Source: Chitinophagaceae bacterium | Lineage (GTDB): Bacteria; Bacteroidota; Bacteroidia; Chitinophagales; Chitinophagaceae | DNA length: 64,000 nt | Direction: 5' to 3' | Assembly: GCA_025363355.1 (NCBI GenBank) | Contig: JANYEB010000037.1 | Coordinates: 111,056-175,055, forward strand | Shown here: positions 1-64,000 of the stretch, piece by piece | Position numbering within the stretch: the first letter of the stretch is position 1 | Layout: each line of letters opens with the position of its first letter | Notes under the pieces: model-generated | What the model saw: the letters and a program-made list of their open reading frames with translations, nothing else | The model's database searches: none | What the model was told of the DNA's origin: nothing | Made by a program: the position numbers and the translations under genes

Positions 1-167
1 CCATTTTTGCCGGCATCTTTAAGTTGTTTATAAGTTGAAAGTTTATTTAAAAAGATAGTGTCAACTTCATTATCTGGTAATAAAGAAGAAACATCACGAG
101 CTGGGTCGTAGTTTTTATAATCTACATTTGAAGTGGAATAATCGGGAAGAAGAACTGCTATTTTCAT
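1..167 (-). CDS. ATP-grasp (D-Ala-D-Ala-ligase-like) protein, 5' part only; the gene runs off the left edge
   Basis: The reverse strand from the ATG at 165-167 reads MKIAVLLPDYSTSNVDYKNYDPARDVSSLLPDNEVDTIFLNKLSTYKQLKDAGKN. This is the same N-terminal pattern as the ATP-grasp at 695-1771. Its ATG overlaps the upstream stop (TAATG). It is absent from the ORF track because the window truncates it. Confidence 0.5.
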   Translation of the reverse strand, partial: MKIAVLLPDYSTSNVDYKNYDPARDVSSLLPDNEVDTIFLNKLSTYKQLKDAGKN

Positions 168-448
168 TACTTGTTTTGGCTGCTGTGTTTAATTCGCACT
201 ATAGAAACTATGTTTTTTGAAAAAGCATAAACAAGAATGTAATGTTTGCCAACTATTGTTTTTCTATATTTAGAATGCTTTGAATTTTTATATCCTTTAT
301 TGGGATTTTTCTCTAATAACTTTTCTTTTTCTTTTAATTCCTTTTCAAAATTTTGTAATACTGCTAATCCCCAATTTTTAATAAGACAATCATAGATCAA
401 CTCAAGTTGCTGAATGGCTTTATTGGAATAGACTACTTGGTTTTCCAT
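167..448 (-). CDS. RelE/ParE-family type II toxin-like protein (93 aa)
   Basis: Small basic protein with the pattern ...KAIQQLELIYDCL...KGYKNSKHSKYRKTIVGKHYILVYAFSKNIVSIVRIKH, typical of Bacteroidota ParE/RelE-fold toxins. It overlaps the upstream small acidic ORF by 16 nt. Confidence 0.6.
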   Translation of the reverse strand: MENQVVYSNKAIQQLELIYDCLIKNWGLAVLQNFEKELKEKEKLLEKNPNKGYKNSKHSKYRKTIVGKHYILVYAFSKNIVSIVRIKHSSQNK

Positions 449-663
449 TGTTCCATCATTTTATGCACTTGATCTTGTGTGTAATAATTTCCAAGTTGCA
501 CTTGTCTATCTGCCTCTATTATTTCATCTTGTTCTTCTTTTGAAAGTTCATCCCACCAATCTTTTTCATTACCACTTAATCTTTCTTTTATTTCATATAA
601 AACAGCTTCTTCCTCACACTTATCAATTAGTTTATGTAATTCTTCTTTAATTGAATAATTCAT
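433..663 (-). CDS. Putative antitoxin / addiction-module partner (76 aa, acidic)
   Basis: Small acidic helical protein (DWWDELSKEEQDEIIEADRQ). It lies directly upstream of the toxin-like ORF and overlaps it, which is the classic antitoxin-toxin order. Confidence 0.5.
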   Translation of the reverse strand: MNYSIKEELHKLIDKCEEEAVLYEIKERLSGNEKDWWDELSKEEQDEIIEADRQVQLGNYYTQDQVHKMMEQWKTK

Positions 664-694
664 TACAAAATATTTTACACCAAATTTATAATTT

Positions 695-1771
695 TTATTT
701 CAAACTATTTTTAATTATCTCTTTCACCAAACTTGTAAAACTTACACCACTATATTTTAAAATTGCACCAATTGATGTATAATCTTCATCTTCACTTAAA
801 CCACATTGTGCATTGGCTTCTAGTACAAACAGTTCATTGGTTTTGCTATTCATTCTAATGTCAACTCTTGTATATCCTTTGCCTTTACAAGCAATGTAAG
901 CATTCAAACTTAGCTGTTTTATAGATTCTATTAAATCCGTTTTTGGCAATTGATATTCGTAAAAATTTTCTTCATTGGGCATTGCAGATTCTTCTTCATA
1001 AATTTCCCAAAGTCTATCAAAAGATAAAAATTTTTCTTCATCAGAAAGAGAAGAATGAAACACTCTTTCTACGGGAGTATAAATATGTAATGAATCACGG
1101 TCATCATAATTTCCAGTAATAAAAACCGTAAACTCTGGCCCTGTTATAAATGCTTCTGCAATGATTCCTCCTGCATCCAAATTCCAGCCACGATAACCTT
1201 CAAACATTTTATTTACTTGCTCTTTAAGTTCATTGATATGATGAACAACATTTGTTTTTCCAACACCCATACTTCCACCACTTACAGCTGGTTTTACAAT
1301 TATTGGCGAGCCAATTTTTTTAAAAATATCATCATCAACATCATTAATAGATTCAATAAACAACCAAGAAGCATTGGGAACATAATGCTCATCAAAAGCT
1401 GTTTTCATATCAGCTTTTGATGTTGTTATATGATAAAAATATTCATCAGCTCCTGTGTATTTTAGCTGAAGTTTATCAAGATATTTTATAACAGAAATAC
1501 CAGGTGCAGCATTTAACTCATCTCCATCGCATAAGTTAAATACTAGTGGCTGTTGACTCTTTGTTTTGCTTTCTTCTACAATTGAATTAATGATTCTTTG
1601 ATAGTTTTCTAATGTTACAGGTTGCCATTGCCAAACAATGTTTAGCTCTTTAAAAACCTTTGTGTACTCTTCTATACTTTGGCTAAAATCGTAGTAATAG
1701 CTAATATTTTCATCGCTACTTTCTACAAATGGTGCAAGCACCCACACTTTTAAATTTGATGGAAAACTCAT
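695..1771 (-). CDS. ATP-grasp domain protein, D-alanine--D-alanine ligase family
   Basis: Motifs seen: FNLCDGDELNAAPGISVIKYLDKLQLKYTGA, IIVKPAVSGGSMGV, and the C-terminal YTRVDIRMNSKTNELFVLEANAQCGL (Mg/ATP-binding loop of the ATP-grasp fold). Its start overlaps the stop of the SET gene (TAATG at 1769-1773). Confidence 0.7.
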   Translation of the reverse strand: MSFPSNLKVWVLAPFVESSDENISYYYDFSQSIEEYTKVFKELNIVWQWQPVTLENYQRIINSIVEESKTKSQQPLVFNLCDGDELNAAPGISVIKYLDKLQLKYTGADEYFYHITTSKADMKTAFDEHYVPNASWLFIESINDVDDDIFKKIGSPIIVKPAVSGGSMGVGKTNVVHHINELKEQVNKMFEGYRGWNLDAGGIIAEAFITGPEFTVFITGNYDDRDSLHIYTPVERVFHSSLSDEEKFLSFDRLWEIYEEESAMPNEENFYEYQLPKTDLIESIKQLSLNAYIACKGKGYTRVDIRMNSKTNELFVLEANAQCGLSEDEDYTSIGAILKYSGVSFTSLVKEIIKNSLK

Positions 1772-2253
1772 TAAATATGTTCAAGCATTTTATTGATAAA
1801 ATCTGTTAGTTGATAATTTTTTAAAATATGGGCTGATATGTATTTTGCTCCTTGTATCGTTTGCAAACAATTATTATTACTACAATTGCATTGAAAGGCT
1901 TGTGCCATATCCCACTCTGTTGATGGATAAAAAAATGTTAGCTCTTCATCAATCATAATATCTTTTATTGCTACCAATTGAAATGTTGTTGTATTGAAAA
2001 ACACATTAGGATTGCAACTATGATTTACATATTGTAAATAACTTGGCTCAAGTGTTATATGTGTGTGTGTATTAACTTGGACTGTTAAATAAGTGGGCTT
2101 TTCAAGTGTTGATGCTGCAGAAAAATGTGCAATTGATTCTCCTTTTTTAAATAGCTTATTACTCTGTAAAGATTTTTGCTGCGAAGTATTATCTATCAAA
2201 ATCGTTGTAGATTTTTGTTCGCTAACAACTGTATATTGTTCTAATGTTTTCAT
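1771..2253 (-). CDS. SET-domain protein (putative lysine methyltransferase)
   Basis: SET hallmarks are present: NHSCNPN, EELTFFY, and a post-SET-like Cys cluster CNCSNNNC. Length is 160 aa. Confidence 0.75.
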   Translation of the reverse strand: MKTLEQYTVVSEQKSTTILIDNTSQQKSLQSNKLFKKGESIAHFSAASTLEKPTYLTVQVNTHTHITLEPSYLQYVNHSCNPNVFFNTTTFQLVAIKDIMIDEELTFFYPSTEWDMAQAFQCNCSNNNCLQTIQGAKYISAHILKNYQLTDFINKMLEHI

Positions 2254-2300
2254 ATCGTTAGTTGAACAAAGAATGATGTGATAGTTTAATTAAAGAGACG

Positions 2301-2915
2301 TTAAATTTTATTGAGTGCTATTTTTTTCTTCCATTCAACAAACCCTGCAATAGCTAGTATTAAAAAAATAATGTATTGAAAACTTGTAAAAACAGCTCCT
2401 TTGTAAAAATACAAAGGAATGGAGGCAGTATTAGTAAGCATCCACCAAATCCAGTTTTCAATTTTCTTTCTTGTCATTTGCCACATACCTGTATATGCAG
2501 TAGCTGATGCAAATGAATCTCCTAAAGGCACTGTGCTTGTTGTATAATGCTTTAAAATTATAAATAGTACTACCCAGCAAATAATGAAAAAGGAAATACT
2601 TATAATCCAATCTTTTTTACTATTCCAACTAATTTCAATTGTTTTGTTGTTTGATTTTTTTGTCCAAACATACCAACCATAAATACTCATTATGGTGTAG
2701 TAAAAATTCAAACTTCCTTCTGCATATAATCCCCACCAACTAAAACAAAACCAAGTGTAAAATATAGTATTAATAATGCCTGTAGGATAAACCAATATAT
2801 TTTCTTTTCTTGAAAACAACACACTTGCAATACCAAAAATCACAGCAACAAATTCAAGCAGTTTTGTTTCTTGAATTCCAGTAATTAGCTTATTAAAAAA
2901 TTCAGCCCCGCTCAT
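2301..2915 (-). CDS. pnuC: Nicotinamide riboside transporter PnuC family
   Basis: 204-aa Trp-rich polytopic membrane protein (WWGLYAEG, YGWYVW, WQMTRKKIENWIWW), typical of PnuC. Confidence 0.7.
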   Translation of the reverse strand: MSGAEFFNKLITGIQETKLLEFVAVIFGIASVLFSRKENILVYPTGIINTIFYTWFCFSWWGLYAEGSLNFYYTIMSIYGWYVWTKKSNNKTIEISWNSKKDWIISISFFIICWVVLFIILKHYTTSTVPLGDSFASATAYTGMWQMTRKKIENWIWWMLTNTASIPLYFYKGAVFTSFQYIIFLILAIAGFVEWKKKIALNKI

Positions 2916-3009
2916 TCAAATTATTTGTTTCAAAAATACAAGGATAACACTTGAATTACATAAGATATTAAAAATGCTAGTATATTCGTTCTCTTAAAAT
3001 TACATTATT

Positions 3010-3420
3010 ATGATACGTACAGCTACAGCCGTTTGGAATGGCACAGGTAAAGAAGGAAACGGACATTTAACAACTCAAAGTACCGTTCTTAATCAAACTC
3101 AATATTCTTTTAATACTCGTTTTGCTGATGGTATTGGAACTAACCCTGAAGAATTAGTTGCAGCAGCCCACGCAGGATGTTTTACAATGAAATTAAGTTT
3201 TGTTTTAAATGCTGCTGGCTTTACTGCTGATAGTTTAGAAACAAAGTGTGAACTAGAGTTTAAAGATGGGGCTATTACAAAGTCTCACCTAATTGTAAGT
3301 GCCAAAATACCTGGAATTGATAACGAAAAATTTCAAGAAAGTGTAAAAGATGCTGAGACTAATTGCCCTATCAGCAAATTACTAAATACTGCTATTTCTT
3401 CTGAAGGCGTTTTATTATAA
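3010..3420 (+). CDS. osmC: OsmC-family peroxiredoxin
   Basis: TNPEELVAAAHAGCFTM and a C-terminal NCPISK place the two conserved Cys residues as in OsmC. Length is 136 aa. Confidence 0.8.
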   Translation: MIRTATAVWNGTGKEGNGHLTTQSTVLNQTQYSFNTRFADGIGTNPEELVAAAHAGCFTMKLSFVLNAAGFTADSLETKCELEFKDGAITKSHLIVSAKIPGIDNEKFQESVKDAETNCPISKLLNTAISSEGVLL

Positions 3421-3427
3421 GGGTTTG

Positions 3428-4363
3428 ATGAAATTGATTACATCTATAAAATTCAGATACTTATTTTTTCTTCTTGTGATATGCATAACAAAAGTGCAGT
3501 CACAAGAGGAAATAGTGTTGTTTACAAGAGGCTTTTTAGACTCTATCAATATTGATGATTTACTTAAATCATCTCAAAAAAAATCTTACTTCAAAATTCA
3601 AGCAAGTTACTTATCTAATTCTGTTTATGGTGGAAGAAAAGATTCTTTAGCATTACCATATTTTACACCTTCAATAGAATACAATCATAAATCTGGTTTT
3701 TATGCTGGTGCTTCATTTGGCTTATTACCTAATGCAAATTTTAAGAACGACTTTTTTAGCATTGATGCTGGTTTTAGTTTTGATACAAGTCATCGTTTCG
3801 GGGCAAGCTTTTTTGCCAATAAATTATTTTACAGTGATAGCAGTAAAAACGTTCAATCTAGTGTTGATTTATCAATTGGAACATCGTTAACATATAATGC
3901 TTCTCTAGTAAATTTTTCTACCGTAATTACAGCAATGTTTGGAAGCAAAACTGATATTGCAGTAAGTTTATCTGCCGACCATTCTTTTAACTTTGAGAGC
4001 GATACAAGTAATTATTCTTTTAGTATTACGCCAACTATCTCTACTTTTTTTGGAACAACAGGAAACTATCAAAGTACAAAATCAAAAAGACGTATCTATG
4101 GTTTTCCACCAGGAACTACGTTTGCCCAAATTTCGCCAAACAAGTTTCAAATGTTATCTTATGAGTTTTCACTGCCGATTTATTACGACAGAGAATCTTG
4201 GGGAGTATTTTTTATTCCAAACTACTCAATTGCTGTAAATCCTGTTATTACCTCAACTAAAATCACTTTACCAAATGGTGGGGTTTTCAATTCAAAACTT
4301 ACTACTACCGAGCAAATTTCTAATACTTTTTTTGCAGAACTAGGCTTTTACTACAGATTTTAA
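3428..4363 (+). CDS. Hypothetical secreted or outer-membrane beta-barrel-like protein
   Basis: Signal peptide (LFFLLVICITKVQSQ), a Ser/Thr/aromatic-rich alternating pattern and a C-terminal aromatic residue (FYYRF). The ATG at 3428 is preferred over the TTG at 3425. Confidence 0.4.
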   Translation: MKLITSIKFRYLFFLLVICITKVQSQEEIVLFTRGFLDSINIDDLLKSSQKKSYFKIQASYLSNSVYGGRKDSLALPYFTPSIEYNHKSGFYAGASFGLLPNANFKNDFFSIDAGFSFDTSHRFGASFFANKLFYSDSSKNVQSSVDLSIGTSLTYNASLVNFSTVITAMFGSKTDIAVSLSADHSFNFESDTSNYSFSITPTISTFFGTTGNYQSTKSKRRIYGFPPGTTFAQISPNKFQMLSYEFSLPIYYDRESWGVFFIPNYSIAVNPVITSTKITLPNGGVFNSKLTTTEQISNTFFAELGFYYRF

Positions 4364-4380
4364 ATTAATAACATCATAAT

Positions 4381-4413
4381 AAAAATAAAAAAGTCTCGCC
4401 TTTTAAGCGAGAC
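4381..4413 (-). terminator. Rho-independent terminator downstream of adk
   Basis: Stem GTCTCGC/GCGAGAC (4393-4413). On the minus strand it is followed by a U-run (A-run at 4381-4392 on the plus strand). Confidence 0.55.
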
Positions 4414-4439
4414 CTTGCAGTTGGTTTTGGTTCTTTCTA

Positions 4440-5018
4440 TTAAGATATGTAGGGATCTATCTCTTTGCATAAAGCTTGAAAAATTTCATCAACAGAACCT
4501 TCTCCTTTTATGCTTCTAACTTTTTCAAATTGTTTATAGTAATCTGCTACAACAGTTGTTTTTTTATGATACTCAACAATTCTTGCTCTTATTACCTCTT
4601 CATTATTATCATCGCTTCTGCCACTTGTTAAACCACGATTTAATAATCTTTTCACTAATTCCTCTTCTCCTACTTCTAAAGATAAAACAACAGCAATTTC
4701 GGTATTCTTAAGCTCTAATAAACCATCCAAAGCTTCGCTCTGAGCTTCTGTTCTTGGAAAACCATCAAATAAAAATCCATTAGCGTTTGGGTTAGCATCT
4801 AGTGCACTACTAATCATTCCAATAACAACTTCATCAGGCACAAGATGTCCCTTGTCCATAATAGCTTTTGCCTCTATGCCTAAAGGTGTTTGAGCTGCAA
4901 TTTCACTTCTTAATATATCTCCAGTGCTCAAATGCTTTAAACCATATTGGGTAATCAACCTTTCGCTTTGTGTGCCCTTTCCGCTTCCTGGAGGACCAAA
5001 CAAAATAATATTCAACAT
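4440..5018 (-). CDS. adk: Adenylate kinase
   Basis: P-loop MLNIILFGPPGSGKGTQ, LSTGDILR and a short LID region. Length is 192 aa. Confidence 0.95.
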   Translation of the reverse strand: MLNIILFGPPGSGKGTQSERLITQYGLKHLSTGDILRSEIAAQTPLGIEAKAIMDKGHLVPDEVVIGMISSALDANPNANGFLFDGFPRTEAQSEALDGLLELKNTEIAVVLSLEVGEEELVKRLLNRGLTSGRSDDNNEEVIRARIVEYHKKTTVVADYYKQFEKVRSIKGEGSVDEIFQALCKEIDPYIS

Positions 5019-5170
5019 TGCTTGCTTAGCTTGTGTGAATTACAAATATAAGGATCGTGTTGAAATGTTAAAATTTTGTTTAATTTTCAATTTGTTGAAA
5101 GATTTGCTAAATCATTCCGTAATACCAAAACTGTAACACACTTTAAAACGTAATTTTAAAAAATAAAGTA

Positions 5171-5728
5171 ATGAAAAAGCTACTATTTATCTTGCCACTA
5201 GTACTTGCATTGTCAAGTTGCAATTCTCAAACAATAAAAACAGAAAAAATGGATACTACATCTAAACCTAACCCTGTTTACAACAGGAAGGATGACAAAA
5301 AAGTTGTTTTGCCCGAGGAAGAATGGAAAAAAATTCTTAGTCCAGAGGTATTTTATGTTGCCAGACAAAAAGGAACTGAGCGACCTTGGACAAGCAAATT
5401 TGAAAAGTCAAAAGAAATTGGCACTTATTATTGTGCAGTTTGTGGCAATGGATTGTTTAAAAGTGATACCAAGTTTGAAAGCGGTTGTGGTTGGCCAAGT
5501 TTTTATGAACCGTTAAATAAAGGAGCAATTATATACACACCAGATAATTCTCACGGAATGAAAAGAACTGAAGTGCAATGTGGCAAATGCAAATCGCATT
5601 TGGGTCACGTTTTTGACGATGGACCACCACCAACAGGATTAAGATTTTGTATTAATGGTGTGGTGCTAGATTTTGAAAAGGCACAAGCAGCAGAGAAAAA
5701 ATATGATGAAAAGGCACCCAATCAATAA
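5171..5728 (+). CDS. msrB: Peptide-methionine (R)-S-oxide reductase MsrB with a lipoprotein signal peptide
   Basis: CAVCGNGLF...GWPSF...RTEVQCGKCKSHLGHVFDDGP (two CxxC pairs and the catalytic region). The N-terminus LVLALSSC is a lipobox. Confidence 0.9.
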   Translation: MKKLLFILPLVLALSSCNSQTIKTEKMDTTSKPNPVYNRKDDKKVVLPEEEWKKILSPEVFYVARQKGTERPWTSKFEKSKEIGTYYCAVCGNGLFKSDTKFESGCGWPSFYEPLNKGAIIYTPDNSHGMKRTEVQCGKCKSHLGHVFDDGPPPTGLRFCINGVVLDFEKAQAAEKKYDEKAPNQ

Positions 5729-5740
5729 TTAAAAACTCAA

Positions 5741-6006
5741 GAAAAATGATTTTGCGATGTCGCTACACAATATTGCGACATTGCAGAATGGTTATTGCTT
5801 ACGCCGAAACAATTTCTATACGTGCCAGAATGGTTCCTAAACGTGCCAGAATCATTCTGTGATGTGTAGGAATCATTTCTACAAGGGAAAAACAGTTGCT
5901 GCAAGTGCCAAAACAGTTGCTAGGGCTGTAGGAATGATTTCTACACGTGCAAGAATTGTTTTAGGATATCGCTACACAATGTAGCGATATCCTAAAATCG
6001 TTTTTC
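5741..6006. repeat. ~265-bp non-coding element bounded by imperfect terminal inverted repeats, copy 1
   Basis: The left end GAAAAATGATTTTGCGATGTCGCTACA matches the reverse complement of the right end, GAAAAACGATTTTAGGATATCGCTACA. There is a sub-terminal palindrome ATCGCTACACAATGTAGCGAT. The centre GTGATGTGTAGGAATCATTTCTACAAGGGAAAAACAGTT is shared with the copy at 24529-24793. The interior is made of ~21-nt degenerate units. Confidence 0.7.
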
Positions 6007-6046
6007 CCAAAGGTGGAATTCATAAGTGTTCGAAACCTTGTTTTTG

Positions 6047-6171
6047 TTTACCAGTATATAGTTCCTACGGAACTCAACCCGCTATTTTACGTTAGGTTCT
6101 ACCAATATTTTGCTCCTAAAGGAGCTTTAGATGGTGTCAAAGAATGCTGTAGGCATATAATATTTGTAGAA
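6047..6171. repeat. Three REP-like hairpin units, two direct and one inverted
   Basis: Unit 1 is TTTACCAGTATATAGTTCCTACGGAACT and unit 2 is TTCTACCAATATTTTGCTCCTAAAGGAGC. Unit 3 is ATGCTGTAGGCATATAATATTTGTAGAA, whose reverse complement is TTCTACAAATATTATATGCCTACAGCAT. Each unit is TTCTAC-A/T-rich followed by a short GC hairpin. Confidence 0.5.
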
Positions 6172-6396
6172 ATTATTAAAAGTAAGTAACAAGTCTCATA
6201 GGGACGATATACAAAATAAGTTTCGAAAACTAATAGCGAAGAATACCAACTGCGAAACAAGAAAAGCGATTGCAACTCAAATTAGATTTTTGAAACACAT
6301 TAGTAGATATGATTAGGACTTATTCCCATTTTTCCCTTTCATAAAACAATATCATTTATTAATCCACATTTCATATTCAGGAGTTCATTAGTCCAC

Positions 6397-6404
6397 TACA
6401 TTTG
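6397..6404 (+). promoter_or_regulatory. Candidate Bacteroidota sigma-A -7 box (TAnnTTTG) for the guanylyltransferase gene
   Basis: TACATTTG ends 20 nt upstream of the ATG at 6425. No clear -33 TTTG was seen. Confidence 0.35.
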
Positions 6405-6424
6405 GTGACTAAAAATCATTTAAA

Positions 6425-7507
6425 ATGAACCCGAATCATTATGTAGCAATTATGGCTGGTGGCATAGGAAGTCGCTTTTGGCCAATGAGTAGAGCTTCTT
6501 ATCCAAAACAATTTCTTGATATTTTAAATAGCGGTAAAACCCTTATTCAATGGACTTTTGACCGTTATGCAGCCTTCATTCCCAAAGAAAATATTTTTGT
6601 TGTAACATCTGAAGAATATACAGATATTGTTGCAACTCAATTGCCATATATGCCTGTTGAAAATATTTTGGCAGAACCAAGCAAAAAAAATACAGCTCCT
6701 TGTGTTGCTTACATTGCTTTCAAATTACTTCAAAAAAACCCTAATGCTTCTCTAGTTGTTGCTCCAAGTGATCATATGATTTTGGATGGAGAAACTTTTA
6801 AAGCTATTACAACAAAGGCTTTAGCTTTTGTAGATACACACAATTCATTTATTACACTAGGTATCAAACCGAACCATCCAAACACTGGATATGGTTACAT
6901 TCAATATGATACAGATGCTGTTGAAGAAAATATTTATAAAGTAAAAACCTTTACAGAAAAGCCAAATCTAGAAATTGCAAAATCGTTTTTAGCTAGTGGC
7001 GATTTTTTATGGAACGCAGGAATTTTTGTTTGGAAAGCACAAGATGTTGTGAATGAATTTGCTGCCCAACAAGCAGAAATGTTTGAGTTGTTTGATAATG
7101 AAAAAGCAAACTTTAACACACCTAAAGAAAAAGAAGCTATTGGAAGAATTTATCCTTTATGTACCAATATTTCTATTGACTTTGCCATAATGGAAAAAGC
7201 AAAAAGTGTTTGTGTAATTCCTTCTTCTTTTGGTTGGAGCGATTTAGGAACTTGGAATAGTGCTTACGATAATTTAGAGAAAGATTACCTAGGCAATGCT
7301 GTTGCAAGTGATAGCACCATTATCATTGATTCTACAAAATGTATGGTTTCAGCACAACCAGGCAAAGTTGTGGTTTTACAAGGCTTGGATGATTTTATTA
7401 TCGTTGACACAAAAGATGCTTTATTGATATGTAAAAAAGATAAAGAGCAGGCAATTAAAGAATATGTTGCAGAAGTAAAACGCAGCAAAGGCGACAAATA
7501 TTTATAA
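6425..7507 (+). CDS. Mannose-1-phosphate guanylyltransferase (nucleotidyltransferase-only form)
   Basis: N-terminal MAGGIGSRFWPMSR, NTAPCVAY and SDHMI motifs. Length is 360 aa. Confidence 0.85.
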   Translation: MNPNHYVAIMAGGIGSRFWPMSRASYPKQFLDILNSGKTLIQWTFDRYAAFIPKENIFVVTSEEYTDIVATQLPYMPVENILAEPSKKNTAPCVAYIAFKLLQKNPNASLVVAPSDHMILDGETFKAITTKALAFVDTHNSFITLGIKPNHPNTGYGYIQYDTDAVEENIYKVKTFTEKPNLEIAKSFLASGDFLWNAGIFVWKAQDVVNEFAAQQAEMFELFDNEKANFNTPKEKEAIGRIYPLCTNISIDFAIMEKAKSVCVIPSSFGWSDLGTWNSAYDNLEKDYLGNAVASDSTIIIDSTKCMVSAQPGKVVVLQGLDDFIIVDTKDALLICKKDKEQAIKEYVAEVKRSKGDKYL

Positions 7508-7521
7508 CACAGATTTCATCA

Positions 7522-7737
7522 ATGAAAAATGTACCACATTGGCAATTGCTACTATTACTATATTTTGTAATGGTAGCAATTCCTGTTTATGGAGTACACG
7601 TTTATATGAAAAAAAAGTTGCTTAATAGAAAATCGCTAAGTAACTTATTGGTCTATTTTGTAGTAGTGATTGGAATTGCTTTTTTGATGAATTTTATATG
7701 TATGAATATCTACTATAGATTCTTTTTTAAAGGCTAA
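7522..7737 (+). CDS. Small hypothetical membrane protein (71 aa, 2 TM)
   Basis: Two hydrophobic helices and tight spacing behind the preceding gene. No recognisable family. Confidence 0.3.
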   Translation: MKNVPHWQLLLLLYFVMVAIPVYGVHVYMKKKLLNRKSLSNLLVYFVVVIGIAFLMNFICMNIYYRFFFKG

Positions 7738-7745
7738 GAGATTAT

Positions 7746-10010
7746 TTATTCCTCTGTATCAAACCGATCTACACTTTGTATTCCCTTAAGACTTTTAAGA
7801 CGTTCAACAAGTTCTTCTAATTCTTCTTTATCGTGAACGAATATTTTTATCATTCCTTCAAATAAGCCAGAATCACTTTCAATACTTAATCCTGCAATAT
7901 TTATTCTCATATCACCACTAATAATGGTAGTTATTTTATTGATAACACCAACATCATCCATACCAATTATTTTCAATCCTGTTAAGAAAGAAATTTCTTT
8001 ATTTTTTGCCCACTTGGTTCTAACAATTCTATGCCCATAATTTGACATTAATTGTGGAGCATTAGGGCAATTTACTCTATGAATCACCATTCCCTTCCCA
8101 ATGGTAATAAATCCAAAAACATTATCTCCAGGAATTGGCTTACAACACTTGGCTAATTCATACTGAATTTGGTCGCTGCTTTCTCCAAAAATTATCAGCT
8201 CTGTATCTTTTTTAGTAAGAGGTTTTACTTGTGGGTCATAAGCCATTGGTTCAACTTTTTCAACCACAATTGGTTTGGGTTGCTCTAACCTGTTACCAAT
8301 TACTTGAAAATCTTTTAACTCCTTTAAGTCGATATTTTTTACGGCAATTTTATATAACAAATCAAGATGTGATGAAAGCTTGTAAAATACTGCTACTTCA
8401 TCAATATTACCTGGTGTAAAAGCTGCACCCATTCCCTCAATCTTTCTTTGCAAAATATATCTTCCATCTTCTGCAATCTTTCTTTTTTCCTCTTTTAAAG
8501 CATCTTTAATTTTTGTTTTAGCCTTAGCAGTAACAACATATTGAAGCCAGTCTTCATTTGGTTTTTGTTTGTTGCTGGTAATGATTTCTATTTGATCTCC
8601 ACTACGCAGTTTATGACTTATAGGAACCAATTTATGATGCACTTTAGCACCAATACACTTGCTGCCAACAGCACTGTGAATTGAGAACGCAAAATCAAGT
8701 GCAGAGCTACCTTTTGGCAACATTTTTATTTCGCCTTTGGGCGTATAAACATAAATCTCTTCGGCTAAAAAAGACGTTTTAAAATCTTGTAAAAAATCAA
8801 CACTATCAGTATCTTGATTATTGATAACTTCTCTTATTTGAGAGAACCATTGGTCAAATCTATCCTCACTTGAATTGGTGCTTCCTTCTTTGTATTTATA
8901 GTGAGCTGCCAACCCTTTTTCTGCAATCTCATTCATTCTTGCAGTTCTAATTTGCACTTCAACCCATTTACCTTGTGGCCCCATTACAGTTGTGTGCAAG
9001 GCTTCATATCCATTACTTTTTGGGTTGCTTAACCAATCTCTAAGTCTTTCTGGTCTTGGGTTATAGGCATTTGCAATAATGCTGTAAATTTTCCAGCAAT
9101 CTGCTTTTTCATCTTCTGGTTTGCTGTTCAATAAAATTCTAATGGCAAACAAATCATAAACTTGCTCAAAAGTTACACCTTGCTTTTTTATTTTATTCCA
9201 AATAGAATGTATGCTTTTAGGTCGTCCATAAATTTCAAAAGGAACACCAGTAGCTTCTAGTTTTTCTTTAAGAGGTTTAATAAATTCATTAATATATTTT
9301 GTTCTAGAAGTTTTGGTTTCTGCTAGTTTTTTTGCGATGTCTTTATAGACATCTGGCTCAAGATATTTCATTGCAAGATCTTCCATCTCAGACTTAATCT
9401 TATACAAACCCATTCTATGAGCCAATGGTGCATACACCCAAATTGTTTCAGAGGCAATTTTAAGTTGCTTCTCTTTTTTCATTGAATCCAAGGTTCGCAT
9501 ATTATGCAACCTATCAGCTAGTTTTATCAATATTACTCTAGGATCATCTGTAAGTGTAAGTAATATTTTTTTGAAATTTTCAGCTTGTTGCGATGAATTG
9601 GCATCCATCACATTTGAAATCTTGGTTAAGCCATCAACAATTTTCGCAATCTCGGTTCCAAATTCTCTTTCTATATCTTCAAGTGAAATATCTGTATCTT
9701 CAACAGTATCGTGTAGTAACGCACAAATAGTACTTCTAATACCCAAGCCAATTTCTTCAACACATATTTGAGCTACTGCAAGAGGATGAAGAATATAAGG
9801 CTCTCCACTTTTTCTACGCATACTTTTATGAGCGTTAGCACTCATCTCAAAAGCCTGTCTAACTAGTATTTTATCGCCTTTTTTAAGCTTTATTCCAAGC
9901 TGTCGAAGCAGTGCTCTATAATGCCTAAGAATTAATTTTTTTTCTTCAGCATCATTTAAATTGTATTTAGGCTCTAGGGGTTCTGTTACTATTTGTTGAT
10001 CGTTAGTCAT
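7746..10010 (-). CDS. rel: Bifunctional (p)ppGpp synthetase/hydrolase, RelA/SpoT family
   Basis: HD hydrolase motif (HPLAVA...LLHDTVEDT), synthetase region (YRPKSIHSIWNKI...DLFAIRI...GYEALHT), TGS and C-terminal ACT-like domains. The start is probably MTNDQQ at 10010; the ORF-track start is 10049. Confidence 0.9.
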   Translation of the reverse strand: MTNDQQIVTEPLEPKYNLNDAEEKKLILRHYRALLRQLGIKLKKGDKILVRQAFEMSANAHKSMRRKSGEPYILHPLAVAQICVEEIGLGIRSTICALLHDTVEDTDISLEDIEREFGTEIAKIVDGLTKISNVMDANSSQQAENFKKILLTLTDDPRVILIKLADRLHNMRTLDSMKKEKQLKIASETIWVYAPLAHRMGLYKIKSEMEDLAMKYLEPDVYKDIAKKLAETKTSRTKYINEFIKPLKEKLEATGVPFEIYGRPKSIHSIWNKIKKQGVTFEQVYDLFAIRILLNSKPEDEKADCWKIYSIIANAYNPRPERLRDWLSNPKSNGYEALHTTVMGPQGKWVEVQIRTARMNEIAEKGLAAHYKYKEGSTNSSEDRFDQWFSQIREVINNQDTDSVDFLQDFKTSFLAEEIYVYTPKGEIKMLPKGSSALDFAFSIHSAVGSKCIGAKVHHKLVPISHKLRSGDQIEIITSNKQKPNEDWLQYVVTAKAKTKIKDALKEEKRKIAEDGRYILQRKIEGMGAAFTPGNIDEVAVFYKLSSHLDLLYKIAVKNIDLKELKDFQVIGNRLEQPKPIVVEKVEPMAYDPQVKPLTKKDTELIIFGESSDQIQYELAKCCKPIPGDNVFGFITIGKGMVIHRVNCPNAPQLMSNYGHRIVRTKWAKNKEISFLTGLKIIGMDDVGVINKITTIISGDMRINIAGLSIESDSGLFEGMIKIFVHDKEELEELVERLKSLKGIQSVDRFDTEE

Positions 10011-10122
10011 CGAAAACGAATATAGTAAAAAACTAAATATTTGAATCAAGAAAAATCAGTTGTTGATTTGCTAAGATTTCCCTAAAGTTTGTTCTTAAGG
10101 CTCAATTTTATAAATGAGCATT

Positions 10123-10130
10123 TATATTTG
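10123..10130 (+). promoter_or_regulatory. Candidate -7 box (TAnnTTTG) for the skp-like gene
   Basis: TATATTTG ends 18 nt upstream of the ATG at 10149. Confidence 0.3.
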
Positions 10131-10148
10131 TCGTTCTAAAAATTAAGA

Positions 10149-10733
10149 ATGAAGAATTTAAACACAATATTGAATGTTGTTCTGGCAATTGCTGTTGCGG
10201 TACTTTTCTATTTTCACTTCTCTGGAAACAAACAAAATAAATCAATGGCTGCAAAATCAAGCTGTGCAAAAGGCTGTGTTATTGCTTATTTTGAGATGGA
10301 TTCTATTCAAAATCACTTTGATTACTACAAACAAATCATTGAAGAGTTATCAAAAAAAGAACAAGATGTTAGAACTGTTTTAGCAACTAAAAAAAATGCT
10401 AATATTTCTAAATTAAAAGAGTATCAAGGCAGAGGCAGCAGTATGACGCAAGAACAAATGGCTGTGGCACAACAAGACCTTCAAAATCGTGATAGAGCCT
10501 ACCAATTAGACGAACAAACCGAAGCTAATAAACTTCAAGACGAAACTAGAACGAAACTTTTAGAAGTTAAAAAGAAAATCGAAGACTTTTTAAAAGAGTA
10601 TAACAAGGATAAAACTTATTCCTTCATCTTGTCAAACTCATCAGATTTAATTTACTATAAAGACTCTTCTTACAATATCACCAACGACATAGTAAAAGGT
10701 TTAAATAACCTATACAAGGTTAAAAAGAAATAG
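10149..10733 (+). CDS. OmpH/Skp-family periplasmic chaperone
   Basis: An N-terminal TM/signal segment followed by a long charged coiled-coil (KLQDETRTKLLEVKKKIEDFLKEY). Size and architecture are typical of OmpH. Confidence 0.65.
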   Translation: MKNLNTILNVVLAIAVAVLFYFHFSGNKQNKSMAAKSSCAKGCVIAYFEMDSIQNHFDYYKQIIEELSKKEQDVRTVLATKKNANISKLKEYQGRGSSMTQEQMAVAQQDLQNRDRAYQLDEQTEANKLQDETRTKLLEVKKKIEDFLKEYNKDKTYSFILSNSSDLIYYKDSSYNITNDIVKGLNNLYKVKKK

Positions 10734-10876
10734 TGGTATTTATAGATATTTTATCAACGCTTGGCTGTTTAAGTTGGGCGTTTTTTGTTTTAAAAGACTA
10801 CTCAAAAATTTTAGTGTCATTTTTCCCACAGTTTAATCCATCTTAACTTACTTTGCCGCCATAAATTAAAAGTACA

Positions 10877-11611
10877 ATGAAAAAATTATTGCTTCCTTTA
10901 TTCACAATTATTATTGCAATTCCTGCAATTTCTCAAACAAAAAAAACGCAAACAGCAAAAGCACAACCTCAAAAAACGACTACTGCTAAACCAACAACAA
11001 CTCCAGTTCTTAAAACATTAAGAGATAGTACAAGCTATGCTTTAGGTGTAAATATTGCTCGTAATTTAAAAGCACAAAACTTAGATAAAATTGATGCAAT
11101 GCTTTTATATAAAGGATTGAGCGATGTTTTATTAGGTAAAGCAGTTGGTTTAAATGATGCAGATGCAAGCCGTTGCGTAAATACTTATGTTCAATCAATG
11201 AATGGTAAAAAAGCTTCAGGAGCTAAAACTGCCGGACAAAAATTCTTAGCTGAAAATGCAAAAAAACCTGGCATTATTAGTATGCCTGGTGGATGGCAAT
11301 ATCAAGTTTTAAAAGCAAGCGATAGCAAAGAACACCCAACAGAAACAGACAAGGTTAAGGTTCATTATCATGGAACTTTAACTGATGGAACTGTATTTGA
11401 TAGCTCTGTTGATAGAGGCGAACCAATTTCTTTTGGTTTAAATCAAGTAATCAAAGGTTGGACATTAGCAGTTACTCAAATGACTGTTGGTAGCAAGTGG
11501 AAAGTTTTTTTACCAAGCGAATTAGCTTATGGCGATAATGGTGCAGGCGAAAAAATTCCTGGTGGCTCTGCTTTAATTTTTGAAATTGAATTATTAGCAA
11601 TAGAAAAATAG
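10877..11611 (+). CDS. FKBP-type peptidyl-prolyl cis-trans isomerase (Mip/FklB-like), secreted
   Basis: Signal peptide and the C-terminal FKBP core: VKVHYHGTLTDGTVFDSS...RGEPISFGLNQVIKGW...LPSELAYG...IPGGSALIFEIELL. Confidence 0.85.
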   Translation: MKKLLLPLFTIIIAIPAISQTKKTQTAKAQPQKTTTAKPTTTPVLKTLRDSTSYALGVNIARNLKAQNLDKIDAMLLYKGLSDVLLGKAVGLNDADASRCVNTYVQSMNGKKASGAKTAGQKFLAENAKKPGIISMPGGWQYQVLKASDSKEHPTETDKVKVHYHGTLTDGTVFDSSVDRGEPISFGLNQVIKGWTLAVTQMTVGSKWKVFLPSELAYGDNGAGEKIPGGSALIFEIELLAIEK

Positions 11612-11678
11612 AAGATAAGATAGAAAAGTAGAGATAGAGGTTTAAACTAACTACTAATTACTAACTACTAATTACTAA
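11611..11678. repeat. Two adjacent heptanucleotide-periodic tracts in the spacer
   Basis: 11611-11642 is AGATAAG/ATAGAAA/AGTAGAG/ATAGAGG-like. 11644-11678 is AAACTAA CTACTAA TTACTAA CTACTAA TTACTAA, five 7-nt units each ending in TAA. The tract ends 3 nt before the ATG at 11682. Confidence 0.55.
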
Positions 11679-11681
11679 AAA

Positions 11682-12644
11682 ATGAAGTGTAGCGATATAC
11701 AAATTCAGAATGAGAAAGAAACACGTGGAGGTTTTGGAGATGGTGTTTATGAAGCAGGAAAAGCAAACCCTAACGTGGTGGTTCTAACTGCAGATTTAGC
11801 AGGTTCTATGAAGATTGCAAACTTCATTAAAGACTTTCCAGAACGCTTTGTACAATGTGGCATTGCAGAAGCTAATATGATTGGTATTGCTGCTGGTATG
11901 ACCATTGGTGGAAAAATTCCTTACACTACTACTTTTGCGAACTTTAGCACAAGTCGTGTGTACGATCAAATTCGCCAAAGCGTTGCATATAGCAATAAAA
12001 ATGTAAAAATTTGTGCTTCTCACGCAGGCCTTACTTTAGGAGAAGATGGTGCAACACACCAGGTTTTAGAAGATATTGGAATGATGAAAATGTTGCCAGG
12101 AATGACAGTGATTGTTCCTTGCGATTACAATCAAACAAAAGCCGCAACAAAAGCAATTGCAGATTATCAAGGGCCAGTTTATTTAAGATTCGGTCGTCCA
12201 AAATGGGCAAATTTTACAGCCGAAGATGGTAGTGATTTTGTAATTGGCAAAGCACAAAAAATGAGCGAAGGAACAGATGTTAGCATTTTTGCTTGCGGCC
12301 ATATGGTTTGGAAAGCTATTGAAGCGGGAAAGATTTTAGAAGAAAAAGGAATTAGTGTAGAGGTAATTAATATCCACACCATAAAACCTTTAGACGAAGC
12401 AGCAGTATTAGCATCTATTAGCAAAACAGGCTGTGCAGTAACTGTTGAAGAGCATAATATAATTGGTGGTTTGGGAGATAGCATTGCACAAGTAGCATCA
12501 AAGCACCTGCCAATACCAATTGAATATATTGGCACAAAAGATACTTTTGGTGAGAGTGGAAAGCCATTAGAACTATTAAAAAAATATGGTTTAGATACGC
12601 CGTTTATTGTTGATGCTGCCGAAAAAGTAATAGCAAGAAAGTAG
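11682..12644 (+). CDS. Transketolase, C-terminal (pyrimidine-binding) subunit of a split enzyme
   Basis: Motifs: FGDGVYEAGKANPNVVVLTADL, FPERFVQCGIAEANMIGIAAG, THQVLEDIGMM and VYLRFGR. Length is 320 aa. No N-terminal subunit gene is adjacent. Confidence 0.85.
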   Translation: MKCSDIQIQNEKETRGGFGDGVYEAGKANPNVVVLTADLAGSMKIANFIKDFPERFVQCGIAEANMIGIAAGMTIGGKIPYTTTFANFSTSRVYDQIRQSVAYSNKNVKICASHAGLTLGEDGATHQVLEDIGMMKMLPGMTVIVPCDYNQTKAATKAIADYQGPVYLRFGRPKWANFTAEDGSDFVIGKAQKMSEGTDVSIFACGHMVWKAIEAGKILEEKGISVEVINIHTIKPLDEAAVLASISKTGCAVTVEEHNIIGGLGDSIAQVASKHLPIPIEYIGTKDTFGESGKPLELLKKYGLDTPFIVDAAEKVIARK

Positions 12645-12671
12645 ATTTTAATTATCTATAAAGATCTAAAG

Positions 12672-12716
12672 TAAAACCCTCGAAGTATTTAATATTTCGA
12701 GGGTTTTGCTTTTTGC
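12672..12716. terminator. Bidirectional hairpin terminator between convergent genes
   Basis: Stem AAAACCCTCGAA/TTCGAGGGTTTT (12673-12707) followed by GCTTTTTGC. Confidence 0.6.
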
Positions 12717-12739
12717 AAAGACGATAGCTAATAAAATAA

Positions 12740-13624
12740 TTATCCAATCATTAAAGATGTCATAGTCAATGAACCCATCACAGCTTTATCATTAAATATT
12801 TTCACTTTTTCATTCTCTTCTTTTAAAGCAAGTGTATAAAGTAATGGTAAATAATGGTCAGGACTTGGAATTGCTAAATCAAATGCTTTGCCCTGAGAAG
12901 TATAAGCAATTAAATCTTTATGATTATTGTTCAATATAAACTGTTTCATTTTTTCATTAGCTTCAATAGCCCAATCATAGCCATAATTTTGGGTGCTGAT
13001 TTTATCCCAAGCTATCATTCGCAGGTTATGAACAATATTGCCACTACCCATAATCAAAACACCTTTTGTTCTCAATAATGCTAATTCTTTAGCTAGTTCA
13101 TAATGGTATTGTGCAGGTTTTCCATAATCTAAACTCATTTGAAAAACAGGCACATCAGCTTGGGGATACAAGTGTTTTACAACACTCCAACAGCCGTGGT
13201 CAAGTCCCCATTGTTGGTCAAGCCCAACTTCAGTTTTAGTAATAATTTGCTTGGTTTCAGCTGCAAAAGCAGGGCTGCCAGGTGCAGGATATTTTACAGC
13301 AAACAACTCTTGAGGAAAGCCACCAAAATCGTGAATCGTTTTTGGCTTTTCCATTGCAGTAACAAAAGTTCCTTTGGTTTCCCAGTGTGCCGATACACAC
13401 AAAATAGCTGCTGGTTTTGATATAGTTTTACCAATAGCTTTCCAACCCTGCACAAACTCATTGTCTTCAATAGCATTCATTGGGCTACCGTGTCCTAAAA
13501 ACAACACAGGCATTTTTGATGTTGCAGCTAATGTATTTGTTATATTGTGTAGTTCTTGTAATTTCATATTCTTACCAATAAATGGCAATAAAGCCATTGA
13601 CTTAATAAATAATTTTCTGTCCAT
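12740..13624 (-). CDS. ygiD: 4,5-DOPA dioxygenase extradiol-like (LigB/YgiD family) protein
   Basis: LFLGHGSPMNA near the N-terminus, AILCVSAHW and GSGNIVHNL. The N-terminal extension MDRKLFIKSMALL resembles an export (Tat-like) signal. Confidence 0.75.
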   Translation of the reverse strand: MDRKLFIKSMALLPFIGKNMKLQELHNITNTLAATSKMPVLFLGHGSPMNAIEDNEFVQGWKAIGKTISKPAAILCVSAHWETKGTFVTAMEKPKTIHDFGGFPQELFAVKYPAPGSPAFAAETKQIITKTEVGLDQQWGLDHGCWSVVKHLYPQADVPVFQMSLDYGKPAQYHYELAKELALLRTKGVLIMGSGNIVHNLRMIAWDKISTQNYGYDWAIEANEKMKQFILNNNHKDLIAYTSQGKAFDLAIPSPDHYLPLLYTLALKEENEKVKIFNDKAVMGSLTMTSLMIG

Positions 13625-13759
13625 TTTAAAAGGATGTCTTACGAAGCTATTACTAAAGCCTGTTTATAATTTCAATAATTTCTTGACTCGGAAAATTTCC
13701 TCAATAAACTAATTAACAAATAAACCAATCAACCCGCCTGTCCTTATCTTGCACGCCTT

Positions 13760-16111
13760 ATGCAGGATTATTTAATTGGACTAAACGAACCACAAAAAGA
13801 AGCCGTTACTCACATCAATGGCCCAATAATGATTATTGCTGGTGCTGGTTCTGGTAAAACAAAAGTATTAACTACTCGTATAGCCCATTTAATGGCAAAA
13901 GGCGTAGATTCTTTCAATATTTTAGCGTTGACTTTTACCAACAAAGCTGCTGCCGAAATGAAGGAGCGTATTGAAAGAATGTTGGGTAATAACGAAGCAA
14001 GAAACCTTTATATAGGCACATTTCACAGCGTATTTGCAAGAATTTTAAGAGCCGAAGCTGGGCGTTTGGGCTATCCTAGTAATTTTACCATATATGATAC
14101 CGATGACAGCAGGAGTGTTATTAAGGCTGTAATTAATGAGTTGGAATTAGATGATAAACACTATAAACCAAACATTGTTGGCAATAGAATTTCATCTGCA
14201 AAAAATGCTTTAATAAGTGCCGATGAATATGGGCTAGACCAACATTTAATGCAGGAAGATGCTTTTGCTAAAAGACCAGCAATTGCCAAGATTTATAAGG
14301 CATACACCGATCGTTGCTTTAAAAGTGGAGCAATGGATTTTGATGATTTATTGTTGAAGATGTATGAATTGTTAAAGTATCATAATGAGGCTTTGGCGAA
14401 ATACCAGCACAAGTTTAAATATGTATTGATAGATGAGTATCAAGATACAAATGCTGTGCAGTATCAAATTACAAAATTACTGGCAGCTGTGCACGAAAAC
14501 ATTTGTGTGGTGGGTGATGATGCTCAAAGTATCTATAGTTTTAGAGGTGCAACCATTGAAAATATTTTACAGTTTACTAAAGATTATGATGATGTAAAAG
14601 TGGTGAAGCTGGAACAGAATTACAGAAGCACATCCAACATATTAAAAGTTGCCAACGAAGTTATCAGCAACAATAAAGGTCAATTGCCAAAAGAGTTGTG
14701 GACAGATGCAGAAGATGGAGAAAAGATAAAGTTGGTGAGAACTATGACCGATAATGAAGAAGGAAAATTTGTTGCAGATACCATTCAAGAACAAAAACTT
14801 CGTAACCATTATCGCAACAACGAATTTGCTATTTTATATAGAACCAATGCACAAAGCCGTGCATTTGAAGAGTGTTTAAGAAGGCAAGGAATTAAGTATA
14901 GAATTTATGGCGGTTTAAGTTTCTATCAACGCAAGGAAATTAAAGATATGATTGCTTATTTGCGAGTGATTGTAAACACTCGTGATGAAGAAGCATTAAA
15001 GCGAGTCATCAATTATCCTGTGCGTGGCATTGGCAAAACAACAGTAGAAAAATGTTTGGTGATTGCCAACGATTTAAACATTACTTTTTTTAATGTAATT
15101 GAACGTGCAAAAGAATTTGGCTTTAAGGCTGGAACACTTGAATCTATTGAGAATTTTGTAATGATGATTCGTTATTTTCAAACCTTATTAACCGATAAGA
15201 ATGCTTATGATGTAGCTGTTGTTGTAGGTAAAAATACCAACTTTGTTAAAGAATTATTTAACGATAAAACAACCGAAGGTTTAGCAAGATATGAGAACGT
15301 TCAGGAGTTGCTAAACTCGATTAAAGAATGGACAGAAAGCCCAAGCAATGAAGATGGGGAAGTGCTTGAAAAAACACTGGGTTCTTATTTGCAACAAATT
15401 ACTTTGTTAACCGATGCAGATGATGATAAAGAAGATAATGATGTGGTAAAACTAATGACCATTCACGCAGCAAAAGGACTTGAGTTTGGTTGTGTGTTTG
15501 TGGTGGGGGTAGAAGAAACTTTATTCCCCAGTGCAATGAGCATTAATACTAGAGAAGAGTTAGAGGAAGAGCGTAGATTGTTTTATGTAGCAGTAACCCG
15601 TGCCAAACAAAGGCTATGGCTTACCTATGCAAATGCCCGATATAGATTTGGACAATTGCAACAAAACGAGCCCAGCCGTTTTATTGATGAAATGCCCGAA
15701 GCACAAATTGATAGAAGCTACAGTGGAGCAGGAATGAAAAGTAGTAGTGGGTTTGGCAATAACCAAGGCTCTGCTTTTGAAAGAATGCAGCGTGGCTTTG
15801 GCTATGCAAATAACGATGCAGCACAGGCTGCAAAAAAGTATGGAGAACCTCCTGTTAAAAAAGAGAAACCTACTTATATGGTGCCACCATCTCGCAATAC
15901 AACAATTAATCATATTCCATCAAACGACTTTGTGGCAAGCGATACCAGCAGTTTGCAAGCTGGACAAAAAGTAGAGCATCAAAAGTTTGGGTTTGGATTA
16001 GTTGCCAGGGTAGAGGGATCGGCACATAACCCTATTGCTACTATTAACTTTGATATGAATGGAGAGAAAAAGATTATGCTTAACTATGCTAAGTTGAGAA
16101 TTGTGGAATAA
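13760..16111 (+). CDS. ATP-dependent DNA helicase, UvrD/PcrA/Rep family
   Basis: Walker A GAGSGKT, VLIDEYQDTN, VVGDDAQSIYSFRGA, LEQNYRS, TIHAAKGLEF and VAVTRAK. The C-terminal small domain contains VEHQKFGFG. Confidence 0.9.
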   Translation: MQDYLIGLNEPQKEAVTHINGPIMIIAGAGSGKTKVLTTRIAHLMAKGVDSFNILALTFTNKAAAEMKERIERMLGNNEARNLYIGTFHSVFARILRAEAGRLGYPSNFTIYDTDDSRSVIKAVINELELDDKHYKPNIVGNRISSAKNALISADEYGLDQHLMQEDAFAKRPAIAKIYKAYTDRCFKSGAMDFDDLLLKMYELLKYHNEALAKYQHKFKYVLIDEYQDTNAVQYQITKLLAAVHENICVVGDDAQSIYSFRGATIENILQFTKDYDDVKVVKLEQNYRSTSNILKVANEVISNNKGQLPKELWTDAEDGEKIKLVRTMTDNEEGKFVADTIQEQKLRNHYRNNEFAILYRTNAQSRAFEECLRRQGIKYRIYGGLSFYQRKEIKDMIAYLRVIVNTRDEEALKRVINYPVRGIGKTTVEKCLVIANDLNITFFNVIERAKEFGFKAGTLESIENFVMMIRYFQTLLTDKNAYDVAVVVGKNTNFVKELFNDKTTEGLARYENVQELLNSIKEWTESPSNEDGEVLEKTLGSYLQQITLLTDADDDKEDNDVVKLMTIHAAKGLEFGCVFVVGVEETLFPSAMSINTREELEEERRLFYVAVTRAKQRLWLTYANARYRFGQLQQNEPSRFIDEMPEAQIDRSYSGAGMKSSSGFGNNQGSAFERMQRGFGYANNDAAQAAKKYGEPPVKKEKPTYMVPPSRNTTINHIPSNDFVASDTSSLQAGQKVEHQKFGFGLVARVEGSAHNPIATINFDMNGEKKIMLNYAKLRIVE

Positions 16112-16319
16112 TGGGTAATGATTCTGTTATCTTTTTAGAAAGTTAATAAGCTACGCTTAATTAACAGCTGCAATTGAATTGAACTAAGCGGTAGTAACTT
16201 ACATAATTTCAATAGCAAAAAGCAATATTTCCATCTTTTAAAGGAAGTATATTTAACTTGTAAAGTATTTATTTTTGCCCTTCAAAAACATTGATAAAAC
16301 CCTTCAAATTAAAAACAAA

Positions 16320-17390
16320 ATGAAGCTACAAAGAATTCATTTGCTAATTGCAAACTGTATATTATGCTATGGTGCAATAGCACAAAACAACCAACCTGCA
16401 GTACCTGCAACACCTCCAGCAAGTAACTTTAACTACAAAACAATTAACCCACAGCTTAAGTATGCTTTTATTGTTAATAAGCCAACGACTCCCAACCCAC
16501 AAGAAGGAGATCAAATATCGTTGATTATGCAATCGTTTTGTAATAATAGAATAGTTTATAGCACAGCTATAGCATTTAAAGGAAAACCTGGGGTTTATGG
16601 TGTGGCAAAGCCAGCTTTTAAAGGAGACTTGATTGAAGCTATTAATTTAATGACACCCGGTGATAGCATAGTTTGTTTGGTAGATGCAGATGCATTATTT
16701 AAAGGCTCTAAAAGCAAACTACCCGATTTTATTAAAGTTGGCGATAAAGTGCAATATTTCATCAAACTGGTTTCTATTAAATCGAAAGATCAAGTGCAGA
16801 AAGAACAACAGGCTGCTTTTATGAAACAAATGAAAGAGCAACAAGCCAAGCAAAAAGCAGCAGAGGCTAAGCTAATGATGAAAGATGATCTGGTACTTAA
16901 AACGTACTTTGCCAAAAATCATATCACGCCTACTAAAACTGCTTCGGGGTTATATTATACCATTAAAGAAGAAGGCAGTGGACAAAAAGTCAATGCTGGC
17001 GATAGCGTGTCTATGAATTATACAGGAACATTGCTAGATGGGACGAAATTCGACAGTAACACAGACACTGCATTTAAACACACACAACCTTTGCTGTTTG
17101 AGCTGGGAAAGGGTAAAGTGATTAAAGGATGGGATGAAGGCGTAGCACTTTTAAAAGCAGGTTCAAAAGCGGTATTTTATATTCCGTCTTCATTGGCTTA
17201 TGGGGCACAAGCAAGACCCGGAAATGCTGCCAACCCAAAGGGTATTCCTGCAAATTCTATATTGTTGTTCGATGTGGAATTGCTAACCACCAAACATCCT
17301 GTAACACCGCCAGCAGTGGTTGCACCTGTATTGGATTCTAAAACTTTAAAGGTCGATTCTTTAAAAGTTGAAGCACCAAAAGCAGATTAG
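16320..17390 (+). CDS. FKBP-type peptidyl-prolyl isomerase, secreted, with an N-terminal extra domain
   Basis: Signal peptide from the ATG at 16320 (the ORF track begins at the TTG at 16275). The C-terminal core reads VSMNYTGTLLDGTKFDSN...FELGKGKVIKGWDEG...IPSSLAYG...SILLFDVELL. Confidence 0.8.
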   Translation: MKLQRIHLLIANCILCYGAIAQNNQPAVPATPPASNFNYKTINPQLKYAFIVNKPTTPNPQEGDQISLIMQSFCNNRIVYSTAIAFKGKPGVYGVAKPAFKGDLIEAINLMTPGDSIVCLVDADALFKGSKSKLPDFIKVGDKVQYFIKLVSIKSKDQVQKEQQAAFMKQMKEQQAKQKAAEAKLMMKDDLVLKTYFAKNHITPTKTASGLYYTIKEEGSGQKVNAGDSVSMNYTGTLLDGTKFDSNTDTAFKHTQPLLFELGKGKVIKGWDEGVALLKAGSKAVFYIPSSLAYGAQARPGNAANPKGIPANSILLFDVELLTTKHPVTPPAVVAPVLDSKTLKVDSLKVEAPKAD

Positions 17391-17424
17391 AAATAGTAAT
17401 ATAAGATAACAGATATTTATTATT

Positions 17425-17462
17425 AAAAAGCAGAGCATCTTTATTAAATGCTCTGCTTTTTT
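17425..17462 (+). terminator. Rho-independent terminator after the FKBP gene
   Basis: Stem GCAGAGCAT/ATGCTCTGC followed by TTTTTT. Confidence 0.65.
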
Positions 17463-17530
17463 GTATATTATTTTTAGTAAGATGTCATTAAAATGACGGC
17501 AATTATTTTACTTATTGAGGGCGGTTAGTA

Positions 17531-17567
17531 AAATAAAAGAGGCGTTTCAAACGAAACGCCTCTTTTT
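17531..17567 (-). terminator. Rho-independent terminator after tsf (hairpin usable in both directions)
   Basis: Stem AGAGGCGTTTC/GAAACGCCTCT with an A-run on one side and a T-run on the other. Confidence 0.65.
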
Positions 17568-17586
17568 ATAAATATCTAAAAACAGA

Positions 17587-18429
17587 TTATCCTAAAGCAA
17601 CTCTTACAAAAGATTTAACTTTTAAATCTGCACTTACGCTTTTTAAATACTCAGCAACGGTTTTACCACCATCTTTAACAAATGGTTGAGCCATTAAAGT
17701 ATTTTCTTTGAAGAAAGCATTTAATTTACCTTCTGCAATTTTAGCAATCATTTCTTCTGGTTTGCCTTCCATTTTAGGATCAGCTTTCATTGTATCAATA
17801 ACAATCGCTCTTTCTCTTTCAATCGTTTCAGGAGCAATGCTATCAGCATCAACAGCCAAAGGATTCATTGCAGCAATTTGCATAGCTACATCTTTACCTG
17901 CTTCAACTGCATCACTTGTTAAAGCAACTAAAACACCCATTCTATATGAACCGTGAATATAAGATGCAACATAAGGAGCTTCCACTCTTTCGTATCTTGC
18001 AATACCAATTTTCTCTCCAATAGAAGCTAATTTATCGTTGATTAAATCGGCAACTTTAGCACCATTTACTGTTGCTTCGCTTAACTCTTCGGCAGTTTTG
18101 CAATCATTAGCAACTGCAGCATCTGCAATACCTTGAGCAAATGCAACGAAATCTGCATTTTTAGAAACGAAATCAGTTTCGCAGCTAATACAAACAACGT
18201 ATCCAATTTTATTATCACTACTTGTAGCCGCAATAATAACACCTTCTTTTGCTTCTCTGTCGCTACGTTTAGCAGCAACTTTTTGTCCTTGTTTACGTAA
18301 CCAGTCAATAGCAGCTTCAAAATCGCCACCAGTTTCTGTTAACGCTTTACGGCAATCCATCATACCAGCACCAGTGGTTTGACGTAATTTATTAATATCT
18401 TGTGCAGTAATTGTAACTGTAGTACTCAT
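17587..18429 (-). CDS. tsf: Translation elongation factor Ts
   Basis: N-terminal UBA-like TAQDINKLRQTTGAGMMDCRKAL and the EF-Ts core CETDFVSKN. Length is 280 aa. It lies downstream of rpsB, as in most bacteria. Confidence 0.95.
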   Translation of the reverse strand: MSTTVTITAQDINKLRQTTGAGMMDCRKALTETGGDFEAAIDWLRKQGQKVAAKRSDREAKEGVIIAATSSDNKIGYVVCISCETDFVSKNADFVAFAQGIADAAVANDCKTAEELSEATVNGAKVADLINDKLASIGEKIGIARYERVEAPYVASYIHGSYRMGVLVALTSDAVEAGKDVAMQIAAMNPLAVDADSIAPETIERERAIVIDTMKADPKMEGKPEEMIAKIAEGKLNAFFKENTLMAQPFVKDGGKTVAEYLKSVSADLKVKSFVRVALG

Positions 18430-18495
18430 TTTTTTAGATTTGAATGATTTGAGAAATTTGAAGATTTTAAAGATTGAATCTTATATCATCAATGT

Positions 18496-18561
18496 TTATA
18501 AAAAACCACATAGAAACGTAGTATCACAGTTTTTCTATGTGCCTATGTACCTATGTGGTTT
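18496..18561 (-). terminator. Intercistronic hairpin(s) plus U-run between rpsB and tsf; a partial terminator or attenuator candidate
   Basis: The minus-strand RNA carries three CACATAG-like segments followed by one CUAUGUGG and a U6 run. The 3' segment can pair with either the proximal or the distal copy, giving alternative stems. Confidence 0.45.
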
Positions 18562-18648
18562 ATGTTTATGTAAGAACTAAAGTGTGTTGTATGTGTAAAT
18601 GTCAATAGTAATCTACTAACCATTCACTATTTACTACGCACCAAATAA

Positions 18649-19563
18649 CTATCTTCCGCCTGGACCACCTGGACGACGTTGTGCAGGGCCTGGTACTCTA
18701 CGTTTTGTAACACCAGCACCTTGTTGACCACCAGCAGGAGCATCATTGCCTCTGCCACGACCACGACCACCACGACCACCTTCAGCCTGAGCTTCTTGCT
18801 CTAAACGACGAGCGTGAGTTTCGTTATCGTTGTTAGAATCGTCTTGATCATTATCATCTTCTTTATTTGCCTGACGCTCAGCTAGACCTTCAGCAATTGC
18901 AGCAGTTAAATAGTTAACGATAATAGCAATAGATTTTGTAGCATCGTCATTTGCAGGAATAGCAAAGTCAACTTTATTTGGATCGCAGTTAGTATCTACC
19001 ATACCAAATGTTGTGATACCTAATCTTTTTGATTCAGCTAAAGCAATATGCTCAACTCCAATATCCACCATAAAGATAGCAGCAGGAATACGACCCATTT
19101 GAGCAATACCACCTAATACTTTCTCCATTTTATCTTTGTCACGAGTAAGTGTTAAACGCTCTTTTTTAGTTAAGCTATCAGCACTTCCGTCAGCAAGCAT
19201 TTTTTCAATGCTTTGCATTTTTTTAACACTCTTACGAACAGTATTAAAGTTTGTAAGCATACCACCTAACCAACGCTCAGTTGCATAGGGCATATTTACA
19301 CGCTTCGCACAATCGCTTACGATTTCTTTAGCTTGTTTTTTAGTTGCAACAAACATTATTTTTTTACCGCTTTTTGCAATTTGTTTCATTGCAGCAGCAC
19401 ACTCTTGTAAACCATCAACAGTTTTGTTAAGGTCTATAATATGTATGCCTTTTTTCTCAGCAAAAATGTATGGTAACATTTTTGGATTCCACTTTTTCTT
19501 AAGGTGACCAAAGTGTACACCAGCCTCAAGAAGTTGTTGTTGTAGTGAAGTGTTATTTTCCAT
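18649..19563 (-). CDS. rpsB: 30S ribosomal protein S2 with an acidic and Arg/Gly-rich C-terminal extension
   Basis: LLEAGVHFGH, MFVATKKQAK and WLGGMLTNF. A C-terminal tail of about 70 aa reads KEDDNDQDDSNNDNE...GGRGGRGRGRG...RRPGGPGGR. Confidence 0.95.
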   Translation of the reverse strand: MENNTSLQQQLLEAGVHFGHLKKKWNPKMLPYIFAEKKGIHIIDLNKTVDGLQECAAAMKQIAKSGKKIMFVATKKQAKEIVSDCAKRVNMPYATERWLGGMLTNFNTVRKSVKKMQSIEKMLADGSADSLTKKERLTLTRDKDKMEKVLGGIAQMGRIPAAIFMVDIGVEHIALAESKRLGITTFGMVDTNCDPNKVDFAIPANDDATKSIAIIVNYLTAAIAEGLAERQANKEDDNDQDDSNNDNETHARRLEQEAQAEGGRGGRGRGRGNDAPAGGQQGAGVTKRRVPGPAQRRPGGPGGR

Positions 19564-19659
19564 TTGAAAAATTTAAATGATTTGAAAATTTGATGATTAA
19601 GCTGCCAGTAAAACACATTGAACAAATTGACCAATGAATTTTGACCAGCAACTCGTTGA

Positions 19660-20049
19660 TTAACGTTTTGAGAACTGGTAGCTTCTTCTTGCTTTTTTAT
19701 GACCAAATTTCTTACGCTCAACACTACGTGGATCACGAGTTAAATGACCTGCTGCTTTTAAAGTTGGACGGAATTCTGGGTTTACTTCTAACAACACGCG
19801 AGCAATTGCAAGTTTAGCTGCTTCTGCCTGACCCTTTAAACCACCACCTTGTGCGTTAATAACAATATCGTATTTACCCACAACATCAGCAGCTTTTAAA
19901 GGAGCTTCTACTTGATTTTGTAAATAAAATAATGTGAAATATTGTTTATAATCTTTATCGTTAACCGTTATTTTACCTTCTCCCTTGCTAATGAAAACAC
20001 GAGTGATGGCTTCTTTTCTACGACCAACGGCATTTTTTTGCTTCTCCAT
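19660..20049 (-). CDS. rpsI: 30S ribosomal protein S9
   Basis: GRRKEAITRV, GGGLKGQAEA and the C-terminal RKKFGHKKARRSYQFSKR. Confidence 0.95.
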   Translation of the reverse strand: MEKQKNAVGRRKEAITRVFISKGEGKITVNDKDYKQYFTLFYLQNQVEAPLKAADVVGKYDIVINAQGGGLKGQAEAAKLAIARVLLEVNPEFRPTLKAAGHLTRDPRSVERKKFGHKKARRSYQFSKR

Positions 20050-20081
20050 TAATATTAATTTGAATGATTTTTAAATGTTGA

Positions 20082-20525
20082 TTAGAATTTTAGCTCTTTA
20101 GGTTGTTGAGCAGAATGTGGATGACTTGCACCTTGATATACAAATAATTTTTTGTACATAGCTCTACCTAAACGATTTTTAGGCAACATTCCTTTTACAG
20201 CTCTTTCAACTAAAACCTCTGGGCGACGACGTTGCAAATCTTTTGCAGCTTCTTCTTTTCTACCTCCTGGGTATCCACTAAAAGTGTCATAAACTTTGTC
20301 CTTCATTTTGTTACCAGTAAGAACAACTTTCTCACAATTGATAACAATAATAAAGTCTCCACAATCTACGTGTGGTGTGTAATAAGCCTTGTTTTTGCCT
20401 CGTAGGATTGCAGCAATTTTGCTACACATACGTCCTACGGTTTGATTAGCACCGTCAACAACATACCAGTTGTGTGTTACGGTAGCCGAGTTGGCGTGTT
20501 TGGTTGTAAAATGTAATTTACTCAT
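20082..20525 (-). CDS. rplM: 50S ribosomal protein L13
   Basis: WYVVDGANQTVGRMCSKIAAILRGK, YYTPHVDCGD and GMLPKNRLGR. It lies upstream of rpsI, the conserved rplM-rpsI pair. Confidence 0.95.
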   Translation of the reverse strand: MSKLHFTTKHANSATVTHNWYVVDGANQTVGRMCSKIAAILRGKNKAYYTPHVDCGDFIIVINCEKVVLTGNKMKDKVYDTFSGYPGGRKEEAAKDLQRRRPEVLVERAVKGMLPKNRLGRAMYKKLFVYQGASHPHSAQQPKELKF

Positions 20526-20950
20526 CTGTTTGTATTTAGTATTAATATTTTGTTGTTAAACTGAGAACTAATACCTGTTAAGAAATTTAAAATGATAACG
20601 CTATCCCATTATCAAGTCCCTATTTTATTTTGGGAGTGCAAAAGTGTGGGGTGATTACTTTGTTTTCCAAACAAATAAGCAAGTATTTTGTAGTATACTT
20701 TTGTAATTGATTGATATACAGTAAAAATAATGTCTAATAAAATATTTCCTCTAACAAATTCGTTGTTTTGTTAGAAGTTTTTTGTTAAAATTTGGCATTA
20801 TAATTGTCCTGAAACAATGCTAAAAGCTAATTTTGTTGCTTAATAAGATTGATTTTTATATCATAGCATCTTAAAATGTATATAATGTTTGTGTTAAAAA
20901 AATCAAGTTTTAGCTTTTTGTTTACATTTACCCACTAAAAAAATTGTTTA

Positions 20951-22507
20951 ATGAAGCAGGCTTTTATTCTACTCTCTACATTATTTATTTCAACATTTGG
21001 TATTTCTCAAGCTACCAAAAAAGCTCCAGTAAAAGCATCAAGTAAAACTGTTGCTCCTAGTGTTGTTGCACCAAGCAAGGCAGCAGTTCCTACTAACGCA
21101 GTTGTTAAACCGACAGTAAGCACAGATGGTGGACATAATATTGCTATTACCCTTACGCCTGCTAAAAACCAAAAGGTTTACCTTGGTTGTTATTATGGAA
21201 AAGGCAAAGCAATTATGGACTCTTGTCAACTAGACGATAAATGCAATGGTCATTTTAAAGGAGATAAGAAACTTACTGGTGGTATTTATTTTATAGTTTC
21301 TCAGGCATATAGTATCCAGTTTGAGGTGTTGGTTGGTGATGTACAAAATTTTTCAATAACTGGCGATACCACACAAAAAGAAAAGTTTGTAGTTAAAGGC
21401 TCTCCTGATAATGATTTATTTACAAGTTACTCTGCCAGAAGCAGTGAAATTGGTAGTGAATTAACCAAAATAGCTGCTACACTTTCTGGTGCTAAAACAG
21501 CAAGCGATTCTTCTAAAATAAGAAAAGAACTTAAAGTTAAAAATGATGCTTTATTAAAAGTTAGAGATGATATAATTACCAATAATCCTAATACTTTAAT
21601 GTCATCATTATTATCTGCAATGAGAAGACCCGAAGCTCCAGAGATTCCTGTTGACCCAGTAACAAAAAAAGCAGATTCATCTTACCCATACCACTTTGTA
21701 AAAGAACATTATTGGGATGATGTGGTTTTTGCCGATGAAAGATTATTACGCACTCCTTTCTTTGAACCAAAGGTTGATGATTATTATAAATATTATATTT
21801 CTCCCGAGGCTGATAGCATTATTCCTGAAGTTGATTTTATGTTGCTTTCTGCAAGAGAGTCTAAAGAAATGTATGCATACTTGTTAACCAAGTTTACTAA
21901 CAAATACATTAGCCCAGAGTATATGGGTCAGGATAAAGTATTTGTGCATTTGTTTACTGATTATTATTTGCGTGGGGATACCAGTTTATTAGATGCTAAA
22001 TCTAAAAAAACAATCATTGATCAAGGTTATAGCAAAATGCTAAACCAACTTGGAGCTGTGGCTGCACCACTTGATTTAACTGATACTTTGGGTAAAGTGG
22101 TTTCTCTATACAGTATTAAAGCTAAGTTTACTTTGTTTGCTTATTGGGATCCAACTTGTGGACATTGCAGACAAGAACTTCCTGTATTAGATTCTATTTA
22201 CAGAGCTAAATGGCAAAACTTAGATGTGGCAGTTTATAGCACTATTTCTAAATATGATTTATTGCCAGAATTAAAACAATTTATTAAAGAGAAAAATCTT
22301 CCTTCAACGTGGCATTATACTTACGAAACTAAAGCTGCTAAAGAGGCTACAGAAAAAGCTGGTGTGCCAAACTTTCGTCAGGCTTATGACTTGAATAAAA
22401 CACCTGTATTTTACTTGTTAGATGCTGAAAAAAGAATTATAGGCAAAAACCTAAGCATTCATCAAATTGATGATTTGATATCAAAAAAATTGAAACTAAA
22501 TAAATAA
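20951..22507 (+). CDS. Secreted protein with a C-terminal thioredoxin-fold (CxxC) domain, DUF5106-like
   Basis: Signal peptide, Pro/Ala/Val-rich linker and the C-terminal motif FAYWDPTCGHCRQELP. Confidence 0.6.
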   Translation: MKQAFILLSTLFISTFGISQATKKAPVKASSKTVAPSVVAPSKAAVPTNAVVKPTVSTDGGHNIAITLTPAKNQKVYLGCYYGKGKAIMDSCQLDDKCNGHFKGDKKLTGGIYFIVSQAYSIQFEVLVGDVQNFSITGDTTQKEKFVVKGSPDNDLFTSYSARSSEIGSELTKIAATLSGAKTASDSSKIRKELKVKNDALLKVRDDIITNNPNTLMSSLLSAMRRPEAPEIPVDPVTKKADSSYPYHFVKEHYWDDVVFADERLLRTPFFEPKVDDYYKYYISPEADSIIPEVDFMLLSARESKEMYAYLLTKFTNKYISPEYMGQDKVFVHLFTDYYLRGDTSLLDAKSKKTIIDQGYSKMLNQLGAVAAPLDLTDTLGKVVSLYSIKAKFTLFAYWDPTCGHCRQELPVLDSIYRAKWQNLDVAVYSTISKYDLLPELKQFIKEKNLPSTWHYTYETKAAKEATEKAGVPNFRQAYDLNKTPVFYLLDAEKRIIGKNLSIHQIDDLISKKLKLNK

Positions 22508-22532
22508 ACTGTTAACTATTTTATTGAACCAA

Positions 22533-24452
22533 ATGAAGAAAATAATTTTTTCGATTGTCTTGTTTTCTGCTACTCAATCTTTTGCCCAAACACTGTTTAG
22601 TTATGGCAACAAAGCGGTTAGCAAATCAGAGTTTTTAGCTGCTTTTAACAAGAACCCTAACCCCAATGTAGAAAGAAGAAAAGCTTTGGATGAGTATAAA
22701 AATTTATACATCAATTTTAAATTAAAAGTGCAAAGTGCTTTTGATGAAAAATTGCAAGAAGGCAAATCTTTTAAAGCTGAAAGCGACAATTTTAAAAAGC
22801 AAATTGCAGATAATATTATTAATGAAGAAGCTAATGCTAAGTTGCTATTAAAAGAAGCTTTTGACAGAAGCCAAAAAGATATTGATGTATCGCAAATATT
22901 TGTAGCTAGCAATGGTGATACTGCTGCTGCAAGAATGGAAATATTTAAAGCTTATGCCGATTTAAAATCTGGCAAAAAGTTTGAGGATGTGCTAGAAAAA
23001 TATTGTAATGATGAGAGTGTAAAAAAATCGAAAGGCAGCATTGGTTATGTTACTGTTTTTTCTTTACCATATCAAATTGAAAACATTGTTTATGCGTTAA
23101 AACCTCAGGGATTCTCTGCTCCATATAAAAGTGCTTATGGCTGGCATATTTTTAAAAGCGTTAGTGAAAGAGCAGCAGTAGGAAAAAGAAAAATGTCTCA
23201 AATCTTGCTTTCATATCCACCAGATGCAACGCCTGAAGAAAAAGCTAAAGTAGAAGCTAAAGCTGATGAGGTTTATAAAAGAGTTGTACGTGGAGAAAAC
23301 TTTGGAATGCTAGCCCAAGAATATAGTAACGATTACTCAACTGCTAACAGCAAAGGAGATATGGGTGAAATAGGACTTGGTAAATTTAATAGAAGTTTTG
23401 AAGAGCAAATATTCTCTTTAAAAAACAATGGAGATATTTCTCCTTTAATAAAAACAGATTATGGTATTCATATTTTAAAATTAGTAGAAGCATTACCAAT
23501 TATAAAAAATGCAGAAGATCCAATTTATCAAGCATCTTTAAAGATAAAACTTGATAATAGCGATAGATTGGCTATCGCTAAAAAGAACTTGATTTCTAAA
23601 TGGAAAGGATTAATTGGATTTAGAAAAGCATTCTTTAATGAAACATCAGCTTGGGCTTTTATTGATAGTACCATTCAAGAAAAAAGCACAGATGATTTAA
23701 TTGCGGTTGCTAACGATTCTACACTTGTATTTGCATTTAAAAAGCAAAATATTAAACTTTTTGATTTCATTGAATACGTTAAAAGTGTTAGATATTCTGG
23801 TAAAGAAAGTGGTAATAAAAGTTACCCAGAATTGTTAGATATGTTTGAAGAAGTTAGCTGTAGCGAATACTATAAAAATCATTTAGAAGATTATAGCAAA
23901 AGTTTGCAAGAGCAGTTAAAAGAGTTTGATGAAGCTAACCTGCTTTTTGCTGCAATGGATAAACACGTTTGGAGCAAAGCATCTGAAGATAGCATTGGCT
24001 TGAAAAGTTATTTTGAAGCTAATAAAACTAAATACAATTGGCAACCAGGTATTGCTGCAATATCGGTTAGTGCAAATAGCAAAACATTGGCGTTAGAATT
24101 ATACGAAAAAATAAAAGCTAACCCACAAGATTGGAGAAAAATTGTTAGTGACGAAGGTGCAAAAGCAGCATCTGATAGTGGCAGATACGAAAATGAACAA
24201 ATGCCTATAAAATCTAATGTTGATAAAAAGATTGGCTTTATTAGTTTGCCTGAAAAAAATAGCGGCGACGATTCGTACAGCTTTATTTATGTAACAGGTA
24301 TTTTTGATAAAGTTGAACCAAGAAGTTTTGAAGATGCTCGTGGTTTAGTAATGAACGATTATCAACAACTTTTAGAGAAAGATTGGTTAGCAGATTTAAA
24401 AAGGAAATACGCAGTGAAGGTGAACGAAGCTGTTTGGAATACAGTACAATAA
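22533..24452 (+). CDS. SurA-like periplasmic peptidyl-prolyl isomerase (parvulin/PpiC type)
   Basis: Signal peptide from the ATG at 22533. There are two parvulin-like segments (SKGSIGYVT...GWHIFK and SKGDMGEIGLGKF...YGIHILK). Confidence 0.8.
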   Translation: MKKIIFSIVLFSATQSFAQTLFSYGNKAVSKSEFLAAFNKNPNPNVERRKALDEYKNLYINFKLKVQSAFDEKLQEGKSFKAESDNFKKQIADNIINEEANAKLLLKEAFDRSQKDIDVSQIFVASNGDTAAARMEIFKAYADLKSGKKFEDVLEKYCNDESVKKSKGSIGYVTVFSLPYQIENIVYALKPQGFSAPYKSAYGWHIFKSVSERAAVGKRKMSQILLSYPPDATPEEKAKVEAKADEVYKRVVRGENFGMLAQEYSNDYSTANSKGDMGEIGLGKFNRSFEEQIFSLKNNGDISPLIKTDYGIHILKLVEALPIIKNAEDPIYQASLKIKLDNSDRLAIAKKNLISKWKGLIGFRKAFFNETSAWAFIDSTIQEKSTDDLIAVANDSTLVFAFKKQNIKLFDFIEYVKSVRYSGKESGNKSYPELLDMFEEVSCSEYYKNHLEDYSKSLQEQLKEFDEANLLFAAMDKHVWSKASEDSIGLKSYFEANKTKYNWQPGIAAISVSANSKTLALELYEKIKANPQDWRKIVSDEGAKAASDSGRYENEQMPIKSNVDKKIGFISLPEKNSGDDSYSFIYVTGIFDKVEPRSFEDARGLVMNDYQQLLEKDWLADLKRKYAVKVNEAVWNTVQ

Positions 24453-24469
24453 ATTTGAAATGATTTTTT

Positions 24470-24501
24470 AAAAGCCACAGTGTTACGCTGTGGCTTTTTT
24501 T
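24470..24501 (+). terminator. Rho-independent terminator after the SurA-like gene
   Basis: Stem AAAGCCACAG/CTGTGGCTTT followed by a T-run. Confidence 0.7.
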
Positions 24502-24528
24502 ATTGCTATTTCCTCCGTTATTGATCTG

Positions 24529-24793
24529 GAAAAACGATTTTGCGATGTCGTTACACAATGTTGTGACGTCGCTACATTTTGAAGCGACATTGCAACATAA
24601 TTCTAGCACATCTCTCAAGTATTCCTGCATGTGTAGGGGTCATTTTGTGATGTGTAGGAATTGTTTCTATAAGGGAAAAACAGTTTCTACACATCACAAA
24701 ATAGTTTCCTGAGTTATAGGAATGGTTTCTGCATGTATAGGAGTTATAATATAACATCGCTACACAATGTAGCGACATTGTAAAACCGTTTTC
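24529..24793. repeat. ~265-bp non-coding element bounded by imperfect terminal inverted repeats, copy 2
   Basis: The left end is GAAAAACGATTTTGCGATGTCGTTACA and the right end reverse complement is GAAAACGGTTTTACAATGTCGCTACA. There is a sub-terminal palindrome ATCGCTACACAATGTAGCGAC. The centre GTGATGTGTAGGAATTGTTTCTATAAGGGAAAAACAGTT is nearly identical to copy 1. A perfect 15-bp inverted repeat (TTTTGTGATGTGTAG / CTACACATCACAAAA) brackets the centre. Confidence 0.7.
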
Positions 24794-24868
24794 CCCGTAG
24801 ACAGAAAGCGGCAAGAACATCATTTTATTGTTAAAAGTCAAACAGTTAAGCCAAAAATAGGTTTCTGC

Positions 24869-25321
24869 TTAATTTAGTTTTATGAAGTGAAGGTCAGATG
24901 CGTCATAAGCACTTTCATGTATTATTAGTTCGTCATTCTTAATTTCGTCAATCACTAAAACATTCCAAAACGGAGCCACTTTTTCTGCAAAATTTAAGGT
25001 CCAGGTGGAATCAACACCACCACGAACTGCATGTGTAAGCGTCCAGTTAATAGTAGTGTCTGTAGTTTTTATCCCATCTTCCTGAATGATGATATGATTA
25101 CTGTCAATTGTCCAATAAACATTGTCAACATACTGTATATGATTACTAAACCAACCACCAGTTAGATAAAACAACTTCCACCTTCCTCTAGTGTAAAGCT
25201 GTATAGTATCTAAAGGCTTATCATAGAGTGTGATATTTAATGGTATATGAGTATCTTTTTTGCATTGAGTAAAAAAGAAGACAGATAAACCCAAACTAAC
25301 AATTATTAATATCTTATTCAT
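24869..25321 (-). CDS. Hypothetical small lipoprotein (150 aa)
   Basis: Lipobox (FFFTQC) and a beta-rich, lipocalin-like G.W.L pattern. No family recognised. Confidence 0.4.
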   Translation of the reverse strand: MNKILIIVSLGLSVFFFTQCKKDTHIPLNITLYDKPLDTIQLYTRGRWKLFYLTGGWFSNHIQYVDNVYWTIDSNHIIIQEDGIKTTDTTINWTLTHAVRGGVDSTWTLNFAEKVAPFWNVLVIDEIKNDELIIHESAYDASDLHFIKLN

Positions 25322-25327
25322 ATTTCA

Positions 25328-25798
25328 TTATTTCTCTTTAGACCATTTTTCCTCTCCTTTGGTATCAGATAAAATTTGATAGGAAAGTGATAATGTGTCA
25401 TTACAAATTCTAAAAGGCACATAATCGTAAATCTGATGATTTGTTTTGTCGTAAAGTATTATTACTGATATTGAATGATCGCTTGAAAAAGAAGTAATCT
25501 TATCAAAGCCAGTAATTTCGTATGTAAGATTTTTGTTTGTTGTATTACTTTGATAGATTATAGCATTAGTATTATCAATAAATATCAATGCTTTGGTATA
25601 GGATTCATTTACTGGTGTTTTATAAACATAGGTTTTAGTAATTCTATTAAAGTATTTTTCATAGCTCCAGTTCCATTTGCCAACAATCAATTTGCTGCAA
25701 ATGGAAATATCATTTGTAGGAGTTTGGCAACTGATAAATACATCATCCTCTTTTTTGCAGGTTATAAAGAAACCTATAATTACTAGTAGTTTTTTCAT
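25328..25798 (-). CDS. Hypothetical small lipoprotein (156 aa)
   Basis: Lipobox (GFFITC) and a GKWNW motif. It lies in tandem with the preceding lipoprotein gene. Confidence 0.4.
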   Translation of the reverse strand: MKKLLVIIGFFITCKKEDDVFISCQTPTNDISICSKLIVGKWNWSYEKYFNRITKTYVYKTPVNESYTKALIFIDNTNAIIYQSNTTNKNLTYEITGFDKITSFSSDHSISVIILYDKTNHQIYDYVPFRICNDTLSLSYQILSDTKGEEKWSKEK

Positions 25799-25890
25799 TT
25801 ATATTATACTACCGAAAGTATGCAAATTTTCCATTTTTCAGCGTTTAATTTTGGAGTATTATTTCAAGATAATTGACAATTTCAAATTAA

Positions 25891-25898
25891 TACATTTG
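25891..25898 (+). promoter_or_regulatory. Candidate -7 box (TAnnTTTG); would give a near-leaderless mRNA for the GT4 gene
   Basis: TACATTTG ends 4 nt before the ATG at 25903. Confidence 0.25.
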
Positions 25899-25902
25899 CA
25901 AA

Positions 25903-27030
25903 ATGGTAATTGCTGTAAATACAAGATTTCTTACACAAAAAAAACTTGATAGTTATTCCAGTTTTGTGTTAGAAATTTTTAAACAGATTGCACAAGAACA
26001 ACCACATCATCATTTTATTTTTATTTTCGACAGAAAGTTTCATACAGATTTTGGCTTTGCAAAAAATATTACCCCAATTATTATTAGCCCCAAGGTAAAA
26101 GATATTGTATCGTTTAAATATTGGTACGATGTAAAACTGCCTTTAGGTTTAATGAAACATAAACCAGATTTGCTGGTGCAACCAACAGGCTTTTGCAGTT
26201 TAACTACTTCTATCCCACAACTATTGATATTACAAGATTTGGCGTTTAAACACTACCCCAATCATATACCCAAAAATCATCTTGCTTACTATAAATATTT
26301 TACTCAAAAATTTATAGATAAGGCAAAACTTATTGTTACACTCTCTCAGTTTTCCAAACAAGATATTGAATCAACATATACGGTAGAACCCAATAAAATT
26401 AGTGTAGTATATAGTTCTGCAAAGTCTATTTTTAAGCCACTTGACTATAACGAAATTGAACAAGTGAAAGATGGCTATGCAGATGGCAGGTCTTACTTTT
26501 TATTTGTTGGAGGATTTCATCCTCGCAAAAATTTGATGAATGTTTTAAAAGCATTTTCATTGTTTAAAAAATGGCAACGTAGCAATATGAAACTATTAAT
26601 TGCCGGTGCAGTTGCTGTGCAATATGATGATATACTTATAAAGCTTAAAACATATAAATACAGAGAAGATATTGTGTTGTTAGATCATATAGATGAAACG
26701 AAACTTGCACTAATTACTGCATCGGCGTATTGTGTTTTATATCCTTCTTTTTTTGAGGGATTATCTGTGCCAATTATCGAGGCTATGCAATGTGCTGTGC
26801 CAATTATAACAAGTAATAACAGCAGTATGCCTGAGATTGGTGGAGATGCTGCATTGTATGTAAATCCTGATGAAGCAGATGAATTAGCAGAGAAAATGCA
26901 ATTAATTTATAAAGATGAAAACCTGCGAAGTAGCCTTATAGAAAAAGGATTAAAACAAGCTACAACATTTAATTGGAATATAGCAACAGCAAAGGTTTGG
27001 GATGCTATAGTAGCAACTAATAATGTTTAG
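25903..27030 (+). CDS. Glycosyltransferase family 4 (GT-B fold)
   Basis: IAVNTRFL at the N-terminus, FLFVGGFHPRKN and the EGLSVPIIEAMQCAVPIITS E-x7-E region. Confidence 0.85.
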   Translation: MVIAVNTRFLTQKKLDSYSSFVLEIFKQIAQEQPHHHFIFIFDRKFHTDFGFAKNITPIIISPKVKDIVSFKYWYDVKLPLGLMKHKPDLLVQPTGFCSLTTSIPQLLILQDLAFKHYPNHIPKNHLAYYKYFTQKFIDKAKLIVTLSQFSKQDIESTYTVEPNKISVVYSSAKSIFKPLDYNEIEQVKDGYADGRSYFLFVGGFHPRKNLMNVLKAFSLFKKWQRSNMKLLIAGAVAVQYDDILIKLKTYKYREDIVLLDHIDETKLALITASAYCVLYPSFFEGLSVPIIEAMQCAVPIITSNNSSMPEIGGDAALYVNPDEADELAEKMQLIYKDENLRSSLIEKGLKQATTFNWNIATAKVWDAIVATNNV

Positions 27031-27043
27031 TAAATTATATAAA

Positions 27044-27074
27044 AAGCCCTTGTTTATTGCTAAACAAAGGCCTT
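27044..27074 (-). terminator. Hairpin terminator for the minus-strand small secreted-protein gene
   Basis: Stem AAGCCCTTGTTTA/TAAACAAAGGCCTT with a U-run on the minus strand. Confidence 0.45.
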
Positions 27075-27092
27075 GCTGATTTCACTAAAAAA

Positions 27093-27437
27093 TTAATAGA
27101 CTTCTCTTTGCACATAATGTCCTTCAACCCAAACTCTTCCATTTTGTCCTTCTTCCCAATGAGCTTCAACCCACTCTCTCACGATTTGAGGTTGAGGATT
27201 TGGTGGAGGAACTGCAACTACTACACTTGGTCGTGGAGCAATTACAACATTAATGAAAGGTCGACGATTGTAGTTGTTACATCCAAAGCCAGTTTGTGCA
27301 TAAATTATTGGTCGTGGAGGTGCATAGTAACCAACACCACAATGAGGTTGATGATGATAATGATTACCATAACCACGTTGGGCTTTTGCCCCAATAATTG
27401 CCATTGAAAACAGCAACAACATTAATGTCCTTTTCAT
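27093..27437 (-). CDS. Small secreted His/Pro-rich protein with a C-terminal W..GHW-type repeat
   Basis: Signal peptide from MKRTLMLLLFSMAIIGAKAQ and the C-terminal WVEAHWEEGQNGRVWVEGHYV. This resembles YXWGXW-repeat periplasmic proteins. The start is probably 27437 rather than 27485. Confidence 0.4.
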   Translation of the reverse strand: MKRTLMLLLFSMAIIGAKAQRGYGNHYHHQPHCGVGYYAPPRPIIYAQTGFGCNNYNRRPFINVVIAPRPSVVVAVPPPNPQPQIVREWVEAHWEEGQNGRVWVEGHYVQREVY

Positions 27438-27520
27438 CTTGTATAATTTAATTAGTGAATAAATACAATCGATAAAAAACAACAATTATACCAGCTGCTG
27501 TTAAAATTTTGTTATAGTTT

Positions 27521-27973
27521 TTAGCAACTGATTTTATCGATTCTTGTTTGGTGTCTTCCACCTTCAAAATTAGTTTGCATAAAAATATTAATCATATCAA
27601 TTGCTAACTCCAATGTAACAAATCTTGCCGGAATGCAAATGATATTTGCATTATTGTGAAGCCTAACCAGTTTTGCAACCTCGCTGTTCCAACACAATCC
27701 AGCCCTAATGGTTTGATGTTTATTGGCAGTCATAGCAACACCATTTGCACTACCACAAAGTAAAATGCCAAAAGCTGCTTCGCCTTGTTCAACCATACTT
27801 GCAACAGGATGTGCAAAATCAGGATAATCAACAGATGCAAGAGAATTGGTACCAAAATCTTTTATAGATAAAGAACTATGTTCTAACCAATCAATAATTT
27901 GTTTTTTGTATTCAAATCCTGCGTGATCGCCACCAATAGCAATAGGCAGCAAGGTATTAAAAGTTGTTTGCAT
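27521..27973 (-). CDS. rpiB: Ribose-5-phosphate isomerase B
   Basis: IAIGGDHAGFEYK, GILLCGSANGVAMTANK and NANIICIPARF. The start is probably the internal Met at 27973. Confidence 0.9.
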   Translation of the reverse strand: MQTTFNTLLPIAIGGDHAGFEYKKQIIDWLEHSSLSIKDFGTNSLASVDYPDFAHPVASMVEQGEAAFGILLCGSANGVAMTANKHQTIRAGLCWNSEVAKLVRLHNNANIICIPARFVTLELAIDMINIFMQTNFEGGRHQTRIDKISC

Positions 27974-28096
27974 AAATTTAAAGGTAATAAAATTTTGATA
28001 TGGCGAAAATAATTTACAATAATCAGACAAATGGCTGCAAATTTTTCGCTATCATTGTTTTTTGAACAGAATTTTAAACACACCTGAATTTTTAAT

Positions 28097-29236
28097 ATGA
28101 AAAGAATACCCCTTTTTGTAGCAGTATTTTTATTAACTATTAGTTGTAAAAATGATAAATCAAATACAACTAAAGAAGCCTCATTTACCATAAATGGGGA
28201 AGTTAAAAATCAACAATTTGGAGAAATTTATCTTCAAATTTTAAATAATGCTCAATCTAAAACAGATACATTAAAAATAAGAAATGGCAAGTTTGAATAT
28301 GCTGGAAAATCTAGCTTTCCAGAGTTGGCTGTAATGGTTGTGGCTAATGTAGATAAACAAGTAGACAAAAAAAATGTAATGATATTTTTTTTAGAACCTA
28401 ACAGTAAAATTGCCATCAATATTGATACTAGCAGTGTTGAAAAATATATTGTAACAGGGTCTAAATCTAACGACGAGTTTGTTTCTTTTAAGAAAAAATA
28501 TATTCAACCAGTTGAAGAAAAAGAGAAAAAAACATTTGATAAAATTGATCCAATGACTATTAAAAATCCAGTAGTAATGGACAGTTTAATGAAGTTATCT
28601 CAAACCATTCAACAAGAAAAAAAAGATGCGATTCTATCTTACATCAACTCAAATAAAAATTCTTATGTTGGTGCTGCTTATGCATACTTATTTAGTATGC
28701 AAGAAGAAAATACCACGTTTGCCCAAGCTATTTATAGTGCATTATCTGATAGCCTCAAAAAGTCGTTCTATGCAGTTGAAATTAAAAACAAAATTGATGC
28801 TGTTAGCAAATCTGATGTAGGTGCTTTTGCTGCTGATTTTGCATCAATTGATAATGATGGGAAACCTTTTAAATTATCTAATTTTTATAAAGGAAAGAAA
28901 CTAGTTTTAATTGATTTTTGGGCAAGTTGGTGTGGTCCTTGCAGAAAAGAAAATCCCAATGTAGTTAAGGCTTACAGTCAATATAAGTCTAAAGGATTTG
29001 AAGTGCTTGGAGTGAGTTTGGATGAAGAGAAAAAAGATTGGATAAATGCTATTGAGAAAGATAAACTAGTGTGGAAACAAGTATCTGATTTAAAAGGCTG
29101 GGAAAGCCAAACAGCAAGACTTTATAATGTAACAGCAATACCAACTAATTTTTTAATTGATGGCACAGGAAAAATTATTGCAACAAACCTACGTGGCGGT
29201 GATTTAGAGAAAAAGTTAGCTGAGCTGTTGAAATAA
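28097..29236 (+). CDS. TlpA-family thiol:disulfide oxidoreductase lipoprotein with a DUF4369-like N-terminal domain
   Basis: Lipobox (LLTISC) and the thioredoxin motif LIDFWASWCGPCRKENP. Confidence 0.85.
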   Translation: MKRIPLFVAVFLLTISCKNDKSNTTKEASFTINGEVKNQQFGEIYLQILNNAQSKTDTLKIRNGKFEYAGKSSFPELAVMVVANVDKQVDKKNVMIFFLEPNSKIAINIDTSSVEKYIVTGSKSNDEFVSFKKKYIQPVEEKEKKTFDKIDPMTIKNPVVMDSLMKLSQTIQQEKKDAILSYINSNKNSYVGAAYAYLFSMQEENTTFAQAIYSALSDSLKKSFYAVEIKNKIDAVSKSDVGAFAADFASIDNDGKPFKLSNFYKGKKLVLIDFWASWCGPCRKENPNVVKAYSQYKSKGFEVLGVSLDEEKKDWINAIEKDKLVWKQVSDLKGWESQTARLYNVTAIPTNFLIDGTGKIIATNLRGGDLEKKLAELLK

Positions 29237-29271
29237 AACGCACTCAAATTTTTTTAGGGTTTCAACAAAAC

Positions 29272-29279
29272 TATCTTTG
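29272..29279 (+). promoter_or_regulatory. Candidate -7 box (TAnnTTTG) for the aminotransferase gene
   Basis: TATCTTTG ends 16 nt upstream of the ATG at 29296. Confidence 0.35.
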
Positions 29280-29295
29280 CACCCAAACTAACTGT

Positions 29296-30555
29296 ATGGC
29301 CAAACTTAGTAAATTAGCAGAAACACTTATTGGTAGCGAAATTGTAAAATTGGGAAATGCCATTAGTGAGCGTGTGAGAAATGGAGAACAAATTTATAAT
29401 TACACCATAGGCGATTTTAATCCTGCAATATTTCCAATTCCAAGCGAATTGGAAAATCAAATTGTACAAGCATATAGAGAAAATCAAACCAATTATCCTC
29501 CAGGCGATGGTGTTTATGAATTAAGAGAAGCCGTGAGCTCTTTTATTAAAGATTGGGAAGGATTAGACTATAACGTTAATGAAATTCAAATAGCAGCTGG
29601 TGGCAGACCTTTAATTTATACTATTTTTAGAACATTAGTTGATGCTGGTGATAAGGTAATTTACGCCGCACCAAGTTGGAACAATAATCATTATACAAAT
29701 TTAATTAACGCTGAACATTGTATTATTGATTGTGTTGCTGAAAATGATTTTATGCCAACACCAGCTGATATACAGCCTCATTTAAAAGGAGCTGTTTTGT
29801 TGTGTTTATGTACACCACAAAACCCAACAGGAACTACACTTGACAAAAATAGTTTAGAAGAAATTTGTGATTTGGTTTTAGCCGAAAATGCAAGTAGAGG
29901 TGATGGTGAAAAGAAACTATACATTATGTTTGATCAAATGTATTGGACGCTAACATTTGGTGATACAAAACATTATAATCCTGTTAGTCTACGTCCAGAA
30001 ATGAAAAATTATACCATATTTGTTGATGGTATTTCTAAAGCTTTTTCAGCAACAGGTGTTCGTGTTGGTTGGTCAATGGGGCCTGCAGAAGTAATTAATA
30101 AAATGAAATCTTTGTTAAGTCATCTTGGAGCTTGGGCACCAATGGCAGAACAAAAAGCGTTGGCTAAATTTTTGGTTGATAAAGATAATATTGAAAACTA
30201 TTTTATAGGTTTTAAAGCACAAATAGAACTTCGTTTAAACAAAATATATAATGGCATTATTACTTTAAAACAAAAGGGATTTAATGTTGATGCTATCGCT
30301 CCTCAGGCAGCTATTTATTTAACTATTAAGATTGATTTAGTTGGAAAGAAAACTGAAGATGGAAGCATTCTTGAGAAACAATCTGATGTTACTGATTATT
30401 TATTAAGTAAGGCTAAATTAGCAATTGTACCTTTCTCTGCTTTTGGTGGAGATGCTAATAGTCCTTGGTATAGAGTGAGTGTAGGTGTTGTGAAACTTGA
30501 GGATATTGAAACTGTTTTTGACTTGCTTGAAAATTCACTAAACAGATTATCTTAG
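29296..30555 (+). CDS. PLP-dependent aminotransferase, class I/II
   Basis: TPQNPTG and the SKAFSATGVRVGW motif, which contains the PLP-binding Lys. Length is 419 aa. Confidence 0.85.
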   Translation: MAKLSKLAETLIGSEIVKLGNAISERVRNGEQIYNYTIGDFNPAIFPIPSELENQIVQAYRENQTNYPPGDGVYELREAVSSFIKDWEGLDYNVNEIQIAAGGRPLIYTIFRTLVDAGDKVIYAAPSWNNNHYTNLINAEHCIIDCVAENDFMPTPADIQPHLKGAVLLCLCTPQNPTGTTLDKNSLEEICDLVLAENASRGDGEKKLYIMFDQMYWTLTFGDTKHYNPVSLRPEMKNYTIFVDGISKAFSATGVRVGWSMGPAEVINKMKSLLSHLGAWAPMAEQKALAKFLVDKDNIENYFIGFKAQIELRLNKIYNGIITLKQKGFNVDAIAPQAAIYLTIKIDLVGKKTEDGSILEKQSDVTDYLLSKAKLAIVPFSAFGGDANSPWYRVSVGVVKLEDIETVFDLLENSLNRLS

Positions 30556-30800
30556 TTTTTACTGCTAATGAATATAAAAGGCTTGTTGCTTTTGTTTTCT
30601 ATGTAAAAAGCAACATCTTTTTTTGATGTATATGTTTTGTACTTATTCAAATCAAAAACTTCGTTTGCCAAACAAATACTTGTTAGACTTTCTGCTTGAA
30701 ATAAAACAGTATTAAGCCCAATAATTGTTTGTTCAAGCTCATTCCTATCTAAACCATTTTTTTTAGTAATGACTAACAAATCTCTATTCAAATTTTTCAT
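30552..30800 (-). CDS. Hypothetical protein (82 aa)
   Basis: Open frame directly downstream of a short lipoprotein-like ORF. No recognisable family. Confidence 0.3.
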   Translation of the reverse strand: MKNLNRDLLVITKKNGLDRNELEQTIIGLNTVLFQAESLTSICLANEVFDLNKYKTYTSKKDVAFYIENKSNKPFIFISSKN

Positions 30801-30824
30801 TTATAAAATCTTTTAAGGGTAGTT

Positions 30825-30947
30825 CTAAGTTGCTTTTCTAACTGGGCACATACAATGTTTGCTATAGTTTCCATTACCACAAGATGAAGCAAGAAAACTG
30901 ATTAAAACAAGCAATGCAAGTACTTTAAATAAATGTCTACTTTTCAT
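30825..30947 (-). CDS. Putative 40-aa lipoprotein-like micro-ORF (not in the ORF track)
   Basis: The reverse strand reads MKSRHLFKVLALLVLISFLASSCGNGNYSKHCMCPVRKAT. It has a signal peptide plus the lipobox LASSC and a Cys-rich mature peptide. It ends 24 nt upstream of the 82-aa ORF. Confidence 0.3.
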   Translation of the reverse strand: MKSRHLFKVLALLVLISFLASSCGNGNYSKHCMCPVRKAT

Positions 30948-30978
30948 TATGGCACTAAACTATAAACTTTTTCTCTTA

Positions 30979-30986
30979 TAAATTTG
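30979..30986 (+). promoter_or_regulatory. Candidate -7 box (TAnnTTTG) for the glycosyltransferase gene
   Basis: TAAATTTG ends 16 nt upstream of the GTG start at 31003. Confidence 0.35.
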
Positions 30987-31002
30987 TTAAATCTTACTAT
31001 TT

Positions 31003-32100
31003 GTGAAAAATTTTAACATTAGAACCATTTTAATTGCTCCACTTGACTGGGGTTTAGGTCATGCAACAAGGTGTATTCCTATAATCAAAGCACTAAAAAA
31101 TGCTGGTTTCAATGTAATTATTGCCTGTAATGCCAAACAAAAAAGTTTGCTTATTACAGAGTGTAGCGATGTTAGATTTATTGATTTAGAAGGTTACAAT
31201 ATTCAATATACTAAACGCAGTTGGTTCTTTGTTTTAAAAATTGCTTTTCAAATTCCTACAATTATCACTTCAGTTAAGAAAGAGAAAAAATGGGTAGAAA
31301 AAATAATTGAAGAAGAGCAAATAGACTTAGTAATTAGTGATAACAGATATGGATTATACAGCACTAAAGTTCCTTGCGTTTTTATTACACACCAACTTAC
31401 TATAAAAGCACCTTTTAAGTGGTTGGAAGAATTGCTTCAAATTATCAACTACAGCTATATAAATCGTTTTAATCAATGTTGGATTCCTGATAAAGCAGGT
31501 GAAGATAATCTTGCAGGTTTATTATCTCACCCAAAGAAAATGCCTTCAACAACAACTCGGTATATTGGTTTATTAAATAGGTTTGGTGGGCTAGAAAATA
31601 CTACAAAAAAGTTTGATGTTTGTGTGTTGCTTTCTGGGCCAGAACCACAGCGAACTATTTTAGAAAATATCTTACTAAAGCAGTTAGAAAAAGCAACTAA
31701 TTTAAAAATATTTTTTGTTCGTGGTTTGCCGCAAACAACAGAAATATTAAAGACTTCAACAGCTATTGAAATTGTTAATCATTTAAAGCAAAAAGATTTG
31801 CTTGAAACAATTTGTTCAAGTGAAATTATTATTGCAAGAAGTGGATACACAACTGTAATGGAATTAATTGCGTTGCAAAAAAAATCAATATTAATAGCTA
31901 CCCCAGGGCAAACAGAGCAAGAGTATTTGGCGAAACATTTATATCAACAGCAAAAATGTTTAAGCTATTCTCAAAATGAGTTTGATATTATTGATGCAAT
32001 AAATGCTGCTAAGAACTTCGACTACAAATTATCATCTATAGAAAAATTTAATGAAAACAGAATTGTTGATTTAGTGAATAATTTGATTGATAACTTTTAA
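31003..32100 (+). CDS. Glycosyltransferase, MurG/UDP-glycosyltransferase-like (GT28 C-terminal type)
   Basis: N-terminal DWGLGHATRCIPIIKAL and the C-terminal ARSGYTTVMELIALQKKSILIATPGQTEQEY. GTG start. Confidence 0.7.
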   Translation: MKNFNIRTILIAPLDWGLGHATRCIPIIKALKNAGFNVIIACNAKQKSLLITECSDVRFIDLEGYNIQYTKRSWFFVLKIAFQIPTIITSVKKEKKWVEKIIEEEQIDLVISDNRYGLYSTKVPCVFITHQLTIKAPFKWLEELLQIINYSYINRFNQCWIPDKAGEDNLAGLLSHPKKMPSTTTRYIGLLNRFGGLENTTKKFDVCVLLSGPEPQRTILENILLKQLEKATNLKIFFVRGLPQTTEILKTSTAIEIVNHLKQKDLLETICSSEIIIARSGYTTVMELIALQKKSILIATPGQTEQEYLAKHLYQQQKCLSYSQNEFDIIDAINAAKNFDYKLSSIEKFNENRIVDLVNNLIDNF

Positions 32101-32145
32101 AACATTCACTTTTATTTAGCTTTTGGTTACAGATATTTGCAGCAG

Positions 32146-32727
32146 ATGAAATCAATTTTATATACTCTTATTATTTCTTGTTTATTTATTTCATGTGAAA
32201 ATGATATGAAAGTGGTAAATGAACTCAGCATAAAAAAAATTGGTGTAGAGGAAGGAAAGTATATTGAAAGTTATATGAGCACAGCAGGGAAAGTTAAGGC
32301 TAAACTTACTTCACCTTTTATGTTGCGTAGCCAATTTGATAGTGCTAAGGTTGAATTTCCCAAAACGTTGAATGTTGAATTTTATGACAGTTTATTAAAA
32401 CCAGAAAGTCATTTGTTTGCTAAGTATGGTAAATATTTAGAGTATGATAATACTGTGTTGTTGCGTGACAGTATTGTTGTATATAATATTAAGAATGATA
32501 CTATCTGGTGCAACGAATTAGTTTGGGATCAAAACAAAGGAACTTTCTTTACAGACAAACCTGTTATAGTTAGTCAGGATAATGGTAGTATTAGACAAAA
32601 GTTTTTTGCAAAAGGCGGAATGCAAAGTGATCAAAGTTTTAAAAATGTTAGCTTCTTGAAAGTGGGCAAGGTTTATAATAGCAACGTGAATAGTTTTATT
32701 ATTTTAAAGGATAGTACACAATTGTAA
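32146..32727 (+). CDS. lptC: LptC-like LPS export periplasmic protein (lipoprotein)
   Basis: Lipobox (CLFISC). Size and beta-jellyroll-like composition are typical of Bacteroidota LptC annotations. The ATG at 32146 is preferred over the TTG at 32137. Confidence 0.5.
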   Translation: MKSILYTLIISCLFISCENDMKVVNELSIKKIGVEEGKYIESYMSTAGKVKAKLTSPFMLRSQFDSAKVEFPKTLNVEFYDSLLKPESHLFAKYGKYLEYDNTVLLRDSIVVYNIKNDTIWCNELVWDQNKGTFFTDKPVIVSQDNGSIRQKFFAKGGMQSDQSFKNVSFLKVGKVYNSNVNSFIILKDSTQL

Positions 32728-32731
32728 ATTG

Positions 32732-33931
32732 TCATCTTGGTAAACTAATTTTCCCCATTGTTATGGGAGGGAAATTTTTGTTTGATTGCGTATAAAAATC
32801 ATCATTTCCACAAATACATTCATTAGCAAGAACAACAAATAAAATAGCTTCTTTAGCATCAGGATTGATACCTAAAACATTTGTTGATTCTGTTTTATAA
32901 TTTGGTAATAATTGTTGAATATTTTGCATTAATAATGGATTATTGACACCACCACCACTTACATAAATTGAACATTCTTTTTCTTGAACATTCTTCCGTA
33001 TTGAATCAGTAATTATAAATGCAGTAAAATAGTTTAGCGTTGCCATTAAATCATAAACACTTATATCTATTGTGTTTGAAGCTTCCAAAGCTTTTTCTAT
33101 AAATTGAAGATTAAATATTTCCTGACCAGTAGTTTTAGGAAAAGGTTGTTTAAAAAATTCGTGATTAGATAATGCTTTTAGTAAATCATCATTCACATTT
33201 CCTTGTAAAGCAATTGCAGCATTTTTATCATAAAATTTACGAGAGAAATGACTTTGAATATAAATATCCATTAAAGTATTTCCTGCTCCAACATCTGTAC
33301 AAATTACTTCATCAATATTTAAACTGCTTGGTAAAAAAGTGAAATTAGCAATACCACCAATGTTTAATAAAATTCTATTTTCTTCTTTATTACTTAGCAA
33401 AAAATAATCACCATAAATAGCTAATGGAGCACCATCTCCACCTGCTGCAATATGCTTTTGTCTAAAGTCATTAATTGTGATAATGTTGGTGTTAAAAGCA
33501 ATATGATCTGCATCGCCAATTTGCAATGTTGCATTGCCAAATTTTTGTTGTTGATGTTTTGATTTTGGAGAGTGGTAAATGGTTTGTCCGTGGCTTGCAA
33601 TTAAATCAACATCACCATTTTTTATATTCCACTTTGCAAGTGTTTCATTAATAATTTGTGAATGAACAAGACCAATATGAGCATTCATTAAACATAATTT
33701 TTCAAGGCTAATTTCTTCTTTGCAAAATATAGATTGAATATCTTTTTTGAAATCATCATCAAAAGCTATTGTTTCAAAATTAATAAGCTCAACCTTAGTA
33801 TTTATACCACTTTCAGCAATTTTACATAAAGCCAAATCAAGCCCATCAAGTGAGGTGCCACTCATTAAACCAAGAATAATTCTTTCTGATTTATTAGTAA
33901 TTTGATGTAGCTTTTGAATGTTGTTATTCAT
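32732..33931 (-). CDS. anmK: Anhydro-N-acetylmuramic acid kinase
   Basis: ILGLMSGTSLDGLDLALC near the N-terminus, NIGGIAN and GGGVNNPLLM. Confidence 0.9.
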   Translation of the reverse strand: MNNNIQKLHQITNKSERIILGLMSGTSLDGLDLALCKIAESGINTKVELINFETIAFDDDFKKDIQSIFCKEEISLEKLCLMNAHIGLVHSQIINETLAKWNIKNGDVDLIASHGQTIYHSPKSKHQQQKFGNATLQIGDADHIAFNTNIITINDFRQKHIAAGGDGAPLAIYGDYFLLSNKEENRILLNIGGIANFTFLPSSLNIDEVICTDVGAGNTLMDIYIQSHFSRKFYDKNAAIALQGNVNDDLLKALSNHEFFKQPFPKTTGQEIFNLQFIEKALEASNTIDISVYDLMATLNYFTAFIITDSIRKNVQEKECSIYVSGGGVNNPLLMQNIQQLLPNYKTESTNVLGINPDAKEAILFVVLANECICGNDDFYTQSNKNFPPITMGKISLPR

Positions 33932-34034
33932 ACAAAAATGGGGGAACACAGATGATACTGATTGAACGGATGAACGCAGATTTATTTTTAAAATAAAACA
34001 CTAAACCGGCTAACCACAAGCCACTAACCATTTA

Positions 34035-34766
34035 CTACTTGCCACTTGCTTTTTTCTTTAATTCATCATCAGCATAACCAAATACTTTTTTAACTAAATC
34101 CGTTTTTCTAAAATTCAAATCAGTTCTAATTTTCTTTTCTTCATCTGCTACCATTTTATACATCTCGTCAATGGCACGTGCAGCAATAAAATCTGTTAAA
34201 GAGTTCTCAACTTTAAAATTACTGAAAGGAATATTGTTAATGATTCCAGCAATTTTACTCCACTCTTTATTAGCACCTTCTGTTTTTATAGTGCTATCAA
34301 TAATGGGTCTAAATGCAGCCATTAAAGCGGTATTTGTTGTAGTTTTGAAATAATCTGTTGCTGCTTGTTGATTATCGGTTATCAAAATACTTGCAACATC
34401 TGTAAAGCTCATATTTTGTAATGAATTTAGAAAAATAGGTTTTGCTGCTATAAATGATTTTGAAATAGCACTGTTGAACTTATCTGTTGTTTTAGTAATA
34501 ACAGAACCTAAGCCAGCTTTATTAGCCAAATTAATAATTTTTTGAGCATCTCCTGGAAAAGCAAATGCTAATGCAGGGTTGCCTGCAGGATTACTGTAAG
34601 CATCAAAACTTTTGAACAAGCCTTGTTCAAGAGCTTGCTTTAAACCCATTCCCATTTCATAGTTAGAAGGATTGGTAAGTATTGATGTGCCAATTTGTTT
34701 TAATTGGTCGCAAGATGTGATTGTAAAAAGACAAAAGAGTCCAATGATGATTGATTTTATTTTCAT
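34035..34766 (-). CDS. DUF4197-like lipoprotein
   Basis: Lipobox (FTITSC). A helical protein with a TDYFKTTT...L...FRPII pattern and C-terminal EEKKIR, as in DUF4197 proteins. Confidence 0.55.
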   Translation of the reverse strand: MKIKSIIIGLFCLFTITSCDQLKQIGTSILTNPSNYEMGMGLKQALEQGLFKSFDAYSNPAGNPALAFAFPGDAQKIINLANKAGLGSVITKTTDKFNSAISKSFIAAKPIFLNSLQNMSFTDVASILITDNQQAATDYFKTTTNTALMAAFRPIIDSTIKTEGANKEWSKIAGIINNIPFSNFKVENSLTDFIAARAIDEMYKMVADEEKKIRTDLNFRKTDLVKKVFGYADDELKKKASGK

Positions 34767-34825
34767 AATATGTTTTTGTTTATTTAGCAAAGAAACAAAC
34801 GATAGAACCAAAAGCAAGAATTGTT

Positions 34826-36670
34826 TTACACAGATTTTATTTCAAAATTTCTATGATACAAATCACTGTAAAACCCGTTTAAATTCAATAATTCAACGTG
34901 TGTGCCTTGTTCTTTTATTTCTCCTTTTTCAAGCACAATAATTTTATTTGCTTTGGTGATGGTTGATAAACGATGTGCAATAACAATGGAAGTTCTCCCT
35001 TTAATCAAAGCGTCTATTGCGTTTTGAATGAGTTGTTCACTTTCTGTATCAATGGACGATGTGGCTTCATCTAAAATCAAAATAGATGGATTGTATAATA
35101 ACACACGAATAAATGATATCAATTGTCTTTGCCCCATACTTAAAATATTTCCACGTTCCATTACATTGTAATCATAATTATTTGGCAGCTGCATAATAAA
35201 ATCGTGCATACCAATTAGTGTTGCAGCTTCAATAACTTGTTGTTTTGAAATTTTTGAATTTCTTAATGTTATATTATCCATTATTGAACCAGAAAATAAA
35301 AAAACATCCTGTAAAACAACACCAACAGTTCTTCTTAAATCCTCTAAACTATACTCTTCAATATTTATATCATTAATAAAAATGGAGCCTTTATTAATTG
35401 GATATAATTTATTTATTAAACTGATGATAGAAGTTTTTCCACTTCCTGTGTGCCCTACCAAAGCTAATGTTTGCGAGGCTTTTGCTTCAAACGAAATATT
35501 TTTTAAAACATAATTATCATTGTTATAAGCAAACCAAACGTCACGAAAAACAATTATTCCCGTTTCTAGTTTCTCGTTTCTCGTTTGTTCGTTTTGAATA
35601 TTTACATTGTACATCGTACCTCTAACATCAAAAATTTTAAACACTCTTTCAGCAGCAATCATTCCCATTTGTAGCACATTAAACTTATCTGCCAATATTC
35701 TAAGTGGGCGAAAAATCAAGTTCATATACATAACAAACGAAACAATTTTTCCAGAGAAATTAATATGTTGATTGCCCTGATTATCGAGAGCTAAATTAAC
35801 AACCCACCACACAATAATTGCTGTACTAAACGCTAACACTAACTCTACAATCGGAAAGAAAACACTGTATGCAAAAATTGCTTTGATGTTTGCATCTCTG
35901 TGTTCTTTATTGATTTTTTTGAACTTGCTAAACTCTCTGTCTTCAGCAGCAAACGCCTGCACAATGGTCATTCCAGCAATATGCTCTTGAACAAAAGCAT
36001 TCAAATTTGCAACAGCATTTCTTACTTTAATAAAACTTTTATTAACACTTTTTTTAAAATAATTTGTTGCTATAATTAAAATTGGAAAAGGAATAAGAGC
36101 TATTAATGTAAGTTTCCAATCAATCCAAAGCATTGTTGCAAGCGTGAAAACAATAGTTAGTAAATCTGCAATAATTGGTATTAATCCATCGCTAAAAATA
36201 TCATTAATACTTTCAATGTCACTAATCGTTCTTGTAGTAAGTGTACCTATAGGAGTTGTATCAAATTTGCTTAATGGCAAATCAAGAATTTTAGAGAAAA
36301 CATTGTTTCGTAAATCTTTTACAACGTTTTGCCCAAGCCAAGCTGTGATGAACGTAAAACAAAAGCGAATAACGGTTTCTAGTATAATAAAAACGATTTG
36401 AAAAAAAGTAACTGCAATTACAAAATTTTCAATATCACTAAGGTGGTGGTTGCTTAAAAATAATTTAAGCCAATTTGGAATTAATACATCTTTACCCGTG
36501 GCTTTATCTACAGTAATTTGAATTAAATAAGGGCGAATTGGGGCAATTGCTGCCATTAACAAAGCCAAAAAAATACTGAAATACAAATACTTTTTGTAAG
36601 GCTTTACATAAGTAAATATTTGTTTTAATAGTGAAATATTAAATCCCGATTTTTTTTGCTCATCGCTCAT
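34826..36670 (-). CDS. ABC transporter, fused permease/ATPase (MsbA/lipid-exporter type)
   Basis: Six-TM domain followed by an NBD with Walker A GHTGSGKTS, signature LSMGQRQ and Walker B ILILDEATS. It contains an in-frame low-complexity insert, QNEQTRNEKLET, before the NBD. Confidence 0.9.
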   Translation of the reverse strand: MSDEQKKSGFNISLLKQIFTYVKPYKKYLYFSIFLALLMAAIAPIRPYLIQITVDKATGKDVLIPNWLKLFLSNHHLSDIENFVIAVTFFQIVFIILETVIRFCFTFITAWLGQNVVKDLRNNVFSKILDLPLSKFDTTPIGTLTTRTISDIESINDIFSDGLIPIIADLLTIVFTLATMLWIDWKLTLIALIPFPILIIATNYFKKSVNKSFIKVRNAVANLNAFVQEHIAGMTIVQAFAAEDREFSKFKKINKEHRDANIKAIFAYSVFFPIVELVLAFSTAIIVWWVVNLALDNQGNQHINFSGKIVSFVMYMNLIFRPLRILADKFNVLQMGMIAAERVFKIFDVRGTMYNVNIQNEQTRNEKLETGIIVFRDVWFAYNNDNYVLKNISFEAKASQTLALVGHTGSGKTSIISLINKLYPINKGSIFINDINIEEYSLEDLRRTVGVVLQDVFLFSGSIMDNITLRNSKISKQQVIEAATLIGMHDFIMQLPNNYDYNVMERGNILSMGQRQLISFIRVLLYNPSILILDEATSSIDTESEQLIQNAIDALIKGRTSIVIAHRLSTITKANKIIVLEKGEIKEQGTHVELLNLNGFYSDLYHRNFEIKSV

Positions 36671-36719
36671 AGAAGTTGCGAATGTAACTTACAGTAATTT
36701 ATACTGTATAAATTAATGA

Positions 36720-37004
36720 TTAATTGTCTTTGGGTAAAATATAATCTAGTAGCATTGGCACTAAATAATACATTACTAATACAAGAATAATTATAGCACC
36801 TACAATAAGAAATATTCCTATTAACTTTTCTTTTGAAGTGTTTAGCATAGTTTCAGCAACATATTCTTCTTCAACCTTTTCATCAATCACAAAATTTTTC
36901 TTTTTCGATTGCTTATTAAAATATCTAAATAGAAAAAAAATAAGAATGCATAAAACTATTAGTTCTTTATAAAAGTATTCTAGGAGCATTATTATTCTAT
37001 CCAT
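36720..37004 (-). CDS. Small hypothetical membrane protein (about 94 aa, 2 TM)
   Basis: Two hydrophobic helices flanking a charged loop. The probable start is MDRII at 37004; the ORF-track start is 37115. Confidence 0.3.
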   Translation of the reverse strand: MDRIIMLLEYFYKELIVLCILIFFLFRYFNKQSKKKNFVIDEKVEEEYVAETMLNTSKEKLIGIFLIVGAIIILVLVMYYLVPMLLDYILPKDN

Positions 37005-37166
37005 ACTAGCAGTTTCTACAAAATAAAACAACTTGTATTTACAAATCGTATAAAATAATTTTAGATATAAAGTGCATTTGATAAAGCTGTCTAGTAAAGC
37101 GTTATTAATTAACATAGAATTTTGCTAGTCAAAAATTGCATCTTTGTTACATAGCAAGAAATATTA

Positions 37167-38909
37167 ATGAGAGTAAGTTTGATGAAATATGTTTTGTGTT
37201 TGGCAATTGTATTAAGTCAATACAATGCACTAAATGCTCAAACCATTTTGCTAGATGTAAATTTTGTAGATTCTGTTAATATTTCAAAAATAATTAATTT
37301 AAAAAAAGAATTTGCCACAAAAACTCAGTGCATTAATTACATAGAACAGCTGCCTGCTTTGCTTAAAGCTAAGGGCTATATTTCATCTTCGATTGATAGT
37401 ATTAAAGAAACTGAAAAAAATATTGTAGCTTTTTTATTTGTTGGCAACTTATATGCTTGGAAAAATTTGGTATTACCAGATGAGGTAAAATCTTTTACAA
37501 ATCAATCTTCAAAAAATTATTCAGCACTTCCAGAAATCATTTTAAACTACTATGAAAACAATGGCTATCCTTTTGCCAAAGTTGGCTTTGATAGCATTGT
37601 TATTGATGAGAAAAACCAAATATCTGCTGTTCTAAAAATTGATAAAGGGATCGAATATAAAATTGATAGTATTCGTGTTTTTGGAAACGTAAATATTAGC
37701 AATCAATTTTTACAGCACTATTTAAAAATAGCTAATGCAAGTTTATACAGCAGAGAAAAACTAGAGCGAATTAACTTATTAATAAATCAACTTGGATACC
37801 TTAATACCAATAAAAACTGGGACATTTTAATGCTTAGTAGAAGCTGTTTATTAAACTTATATCTACAATCTAAAAACATAAATAAGTTTGATGCAATAGT
37901 TGGATTTTTGCCAAGCAATCAACAAAATGATGGTAAACTATTATTTACTGTTGATGCAAAATTAAGTTTGTATAATGCTTTTGCAAGGGGCGAAAAAATT
38001 ATATTCAACTGGCAGCAAATTCAACCACAATCGCCAAGAATTGATATTGGATTTTCTACCCCATATATTTTTAATTCTGAAGCTGGATTAGATTTTAATT
38101 TCAATCTTTATAAACGCGATTCTGCATATTTAAATATTGCAACAGATATTGGACTTACTTATTTATTAAGCAATAAAACAAGCTTTAAAATACTTATTAG
38201 TAATCTCAGCACAAGAATTATTCAACCAGATACAGCATATATTATTGCTAATAAAAAATTGCCATCAATATTAGATTTAAGCATTGCAAATATTGGTGCT
38301 GAATATTTTTTAAGTGATACAAAAGGAACTAAGTTAAACAAGCTAAGTGGATTTGAAATTAAATTGAGTGTTGGTTTTGGTCAAAAGAAAATCAAGCAAA
38401 ATAATACTATCACAAGTTTAAAAACTGATGGGTTTAATTATGCTAGCTTATACGATTCTGTTACTGCTAATTCATATCAATTAAAATGCAAAATTGCTGC
38501 TGCAAAATATTTTAGTATCAGCAGACAATCGGTAATTAAAGTTGCTGCAAACTTTGGATTGCTGCAAACACAAAACTATCTTCAAAACGAACTATTCCAA
38601 ATTGGTGGCTTTAAATTATTAAGAGGATTTGACGAAGAAAATATTTTTACTAGTCAGTATTTTGTTGGCAGTTTAGAATACAGGTATTTAATAGCAAGGA
38701 ACTCTTATTTCTTTGCTTTTTCAGATGGAGGTTACACCAAAAACCAAAACACATCTTTAAACTATAGCTATTTTGGAAATGGATTAGGATTGGCTTTTGA
38801 AACCAAGCAAGGTATTTTGAATATTAGTTTTGCAGCAGGTAAAAGAAATGATTTGCCATTTAATTTGAGAGAAACAAAAATTCATATTGGATTGGTTTCA
38901 AGTTTTTAG
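37167..38909 (+). CDS. Omp85/BamA-family outer-membrane beta-barrel protein (POTRA plus surface-antigen barrel)
   Basis: Signal peptide, POTRA-like N-terminal modules (GYPFAKVGFDS), alternating beta-strand pattern and a C-terminal aromatic residue (GLVSSF). Confidence 0.55.
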   Translation: MRVSLMKYVLCLAIVLSQYNALNAQTILLDVNFVDSVNISKIINLKKEFATKTQCINYIEQLPALLKAKGYISSSIDSIKETEKNIVAFLFVGNLYAWKNLVLPDEVKSFTNQSSKNYSALPEIILNYYENNGYPFAKVGFDSIVIDEKNQISAVLKIDKGIEYKIDSIRVFGNVNISNQFLQHYLKIANASLYSREKLERINLLINQLGYLNTNKNWDILMLSRSCLLNLYLQSKNINKFDAIVGFLPSNQQNDGKLLFTVDAKLSLYNAFARGEKIIFNWQQIQPQSPRIDIGFSTPYIFNSEAGLDFNFNLYKRDSAYLNIATDIGLTYLLSNKTSFKILISNLSTRIIQPDTAYIIANKKLPSILDLSIANIGAEYFLSDTKGTKLNKLSGFEIKLSVGFGQKKIKQNNTITSLKTDGFNYASLYDSVTANSYQLKCKIAAAKYFSISRQSVIKVAANFGLLQTQNYLQNELFQIGGFKLLRGFDEENIFTSQYFVGSLEYRYLIARNSYFFAFSDGGYTKNQNTSLNYSYFGNGLGLAFETKQGILNISFAAGKRNDLPFNLRETKIHIGLVSSF

Positions 38910-38957
38910 TTTTAAAACATATTAATGTTTGTTAATTTGCAACTTTAAAGGCACACA

Positions 38958-39920
38958 ATGAGGTTTATTGTTGTAATACTTATTTTTATTTACGGCTCTG
39001 TTTTTGGTCAAACAGATACTGCAATAAAAGTATTGCCAAAAATTGTCAAAAAAGTTCAAGCTGCATTACCAAAAGATACAATTTCTAAAATAGTTGATTC
39101 TGCTGGTATGCTAAAAGATTCAAGCAGCATTGATTCTTTAAAAGCAATAAAAAAAAATAGTGTTCCTTTAATAGCAAAAGACACTACTGTCTATAAATTG
39201 CTTCTTAATTTTCCTTTATTAAATAGCGATAAACCAACAGTAATGATTACGGCATTTAAAAATGCTGAAACAAAAGACTTTGTATTTTATTTATTAGTTG
39301 CACTTGTGCTGCTTTTGGCACTTGTTAAAGTAGTATTTCCAAAGTATTTCAAAAATATATTTGATATATTTTTTCAAACGAGTTTTAGACAAAAGCAAAC
39401 AAGAGAGCAGCTAACACAGGATAATATTGCAGCACTTTTATTGAACATTTTATTCATTCTTTCATCAGCTTGTTTTGTTGCTCTTATTGCTCATAACTTC
39501 AAAGTAATAAAGATTTCTTTTTGGCAGATTTTTGTAGTTGCTACAATTGCATTAACCATAATTTATTTGGTTAAGTTTTTATTTACGCAGTTGATGGGCT
39601 GGATTTTTAATAAAACAGATATCGCTCAATCATATAGTTTTTTAGTGTTTATTATTAACAAAATAATTGGCGTGATATTAATACCATTCTTGTTTTTAAT
39701 TGCCTATGCTGCTAGTGGTATTGAGCAAGTTTCATTTACAGTTTCGTTGATGTTAATCATCTTTTTGTTTTTATTTAGATTTTTTTCAACATATAAAAAC
39801 ATTAGCTACAGATTAAAAATAAATGCCATTCACTTTTTTCTATATTTTTGCAGTATTGAAATTTTACCATTGCTATTAATGTATAAGGCACTAAGCAATT
39901 ACATAGGCAGTGGTATTTAA
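38958..39920 (+). CDS. DUF4271-like polytopic membrane protein
   Basis: Signal/N-terminal soluble part followed by 5-6 TM helices. It lies immediately upstream of a HemD-like gene, an arrangement I recall as conserved in Bacteroidota. Confidence 0.5.
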   Translation: MRFIVVILIFIYGSVFGQTDTAIKVLPKIVKKVQAALPKDTISKIVDSAGMLKDSSSIDSLKAIKKNSVPLIAKDTTVYKLLLNFPLLNSDKPTVMITAFKNAETKDFVFYLLVALVLLLALVKVVFPKYFKNIFDIFFQTSFRQKQTREQLTQDNIAALLLNILFILSSACFVALIAHNFKVIKISFWQIFVVATIALTIIYLVKFLFTQLMGWIFNKTDIAQSYSFLVFIINKIIGVILIPFLFLIAYAASGIEQVSFTVSLMLIIFLFLFRFFSTYKNISYRLKINAIHFFLYFCSIEILPLLLMYKALSNYIGSGI

Positions 39921-39942
39921 ATTTTAACACAATAAGCTAAGC

Positions 39943-40737
39943 ATGGCAAAAAGCGGAACGAAGGCAAAAGCAAGTAAACCAACAATAAAAAAAATTCTCA
40001 TTTCTCAGCCTAGACCTGAAAGTGAAAAATCCCCTTATTTTGAGTTGGAAAGAAAGTATGGCATTGAATTATTATTCAAACCATTCATTCAATTAGAGGC
40101 AATTGCTGCAAAAGAATTTCGCAAGCAAAAGATTGATGTTGTGTCTTACACTGGTGTTATTTTCACTAGCAAAAATGCTATTGATCATTTCTTTAGATTA
40201 GCAGAAGAAATGAAGATTAATATTAACCAAGACACTAAATATTTTTGCATTACAGAAGCTGTTGCATTGTATCTCCAAAAGTTTATTTTATACCGTAAAC
40301 GCAAAGTTTTTTATGGTGCTGATGGCAGCAATAAAGGAATGTTTGATGTGATTAATAAGCATAAAGAAAACGAAAAATTTCTTTACGTATGTAGCGAGAA
40401 CCAACAGGATAATGAAATTGTTAGTTGGTTAAAACATCATAATTGTGGCTATGCATTAGGCTATATGTACAGAACTGTAAGCAGCAGCATTAAAGAAACA
40501 ATTTCTATTAAAGATTTTGATGTTATTTGTTTGTTTACGCCTAGTGGTGTTAAAAGTTTATTTGATAATTTCCCAGCCTTTAAACAAAATGGAACTTTAG
40601 TTGGAAGCTTTGGAAGCAACACTGCAAGAGCTGTTGAAGAAGCTGGACTAGAGTTGCATATTAAAGCACCAGCACCACACAGCCCAAGTATGTTTACAGC
40701 ATTAGATAAGTATTTAAGCGAGTTGAACAAATTATAA
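39943..40737 (+). CDS. hemD: Uroporphyrinogen-III synthase (HemD)-like protein
   Basis: ILISQPRP...F..KPFIQLE with a two-lobed repeat architecture and a size of 264 aa. Confidence 0.55.
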   Translation: MAKSGTKAKASKPTIKKILISQPRPESEKSPYFELERKYGIELLFKPFIQLEAIAAKEFRKQKIDVVSYTGVIFTSKNAIDHFFRLAEEMKININQDTKYFCITEAVALYLQKFILYRKRKVFYGADGSNKGMFDVINKHKENEKFLYVCSENQQDNEIVSWLKHHNCGYALGYMYRTVSSSIKETISIKDFDVICLFTPSGVKSLFDNFPAFKQNGTLVGSFGSNTARAVEEAGLELHIKAPAPHSPSMFTALDKYLSELNKL

Positions 40738-42222
40738 CTCCCTTCTTAATCTAGCAATAGGCACGTTTAATAGTTCTCTATATTTTGCAACGGTTCTTCG
40801 TGCAATATTGTAACCTTTTTCATTTAACAATTCAGTTAATTCTTCGTCTGCAAGAGGCTTGTGTTTGTTTTCTGCTGCAATTAAATCACTTAATATTTTC
40901 TTTACTTCAGTAGTGCTAACTTCCTCACCACTATCAGTACTTAAACTTTCGCTAAAGAAAAATTTTAGGCGATAAGTTCCAAATTCAGTTTGCACAAATT
41001 TGCTGTTGGCAACACGACTAACAGTACTAATATCTAGCCCTGTTTTTTCAGCAATATCTTTTAAAATCATTGGCTTCATTTCTGTATCATCACCAGTTAA
41101 AAAGAAGTTGTATTGATGATTCATTATGGCAGTCATTGTATGAATAAGCGTTTCTTGTCTTTGCTTAATCATATCTATAAACCACTTTGCTCCATCTATT
41201 TTTTGCTTAATAAATTGTACTGCTTCTTTTTGTCTTTTATCTTTTTTGGCACCTCTATCATACTCCTTCATCATATCCCTGTAATCCTCACTGATTCTAA
41301 GGTCTGGAGCATTTCTGCCATTTAAAGTAAGCTCTAAACTTCCTGCATTATTCAAAATATAAAAGTCTGGAATTACATAAGATTCTTTTTGATTGCTGTC
41401 ACCAACATCGCCACCTGGTTTGGGATTTAGTTTTATGATTTGATTGATAACATTTTTCAGTTGTTCATCTGTTAATGCTAGTAGTTGTTGAAGTTTTGAG
41501 TAGTGTTTTTTAATAAACTCATCAAAATATTTAGTTAATACTTTAATGGCGAGTAAAACATCATCGCCCTTGTCTTCTTTTTTATAAAGTTGCAATAATA
41601 AACACTCTTTTAAATCTCTTGCAGCTACACCAATTGGCTCAAATTGTTGAATTAATTTTATAATACTTTCTACTTCTTCATTCGATGTGATAATGTTTTG
41701 TCTAAATGCTAAATCGTCAACAATACTGCTGGTTTCACGACGTAAATAACCATCATCATCTAAACTGCCAACAATTTGTTCGGCAATTTTATATTGATGA
41801 TCATCTACATCAAGCATACTTAATTGAGATGCCAATAAATCGAAAAAAGTCGTTTCGTTTTTTATGGGAATTACTTTTTTATCATCCAATTCTGGGTAAT
41901 TATCATCTCTTGTTTTATAATCAGCAACATCATCATCACTGTCACTTACATACTCACTTACATCTACATTTTCATACTCATCTTCACTACCATCTAATTC
42001 TTCAAATTCATCTTCTGGCGTCTCAAACTCATCTTTTACTTCTGCTGTTAAATCATCAGCATTATCTTCATCACTTAACTCTAAAGCTGGATTATCTTCT
42101 AATTCTTCCTTAATCCTTTCTTCTAAATTAGCTGTGGGAACCTGCAACAATTTCATCAACTGAATTTGTTGTGGCGATAATCTTTGTAGAAGCTTTTGTT
42201 GCAGTGATTGACCAAGTGCCAT
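40732..42222 (-). CDS. rpoN: RNA polymerase sigma-54 factor
   Basis: N-terminal LQQKLLQRLSPQQIQLMKLLQ, an acidic region II, and the C-terminal RpoN box ARRTVAKYRE. Confidence 0.95.
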   Translation of the reverse strand: MALGQSLQQKLLQRLSPQQIQLMKLLQVPTANLEERIKEELEDNPALELSDEDNADDLTAEVKDEFETPEDEFEELDGSEDEYENVDVSEYVSDSDDDVADYKTRDDNYPELDDKKVIPIKNETTFFDLLASQLSMLDVDDHQYKIAEQIVGSLDDDGYLRRETSSIVDDLAFRQNIITSNEEVESIIKLIQQFEPIGVAARDLKECLLLQLYKKEDKGDDVLLAIKVLTKYFDEFIKKHYSKLQQLLALTDEQLKNVINQIIKLNPKPGGDVGDSNQKESYVIPDFYILNNAGSLELTLNGRNAPDLRISEDYRDMMKEYDRGAKKDKRQKEAVQFIKQKIDGAKWFIDMIKQRQETLIHTMTAIMNHQYNFFLTGDDTEMKPMILKDIAEKTGLDISTVSRVANSKFVQTEFGTYRLKFFFSESLSTDSGEEVSTTEVKKILSDLIAAENKHKPLADEELTELLNEKGYNIARRTVAKYRELLNVPIARLRREL

Positions 42223-42431
42223 ACGTTATTAACTTGTGTTTTAAAATATGTTAGCACAAAGGAACATTAAACAACAACAAGAAAATATTTTTTTCTTCGT
42301 TGATTTTTCTTTAAAATTGGTTGTATGGTTTAATATATTTATTTCTCTTTTAAATAAAATATCCTATACTATTATTCTGTTTTCTGCTGCTTTGTTTTCA
42401 TATTTGTTACTCATTCGAAAATTTTAATATT

Positions 42432-44762
42432 ATGAACAAGTTTATTGCTAAGCTATCAATTAGTTTATTGTTAGTTTTTATAACATTTTCTCAAAGCTTT
42501 TCTCAAAGAAATGCCAATTGGGAAATTGCTCCTTATACATCTAATGTTATAAAAGTTATCTATCATCCTTTTGAGTACAACAAAGATTTTAATGTAACAA
42601 ATGCTGTTGTAGCAAAGCCACAACCCAACTTAGTTCCTGTATATAAAATTAATGAAGATGCTTCTGTAACCATTAATAATGGAGCGTTTAGTCTGTATCC
42701 AGTATTTGCAGATGATGGTAGTAGAGGCTTAGGATATCATTTTAAAAAAGATGAAATGATTTTCGGTGGAGGAGAACGTGCATTGCCAATGAATAGGAAA
42801 GGATACAAGTTTAATTTATATAATCAACCTAATTATGCTTATGGTATTGGTGCAGAAAATTTAAACTATTCTGTTCCATTTTTTATCAGCAATAAAGGGT
42901 ATGGAATTTTTTATGATAATGGTTCTAAAGGAATTGCTGATATTGGAAAAAGCGATAGAAATAATTTTGAAGTTTTGTTTGAATCGGGGGAGATAAATGC
43001 TTTTATCATCTTTGGAAAAACGTATCAAGAAATACTGTCATCGTATCATAAATTAACAGGCACACAACCATTGCCTCCACGTTGGGCTTTAGGAAACTTA
43101 ATGAGCAGATTTGGATATACAAGTCAAGAACAAGCTACAAGCATTGCAAAAAAAATGAAGGATGAAAAAATTCCAATTGATGCTATCATTTTTGATTTGT
43201 TTTGGTTTGGTGATAGCATTAAAGGAACACTTGGAAATTTAGATTGGGTGAATAAAGAAAAATGGCCAAATCCTAATAAAATGATTGCCGATTTTAAAAA
43301 GCAAAATATTAATACTACACTAATTACAGAACCATTCATTTTACAATATACCAATGCATACAACGAATCTTTAGAATACCAAGCAAAAGACATCAATAAC
43401 AATGCTTTTGTGTTGCAAGATTTTTATTTTGGCAAAGGTGGGTTGATAGATATTTTTAGAAAAGATGCAAGCCAATGGATCTGGAATTATCACTACAAAA
43501 AACAAATAAAAAATGGAGTAACAGCCTGGTGGACAGATTTAGGAGAACCTGAACGTCATCCAGAAAATATGTTTCATAACTTAAAAGATTTAGGAGTAGA
43601 TAAAATGGTGCTTGCAAATGAGGTGCATAACATTTATGGACACTATTGGAATAAAATGTTGTTTGATAATTATGCAAAAGAATATCCAGGCCAAAGACTA
43701 TTTCATTTAAACAGAAGTGGATTTGCAGGCAGCCAACGCTATAGCATTTTTCCTTGGAGTGGAGATGTTGGTAGAAACTGGAGTGGCTTGCAAGCACAGC
43801 TACCTGTAATGTTGGGAATGAGTATGTGTGGCGTGCCTTATATACACGCAGATGCAGGTGGTTTTGCTGGTAGTGATGATGAAGGAGAATTATATGTTCG
43901 TTGGTTGCAGTTTGCTGCATATACGCCAATTTTTAGACCTCATGGAACTGCTTTGTATGAAGTAGATACTAAAGCAGCCAGCTTTCCTAGTGAGGCAGCT
44001 TTAATGGAAGAACCTTTTAAATCACTTGCTAAACAAGTTGTTTTAGAACGTTATAAAATGTTGCCATACATCTACACACTTGCATATAGACAAACAAAAT
44101 TTGCAGAACCTTTGGTAAAGCCTTTGTTGTATAATTATGCAACAGATACCAATGCCATTAAAACAGAAAATGAATATTTATTTGGAGATAATATTTTAGT
44201 TGCACCTGTAACTAAAAGAGGAGCAACTGTTCAAAGGGTTTATTTGCCAGAAGGAAATTGGTATGAAGTTGAAACTAATAAAATTTATGCTGGCAAATCG
44301 TTTATAGATGTCGATGTGGCTGAATACAAAAAGCCATTGTTTTATAAAGAAGGAAGTTTTATTCCTCAATACACTTCTACAGGAGAAAACACAACAGAAA
44401 TTAATAGAAAAAAACTTAAAGTGATTTATGTTCCATCTGCAACAAAATCTAATTATGATATGTATGATGATGATGGAGAAACCAAAAATGCTTTAGCACA
44501 AAACCAATATGAATTAATTAAGTTTTCATCAACTGGAAAAACAGCTAAAAGCCTTGCTATTACTATTCAAAATAACAATGGCGTTTATAAAAACAAACCA
44601 AGCGAAAGAAATATTTCATTAACGATTCCTGCATTGGGTGTAAGTCCCAAGACTGTTGTTGTAAATGGTAAGCTAATAAAAGATTTTGTTTGGGAAAATG
44701 ATATACTGACTATTGCAGTAACATCAAAAAACGTTCCTGTTAAAGTTGAATTAAAATGGTAA
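42432..44762 (+). CDS. Glycoside hydrolase family 31 (alpha-glucosidase/alpha-xylosidase-like), secreted
   Basis: Signal peptide, then IPIDAIIFDLFWFG, WWTDLGEPE, FPWSGDV and HADAGGF motifs. Confidence 0.8.
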   Translation: MNKFIAKLSISLLLVFITFSQSFSQRNANWEIAPYTSNVIKVIYHPFEYNKDFNVTNAVVAKPQPNLVPVYKINEDASVTINNGAFSLYPVFADDGSRGLGYHFKKDEMIFGGGERALPMNRKGYKFNLYNQPNYAYGIGAENLNYSVPFFISNKGYGIFYDNGSKGIADIGKSDRNNFEVLFESGEINAFIIFGKTYQEILSSYHKLTGTQPLPPRWALGNLMSRFGYTSQEQATSIAKKMKDEKIPIDAIIFDLFWFGDSIKGTLGNLDWVNKEKWPNPNKMIADFKKQNINTTLITEPFILQYTNAYNESLEYQAKDINNNAFVLQDFYFGKGGLIDIFRKDASQWIWNYHYKKQIKNGVTAWWTDLGEPERHPENMFHNLKDLGVDKMVLANEVHNIYGHYWNKMLFDNYAKEYPGQRLFHLNRSGFAGSQRYSIFPWSGDVGRNWSGLQAQLPVMLGMSMCGVPYIHADAGGFAGSDDEGELYVRWLQFAAYTPIFRPHGTALYEVDTKAASFPSEAALMEEPFKSLAKQVVLERYKMLPYIYTLAYRQTKFAEPLVKPLLYNYATDTNAIKTENEYLFGDNILVAPVTKRGATVQRVYLPEGNWYEVETNKIYAGKSFIDVDVAEYKKPLFYKEGSFIPQYTSTGENTTEINRKKLKVIYVPSATKSNYDMYDDDGETKNALAQNQYELIKFSSTGKTAKSLAITIQNNNGVYKNKPSERNISLTIPALGVSPKTVVVNGKLIKDFVWENDILTIAVTSKNVPVKVELKW

Positions 44763-45271
44763 CGATAGACTTTAAGTTAAGACCTTGGTCAATTAATGAT
44801 TTAGGTAGTTTGGTTAAGTATGCTAATAACATAAATATTTCTAAAAATCTAACTAATAAGTTCCCTCATCCATACACTGCTGAAAATGGAAAATGGTTTA
44901 TTGAATTTGCAACAAAAAATAACCCTATTCATATTTTTGCAATAGACATTAATGGAGAAGCTGTTGGTGGAATTGGCATTCAACCACAAGATGATATACA
45001 ATCTAAAAATGCCGAACTTGGTTATTGGCTTGCCGAACCATTTTGGAATAAAGGGATCATAACGAAAGTTATTCCACAAATTATTGAATTTGGATTTAAA
45101 GCTTATACTATTGACAGGATTTTTGCTAGACCATTTGGTTCAAACATAGCTTCTCAAAAAGTACTTGAAAAAACTGGATTTATTCTTGAAGCAAGACTTG
45201 AAAAAACATTGTTTAAAAATGGAGAGTATGAAGATGAATTGATTTATGCTATTAGAAGAAAATCTGGTTGA
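44756..45271 (+). CDS. GNAT-family N-acetyltransferase (RimJ/RimL-like)
   Basis: LRPW...D...L, GYWLAEPFWNKGI and NIASQKVLEKTGF. It overlaps the GH31 stop by 7 nt. Confidence 0.8.
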   Translation: MVTIDFKLRPWSINDLGSLVKYANNINISKNLTNKFPHPYTAENGKWFIEFATKNNPIHIFAIDINGEAVGGIGIQPQDDIQSKNAELGYWLAEPFWNKGIITKVIPQIIEFGFKAYTIDRIFARPFGSNIASQKVLEKTGFILEARLEKTLFKNGEYEDELIYAIRRKSG

Positions 45272-45436
45272 TTACCGAAATACTAACTTCCCGCCTTCAC
45301 TCAATTTAATTTGCTATATAATTAAAGTGAGATAATAATTAACTGCAATTAAACATAAATTTCCTTTTTATTAATTCATTGAATATTGCTTCAAAAGCTT
45401 AGCGGTATCTATAATTTTTGAACTATCTTAACAGTT

Positions 45437-45467
45437 ATATCAAATATTTTATCTAAATATTTGATAT
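45437..45467. promoter_or_regulatory. Perfect 13-bp inverted repeat (operator-like) upstream of the giant gene
   Basis: ATATCAAATATTT-tatct-AAATATTTGATAT lies about 195 nt upstream of the ATG at 45661. Confidence 0.35.
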
Positions 45468-45660
45468 TCAATAAATATGTTTTGCCTAATTATCGTCAGG
45501 TATATTTTTTTTAACAATTATTCGTTTATTTGTTAATCAAAACCTTTCTTCCGACTAATACTGCTTCGAAAACAATGTTCTATAAACCATTACTTCTAAT
45601 CCAAGGGTGTGTGTTTTGAACTTACTGCTTAATAAAATATTGGCCAATTCAATTTGAATT

Positions 45661-48600
45661 ATGAAAAAAACACTCTTCGGTTTTCTAACGATTATCTGCT
45701 TATTATTTTCTTCGGTATCAAATGCACAAATCAACTCTTCTAGCCAATGGACTTGGATGAAAGGAGATAATACTATTAACTCATTTGGAGTTTATGGTAC
45801 AAAAGCCGTGTCAGCTGCTACTAATAAACCAAGTGGAAGATATGCAGGCACTACCTGGACGGACACATTAGGAAATTTGTGGCTTTTTGGTGGTGTTGGA
45901 TTTGATGTTAATGGTAATTATGGTCAATTAAATGATTTGTGGAAATATGATGTTGGCACCAATCAATGGACTTGGTTACTTGGTGATGATGTAAATAATC
46001 AGTCTGGTATATATGGTACAAAAGGTATCGCAGCATCTACTAACAAACCAGGTGCAAGAAATGCAAGTTTTGGTTGGGTGGATCCATCGGGTAATCTCTG
46101 GTTGTTAGGCGGCAATGGATATGATGAAGGTGGAAGTTTGGGTAATATGAATGATTTGTGGCAATACAATATAAGTAGTGGTGAATGGATCTGGGTTAGT
46201 GGAGATAATGCTGTAAATCAAAACGGGGTTTATGGAACTAAAGGTGTTGCAGATATAAACAATATCCCTGGTGCAAGATATGGAAGTGCAAGCTTTACAG
46301 ATGCAAGTGGTAATTTATGCTTTTTTGGAGGTTTTGGCAATGATGGTTCAGGAAATAGTGGTCAGTTAAATGATTTATGGAAATATAATACAGCTACTGG
46401 AGAATGGACTTGGTTAAGTGGAGATAATACTATTAATCATTATGGTGTTTATGGTACTAAAGGTGTTGCATCATCTACAAATCAACCAGGGTCAAGAGAA
46501 GCTGTTAATGGTTGGAAAGATCCATCGGGTAATTTCTGGATTTTTACTGGATATGGATATGCTGAAAGCGGAAGTACACAAGTAATGAACGATTTATGGA
46601 AATATAATACCATTACAAATCAATGGAGTTGGGAAAGTGGCGATAATACTACATTACAATATGGTGTTTATGGCACAAAAGGAATTGCAAATGTTGCCAA
46701 TAAACCTGGTGCAAGATATACTAGTGCCACCTGGGCAGATGCAAGTGGTAATTTATGGCTTTTTGGAGGATATGGATATGTTACATCTGGTGGTGCTGGT
46801 GATTTGAACGATTTATGGAAATACAATACAAATACTGGAGAATGGACTTGGGTTAGTGGAGATAATACTATAAATCAAACGGGTATTTATGGCACTCAAG
46901 GTGTAGCAGATGTCAATAATAAACCTGGAGGAAGGGATAATAGTATGGGTTGGAAAGACACAAATGGTAATTTATGGCTTTTTGGTGGCACTGCTTATGA
47001 TGCAAATGGAAGTGTTGGGCAAATAAATGATTTATGGAAATTGGGAATTGCTTGCAATATTAGTAGTAGTTCAAATACACAAACTGCTTGTAATAGTTTA
47101 GTATGGAATGGTACAACTTATACTTCAAGTGGAACTTATACTTGGACAGGCACAAATGCTGCTGGTTGCGATAGTACAGCAACATTAAATTTGACTATAA
47201 ATAATTCCTCAATATCATCTACCACAACTAGTGCTTGTGATAGTTTGATATGGAATGGTACAACTTATACCACAAGTGGTACTTATACTTGGGGTGGCAC
47301 AAATGCTGCTGGTTGTGATAGCACTGCTGCATTGAATTTAATAATAAACAATTCAACAACTTCATCAACAAGTGTAACGTCTTGTGATAGTTTAAGATGG
47401 AATGGGACAAAATATACAGCAAGTGGTACATATACATATAGTACTACAAATGCTGTTGGTTGCGATAGCACAGCTACTTTAAATCTAACAATAAATAATT
47501 CCACCATTTCAGTATCAACGGTTACAGTATGTGACAGTCTGATTTGGAATGGAACAATTTATAGAAATAGCGGTACTTATACTGCTCATTTTACAAATGC
47601 TGTAGGTTGTGATAGTACAGCTACACTTGGTTTAATAGTAAACTACAAACCAACGGTTGCACCAATTGTTGGATTAACCAATATTGAAATATTAGCTATT
47701 GGTGGTGGTGGGGGTGCTGGTGGACCAGATGGTGCAATTGGAGCAGGTGGTGGAGCAGGTGGAGCAGTTTATGGAGCTTATACTTTAAGTACAACTGGCA
47801 GCAGTATTTATACTGTTGGTGTTGGGGGTGCTGGAGGATATGGTCAAGGTTGTGCAGGAAATGCTGCTGGTGGAACTGCTGGTGTAAATGGTGGTGCAGC
47901 AGGTGGAAATGCTGGAACAGGTGGTTGTTCGGGTGGTGGTGGTGGAAGTGGTGGTTGGTCTGGTTTATACCAAGGCTCAAACTACATAGTTGTTGCAGGT
48001 GGTGGAGCAGGTGGTGGTGGTTCTAATGAAGGAAATGCAAACGACGTTACAACACCTGGTGGTGGTAATCAATCTGCTGCTTTTGGAACTTCAATGACTG
48101 GTCAAAATGGAACGGCCTATAGTGGAGATGGTGGAGGAGGTGGTGCCGGTGGTGGTGGATTTTATGGTGGTGCTGGACAATCTAATTTAACACAAACTGG
48201 TTTTGTTGCAAGTCAAGCTTGGGGTGGTGCTAACTACGCTAATCCAACAGGCAGAAATAGCTTTGCAACATATATTGGAAACAGTGGTGCAACATCTAGT
48301 ACTGGAACTGGTGGTCAGGGGACCACATCTACAATCTCTAATTCAAGTAATTTTAATTATAGTAATACTTTTGGAAAAGGTGGTAATGCACAAGGCAATG
48401 GTGGAACAAGCACAACAGCCAATGGAAATAATGGTGTTGTAATTATTAGATATCCTGGTTCAGCAGTTGCTACTGGGGGTGCTGTTACACAAAGTGGTGG
48501 ATATACATTACATACATTTACTGCTACAGGTAGCAATACGTTTACTGCAAACTCTGGCAATTCTGTTTGTGCTGGTTCTACAACAACTTTAAATTGTGTA

Positions 48601-51600
48601 ACAACTGGTGGTGTTTGGTCAAGCAGTGATACTACAATTGCATCAATTAATGCTTCAACTGGTCTTGTAACTGGTAAAGTTGCAGGAACTGTAACGATTA
48701 CTTATACTGTAACAAATGCACAAGGTTGTATAGGAAGTTCTACAAAACAATTTACTGTTAATGCTTTGCCAATTGTTCCTGCAATTACAGGTAATACTAC
48801 AATTTGCGATAATACCACAACAGCTTTAAGCAACTCTTTAACTGGTGGAATTTGGAGTTCATCTTTAACATCAAAAGCAACAATTAATGCTTCAACTGGT
48901 TTAGTAACTGGTGTAGCTTCTGGCTCAACTAATATCACTTATTTATACACTGATAATAATGGTTGTTCAAATACTAATTCAACTGTTATAACAATCAATG
49001 CAAGCCCTACAGTTGCTGCAATTAGCGGTAATGCTGGTGTTTGTATTGGTAGTACAACAACATTTAGCGATGTTACTTTAAATGGTACTTGGACTTCAAG
49101 TAATACAAATGCTGCAACAATTAATAACAGTGGTTTAATTACAACTGTTGCTACTGGTTCTTCAACTATTAGTTATACAGTAATTAATGCAAGTACTTGT
49201 ACAACTTTTGTTACAAAATCAATTACAGTAAATGCTCTACCAAATGTTACAGCTAATGCAACTGCAACTACAGTTTGTTTTGGTACTCAAACAACTTTAA
49301 CAGGTGGCAATGCTTCTTCTTATACTTGGAATAATGGTGTGACAAATGGAACTGCTTTTGCACCTTCTGCAACAAACTCTTATACTGTAACAGGAACTGA
49401 TGGCAATGGTTGTGTTAAAACTGCAAACATTACTATCACTGTAAACTCATTGCCTATTGTTAGCATCAGTCCATCTGTTACTACTTTATGTAATGGATAT
49501 TCATCAACATTAACAGCATCTGGTGCTAGTACTTATGGTTGGACAATAGTTGGCTCTTCGCCATATATGGACCAAGTATCAAGTACTTCAACATTAAAAT
49601 TTGCTGCTGGTTTACATAAATTAAAAAGTTCATATAGTGGTTCTGCAATACGCATTAGACGTTCAAGCGATAATACTGAGGCTGATTTTGGATTTAGTGG
49701 TAATGATTTAGATGTTGCTGCAATTAGCACATTTATTGGTGGAGGAACAGCTTATGTAAAAACATTATACGACCAATCTGGCAATGGCAATCATTTATCA
49801 CAAACATCAAATGGTAATCAACCAACCTTAACTTTAAGTGGATTGAATGGCAAACCTGTAATTCACACAAATACTTCACAAAGTATATATAATATGACAA
49901 ACTTTACACCACCGTTTAGTGTAGTTTACGCAGCACGTCAAACTGGTGGTAGCCGTGGAAGATTGTTGTCTGGTACAAATAATAATTGGTTATTAGGATG
50001 GTGGGGTGGAAACAGAGCAATGGCTCATTTTGATGGTTGGATTACAAGCTCTTGCTGTAGTGCATCAGATAATAATATTTATGTTTATTCTGGAACAGGA
50101 ACAGGCTCTAGCTCTTTTGCTTATCAAAATAAAACATCAATCACTACAAACTCTACTGGTGGAACTACAGGACCAAATGGTATTTCTCTTAACAGAAATG
50201 AGGCTTCTGATGCAGACTTTACAGATGTTGTAGAATTCAATTCTGTATTATCAACTGCTGATAGAAATATTGTAGAAAATGGAATGGGTGCTTATTATGG
50301 CTTATCTGGTTTTTATAATACAACAGGAGCAAGCACTACAGTATCACCAAATACAACATCTAGCTTTACTGTTTATGGAACAGATGGAAATGGATGTATT
50401 GGTACTGCAACACAAGCTATAACTGTTAATCCGAAACCAAATGCTGGTGCAGATGTTAACTATTTATGTGGTAGTGCAACACAAACATTAACAGGTACTG
50501 CAAATACAGGAAACTGGACTGCATTAGGTACAAACCCAATAGGTGCTACATTAAGTGCTACAACATCGGGTGTTGCAACAGTATCATTTACAAATCTTGC
50601 TTCTGGTACTTTCAGTTTCATTTACACTTTACCAACAACTAATTGTAGCGATACAATGAGTATTACAGTTAGAGCTAAACCAAATGCAGGAGCTGACCAA
50701 GCTGTATGTATTTTAAATGTAGCGACTGGTGTTACTTTAACATCAAATGTTGCTGCAGTTTGGACTGCAAAATCTGGTAATGTAGGAACTTCAAATATTG
50801 TGTCTGCAATTAGTGCAAGTACACAAGTAAATAACTTTAGTGTTGTAGGAGATTATAATTATATAAATACAAATAATGGTTGCACAGATACTGTTAAAGT
50901 AACTGTTACACCAGCTGGTTCGATAGGTAATTATGTTTGGAAAGATCAAAATAATGATGGCTTACAAAACGAACCTACATCAAATGGTGTTAATGGAATA
51001 ACAGTTGATTTGTATAAAAAAGATGGAATGGGAGCATTTAATTTATATGCTACCACCACAACCGCTAATAGTGGAAGTGGTAACCCAGGATTTTACAACT
51101 TTGGTATTTGTGAAGATGGGGTTTATAAAATAAAAGTACCAACTGTAAATCCATTTACACAAACACATTTAACAACACAAGATGCAACTGCTGCTACCAA
51201 TGGCAATAGCGATGTAAATCCTGCTGATGGATTTAGCCCAGATGTTACGATTGATACACACGGAACTGGTGTTGCAAAAGATAACACCACAATAGATGCT
51301 GGTTACCAAATTTGTACTAAACCAATTGCTGGCATTGATTTCACATCTTGTGGTGGTCAGTTGGTAGCAATAACAGGCGTTTCTACAACACCTGCATTAC
51401 CTACAACAGATGGTAATTGGGCTGCTCTTTCAAGTAATCCAAGTGGTACTATCTTAAGTGCAACTAACTTAGGTGTTTCAACTATTCAATTTGATTCATT
51501 AGCATCTGGAGTTTATAGCTATATCTATTCTGTAACTGGTGGATGTGATGATACTCTAAATATTACAGTTGGCTATAAACCAGCAGCTGGAACTGATTTA

Positions 51601-54600
51601 TATGAAATTTGTGGTGGTTCTGTTATTCCTGTAACTGGCTTGCCAAGTGGTGGCACTTGGTCTCAAGCATATGCAAATATTTCTGGTGCAACTGTTGATG
51701 CAACTAATAATGGCGTTGCTAATATTAGTTTTGCAAATATTATTTCAGGAATATACACATTTGTTTATACAACTCCATTTGGGTGTACAGATACTATGAC
51801 TATCTCTACCAAACCAAAACCTAATGCAGGTAATGATGTATATATGGAGTGCGGTACACCAAAATTATTTGATTCAGTAAGAGCAACACCAACTGGTGGG
51901 ACTTGGGCTGCAATGTCTAGTAATCCTACAGGTGTAACACTTGGTTCTACTACTAATGGTAAAGCACAAATTAGTTTGCCAATAGCACCAGTTCAAGGAA
52001 CTTGGTCATTTATTTACACAGCACCAAATGGTTGTACAGATACAATGAGCTACACAATTGGAGTAACAGGCACCCCTGCACCAGCAATCAATTCTGGTAG
52101 CAACCCAATTTGTGGTAATAGTACTGTTCAAATTTGCCCTACTTTTTTTGGATGGAGCAATTATCAATGGTATAAAAATGGGGTTGCAGTATCTGGAATA
52201 AATGGTACACAATCTTGTATTACAATTGACTCTTCAAAAATTGGCAGTTATACTTTAGCAGGAACTAACGGTTCAGCTTGTTGGTCAAAACAATCAAGCC
52301 CAGTTGTAATTAGTTTAGCAGGAGCAGTAACTCCAACCATCACAATTCAAGGTGGTTTAACAACAGCTTGTAATAATGGAAGTGTTACTTTAATTAGTAG
52401 TTCAACACAAAACAATCAATGGAATAAAAATGGTGTTGCAATTAGTGGGGCAACATCTCAATATTATACAGCTTCAACAAGTGGTGTTTATACTGTAACT
52501 GCTATTAATTGTGGATACACAAGAACAAGTTCTGGAACTACAATAACTATTGTTGCTCCAATAAGTATTTCATCTATACAAGCAAGTTCAGGTTCTGTTT
52601 GCACAGGAAGCACATTAATATTAAGCAGTGCAACAACTGGTGGCGTATGGACATCTAGCAATCCTTCAAAAGCAACTGTCAATGCTGCTACTGGAATTGT
52701 TACTGGTTTGAATGCTGGTTCAACAATCATCACTTACACAGTAACAGTTAGTGGTTGCAGCAATGCAACAAGTTACGCGTTAAGTGTAGTAGATGGTTCT
52801 AACATTACAACACCGACTATCTCTGTACAAGGGTCAACAATATTATGTGGAACAGCAACTGTGCAACTATGTACAGGGACTTTTGGCTGGAGTAATTATC
52901 AATGGTATAAAAATGGAGTAGCTGTAACAACTGGTACAGGAACTTGTATTACTGTAGACACTTCTAAATTAGGAAGCTACACACTAGCAGCTACTACAGG
53001 TAGTGGTTGCTGGTCTCCTTTATCAAATGCTGTAACTATTAGCAGTTCTACAGTATTGCCATCAACTCCAACTATTAGTGCAACTGGCTCAACAACTGTA
53101 TGTAATAATGGAACTGTTGTTCTAAGCAGTAATGCTACAACAAATAATCAATGGAAAAAAGATGATGTAACAATTAGTGGAGCAACATCTCAATCTTATA
53201 CTGCTTCAACTAGTGGTGTTTATACAGTATCTGTTAGCAATTGTGCAGGAAGTTCAGTTAGTGTTGGAATCACAGTAACAATTGTTCCTACAATTACACT
53301 AGGTTCAATTCAATCAGCTACTAGCTCTGTTTGTAAAAATGCAACAGTAACTTTAACCAACTCAACCACTGGTGGCTTATGGGCTTCAAACAATAATTCA
53401 AAGGCAACTGTTAATGCAACAACAGGAGCTGTTACTGGTGTTGATACAGGTAGTGTAATTATTAGTTACACAGTAATAGTTAGTGGATGTAGCAAATCAG
53501 TTTCTACTACCTTAACGGTTGTAGATGGCTCTAATATGATTGCACCAGTTATTGCAGCACAAGGACAAACAAGTTTATGCGGAACAAGTACAGTTCAGAT
53601 TTGCCCAACAACATTTGGTTTTAGTAATTATCAATGGTATAAAGATGGCATAGCTGTAACAAGTAATGGAGCTAGTGCTTGTATTACTATAGATACATCT
53701 AAATTGGGTAGCTATACTTTAGCTGCAACAAATGGTAGTGGTTGTTGGTCAACAGTATCTGATGCAGTTGTTGTTAGTGCTTCATCTATACCAGTAGTTC
53801 CAACAATTTCAACATCTGGTTCTGGTACTATATGTAATGGAGGAACAATTACTTTAACTAGCAGCTCATCAACTGGAAATCAATGGAAGAAAGATGGAGT
53901 TGCTATCAGTGGTGCTACCTCTCAATTTTACACAGCATCTGCAAGTGGTGTCTATACTGTAACTGTTACAAATTGTGGTAGTGCAATCAGTACAGGGACA
54001 TCAATTACTGTTGTTTCATATATAACTATTAATTCAATACAATCAATTACTGGAACTGTTTGTAAAAACGCCACATCAACTTTAATTAATACAACAACTG
54101 GTGGAGTTTGGTCATCAAGTAACAATTCAATTGCTACTGTTAATTCATCAACAGGTGTTTTAACAGGTGTTGATACAGGTACAGTAACTATAACTTATAC
54201 AGTAACTATAAGTGGTTGTAGTAATTCAGTTCAAGCAACATTCACAATAGTAGATGGTTCAAATATTGTAGCACCAACTATTATTGCACAAAGTTCTTCA
54301 GTAATATGCTCAAATGGTAATGTAACTATTTGCCCAACAGTATTTGGCTGGAGTAATTATCAATGGTATAAAAATGGAATTGCATTAACAAACAATGGAG
54401 CTGGAGCTTGTATTACTGTTGATACATCTAAATTGGGTAGCTATACTTTAGCTGCAACAACAGGAACCTGCTGGTCATCTCAGTCGAATGCAATAACTGT
54501 TTCAACTTTACTAGCACCTGCAACACCAACAATTAGTGCTGGCGGCTCTACAACATTATGCAATGGCGGTAATGTAGTGTTAACAAGTAATGCACCAAGT

Positions 54601-56028
54601 GGCAATCAATGGAATAAAGATGGAGTAGTTATTAGTGGTGCAACATCTGCGACTTATATTATTACTACCGCTGGAGTTTATACAGCAACAGTAACTAATT
54701 GTGGTGGTAGTTCTACAAGTGCAGGTACAACAGTATCAATAGCAGCACCCATAACAGTTGCAGCAATTGGGTCAAGTAGTAGCAATGTATGTATGGGTAG
54801 CACTGTAACATTAACTAATGCAACTGTCGGAGGTGTTTGGTCTTCAAGCAATACATCAGTTGCAACTATTAATTCATCTGGAATTGTTACAACAGTTGGT
54901 GTAGGAACAGCAGTGATTAGTTACACAGTAACAGCAGGCAGTTGTTCAAATGCAACGACTTATACTCTTACAGTTCAGTCAGGTTCTGTAGCTACACCAA
55001 CCTTAGATATAAGAGGTTCAGTAAATATCTGTGGTAGTGGAAGCTTGCAAATGTGTCCATTAGTTTGGGGTTATAGCAATTATCAATGGTATAAAGATGG
55101 TGTTGCATATTCAACAGCCTCTTGTATTACAGTAAACACAGCAGGTTCATATACATTAACAGGAACCAATGGTTCAGGTTGCTGGTCTGCACAGTCTGCA
55201 CCAGCTCTCGTAACCATAAATCCTATTCCTACAATAGTAGCTACAGCAGGCCCAACAGCAGTATGTGCAGGATTTTCAATAGCATTAGTTAATAGCAGCA
55301 CAATACCAAGTGGTGGAACAGGAGTTTGGTCAACAGGATATAATAGTCAAGTATCTGTAGGTGCAACAACTGGCGTAGTATCTGCATCAAATGCAGGTAA
55401 TGTAGTAATTAAATACACAGTTATATCTGCAGTAGGTTGCACAAACTATATAAACTATAACGTAACAATAAATGCAATACCAAGTGTACCAAGTATTACT
55501 TATGCACCAGGAACTATTAATCCACAAGCAGGAGCACCAACAGGAAGTTTTTGTGCAAACAGAACCTTTACAGTAGTGGGCACACCAAGCGGGGGCGTAT
55601 GGAGCAAAACGGGTGTTATTAATGTTACAACCCCAGGTGGTGTAGTTACTACAGGCAATATAGTTGGAGCTGGAACATTAAAATATACTTATACCGATGC
55701 AAATGGCTGTAGTAATAGCAGAACAATGGTTGGCAATGTATACGTTTGTGCTGCAAGAGGAATAAATACAGTTGACGGTCAACTGTCGACTGTCAACAGT
55801 TTTACAATGTATCCTAACCCCGCTAAATCTCAAGTAAGTATTAACGTTGAGACCTTAGTTGGAACTAGTAATATTATTGTTACAGACCTTTATGGAAAAG
55901 TGGTTAAATCTCAAACATTAAGTATGGGAACTAACACCATTAATATTAGTAAACTATCAGCTGGAATGTACTTTGTTAGCATTATTACTAGCGAGGGTAA
56001 ACAAACTAAAAAATTAATAATAGAATAA
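45661..56028 (+). CDS. Giant (3455 aa) multidomain T9SS-secreted surface protein
   Basis: Domain layout by coordinate:
- Signal peptide.
- 6-7 Kelch-like blades, 45745-47045 (W.W..GD...N..GVYGTKG...N.PGAR...GNLWLFGG...LNDLWKY).
- 4 x 49-aa Cys repeats, 47089-47676.
- Gly-rich domain, 47690-48460.
- Big_2-like Ig domains (GGVWSSS...A.IN..TGLVTG), 48550-49500.
- ConA/LamG-like region, 49540-50310.
- SdrD-B-like domain (NYVWKDQNNDGLQNE), 50915-51310.
- Five ~243-aa tandem modules, 52060-55215.
- T9SS C-terminal domain (MYPNPAKSQVSINV...GMYFVSIITSEGKQTKKLIIE), 55801-56025. Confidence 0.85.
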   Translation: MKKTLFGFLTIICLLFSSVSNAQINSSSQWTWMKGDNTINSFGVYGTKAVSAATNKPSGRYAGTTWTDTLGNLWLFGGVGFDVNGNYGQLNDLWKYDVGTNQWTWLLGDDVNNQSGIYGTKGIAASTNKPGARNASFGWVDPSGNLWLLGGNGYDEGGSLGNMNDLWQYNISSGEWIWVSGDNAVNQNGVYGTKGVADINNIPGARYGSASFTDASGNLCFFGGFGNDGSGNSGQLNDLWKYNTATGEWTWLSGDNTINHYGVYGTKGVASSTNQPGSREAVNGWKDPSGNFWIFTGYGYAESGSTQVMNDLWKYNTITNQWSWESGDNTTLQYGVYGTKGIANVANKPGARYTSATWADASGNLWLFGGYGYVTSGGAGDLNDLWKYNTNTGEWTWVSGDNTINQTGIYGTQGVADVNNKPGGRDNSMGWKDTNGNLWLFGGTAYDANGSVGQINDLWKLGIACNISSSSNTQTACNSLVWNGTTYTSSGTYTWTGTNAAGCDSTATLNLTINNSSISSTTTSACDSLIWNGTTYTTSGTYTWGGTNAAGCDSTAALNLIINNSTTSSTSVTSCDSLRWNGTKYTASGTYTYSTTNAVGCDSTATLNLTINNSTISVSTVTVCDSLIWNGTIYRNSGTYTAHFTNAVGCDSTATLGLIVNYKPTVAPIVGLTNIEILAIGGGGGAGGPDGAIGAGGGAGGAVYGAYTLSTTGSSIYTVGVGGAGGYGQGCAGNAAGGTAGVNGGAAGGNAGTGGCSGGGGGSGGWSGLYQGSNYIVVAGGGAGGGGSNEGNANDVTTPGGGNQSAAFGTSMTGQNGTAYSGDGGGGGAGGGGFYGGAGQSNLTQTGFVASQAWGGANYANPTGRNSFATYIGNSGATSSTGTGGQGTTSTISNSSNFNYSNTFGKGGNAQGNGGTSTTANGNNGVVIIRYPGSAVATGGAVTQSGGYTLHTFTATGSNTFTANSGNSVCAGSTTTLNCVTTGGVWSSSDTTIASINASTGLVTGKVAGTVTITYTVTNAQGCIGSSTKQFTVNALPIVPAITGNTTICDNTTTALSNSLTGGIWSSSLTSKATINASTGLVTGVASGSTNITYLYTDNNGCSNTNSTVITINASPTVAAISGNAGVCIGSTTTFSDVTLNGTWTSSNTNAATINNSGLITTVATGSSTISYTVINASTCTTFVTKSITVNALPNVTANATATTVCFGTQTTLTGGNASSYTWNNGVTNGTAFAPSATNSYTVTGTDGNGCVKTANITITVNSLPIVSISPSVTTLCNGYSSTLTASGASTYGWTIVGSSPYMDQVSSTSTLKFAAGLHKLKSSYSGSAIRIRRSSDNTEADFGFSGNDLDVAAISTFIGGGTAYVKTLYDQSGNGNHLSQTSNGNQPTLTLSGLNGKPVIHTNTSQSIYNMTNFTPPFSVVYAARQTGGSRGRLLSGTNNNWLLGWWGGNRAMAHFDGWITSSCCSASDNNIYVYSGTGTGSSSFAYQNKTSITTNSTGGTTGPNGISLNRNEASDADFTDVVEFNSVLSTADRNIVENGMGAYYGLSGFYNTTGASTTVSPNTTSSFTVYGTDGNGCIGTATQAITVNPKPNAGADVNYLCGSATQTLTGTANTGNWTALGTNPIGATLSATTSGVATVSFTNLASGTFSFIYTLPTTNCSDTMSITVRAKPNAGADQAVCILNVATGVTLTSNVAAVWTAKSGNVGTSNIVSAISASTQVNNFSVVGDYNYINTNNGCTDTVKVTVTPAGSIGNYVWKDQNNDGLQNEPTSNGVNGITVDLYKKDGMGAFNLYATTTTANSGSGNPGFYNFGICEDGVYKIKVPTVNPFTQTHLTTQDATAATNGNSDVNPADGFSPDVTIDTHGTGVAKDNTTIDAGYQICTKPIAGIDFTSCGGQLVAITGVSTTPALPTTDGNWAALSSNPSGTILSATNLGVSTIQFDSLASGVYSYIYSVTGGCDDTLNITVGYKPAAGTDLYEICGGSVIPVTGLPSGGTWSQAYANISGATVDATNNGVANISFANIISGIYTFVYTTPFGCTDTMTISTKPKPNAGNDVYMECGTPKLFDSVRATPTGGTWAAMSSNPTGVTLGSTTNGKAQISLPIAPVQGTWSFIYTAPNGCTDTMSYTIGVTGTPAPAINSGSNPICGNSTVQICPTFFGWSNYQWYKNGVAVSGINGTQSCITIDSSKIGSYTLAGTNGSACWSKQSSPVVISLAGAVTPTITIQGGLTTACNNGSVTLISSSTQNNQWNKNGVAISGATSQYYTASTSGVYTVTAINCGYTRTSSGTTITIVAPISISSIQASSGSVCTGSTLILSSATTGGVWTSSNPSKATVNAATGIVTGLNAGSTIITYTVTVSGCSNATSYALSVVDGSNITTPTISVQGSTILCGTATVQLCTGTFGWSNYQWYKNGVAVTTGTGTCITVDTSKLGSYTLAATTGSGCWSPLSNAVTISSSTVLPSTPTISATGSTTVCNNGTVVLSSNATTNNQWKKDDVTISGATSQSYTASTSGVYTVSVSNCAGSSVSVGITVTIVPTITLGSIQSATSSVCKNATVTLTNSTTGGLWASNNNSKATVNATTGAVTGVDTGSVIISYTVIVSGCSKSVSTTLTVVDGSNMIAPVIAAQGQTSLCGTSTVQICPTTFGFSNYQWYKDGIAVTSNGASACITIDTSKLGSYTLAATNGSGCWSTVSDAVVVSASSIPVVPTISTSGSGTICNGGTITLTSSSSTGNQWKKDGVAISGATSQFYTASASGVYTVTVTNCGSAISTGTSITVVSYITINSIQSITGTVCKNATSTLINTTTGGVWSSSNNSIATVNSSTGVLTGVDTGTVTITYTVTISGCSNSVQATFTIVDGSNIVAPTIIAQSSSVICSNGNVTICPTVFGWSNYQWYKNGIALTNNGAGACITVDTSKLGSYTLAATTGTCWSSQSNAITVSTLLAPATPTISAGGSTTLCNGGNVVLTSNAPSGNQWNKDGVVISGATSATYIITTAGVYTATVTNCGGSSTSAGTTVSIAAPITVAAIGSSSSNVCMGSTVTLTNATVGGVWSSSNTSVATINSSGIVTTVGVGTAVISYTVTAGSCSNATTYTLTVQSGSVATPTLDIRGSVNICGSGSLQMCPLVWGYSNYQWYKDGVAYSTASCITVNTAGSYTLTGTNGSGCWSAQSAPALVTINPIPTIVATAGPTAVCAGFSIALVNSSTIPSGGTGVWSTGYNSQVSVGATTGVVSASNAGNVVIKYTVISAVGCTNYINYNVTINAIPSVPSITYAPGTINPQAGAPTGSFCANRTFTVVGTPSGGVWSKTGVINVTTPGGVVTTGNIVGAGTLKYTYTDANGCSNSRTMVGNVYVCAARGINTVDGQLSTVNSFTMYPNPAKSQVSINVETLVGTSNIIVTDLYGKVVKSQTLSMGTNTINISKLSAGMYFVSIITSEGKQTKKLIIE
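47089..47676 (+). repeat. Four exactly phased 147-nt (49-aa) tandem repeats inside the giant CDS
   Basis: The unit-initial TGT codons are at 47089, 47236, 47383 and 47530. The unit is C(N/D)SL.WNGT.YT.SGTYT....NA.GCDSTATLNLTINNS. Confidence 0.85.
52060..55215 (+). repeat. Five tandem ~730-nt (241-245 aa) modules inside the giant CDS (four complete, one partial)
   Basis: The marker AATTATCAATGGTAT (SNYQWYK) recurs at 52159, 52894, 53626, 54355 and 55078. The spacings are 735, 732, 729 and 723 nt, all multiples of 3. Confidence 0.85.
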
Positions 56029-56054
56029 GCTAAAAGTTTTTTAGTATTCCAACA

Positions 56055-56094
56055 AAAGGCTGCATCTATACTATGATGCAGCCTTTCTTGTTTT
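56055..56094 (+). terminator. Rho-independent terminator after the giant gene
   Basis: Stem AAAGGCTGCATC/GATGCAGCCTTT followed by CTTGTTTT. Confidence 0.7.
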
Positions 56095-56215
56095 ATAGAA
56101 ATATGGGAGTGAATATAAATTTATCAGGTTATATAATTTCGATGTAAGAATAAAATCATAGCAAAAATTATTAAAAACACTACAAAAAATTTTTCCACAT
56201 ACAGCCTCAAACCCC

Positions 56216-56223
56216 TACTTTTG
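56216..56223 (+). promoter_or_regulatory. Candidate -7 box (TAnnTTTG) giving rpoB its own promoter
   Basis: TACTTTTG lies about 100 nt upstream of the rpoB ATG. The leader contains the hairpin GCAGATG...CATCTGC. Confidence 0.3.
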
Positions 56224-56321
56224 CGATCCTTAATTTTTTTGGAGAGGTACCGCAGATGAGTTTATGGCCATTAAAGCATCTGCAAATTGCACATTTTAGC
56301 TAAAAAAGGATTACACTATTT

Positions 56322-59300
56322 ATGTCTACAACAACATTAACCACTAGGGTAAATTTTGGTAAAACAAAACACCTAGCAGCTGCTCCTGACTTATTAGATA
56401 TCCAATTGGAATCTTTCAGAGAGTTTTTTCAATTAGAAACTACGCCAGATAAGCGTAATAATGAAGGTTTGTTTAAAGTGTTTAAGGAAAATTTCCCTAT
56501 CACTGATACACGTAACATCTTCGTTTTAGAGTTTCTTGACTATTTTATTGATCCGCCACGTTACTCAATTGTTGAGTGTATGGAGCGTGGATTAACTTAT
56601 GCTGTGCCTTTAAAAGCTAAGCTACGTCTTAGTTGTAATGATGAAGAGCACGTGGATTTCCAAACAATTGTACAAGATGTGTTTTTAGGAAATATTCCTT
56701 ATATGACACCTCGTGGTACTTTCGTTGTTAATGGAGCCGAGCGTGTAATTGTTTCTCAATTGCATCGTTCTCCAGGTGTATTCTTTGGTCAATCAACTCA
56801 CCCTAACGGAACAAAAATTTATTCTGCTCGTGTAATTCCTTTTAAAGGAGCATGGATGGAGTTTGCTACAGACATTAACAATGTAATGTATGCTTACATT
56901 GATAGAAAAAAGAAATTCCCTGTAACTACTTTATTACGTTCTATTGGCTTTGAAACTGATAAAGATATTTTGGAGTTGTTTGGAATGGCTGATGAAATTG
57001 CAGTTGATACCAAAACTTTACAACCGCATGTTGGCAGAAAACTAGCTGCTCGTGTTTTAAGAACTTGGGTTGAAGATTTCGTTGATGAAGATACTGGTGA
57101 AGTTGTGAGCATTGAGCGTAACGAAATTGTAATGGAGCGTGATACAATTTTAGATGAAGATGGTATTGATACCATTGTTGAAATGGGTATCGAAAGCATC
57201 TTTATTCAAAAAGAAGAACTAGGTGGAGACTATGCAATCATCTACAATACATTAAACAAAGATACTTCAAACAGTGAGTTAGAAGCGGTTCAGCATATTT
57301 ATCGCCAATTGCGTGGTGCTGATGCTCCAGATAACGAAACTGCACGTGGTATTATCGATAAATTATTCTTTAGTGATAAGCGTTATGATTTAGGAGAAGT
57401 TGGTCGTTACAAAATCAACAGAAAACTAGAACACGCTATCCCTATCGAGAAAAAAGTTTTAACAAAACAAGATATCATTGAAATCATCAAATACTTAGTT
57501 CGTTTAACGAATGCTAAGGCTGAGATTGATGATATTGATCACTTATCAAACCGTCGTGTACGTACAGTTGGCGAACAATTGTATGCACAATTTGGTGTTG
57601 GTTTAGCTCGTATGGCTCGTACTATTCGTGAAAGAATGAACGTTAGAGACAATGAGGTTTTCACTCCAGTTGACTTGATTAATGCTCGTACACTTTCTTC
57701 TGTTATTAACTCATTCTTTGGTACATCTCAGTTATCTCAATTCTTAGATCAAACTAATCCGCTTTCTGAAATTACGCACAAACGTCGTATTTCAGCATTA
57801 GGACCCGGAGGTTTAAGTAGAGAAAGAGCTGGATTTGAGGTTCGTGACGTACACTATTCTCACTATGGTCGTTTGTGTACTATTGAAACTCCAGAGGGAC
57901 CAAACATTGGTTTGATTTCAACGCTTTGCGTTCACGCTGCTATTAATGATATGGGATTCATTGAAACTCCTTATCATAAAGTAACGAATGGTAGAGTAAA
58001 TATGCACGAACAGCAGTATTTAAGTGCTGAAGAAGAAGAAGAAAAGAAAATTGCACAAAGTAATACGCCAATTGATGATAAAGGAAACTTCCTTGAAGAG
58101 AAAATTGTAAGTAGAGATACTGGTGATTTTCCAATTTTAGATAAAGCAGATGTTCAGTTTATGGACGTTGCACCTAACCAAATTGTTGGTTTATCTGCTT
58201 CATTAATTCCTTTCTTGGAGCATGATGATGCTAACCGTGCTTTGATGGGATCGAATATGCAACGTCAGGCTGTGCCATTGATTAGAATGGATGCACCAAT
58301 TGTAGGTACTGGATTGGAAGCAAAAGCAGCATTAGATGCTCGTATTCAAATTCACGCAGATGGAACAGGAGTGGTAGAATTTGTTGATTCAAGAGAAATT
58401 CATATCAGATACGATAGAAATGATGACGATAGATTAATTTCTTTCCACGATGATTTGATTGTTTATAAATTGGCTAAGTTCATTAAAACCAACCAATCAA
58501 CTTGTATTAACTTACGTCCTGCTGTTAAAAAAGGACAACACGTTAAAAAAGGTGATTTCTTAACCGAAGGTTATGCTACTCAAAATGGTGAACTAGCTTT
58601 AGGTAGAAACTTGGTGGTTGCATTTATGCCTTGGAAAGGTTACAACTTTGAGGATGCGATTGTAATTAATGAAAAAGTTGTTAGAGAAGATTTATTTACT
58701 TCTTTACACATTGATGAATATGAATTAGAAGTTAGAGACACTAAACTTGGAGAAGAAGAATTAACTTCTGACATTCCTAACGTTAGTGAAGAAGCAACTA
58801 AAGATCTTGACGAACACGGTATTATTAGAATTGGTGCTACTATTAAAGAAGGTGATATTTTAATTGGAAAAATTACTCCAAAAGGAGAAAGTGATCCAAC
58901 ACCAGAAGAAAAATTATTGCGTGCCATTTTTGGAGACAAAGCTGGTGATGCAAAAGATGCTTCTTTAAAAGCTCCAAACGGAACTGAAGGTACTGTTATT
59001 GATAAAAAATTATTCCAAAGAGCGAAGAAAGATAAAAACTCAAAAGTTCGTGAAAAAGCTGCTTTAGAGAAAGTTGAAAAAGCTCACCATATTGTTGTTG
59101 CTGATTTAAAAGAGCAATTGGTTGGAAAATTGACGATTCTTTTAAGAGAAAAAACTTCTGCTGGCGTTACTAATAGCTATGGAGAAACTTTAATTGGTAA
59201 AGGCGTTAAATTCAACTCTAAAAATCTTCAAACATTAGATGTTCAAGGTATTAATCCTTTGGGCTGGACTGGTGAAGAAAAAGTTGACCAAGCTATCAAT

Positions 59301-60125
59301 ACTTTATTACACAACTACACTATTAAGTATAACGAGGAGTTAGGTAGATTTAAAAGAGAGAAATTCAATATTTCAATTGGTGATGAATTACCAGCTGGTG
59401 TGTTGAAACTTGCTAAAGTTTACTTGGCTGTTAAACGTAAGTTGAAAGTGGGTGATAAAATGGCGGGTCGTCACGGAAATAAAGGTATCGTTGCTAAAAT
59501 TGTACGTGCAGAGGATATGCCATTTATGGAAGATGGAACACCAGTTGATATTGTGTTGAATCCATTGGGTGTACCTAGTCGTATGAACTTAGGACAGATT
59601 TATGAAACCATTTTAGGTTGGACTGGTTTGAAATTAGGTAGAAAATATGCAACGCCAATTTTTGATGGTGCAAGCACTACTGAAATTGAAGACTTGTGTA
59701 AAGAAGCTGGAATTCCTTTAAATGGTCACACACATCTTTATGATGGAGAGACTGGAGAAAGATTCCACCAAAAAGCAACTGTGGGCGTTATTTATGTGAT
59801 TAAACTACACCATATGGTGGATGATAAAATGCACGCTCGTAGCATTGGACCATACAGTTTGATTACACAACAACCGCTTGGTGGTAAGGCTCAATTTGGA
59901 GGTCAAAGATTTGGTGAGATGGAGGTTTGGGCACTGGAGGCTTATGGTGCAGCAAACATCTTACAAGAATTATTGACACTTAAATCTGATGATATTATTG
60001 GTCGTGCAAAAACTTATGAAGCTATTGTAAAAGGCGATAATATCCCTAAAGCTGGTGTGCCAGAATCATTTAATGTGTTGGTTCACGAGCTAAGAGGTTT
60101 AGGTTTAGATTTAACTTTTGAATAA
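56322..60125 (+). CDS. rpoB: DNA-directed RNA polymerase subunit beta
   Basis: Full length, 1267 aa. Motifs: [59 protein letters not shown] and [15 protein letters not shown]. Confidence 0.97.
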
Positions 60126-60146
60126 TCTATTCTAAAGAATATAAAT

Positions 60147-60179
60147 AAAAAGCTGCTTCAATTGAAGCAGCTTTTTTTA
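60147..60179 (+). terminator. Rho-independent terminator immediately after rpoB
   Basis: Stem AGCTGCTTCA/TGAAGCAGCT followed by T7. It begins 22 nt after the stop codon. Confidence 0.75.
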
Positions 60180-60180
60180 T

Positions 60181-60472
60181 GGATAGCAGTACCATTAAAC
60201 AGCATTCGATTTCCATTGAACAGACTGCCATTTCTACAGAACAGGATTTGATTTCTATTGTGCAAAAATCGATTTCCATCTGTTAGAAATTAATTTCCAC
60301 TAAACAGGATTCGATTTCTAATGAATAGACTGTCATTTCTACAGAACAGGATTCGATTTTTATAAAACAGCTATGTCATTGTATAAAATGGGATGCTAGT
60401 TCCATCAGTTGGGATGCTTGTTTTATGAAATGGGATACTTATTCCACCAATTGGGATGGCTGTTCCATCAGT
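60181..60472. repeat. Tandem array of about 14 degenerate 21-bp units
   Basis: Example units: CAGCATTCGATTTCCATTGAA, CAGACTGCCATTTCTACAGAA, CAGGATTTGATTTCTATTGTG, then TGGGATGCTAGTTCCATCAGT, TGGGATGCTTGTTTTATGAAA, TGGGATACTTATTCCACCAAT and TGGGATGGCTGTTCCATCAGT. Unit lengths are 20-22 nt. Units 2-3 recur as units 7-8, 105 bp later. Confidence 0.75.
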
Positions 60473-60492
60473 TTTCTGAACTGTTTTTATTA

Positions 60493-61239
60493 TTAGGGAC
60501 GAGTATATTTAATTGATGATACTTGTTTGTACTCGGCACTTTTTGATTTAAAAACTGATAAGACGTATTTTTTTGATTTTAAAACTACATCTACCAAGCC
60601 TGTTGTTTCAGCATATAATAAAACATCTCTTGCTTGTAAAGCATTTTTGTAAGTTGGTTCTGCATCTGTTACATCTTTATTTGCCTTTTTTAGTTTTGCA
60701 AGATAGGTTTGTAATGCTGCGACTTTTAGTTCGGCTTCGTTGGGTTTATATAGGCTTTGTGCAGCTACCCAATTGATTAAATCCTCGAAATGTTGTACTA
60801 GATTGTCATAGCTCTGTTGACTTGCAGAAATTGTGGTTGGCACTTCTGGGTTATCTGTTATTTCGGTTGTTTTTGATTTTTTAGGTTTTAGTGGTGTGGC
60901 TCTTGTGCCTTGTATTTTTCGGTTATATTCTCTTGCTCCTTCTATGATTGTATCATCTAAATCGAGTGAAGCAAATGAGTTAATTACTTGTGTGGAAAGC
61001 GTGTCTAATGGTTGAAAAATAATTTGTCGTTGTTTGGTTAATTGTCCAAAAATGCCTTCTTGTTTGCTTGCTTCAACTGTTGCATCATCACAAAGTTTGC
61101 AATGTGCTTGCATATTTGTGAGTTTGATTAAATCGTTGGTGGGTGCATACTTGCTGCCATAAGCTGCATTGAATGCAATTTGTGATTTGTAATTGGCTAC
61201 ATTGATAGTATGGCCAGTTTCATTTACTTGTTTTGCCAT
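60493..61239 (-). CDS. Hypothetical protein (248 aa), two helical halves joined by a Lys/Thr/Pro-rich linker
   Basis: Clean ORF with an ATG start. No motif that I can assign to a family. Confidence 0.5.
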   Translation of the reverse strand: MAKQVNETGHTINVANYKSQIAFNAAYGSKYAPTNDLIKLTNMQAHCKLCDDATVEASKQEGIFGQLTKQRQIIFQPLDTLSTQVINSFASLDLDDTIIEGAREYNRKIQGTRATPLKPKKSKTTEITDNPEVPTTISASQQSYDNLVQHFEDLINWVAAQSLYKPNEAELKVAALQTYLAKLKKANKDVTDAEPTYKNALQARDVLLYAETTGLVDVVLKSKKYVLSVFKSKSAEYKQVSSIKYTRP

Positions 61240-61433
61240 TGTATAAAGTGTTGGTGAATAGCTAAATTATGGAATTATTTAAATTAACAAATAAATTTAC
61301 ATTAAAATTAAGAAAATATTAGGATTTTGCAAGTTGCTGACTGTTAGCAAAAAGTTGTTGGTAGGCTTTGCAGTATCAATCAATGTTTGAATTGTATTTT
61401 TTATATATTTGGTGATGAGATATTTTACTAAAT

Positions 61434-61632
61434 GCTTATATAGTTTTCTACACTAACCATTTAACAGAATGAAATTTTACACGATAAGAAACCTGCAATC
61501 ATTGTTGGTGAGGACACCAACAATGGCGAAAAAAACATTAATGTTTCATCATTATCAAACGGGTTGTATTTTATTAAAATGCAAAAAGCAGATGGAAGTT
61601 TTAAGATTAGCAAACTTTTAATTCAGCATTAA
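61434..61632 (+). pseudogene. Decayed remnant of a T9SS C-terminal sorting domain
   Basis: One frame reads ...QNEILHDKKPAIIVGEDTNNGEKNINVSSLSNGLYFIKMQKADGSFKISKLLIQH*, a typical CTD ending. An upstream frameshifted piece, YIVFYTNHLTE, looks like a degraded ..YPNP.. start. There is no upstream gene body. It ends 1 nt before the next ATG. Confidence 0.4.
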
Positions 61633-61633
61633 T

Positions 61634-63103
61634 ATGTTTAATTTAATTAAAAAGCAAGGTAAATTAATTGCCTTGCTTTTATCCTTTATACTTACAGAGA
61701 ATGATACCATAGCACAAGTAAACCTTGTATCCAACCCTTCTTTTGAACAATATACCAATTGCCCACAAGGATACTTACACGAACATCCGGACTTTTGGTA
61801 TCAGCCTGATAAAGGGGGGGGAGGGTATTTTAATGCTTGTAGACCAAATATAGGTAGCGTGCCATACACAGGTCTTGGTTTTCAATATGCCCACTCTGGA
61901 TTTGCAATGGTTAGTATGGCATATTATAACAATAATGCCAATAACTATTTTCAGATAAAGCTGTCAGATAGTTTAAGAGTAAATAAAAATTATTATATAG
62001 AATTTTATGCAGTAAATACTAAGGCATATAAACTTGGTTGCAATAACATATCTCTATTGCTTAGTAAGCAGGCAGTTTATGCAGATACCATCAATAATAT
62101 TAAAATAATACCTGCCAATCCGCAAATTTATAATTATGGAAACCCTATTATTACAGACACTACTAATTGGGTAAAAGTAAGTGGCATTTATAAGGCACAG
62201 GGTGGGGAGCAATATATTACTTTAGGTAATTTTAAACCAACAAGTCAAACCAATTATATCATTAGTAAACCCGGTGGTAGCTTGTTCACTGCGGGTTATT
62301 TTATAGACGATGTTTCAGTAATACCCCTTGATAGTATGTGTTTAAGGGCAGATGCAGGTAAAGACACAGCCATAACATTGGGTGATAGTGTCTTTATTGG
62401 TAGTTTAACCAATGGTATAGATAGTATTAAATGGTTAAACGGTAACACTGTTATTGATAGTTTGAGACCTGGTTTTTGGGTGCACCCTAATGTTACCACA
62501 AGCTATATTTTGCAGCAAGTGGTTAATGGTTGTTTTAGTGCAGATACTGTGGTGGTAACTGTGGGTACGGTGCCATTGAAAATTATGAATTATGAATTAA
62601 GAATGATGAATGAGAAGCAGATTGAGAGTAGATGGGTTACTGCTAATGAAGTTAATGTGAGCCATTTTAATATTCAGCGTTCAGTAAATGGCAAAGACTT
62701 TATAACTATTGGTAAAATATCAGCCAATAATAAAAGTTTGAATGAGTACCAATTTACCGATGACCGTTTACCGTTTACCGTTGATGGCAGTTTGTACTAT
62801 AGAATTGAGAGTGTGGATTTCGATGGCAGAAAACAATATAGTGTGATAAGGAATGTGGAATTAAGAATTAGGAATAATGGAATTAGCATTTATCCAAATC
62901 CTGCAAAAGAACAGGTTACTATTACTTGTAAGGATGCTAAAGAGTTGATAATAGTTGATTACTCAGGGAAAACAATTTATCAGTCAACAGTCGACCGTCG
63001 ACCGTTGACTGTTAATCTCAAACAATTATCTAAAGGTGTTTATGTTGTTAAAGCAATTTTAAATACTGAAGAAATTAAAACAGAAAAACTAGTTGTTGAG
63101 TAA
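61634..63103 (+). CDS. T9SS-secreted protein (489 aa) with a C-terminal sorting domain
   Basis: Signal peptide and the C-terminal ISIYPNPAKEQVTITC...LSKGVYVVKAILNTEEIKTEKLVVE. The preceding W.TANEVNVSHFNIQRS..G..F module is common in Bacteroidota CTD proteins. Confidence 0.75.
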   Translation: MFNLIKKQGKLIALLLSFILTENDTIAQVNLVSNPSFEQYTNCPQGYLHEHPDFWYQPDKGGGGYFNACRPNIGSVPYTGLGFQYAHSGFAMVSMAYYNNNANNYFQIKLSDSLRVNKNYYIEFYAVNTKAYKLGCNNISLLLSKQAVYADTINNIKIIPANPQIYNYGNPIITDTTNWVKVSGIYKAQGGEQYITLGNFKPTSQTNYIISKPGGSLFTAGYFIDDVSVIPLDSMCLRADAGKDTAITLGDSVFIGSLTNGIDSIKWLNGNTVIDSLRPGFWVHPNVTTSYILQQVVNGCFSADTVVVTVGTVPLKIMNYELRMMNEKQIESRWVTANEVNVSHFNIQRSVNGKDFITIGKISANNKSLNEYQFTDDRLPFTVDGSLYYRIESVDFDGRKQYSVIRNVELRIRNNGISIYPNPAKEQVTITCKDAKELIIVDYSGKTIYQSTVDRRPLTVNLKQLSKGVYVVKAILNTEEIKTEKLVVE

Positions 63104-63112
63104 GTGACTGCA

Positions 63113-63147
63113 AAGAGTTGCCAACCTTTTAAAAGTTGGCAACTCTT
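63113..63147. terminator. Bidirectional hairpin between convergent genes
   Basis: Stem AAGAGTTGCCAAC/GTTGGCAACTCTT with an A/T-rich loop. Confidence 0.6.
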
Positions 63148-63165
63148 ATAAAACGGTTAATTCAA

Positions 63166-63915
63166 TTACAACTCCATAAACTTCTTCTCTACAAAATTCC
63201 AATCAACCACATTCCAGAAATTGGTAATATAATCTGCACGTTTGTTTTGATAGCGTAGGTAATAGGCGTGTTCCCAAACATCTAAACACAATAACGGCTT
63301 GCCTTTTAACTCAACAATATTCATTAATGGATTGTCTTGATTGGCAGTTGAACCAATGGCTAGTTTGCCATCTTTTGTTTTAATTAGCCAAGCCCAACCA
63401 CTTCCAAAACGTGTTTTTGCTGCATCGGCAAACTGGGTTTTAAATGCATCTAAAGAACCAAAATCTCCTATGATATTATCTGCTAAAGAACCTGTGGGTT
63501 TATTATCTGCTGCTGTGTTTGGCGACATACATTGCCAAAACATTTCGTGGTTATAATGTCCACCAGCATTGTTTCTCATTTTTGGTGTGTACTTAGAAAT
63601 TTTGTGTAGTATATCTTCTAAAGATTTGTTTTTGCTGCCAACTTCTGCAATGTATGCTTCGTTTAAATTTTTGCAATAGGTGGCTGCGTGTTTGGTATAA
63701 TGTATTTCCATTGTTTGGGCATCAATGGCTTTTTGCAAAGCATCGAATTTGTAAAGCAATGGTTGTTGCATAAACCTGCCATTAGCCAAGGGTGCTATTT
63801 TTTTATTGATGCTATTTGCAAGAGATGGAATGATGGTTGTGCTTAACCCAACAGCTAAAGCTGCTTTGCCAGAATTGAAGAGAAAATCTCTGCGACTAGA
63901 TGTTGACTTTTTCAT
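63166..63915 (-). CDS. Fe/Mn superoxide dismutase with a twin-arginine (Tat) signal peptide
   Basis: N-terminal SSRRDFLFNSGKAALAVGL. SOD core: HYTKHAATY, GGHYNHEMFW and DVWEHAYYL. Confidence 0.9.
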   Translation of the reverse strand: MKKSTSSRRDFLFNSGKAALAVGLSTTIIPSLANSINKKIAPLANGRFMQQPLLYKFDALQKAIDAQTMEIHYTKHAATYCKNLNEAYIAEVGSKNKSLEDILHKISKYTPKMRNNAGGHYNHEMFWQCMSPNTAADNKPTGSLADNIIGDFGSLDAFKTQFADAAKTRFGSGWAWLIKTKDGKLAIGSTANQDNPLMNIVELKGKPLLCLDVWEHAYYLRYQNKRADYITNFWNVVDWNFVEKKFMEL

Positions 63916-64000
63916 TGGTAGTTTTTACTTTTTTAAAGGTAGCGGTAAATGCTTTAATACGCCTAAATAATCTAAAATAAAACTCGCTATTAAACAACTG

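Follow-up and report, generated by a model that had tools for sequence, protein, structure and literature searches.

The gene studied here (45661..56028, forward strand) lies in a window of 64,000 nucleotides, the whole stretch of DNA that was analysed, from a Chitinophagaceae bacterium. It is a complete open reading frame of 3455 codons plus the stop codon, starts with ATG and has no internal stops. In a collection of 15 billion proteins its product is a singleton at 90% identity. The features of the locus are given in Table 1. No dedicated partner gene is adjacent, as the sequence-only reading of this DNA had already stated; the neighbours are a GNAT acetyltransferase gene and rpoB. The same reading took the giant for the only large accessory locus in an otherwise housekeeping window. 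The rest of the window is indeed housekeeping in character, but a second, smaller T9SS cargo gene is present, so the giant is not the sole accessory element.

The gene had also been described as bracketed by a palindrome and a terminator. Both the palindrome and a terminator-like hairpin are there, although the palindrome is not conserved in the orthologue on contig L018, where its left arm falls outside the conserved upstream block and its right arm has two mismatches. Because the left arm is not kept, the palindrome was rejected as a conserved operator. When the intergenic region was shuffled 1000 times, an inverted repeat of 13 nt arose once; the palindrome may be a protein-binding site. 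The conserved block probably comprises the promoter and the 5′ leader. A promoter scan upstream of the giant gene found no Bacteroidota TAnnTTTG motif, and sigma-70-like matches there did not exceed those in shuffles. Hairpins resembling the terminator of the giant are found elsewhere in the window too, on the 3′ side of genes such as rpoB (60147-60176). The giant frame stays open across 10.4 kb in DNA of 30-39% GC, and at the giant gene the GC fraction is 0.36-0.39 versus 0.30-0.33. A horizontal origin was considered on account of this raised GC and dropped, since the Gly/Thr/Ser/Ala-rich composition of the protein explains it sufficiently.

Table 1. Features of the giant gene and its surroundings (positions in the window; residues of the 3455-aa protein)
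Feature	Residues	Positions	Strand	Basis or remark
GNAT acetyltransferase gene		44756..45271	+	Pfam; overlaps GH31 gene; left border of variable slot
Upstream palindrome		45437..45467	.	perfect 13-nt arms, 5-nt loop, A/T only; 194 nt before ATG
Conserved upstream block		45446..45645	+	203 nt at 85% identity to region 5′ of L018 orthologue
Sec signal peptide, MKKTLFGFLTIICLLFSSVSNA followed by Q	1-22	45661..45726	+	read from sequence
Six-bladed Kelch beta-propeller head	23-464	45727..47052	+	73-aa period
Four 49-aa two-Cys repeats	466-661	47056..47643	+	TRF period 147 nt
Glycine-rich domain of ALK/LTK / Gly_rich_2 type with small C-terminal beta unit	665-965	47653..48555	+	
Three Big_2 and one intact Ig_7-like domain	966-1262	48556..49446	+	Big_2 E 1.3e-15, 3 stretches; Ig_7 E 0.078
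Split Ig-like domain, N-terminal half	1263-1296	49447..49548	+	
ConA/LamG-like jelly-roll with GH54-like N-terminal motif	1297-1552	49549..50316	+	
Split Ig-like domain, C-terminal half	1553-1590	50317..50430	+	
Two ~80-aa two-Cys repeats, (K)PNAG(A/N)D-linked	1591-1751	50431..50913	+	read from sequence
SdrD B-like domain	1754-1882	50920..51306	+	PF17210 E 5e-20
Three further ~80-aa two-Cys repeats	1886-2137	51316..52071	+	
Four complete ~243-aa modules		52078..54996	+	anchors spaced 241-245 aa; Big_2 in every module
Partial fifth module (78 aa)	3113-3190	54997..55230	+	first Ig-like domain only
Two Big_2-like Ig-like domains, membrane-proximal	3191-3365	55231..55755	+	Ig_NUP210_16th E 2e-5
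Type-A T9SS C-terminal sorting domain	3383-3455	55807..56025	+	
Terminator-like hairpin		56055-56086, T-run to 56096	+	12-bp stem, 6 GC pairs; 27 nt past stop codon of giant
Second, smaller T9SS cargo gene		61634-63103		

The signal peptide, as read by eye, consists of MKK, a hydrophobic core of 16 residues and SNA before the cleavage site at Q. The first 25 residues are 68% identical in the L018 orthologue, and the peptide is likewise conserved in those Kelch-head homologues whose sequences begin at residue 1. The head that follows matched eight Pfam families of Kelch-type or Kelch-repeat beta-propellers (E 6e-27 to 1e-6). The motif NDLW recurs at residues 91, 164, 237, 310, 383 and 456, so that a propeller earlier counted as having six or seven blades has exactly six; these are mutually 42-60% identical in amino acids. 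Homologous heads are carried by many proteins of about 500-1650 aa, several of them ending in CTD-like tails. A sequence search of the PDB with the head gave no match. Next come four phased Cys repeats, seen before and now delimited as 49 aa with two Cys each. They have 1711 homologues, many of which are T9SS cargo and carry Por_Secre_tail, CHU_C or FlgD_ig; sequence searches of Pfam, NCBIfam and the PDB gave no match to the repeat, which is probably Ig-like in nature.

A glycine-rich domain had been recognised at this point and likened to phage tail-fibre and surface proteins. Its Gly-rich segment spans residues ~672-963. Direct comparison with Pfam PF21722 gave no significant match (E 0.97, 9.8 bits, below the cut-off of 24.3), and membership in ALK_LTK_GRD / Gly_rich_2 comes through intermediates: homologues at 50-54% identity bear PF21722 and distant ones PF12810. 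On PF21722 the intermediate P0144 (E 1e-42 to the query) reaches 26.0 bits and P0155 (E 1e-29 to the query) 33.6 bits; another, P0169, scores 29 bits on PF12810. The AF2 model of residues 655-965 has a pLDDT of 82.6. When it was compared with the PDB by Foldseek, ALK/LTK glycine-rich domains (7lrz, 7nx1) made up the top 9 and 19 of the 21 best matches, which are weak, with probability 0.72-1.00, a best E of 3e-3 and a TM of only about 0.3. Phage fibre and tail-tip proteins (7ypx, 9d93) are among the fold matches too. A profile of the domain searched against the PDB found only LamG domains, which some of the aligned homologues also bear, and no ALK. Unlike ALK and LTK, the context here is a bacterial T9SS cargo.

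The jelly-roll is inserted within an Ig-like domain. Spliced together, residues 1263-1296 and 1553-1590 can be aligned from end to end with the Ig-like domain before them (score 169 versus 41 +/- 8 for shuffles). The ConA/LamG fold proposed for the inserted region is supported by an AF2 model of good quality (pLDDT 86.5, pTM 0.87), with the correction that the nearest fold is a GH54 catalytic domain (TM 0.62-0.69, E about 1e-11), followed by lectin jelly-rolls. Foldseek returned 96 PDB matches at E <= 1e-3, and all 50 that were listed are ConA-like folds, including GH54, the Hc domain of clostridial neurotoxin and the lectin domain of trans-sialidase; the GH54 E221Q entry 6sxr is also among the structure matches. 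By sequence, the jelly-roll matched the GH54 entries 1wd3/2d43 at E 1e-6 and the phage virion structural protein family PHROG 10356 at E 2e-17. The family to which it belongs counts 65,998 clusters, phage virion proteins among them, and outside the N-terminal ~105 residues it conserves only one acidic residue.

Most of the remaining protein is an Ig-like stalk. Many Big_2 domains had been proposed and were recovered by Pfam (E 1.7e-26). The SdrD B-like domain, likewise named before, matched PF17210 over positions 2-112 of 112 (72.1 bits versus a cut-off of 29.7). The ~80-aa two-Cys repeats on either side of it, for which Pfam and the PDB gave no match, presumably adopt an Ig-like fold; the L005 orthologue has about 160 aa more within the region of residues 1886-2137. 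Each ~243-aa module consists of three Ig-like domains, of the NYQWYK, NQWxK and Big_2 types, and the modules are 57-66% identical to each other in amino acids and 65-70% in DNA. Five such tandem modules had been claimed. They are real, but only four are complete and the fifth is a fragment of 78 aa; five complete ones are found in L005. Residues 3151-3455 share 52% identity with the C-terminus of an unrelated beta-helix giant in L006. The terminal domain matched Por_Secre_tail PF18962 (E 7e-15, 55.4 bits versus a cut-off of 27) and TIGR04183 (E 2.7e-13, 49.7 bits versus 23) and so bears out the T9SS sorting signal. A domain scan with structure prediction had been recommended as a check; nearly every domain named in advance is present, and AF2 models cover the jelly-roll and the glycine-rich domain.

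How stable is this gene among close relatives? The search for orthologues and their neighbourhoods, recommended with the domain scan, found collinear orthologues that differ in module copy number in related Chitinophagaceae MAGs, and a variable gene content at the locus. Between GH31/GNAT and rpoB, the window and metagenome contigs carry orthologues of 3455, 3860 and 4257 aa. Other contigs have in this slot SIBA-E_N/NHL, beta-helix or 2078-aa giants, or a gene whose beginning is RCC1-like; the comparison covers a handful of metagenome contigs, several of them broken within giant genes. The flanking proteins are highly similar to those of relatives: RpoN is 97.8%, GH31 92.7-94.2% and RpoB 99.4-99.6% identical in amino acids. 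With conserved flanks, at least three types of occupant and one head swap, the gene order identifies the locus as a replacement 'giant-gene' island. The GNAT gene may be part of it: it is intact where the giant studied here is present (the window and L018), and only a pseudogene remains where other giants are found (L012, L016, L017 and L019).

The head swap is precise. The Kelch head is missing from the L018 and L009 orthologues, and in L018 its exact place, after the signal peptide and before the Cys repeats, is taken by a different head. The breakpoints are at 45730, where DNA similarity to L018 ends, and at about 47082-47152. As judged from these alignments, the Kelch head is a swappable cassette, while the Ig stalks of orthologues remain 70-90% identical. 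The alternative head had no match in a Pfam scan or in a sequence search of the PDB; a guess that it is a beta-helix was dropped because Pfam found nothing. Neither the slot, nor the exchangeable head, nor the nesting of the jelly-roll had been noticed in the sequence-only reading. A precedent is the giant-gene region of Polynucleobacter asymbioticus, where one slot with conserved flanks likewise holds different giants in close strains (PMC5644125). That region belongs to another phylum and another secretion route; here the slot extends from GH31/GNAT to a solitary rpoB, and a precise head swap is visible.

We consider it fairly probable that the gene encodes a giant modular surface fibril, an adhesin or lectin exported by T9SS, from a replacement island of this Chitinophagaceae bacterium. 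The earlier reading as a T9SS cargo gains from the type-A CTD, which scores above curated cut-offs, together with the Sec-type signal peptide. Chitinophagaceae are among the families reported to have T9SS, in which PorU removes type-A CTDs and the cargo is attached to A-LPS or released (PMC11611037); anchoring versus release of type-A cargo varies by species. The window itself contains no genes of the T9SS core (SprA/Sov, PorV, PorU, GldK-N). The signal peptide would direct the protein to the periplasm, and the CTD would guide its passage across the T9SS translocon. If the giant behaves like type-A cargo that has been characterised, the CTD would next be cut off and the new C-terminus either fixed to the outer-membrane surface or set free. 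An extended stalk of about 26 Ig-like domains (Big_2, Ig_7-like, SdrD_B and two-Cys repeats) would keep candidate ligand-binding modules at a distance from the cell. The most likely targets of these modules (the Kelch propeller at the N-terminal tip, the ALK-type glycine-rich domain and the nested ConA-like jelly-roll) are glycans or other surfaces, for instance those of particles, algae or other cells. The earlier suggestion of a surface, adhesion or glycan-recognition apparatus is borne out as far as lectin-like modules on a long Ig-like stalk are concerned; secretion, anchoring, extended geometry and a binding function, in adhesion or glycan recognition, are what we infer.

Known systems offer partial parallels. 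The type-A cargo proteins of P. gingivalis (gingipains), C. hutchinsonii (CHU_0922) and F. johnsoniae (RemA) lead one to expect a surface or secreted location here as well, and RemA resembles the giant in having lectin-like modules on a repetitive body. In contrast to these proteins, the giant is much larger (3455 aa), has Kelch, ALK-type glycine-rich and GH54-N-like jelly-roll heads and is known from its sequence. In MpIBP, SiiE and LapA, which are exported by type I secretion, many Ig-like extenders bear distal ligand-binding modules. The giant has this design logic in common with them but differs in polarity and secretion system and lacks RTX repeats. As its T9SS signal is C-terminal, the binding head would be at the N-terminus.

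The main role of such a protein could also be something other than adhesion, namely that of a variable coat or decoy on the cell surface, which evades phages or grazers by turning over from strain to strain. Replacement of the slot among genomes with ~99% identical RpoB, the head swap, the modules shared with phage fibre and virion proteins, and the literature on replacement islands, which names phage predation as a driver, all fit such a role. We nevertheless rate it as rather unlikely to be the main one. Interaction with phages is presumed in this argument, the role is compatible with an adhesin rather than exclusive of it, and the 70-90% identity of the Ig stalks indicates that turnover is confined to parts of the protein.

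A gliding-motility adhesin of the SprB/RemA kind, moved along the surface by the gliding machinery, is a less probable alternative. A T9SS cargo that is giant, rich in repeats and equipped with lectin-like modules does fit the general design of Bacteroidota gliding adhesins, and SprB of Flavobacterium johnsoniae is, as we propose for the giant, a giant repeat-rich T9SS-dependent surface filament. However, three features of SprB, a type-B CTD, SprB repeats and a neighbouring sprF gene, are missing from the giant: its CTD is of type A, Pfam and NCBIfam gave no match to TIGR04131, CHU_C or the SprB repeat, and the adjacent GNAT and rpoB genes are not PorP/SprF-like. In addition, the rhodopsin genes of close relatives suggest a planktonic life.

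Still less probable is a secreted carbohydrate-degrading enzyme, in which the GH54-like domain would be an active hydrolase of arabinofuranosidase type working with the neighbouring GH31. PF09206 does score above its gathering threshold on the jelly-roll (E 1e-9, 38.5 bits versus 25), the top fold matches are GH54 catalytic domains, and the GH31 gene is located only 0.9 kb upstream. Residues 1465-1466 are a vicinal Cys-Cys pair, which we take to be reminiscent of the GH54 vicinal disulfide; the pair is kept in the L005 orthologue, though it is missing from the nearest non-orthologous homologues. What the jelly-roll shares with GH54 alpha-L-arabinofuranosidase B (1wd3, 2d43, 6sxs) is the fold and an N-terminal motif of ~70 residues (..RRSSD.., YDQSGNGNHL.Q). 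Instead of the full-length catalytic domain, the PF09206 match covers positions 21-90 of a profile of 315, and in the GH54 PDB chains a profile of the jelly-roll family finds no more than residues 15-88. The half of GH54 with the nucleophile and acid/base, presumably Glu221 and Asp297 of AkAbfB, lies outside these profile matches. The C-terminal two-thirds of the jelly-roll family has no conserved acidic pair, and the single conserved acid aligns with GH54 'FYEG' and not with the GGDNS Asp. Moreover, the domain is ~256 aa long versus 315 and is inserted in an Ig-like domain, Pfam found no CBM42/AbfB anywhere in the giant protein, and the jelly-roll is common in phage virion proteins. GH31 is conserved regardless of the slot occupant, and the GNAT gene and 390 nt of spacer lie between it and the giant. 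An active GH54 enzyme was rejected as the main reading. The partial PF09206 match, the conservation confined to the N-terminal part and the occurrence in phage virion proteins make binding, more than catalysis, the best reading of the jelly-roll. A literature search on bacterial members of PF09206, PF12810 and PF21722 and on GH54 catalytic residues returned nothing relevant.

Finally, an assembly artefact (repeat collapse or expansion) or a pseudogene is highly improbable: metagenome contigs identical to the window do stop at 46339, within the Kelch repeats, and contigs of several relatives terminate within giant genes, but the frame stays open, as first described, for 10.4 kb, its repeats have diverged to 59-75% DNA identity (the ~243-aa modules to 65-70%), only one 40-mer is repeated inside it, and collinear orthologues occur in three independent assemblies.

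Returning to the T9SS-exported fibril, its domain combination is less unusual than had been claimed. Every module is widespread, and orthologues and partly similar giants exist, so by its modules the giant appears as a new example of a common protein type. Flaviaesturariibacter amylovorans JCM 17919, also of the Chitinophagaceae, has giant T9SS ORFs in which the glycine-rich domain is found alongside the GH54-N-like jelly-roll and Ig_7. Its uncharacterised proteins L010 (3551 aa) and L011 (5445 aa) combine Ig_7, ALK_LTK_GRD, partial PF09206 jelly-rolls (40-44% identical) and Por_Secre_tail, but have HYR, PA14 and PKD_5 instead of the Kelch head, SdrD_B and the 243-aa modules. A pairing of the ALK-type glycine-rich domain with a ConA/LamG-like jelly-roll is seen in several bacterial proteins that are unrelated. 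Neither the 49-aa Cys repeat nor the GH54-N-like jelly-roll, with its ~66,000 clusters, has a model of its own in the Pfam/NCBIfam copies searched, and current annotation would mislabel the jelly-roll as an arabinofuranosidase.

That the slot varies at ~99% identical RpoB suggests diversifying selection, acting on a structure exposed at the surface, as the probable driver. Tentatively, the slot between GH31/GNAT and rpoB might serve as a strain-level 'surface barcode', in which whole T9SS giants or only their distal heads are exchanged, with recognition modules that phages also use (the ALK-type glycine-rich domain and the GH54-N-like LamG). If this is true, the locus would record an ongoing exchange of recognition modules between host and phage, driven by phage or grazer pressure. 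The island beside an essential gene offers what looks like a clean natural case of a head exchanged as a cassette while the stalk is conserved, and the locus may be useful for studying the origin of surface diversity in uncultured aquatic Bacteroidota.

The reading frame is indeed one unbroken stretch of 10.4 kb and codes for a single protein of 3455 aa. Thr, Gly, Ser and Asn are abundant in this protein, a composition that accounts for the raised GC content of the gene (0.36-0.39 vs 0.30-0.33 in the flanks) and for its strong G skew. The terminator and the upstream palindrome that were said to bracket the frame are both present. Other genes of the window are likewise trailed by similar hairpins, and when the intergenic region was shuffled 1000 times, an inverted repeat as long as the upstream one arose only once. 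The palindrome is not kept in the orthologous locus L018 (GCA_965185295.1), where the conserved block comprises window positions 45446-45645 only (85% identity). The longest perfect hairpin of the window is also intergenic and lies far from the giant gene (5959-5997; 18-bp stem, 3-nt loop, TTTTAGGATATCGCTACA CAA TGTAGCGATATCCTAAAA). At 90% identity the giant protein is a singleton among protein clusters; its NCBI contig is 178.7 kb long. Contigs that match the window at 100% identity come from metagenome samples SRR20627846/49, SRR23617199 and SRR23617308, and two such contigs end within the Kelch repeats, at 46339. An assembly artefact fits the evidence less well than a surface protein.

Features of the giant gene and its protein, and of the rpoB-sodA interval
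Feature	Protein (aa)	Window (strand)	Details
Perfect inverted repeat		45437-45467	13-nt arms, A/T-only; 194 nt 5' of giant ATG
Giant ORF	3455 aa	45661..56028 (+)	ATG start
Sec-type signal peptide	1-22		MKKTLFGFLTIICLLFSSVSNA, then Q; read off the sequence
Kelch propeller	23-464		several Kelch Pfam families, best E 6e-27
Four 49-aa repeats	466-661	47056-47643	two Cys apiece
Glycine-rich domain	665-965
Three Big_2 domains and one Ig_7-like domain	966-1262		Pfam
Second Ig_7-like domain	1263-1590		split by a 256-aa insert
Jelly-roll	1297-1552	49549-50316	nested in Ig_7-like domain
Five ~80-aa two-Cys repeats	1591-1751 and 1886-2137
SdrD_B, full domain	1754-1882		E 5e-20; between both two-Cys repeat blocks
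Four complete ~243-aa modules	2140-3112		three Ig-like domains apiece
Partial fifth module	3113-3190		first Ig-like domain only
Two Big_2-like domains	3191-3365
Type-A T9SS C-terminal sorting domain (CTD)	3383-3455		PF18962 and TIGR04183
Terminator-like hairpin		56055-56086	12-bp stem, 6 GC pairs, then T-run; 27 nt past giant stop codon
DUF5106-like ORF		60493-61239 (-)	rpoB-sodA interval
Type-A T9SS cargo, 489 aa		61634-63103	rpoB-sodA interval

The propeller, for which six or seven blades had been proposed, has exactly six of 73 aa each. Its many relatives (33-54% identity) occur in far smaller proteins of ~500-1650 aa, several of which carry CTD-like tails at their ends. The four phased Cys repeats were found as described; they follow the pattern C.S..WNG..Y..SG.Y......GCDS...L.L.I and have no match in Pfam, NCBIfam or PDB. 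Their 1711 database homologues are mostly Bacteroidota surface proteins, many of which also bear Por_Secre_tail, CHU_C or FlgD_ig. The family membership of the glycine-rich domain is suggested by intermediates rather than by a direct match: Gly_rich_2 gives no significant Pfam match (E 0.97), homologues at 50-54% identity belong to PF21722, and one distant homologue belongs to PF12810 (ALK_LTK_GRD). Its AF2 model (pLDDT 82.6) has ALK/LTK glycine-rich domains as the top 9 PDB fold matches and as 19 of the top 21 (probability 0.72-1.00), with a best E of only 3e-3 and TM of about 0.3. The list of matches also includes the tail-tip protein of a mycobacteriophage and a fibre from a cyanophage, and therefore the earlier association with phage fibres is reasonable.

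The Big_2 Ig domains, the SdrD-B-like fold and the T9SS C-terminal signal named in the sequence-only reading were all matched by profiles, the CTD with 55 bits for PF18962 (cut-off 27) and 49.7 bits for TIGR04183 (cut-off 23). The two-Cys repeats around SdrD_B presumably have an Ig-like fold. The tandem ~243-aa modules are real, but there are four and a partial fifth rather than five; save for this count the observation is accurate. The insert which splits the second Ig_7-like domain is the jelly-roll, and the two halves of the split domain, once joined, align over their whole length with the domain before them (score 169 vs 41 +/- 8 for shuffles).

The assignment of this insert to ConA/LamG-like jelly-rolls is borne out by a confident AF2 model (pLDDT 86.5, pTM 0.87). 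By fold, GH54 catalytic domains rank first (E about 1e-11, TM 0.62-0.69), ahead of lectin-type jelly-rolls, namely the Hc domain of clostridial neurotoxin and the lectin domain of trans-sialidase. PF09206 (GH54 arabinofuranosidase catalytic domain) is matched above its gathering score over profile positions 21-90 of 315 only, and the sequence match to PDB chains 1wd3 and 2d43 is confined to this stretch, also when a family profile built from 40 sequences is used. An active GH54-type enzyme fits the evidence less well than a binding module, and we read the domain as the latter. Several observations speak against catalysis. Conservation in the family is limited to the first ~105 residues, with the motifs RVRRSSDNTE.DIGF and YDQSGNG...Q..QP, and to one acidic residue near the C-terminus, while the middle is variable; this acid aligns, in a weak alignment, with the GH54 'FYEG' strand and not with the GGDNS aspartate; and the giant protein has no CBM42 domain. 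The domain also matches PHROG 10356, annotated as a 'virion structural protein' (E 2e-17), and resembles many phage proteins in fold (TM up to 0.80).

Family members often occur in several copies within one protein of 800-6000 aa, and stand-alone proteins of ~260-310 aa also occur. Fusion partners include a phage head-completion domain, a prepilin N-terminus, LamG_3 and the GDSL-type lipase family (PF13472). At 50% identity the family counts 65,998 clusters with E <= 1e-3 and 11,704 with E <= 1e-30. In its alignment (A1) the motif RRSSDN...YDQSG is almost invariant. Neither the Pfam nor the NCBIfam copy searched contains a dedicated model for this GH54-N-like LamG family, which is caught only as a partial 'ArabFuran-catal' match; this invites mis-annotation as a glycosidase.

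The domain combination had been called unusual. This claim is weakened, since the parts are all common, related architectures exist and relatives hold orthologues. A genome scan detected orthologues of the giant in two MAGs of Chitinophagaceae, at 87% and 73% identity. The same scan placed the jelly-roll in a pair of giant ORFs (L010 and L011; 3551 and 5445 aa) of a cultured species, Flaviaesturariibacter amylovorans. These two ORFs combine Ig_7, ALK_LTK_GRD (E 3e-18 and 1e-42), partial PF09206, HYR, PA14, PKD_5 and Por_Secre_tail, and therefore the pairing of glycine-rich domain and jelly-roll recurs within Chitinophagaceae. Bacterial proteins of ~500 aa pair the glycine-rich domain with LamG_3. 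A glycine-rich domain (Gly_rich_2 or ALK_LTK_GRD) stands repeatedly beside a ConA/LamG jelly-roll in L010, L011 and such ~500-aa bacterial proteins (P0159, P0166, P0167, P0169).

Loci related to the slot between GH31/GNAT and rpoB were retrieved via the flanking GH31 and RpoB proteins. Slot content differs among them despite near-identical flanks (RpoN 97.8%, GH31 92.7-94.2% and RpoB 99.4-99.6% identity to the window). For example, locus L005 has a 3860-aa orthologue (80-94% identity per 150-aa tile) with about 160 aa of additional Ig-like repeats and one additional 243-aa module. In L018, GNAT is followed by a 4257-aa orthologue sharing the signal peptide, Cys repeats, glycine-rich domain, Big_2 domains, jelly-roll and SdrD_B, with a different ~650-aa head, which has no Pfam or PDB match, in place of the Kelch propeller. 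DNA similarity between the two loci (87%) ends at window position 45730, the end of the signal peptide, and is found again from about 47082-47152 onwards, in the first Cys repeat; the difference is a precise swap of the head cassette. The L009 orthologue likewise has no Kelch head, and L008 seems to have a longer Cys-repeat region.

The slot gene of L012, L013 and L015 has an RCC1-like start. The loci L016+L006 and L017+L007 hold giants unrelated to ours, including one with SIBA-E_N, NHL and He_PIG domains, a beta-helix T9SS protein of 3063-3116 aa and a T9SS protein of 2078 aa. Residues 3151-3455 of our protein (window 55111-56025) are 52% identical to the C-terminal ~300 aa of the 3063-aa beta-helix giant of L006. 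This common segment consists of two Big_2-like domains and the CTD in otherwise unrelated proteins of the same slot, and such a shared 3' end could act as a recombination anchor. The GNAT acetyltransferase gene (window 44756-45271) is intact only alongside orthologues of our giant, in the window and L018; in L012, L016, L017 and L019, which have other giants, it is a pseudogene with stops and frameshifts (~12325-12700). Either the left edge of the island falls within GNAT, or GNAT is functionally tied to the giant.

The rpoB gene next to this slot is solitary (window 56322-60125; L005, L006 and L007 10001-13804). Bacteroidota usually have rplL-rpoB-rpoC together; here rplJ/rplL are absent upstream, and rpoC is absent within 3.9 kb downstream in the window and within 10 kb in these three relatives. 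A second variable slot extends from rpoB to sodA (window 60126-63165; L005 13805-15615; L006 and L007 13805-17157), with two 104-aa ORFs in L005, and a rhodopsin gene and a lycopene cyclase/BCD gene in L006 and L007.

The giant carries sequence signals for export by Sec and for sorting by the T9SS, together with the domains and the modular variation described above. The earlier reading of it as a surface protein of the T9SS with a probable binding role seems reasonable. Chitinophagaceae have T9SS, in which PorV shuttles type-A CTD cargo and PorU cleaves off the CTD; the cargo is then linked to A-LPS or released (PMC11611037). The C-terminus of the giant would be cell-proximal, and about 26 Ig-like domains would make up a stalk on the order of 100 nm by our own estimate (roughly 4 nm per domain). 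The Kelch propeller, glycine-rich domain and jelly-roll are predicted ligand binders at or near its distal end. A SprB-like gliding adhesin and a pure decoy or coat both fit the evidence less well than such a binding protein.

The variation of the slot matches the pattern of replacement genomic islands, as in the 'giant gene region' of Polynucleobacter (PMC5644125); the driver usually proposed in this literature for exposed surface structures is phage predation. The giant belongs with proteins of a kind already known, namely modular T9SS cargo of giant size encoded in a replacement giant-gene island. Of more interest are secondary points: the exact exchange of the head, the nesting of the jelly-roll, the slot adjoining a solitary rpoB, and a very large GH54-N-like family to which current models give the label arabinofuranosidase.

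Follow-up and report, generated by a model that had tools for sequence, protein, structure and literature searches.

Phased direct repeats that lie beside the gene for the protein that binds them are found in sopB-sopC of the F plasmid and in iteron arrays next to rep genes, such as P1 incA and F incC. Type III toxin-antitoxin loci such as ToxIN run from promoter through repeats and terminator to the toxin gene, with repeat units that are about 34 to 36 nt long and pseudoknot-like. An all-helical fold is not a known feature of ToxN-type toxins. The ToxI repeats and the protein sponge CsrB provide loose analogues for RNAs composed of repeats.

The closest published parallel to the locus described below is BrickBuilt of Porphyromonas gingivalis, a 23-nt imperfect minisatellite with a leader and a tail that have inverted-repeat ends (Klein et al. 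2015, PMC4596501). BrickBuilt is always intergenic, often adjoins genes with a type IX secretion (T9SS) sorting domain and is equipped with IS5-like inverted repeats; P. gingivalis and P. gulae are the only species in which it was found, and promoters were proposed for it (PMC4596501).

The DNA analyzed here (the window, 64,000 nt from a Chitinophagaceae bacterium) contains a tandem array in the intergenic region 60181-60472, between the stop codons of rpoB (56322-60125, plus strand; TIGR02013 at 1810 bits) and of a convergent open reading frame (ORF) of 248 aa. Tandem Repeats Finder, autocorrelation and the unit layout together resolved 13 full units of 21 bp and a 14th of 16 nt (60181..60469, minus strand), in line with a sequence-only reading of the window that had described about 14 such units between convergent gene ends. 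Tandem Repeats Finder reported period 21 at 60192-60359 (8.0 copies), 60302-60370 and 60389-60470 (3.9 copies). Identity at lag 21 across 60181-60472 was 60.5%, far above the 26.9% seen in 500 dinucleotide-preserving shuffles of the same interval (z = 12.9). Lags 42, 63, 84, 105 and 126 were also significant, with lag 105 standing out (z = 9.3), and none of the 500 shuffles exceeded z = 4.9 at any lag.

The sense strand of the array, as defined by its family (see below), is the minus strand. In this register the full units occupy 60197-60469, and the 14th stops after 16 nt, where the A-tract of the rpoB terminator starts. The two unit types noted in the sequence-only reading were both recovered in the minus-strand layout. 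One, GATGGAAC.AGCATCCCA, is represented by the four gene-proximal units (units 1-4, 60386..60469), as supported by a phased consensus of 61 related arrays and by alignment to the related loci L004, L005 and L007, and also by the last unit. The eight intervening units read (T/A)GAAATCGAATCCTGTT or GTAGAAATGGCAGTCTGTTC; units 6-13 (60197..60364), of types TAGAAATCGAATCCTGTT and GTAGAAATGGCAGTCTGTTC, include a duplication of five units. The re-duplication at a distance of 105 bp that had been pointed out earlier is thus borne out by the lag-105 signal and by 88% identity over 67 nt between 60192-60258 and 60297-60363, at an offset of 105. The last unit, AATGGTACTGCTATCC (60181..60196), is truncated: from here on the window departs from related loci, and it has no copy of the 3' domain usually found at this place.

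Immediately beyond the array lies a bidirectional intrinsic terminator (60147..60176) with a 13-bp stem, an A-tract on one side and a T-tract on the other. On the plus strand this terminator closes rpoB, and on the minus strand it would stop transcription of the 248-aa gene and the array. Read-through from rpoB into the array, which had been raised as something to look for, is unlikely because this strong terminator separates the two. On the other side, the spacer from the stop codon of the 248-aa ORF to unit 1 (60469..60492) contains a weak 5-bp hairpin (CAGTT-cagaa-AACTG), the final base of which doubles as the first base of unit 1, and a terminator scan of this spacer found none. Since no terminator lies between gene and array, transcription of the window array as a 3' UTR is to be expected. 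The array goes with this convergent gene and not with rpoB, a pairing that the sequence-only reading had missed, because such arrays are found 3' of the homologues of the 248-aa gene, on the same strand, in two phyla.

The partner gene (60493..61239, minus strand), characterized by its ORF, homology and an AlphaFold2 model, encodes a basic protein that is predicted to be all-helical. The model (pLDDT 88) has eight helices arranged in two halves with a disordered linker between them, and the pI is 8.9 (family median, 9.3). No signal peptide was evident at the N terminus. The protein matched nothing in NCBIfam or PADLOC; Pfam yielded DUF5106 alone, below threshold (21 bits; cut-off, 28), and PHROGs a single weak match. 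Searches against PDB sequence profiles returned weak, nonsignificant matches to generic helical proteins, none with an E value under 0.29, and a Foldseek comparison of the model with the PDB likewise returned generic helical proteins, none under E = 0.03. The family comprises 3045 clusters at 50% identity. Almost all of the best 150 of these cluster representatives are stand-alone proteins of 235 to 280 aa, and no domain fusions were seen among them.

A phage or plasmid origin of the gene with its array was rejected: tblastn of the protein against 72,556 plasmids and 50,697 phages gave no match, and 2.9 million viral contigs contained one. The module is chromosomal and often multi-copy. The protein was identical in three sequencing runs, each with an identical array.

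A survey of one genome per GTDB species revealed more than 545 loci encoding a relative of the 248-aa protein, in Chitinophagales, Flavobacteriales, Cytophagales, Sphingobacteriales, Bacteroidales and Ignavibacteria, with several copies in many genomes. For the analysis of arrays, 80 loci were kept from this survey and combined with the earlier loci, and arrays were counted in 83 non-redundant loci. Of the 83, 61 have an array that is 200 bp or longer, lies on the same strand and starts at most 400 bp downstream of the stop codon. These 61 arrays mostly have 11 to 17 units, and their period is exactly 21 throughout. Shorter arrays (110 to 175 bp) were found at nine further loci, and at seven loci, all from a single protein subfamily, the array is reversed and placed upstream of the gene. 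The strongest downstream autocorrelation fell at lag 21 in nearly all of the 80 loci and the earlier ones, compared with random lags of low excess in the control flanks upstream of the gene. Among loci with sufficient flank, an array was sought and not found only at L069, a paralog that has the gene and no array, and at L079. Judged from sequence, the gene-array pairing recurs in hundreds of Bacteroidota species, the arrays themselves having been examined in the 83 loci.

When phased, the 61 arrays share a loose consensus, TTTATAAAACTCGCATCCGCA, in which conservation is confined to an A-rich block (A.AAA[A/T]CT) and a GCATCC block; the GATGGAAC.AGCATCCCA units of the window are the ones closest to it. 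Within each unit, a conserved core comes first and a variable part second. The spacing is fixed at 21 bp, or restored by compensating pairs (19+23, 20+22), despite the divergence of the linkers. Stop codon and array are separated by 23 bp in the window and by a median of 45 bp in the family, and in at least 21 of 60 loci this gap contains a strong terminator-like hairpin, which would put the array outside the main mRNA. Clustering of the neighboring genes of 84 loci gave no conserved family; the only recurring feature was a T9SS sorting domain on the upstream neighbor (16 to 18 of 56 loci).

Close relatives of the window locus, L004, L005 and L007 (83 to 91% protein identity), likewise carry the array 3' of the gene and on the gene's strand, which answers the earlier concern that it might be absent from all close relatives. 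The L004 contig ends inside the array. Beyond the array, L005 and L007 run into sequence other than rpoB; in L005 this includes the start of an ORF that looks integrase-like by eye alone. Array identity to the window was 83% for L007, 88% for L004 and 74% for L005, compared with 75%, 71% and 62%, respectively, at four-fold sites of the adjacent gene, and the upstream intergenic region was about 50% identical in each comparison. Orthologous arrays are therefore more conserved than the synonymous sites of the gene beside them. The 14 units of the window align one-to-one with those of L007, with zero internal indels, and direct reading of the L007 units indicates that unit types, unit order and the five-unit duplication are common to both; because these features look shared, the layout of the array would predate the split of the two species. 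Unit number, which had been proposed for comparison among strains, does vary among paralogs and more distant copies, with 12 units in L005 and 14 in the window, and 9 and 13 in the pair L022 and L028.

At its far end, the last unit of L007 continues (...GCTATCCCATTTCAGACAAAACCC) up to a hairpin, at the point where the window instead runs into the terminator. This hairpin occurs 3' of the array and on the same strand in about 38 loci, and has two stems, outer and inner, with a conserved internal loop (ACAUU / AAAGA) between them and a variable loop at the tip. Over 49 sequences, 94% of cells were paired, compared with 60% in shuffles and at most 45% with slid partners. There were 227 compensatory cells, and G-U accounted for only 2 of 763 cells, a pattern that suggests a constraint acting on the DNA itself or on both strands. 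Further hairpin copies occur elsewhere in these loci without an array, and no orphan arrays were found in front of them. Because the hairpin also occurs alone, its Watson-Crick covariation says little about the array. The mutual polarity of array and hairpin is kept even in the subfamily with upstream, reversed arrays.

Similarity among paralogs and between genera begins 0 to 78 bp before the ATG and stops about 80 to 400 bp past the array. As these edges enclose ORF, array and hairpin, the three behave as a single unit of 1.2 to 1.45 kb. The hairpin model (R1) found no match in the window; since the window has no copy of the hairpin, its module breaks off precisely with the last unit, at the start of the rpoB terminator. 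The copy in the window is thus orthologously conserved, but its 3' end has been lost and its array directly adjoins that terminator. Taken together, we consider it very probable that the array is the cis part of a conserved two-part module whose other part is a basic, all-helical protein of about 250 aa, and that the window copy of this module is 3'-truncated.

How the module works is a matter on which we can be less firm. Phased protein-binding sites, one of the roles suggested in the sequence-only reading, are still the leading explanation, with a binder that is predicted; we hold it tentatively. The units would be iteron-like, double-stranded DNA (dsDNA) binding sites, probably for the adjacent protein. 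As a candidate site, each unit would comprise a conserved core of 8 to 10 bp and a variable linker, and the centre-to-centre distance of 21 bp, two helical turns, would place bound protein on one face of the helix, where the aligned molecules would build a cooperative nucleoprotein complex. The most plausible binder would be the product of the adjacent gene, and the ORF-array-hairpin module (about 1.2 to 1.45 kb) would duplicate and relocate as one. We prefer dsDNA binding because of the lock on 21 bp, the core-plus-variable structure of the units and the terminator that frequently precedes the array, and also because the hairpin behaves in a DNA-like manner, the protein is basic, the layout resembles sopB-sopC and the array RNA has no convincing fold. 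Against it, the protein has no recognizable DNA-binding domain or fold match, the window array should share a transcript with its gene for want of a terminator in between, and at least one paralog (L069) has the gene alone. The excess of C over G on the sense strand and the fixed polarity of array and hairpin fit a role as RNA equally well.

Such a role is a possible, somewhat less likely explanation. The array, as part of the 3' UTR or as a separate transcript, would present 11 to 17 A-rich, C-rich 21-nt sites in a largely unstructured RNA. This RNA may act by binding or titrating a protein, perhaps the product of the adjacent gene, or may be cut into unit-length RNAs. An RNA role is consistent with the array-to-hairpin polarity, which does not change even where the array lies upstream and reversed, with the excess of C over G in 52 of 61 arrays, and with the position of the window array between a stop codon and a terminator able to act on the minus strand. 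Type III toxin-antitoxin loci, too, have a terminator between gene and repeats. However, the order found here (gene, terminator, repeats) is the reverse of the order in those loci, and the repeat RNA would therefore be scarcer than the mRNA of the protein; searches with the protein gave no toxin or Abi family, and its predicted fold is all-helical. Binding to single-stranded RNA does not need exact spacing of 21 nt, and the neighboring hairpin avoids G-U. Nor did the array show a stable or conserved fold: z-scores were just -2.3 and -2.1 with diffuse ensembles, so the evidence for a stable array RNA fold is weak, and the structured RNA tail suggested earlier finds no support. Rfam gave no match in the window at gathering thresholds and just the unrelated Flavo-1 in twelve complete relatives, and a relaxed scan of the L070 module turned up nothing credible.

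More speculatively, the dsDNA reading might be extended to protein, array and hairpin as a previously unrecognized, self-contained DNA module of Bacteroidota and Ignavibacteriota, in which the array would serve as a loading platform for a new family of DNA-binding proteins and the attC-like hairpin as the site of movement or duplication of the module and the cassettes beside it. We regard this extension as unlikely. If it were true, the module would represent a novel means of gene-cassette exchange or mobility, with no relation to the integrons, transposons and partition systems now known.

The array could also be a BrickBuilt-like minisatellite, selfish or the product of mutation: functionless, carried or left behind by a small mobile element, driven by slippage and moving together with the 248-aa gene. 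For this, beyond the precedent as described for BrickBuilt (PMC4596501), speak the unit counts that differ between relatives, the T9SS sorting domains on upstream neighbors, and two separate elements of about 265 bp in the window that combine inverted, hairpin-bearing ends with a 21-bp core. These elements (5741..6008 and 24529..24796, both on the plus strand) contain about seven 21-bp units (lag-21 z = 7.5 and 8.6, respectively) and align with a mean column identity of 84%. A metagenome scan for the hairpin of their inverted ends gave six unrelated matches, with no periodicity.

The sequence-only reading had held that the array and these elements share a core and form one family, and this stands in part. 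The core as it was written (GGAWTNNATTTCTA) has two exact matches, each inside the array. A relaxed form, AGGAWT-N1-2-RTTTCTR, which was tuned post hoc on these data, occurs six times in the window, twice in each of the three loci (at 5868 and 5930 in the first element and at 24656 and 24718 in the second) and nowhere else, against 0.07 expected. A position weight matrix of the unit, in contrast, gave matches outside the array at chance level and picked out neither element, and a link by this route was rejected. The shared period of 21 bp and the post hoc motif make kinship plausible, though the link is weak; the elements are possibly orphan relatives of the array, resembling a miniature transposable element.

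The array in the window has no inverted ends of its own, which weighs against a functionless minisatellite. So do its conservation beyond that of synonymous sites, its collinear and indel-free alignment between species, and the persistence of consensus, position and strand relative to the gene across Bacteroidota and Ignavibacteria. Promoter boxes are not enriched in the arrays, unlike the promoter activity proposed for BrickBuilt (PMC4596501). We judge a minisatellite of this kind improbable.

Intrinsically curved or insulating DNA, bent by A-tracts that recur every two helical turns or acting as a transcription barrier or a site for nucleoid proteins with no dedicated binder, would account for the single A-rich core per unit (ATAAAAC, GGAAAT or AGAAAT) at exact 21-bp spacing and for the position at a gene end, often after a terminator. 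It would not be expected to conserve positions outside the A-tract such as GCATCC, and a strict tie to one protein family with fixed polarity is unexpected for generic bent DNA. This makes it very unlikely.

Decayed or frameshifted coding sequence, in which a 7-residue repeat (DGTSIPF / NGNRILF) would be the remnant of a protein extension or of a repeat protein, is suggested by the equivalence of 21 bp to seven codons and by one minus-strand frame with two stops in the window, one in L007 and none in L005, where a gene of 125 to 130 aa has been called. Yet an open frame exists in just 24 of the 61 arrays, with both strands represented, and in 37 there is none; in 20 arrays every frame contains two or more stops. 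No frame stays open in the same phase across the family. In the window array, several frames are open to nearly the same extent, as expected because the period is a multiple of three. On these family-wide frames, both a coding heptad repeat and a frameshifted extension of the 248-aa ORF were rejected, and we see next to no chance of a coding origin.

As the sequence-only reading had held, the array is not a promoter, since no Bacteroidetes -7 box occurs in the window array and the related arrays are not enriched in them (19 observed, 23 expected). It is also, as stated earlier, not CRISPR-like: the units abut, and their variable parts of about 11 nt are conserved between species and not turned over.

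Comparison with described systems places the array outside iteron origins, partition loci, type III toxin-antitoxin loci, CRISPR arrays and integron attC sites. With sopB-sopC and iterons it shares a position directly 3' of a gene, spacing by whole helical turns and a copy number of about 9 to 14. Iterons are repeats of about 17 to 22 bp phased at two turns, and the period of 21 with 14 units here, and in the 61 related arrays, agrees with this. Pfam, NCBIfam, the AlphaFold2 model and PDB folds, however, revealed no winged-helix initiator of the Rep_3 type, and residence on plasmids or phages was not found in the 72,556 plasmids and 50,697 phages searched. As in partition loci, the array follows right after the gene of its putative binder. 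Here, though, neither an NTPase of the ParA, ParM or TubZ type nor a domain of the Rep_3 or ParB kind is present: a partner NTPase appeared neither among the neighbor families of the 84 loci nor in the C-terminal 110 residues of the upstream neighbors (the part scanned), which belong to diverse families. The 248-aa protein is, moreover, all-helical with no match to a known fold, and the module is chromosomal.

The type III loci (ToxIN, CptIN and TenpIN) resemble the module in pairing a protein gene with short direct repeats on the same strand and a terminator in between. They differ in that here the gene comes first, followed by the terminator (at least 21 of 60 loci) and then by the repeats, and in that the units are 21 nt long and show no convincing pseudoknot-like fold; PADLOC and Pfam gave no match to a ToxN, CptN, TenpN or AbiF toxin. 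The hairpin of the relatives, which the window copy does not include, is reminiscent of attC in its two stems, unpaired internal loop and variable top loop, in its Watson-Crick-only covariation and in the placement of copies after genes in one orientation. Unlike attC, it has no RYYYAAC / GTTRRRY core sites, and the bases that it conserves are those of the internal loop (ACAUU / AAAGA). A tyrosine recombinase lies close by in just 3 of 84 loci (4 if the integrase-like ORF start in L005 is counted), which sets the module apart from integrons; a constant integrase partner was rejected on this count.

A search of the literature for such a gene-array module turned up only BrickBuilt, and papers outside the searched literature may exist. 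The array is real and conserved, and the widespread module to which it belongs seems not to have been described before. This module ties a protein family of about 3000 clusters (50% identity), which has no curated family membership or fold match, to a very regular non-coding array in two phyla, and so offers a concrete protein-nucleic acid pairing in organisms with sparsely charted non-coding elements. It would also account for spurious "hypothetical protein" calls over such arrays. If the hairpin and repeated boundary elements mark cassette junctions, they could reveal a new route of gene mobility beside T9SS cargo genes.

The array and BrickBuilt (PMC4596501) have several features in common: both are spacerless, imperfect tandem units of about two helical turns in intergenic DNA of Bacteroidota, with conserved and variable unit halves, gain or loss of whole units, and T9SS neighbors. 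The 265-bp elements add inverted ends around a periodic core. The array itself extends between the stop codon of the 248-aa ORF and the rpoB terminator, with no leader or tail, and inverted ends are found only on those separate elements. Its period is 21, promoter boxes are absent, and whereas BrickBuilt is linked to no particular protein gene, the array here is tied to one protein family across two phyla. BrickBuilt-like minisatellites could gain a functional context from this comparison.

Within 45661-63915 of the window, rpoB (56322-60125) stands as an isolated gene: upstream, in the usual place of rplL, lies the gene for a 3455-aa type IX secretion system (T9SS) cargo protein, and on its 3' side come the array of 21-bp tandem units, the 248-aa gene, a T9SS protein and superoxide dismutase, with rpoC not among the genes downstream of it in this interval. 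When the window was compared with relatives, the break point fell exactly where the array ends and the rpoB terminator starts. The 3455-aa T9SS protein is itself internally repetitive: its long tandem repeats have periods of 219, 147 and ~730 bp (45781-47643 and 52111-55188).

At 16 to 18 of 56 loci encoding the family protein (the 248-aa protein or its homologues), the family gene's upstream neighbour carried a T9SS C-terminal sorting domain, a frequency expected to far exceed the genomic background. The same domain was found on the divergent 489-aa neighbour of the 248-aa gene (window 61634-63103).

Array and gene are not always arranged alike. One protein subfamily (related loci L025, L030, L044, L058, L061, L084 and L090) has the array and hairpin upstream of the gene and reversed, with a conserved region of ~290 bp, including a TTCCGCC...GGCGGAA hairpin, in between. 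L030 additionally has a Flavo-1 RNA (RF01705; 6126-6199; 44.4 bits, above the gathering score) ~380 bp downstream of its family gene. L069 (4986-5737), an 89%-identical paralog (over the gene) of L056 in the same genome, has no array, and similarity between the two ends ~11-14 bp past the stop codon. The 88-130-aa "hypothetical proteins" that metagenome gene callers place over the array (L005, 1608-1985; L006, 1593-1985; L007, 1131-1397) are probably spurious calls, produced by a repeat with a period divisible by three.

Cassette-like layouts were seen both at the module (family gene, array and hairpin) and downstream of it. Downstream of the module, a repeated element of ~210 bp containing TATTGGC...GCCAATA hairpins lies 5' of each of several unrelated same-strand genes (L070, 6187-6409, 7496-7716, 8762-8979 and 9460-9683; also L063, L023, L036 and L046), among them HEAT-repeat, transglutaminase-like and GNAT acetyltransferase genes, and together these elements and genes look like a gene-cassette array. 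At L064, two hairpins of the R1 model (963-1030 and 2425-2494), each preceded by a common CCGAAAGA(G)ATTC motif, enclose one module consisting of gene, terminator and 14-unit array, as expected for a cassette with direct-repeat boundaries.

R1 hairpins (L023, 6030-6096; L070, 6046-6112; L007, 1671-1730; and ~35 further loci) occur repeatedly 3' of genes in a single orientation, with or without an array. The family showed very strong covariation and a near absence of G-U pairs, and is built of a pair of stems with a variable loop and an internal loop (ACAUU / AAAGA) that is conserved. This layout is similar to that of integron attC sites, although the attC core sites are missing from the R1 hairpin.
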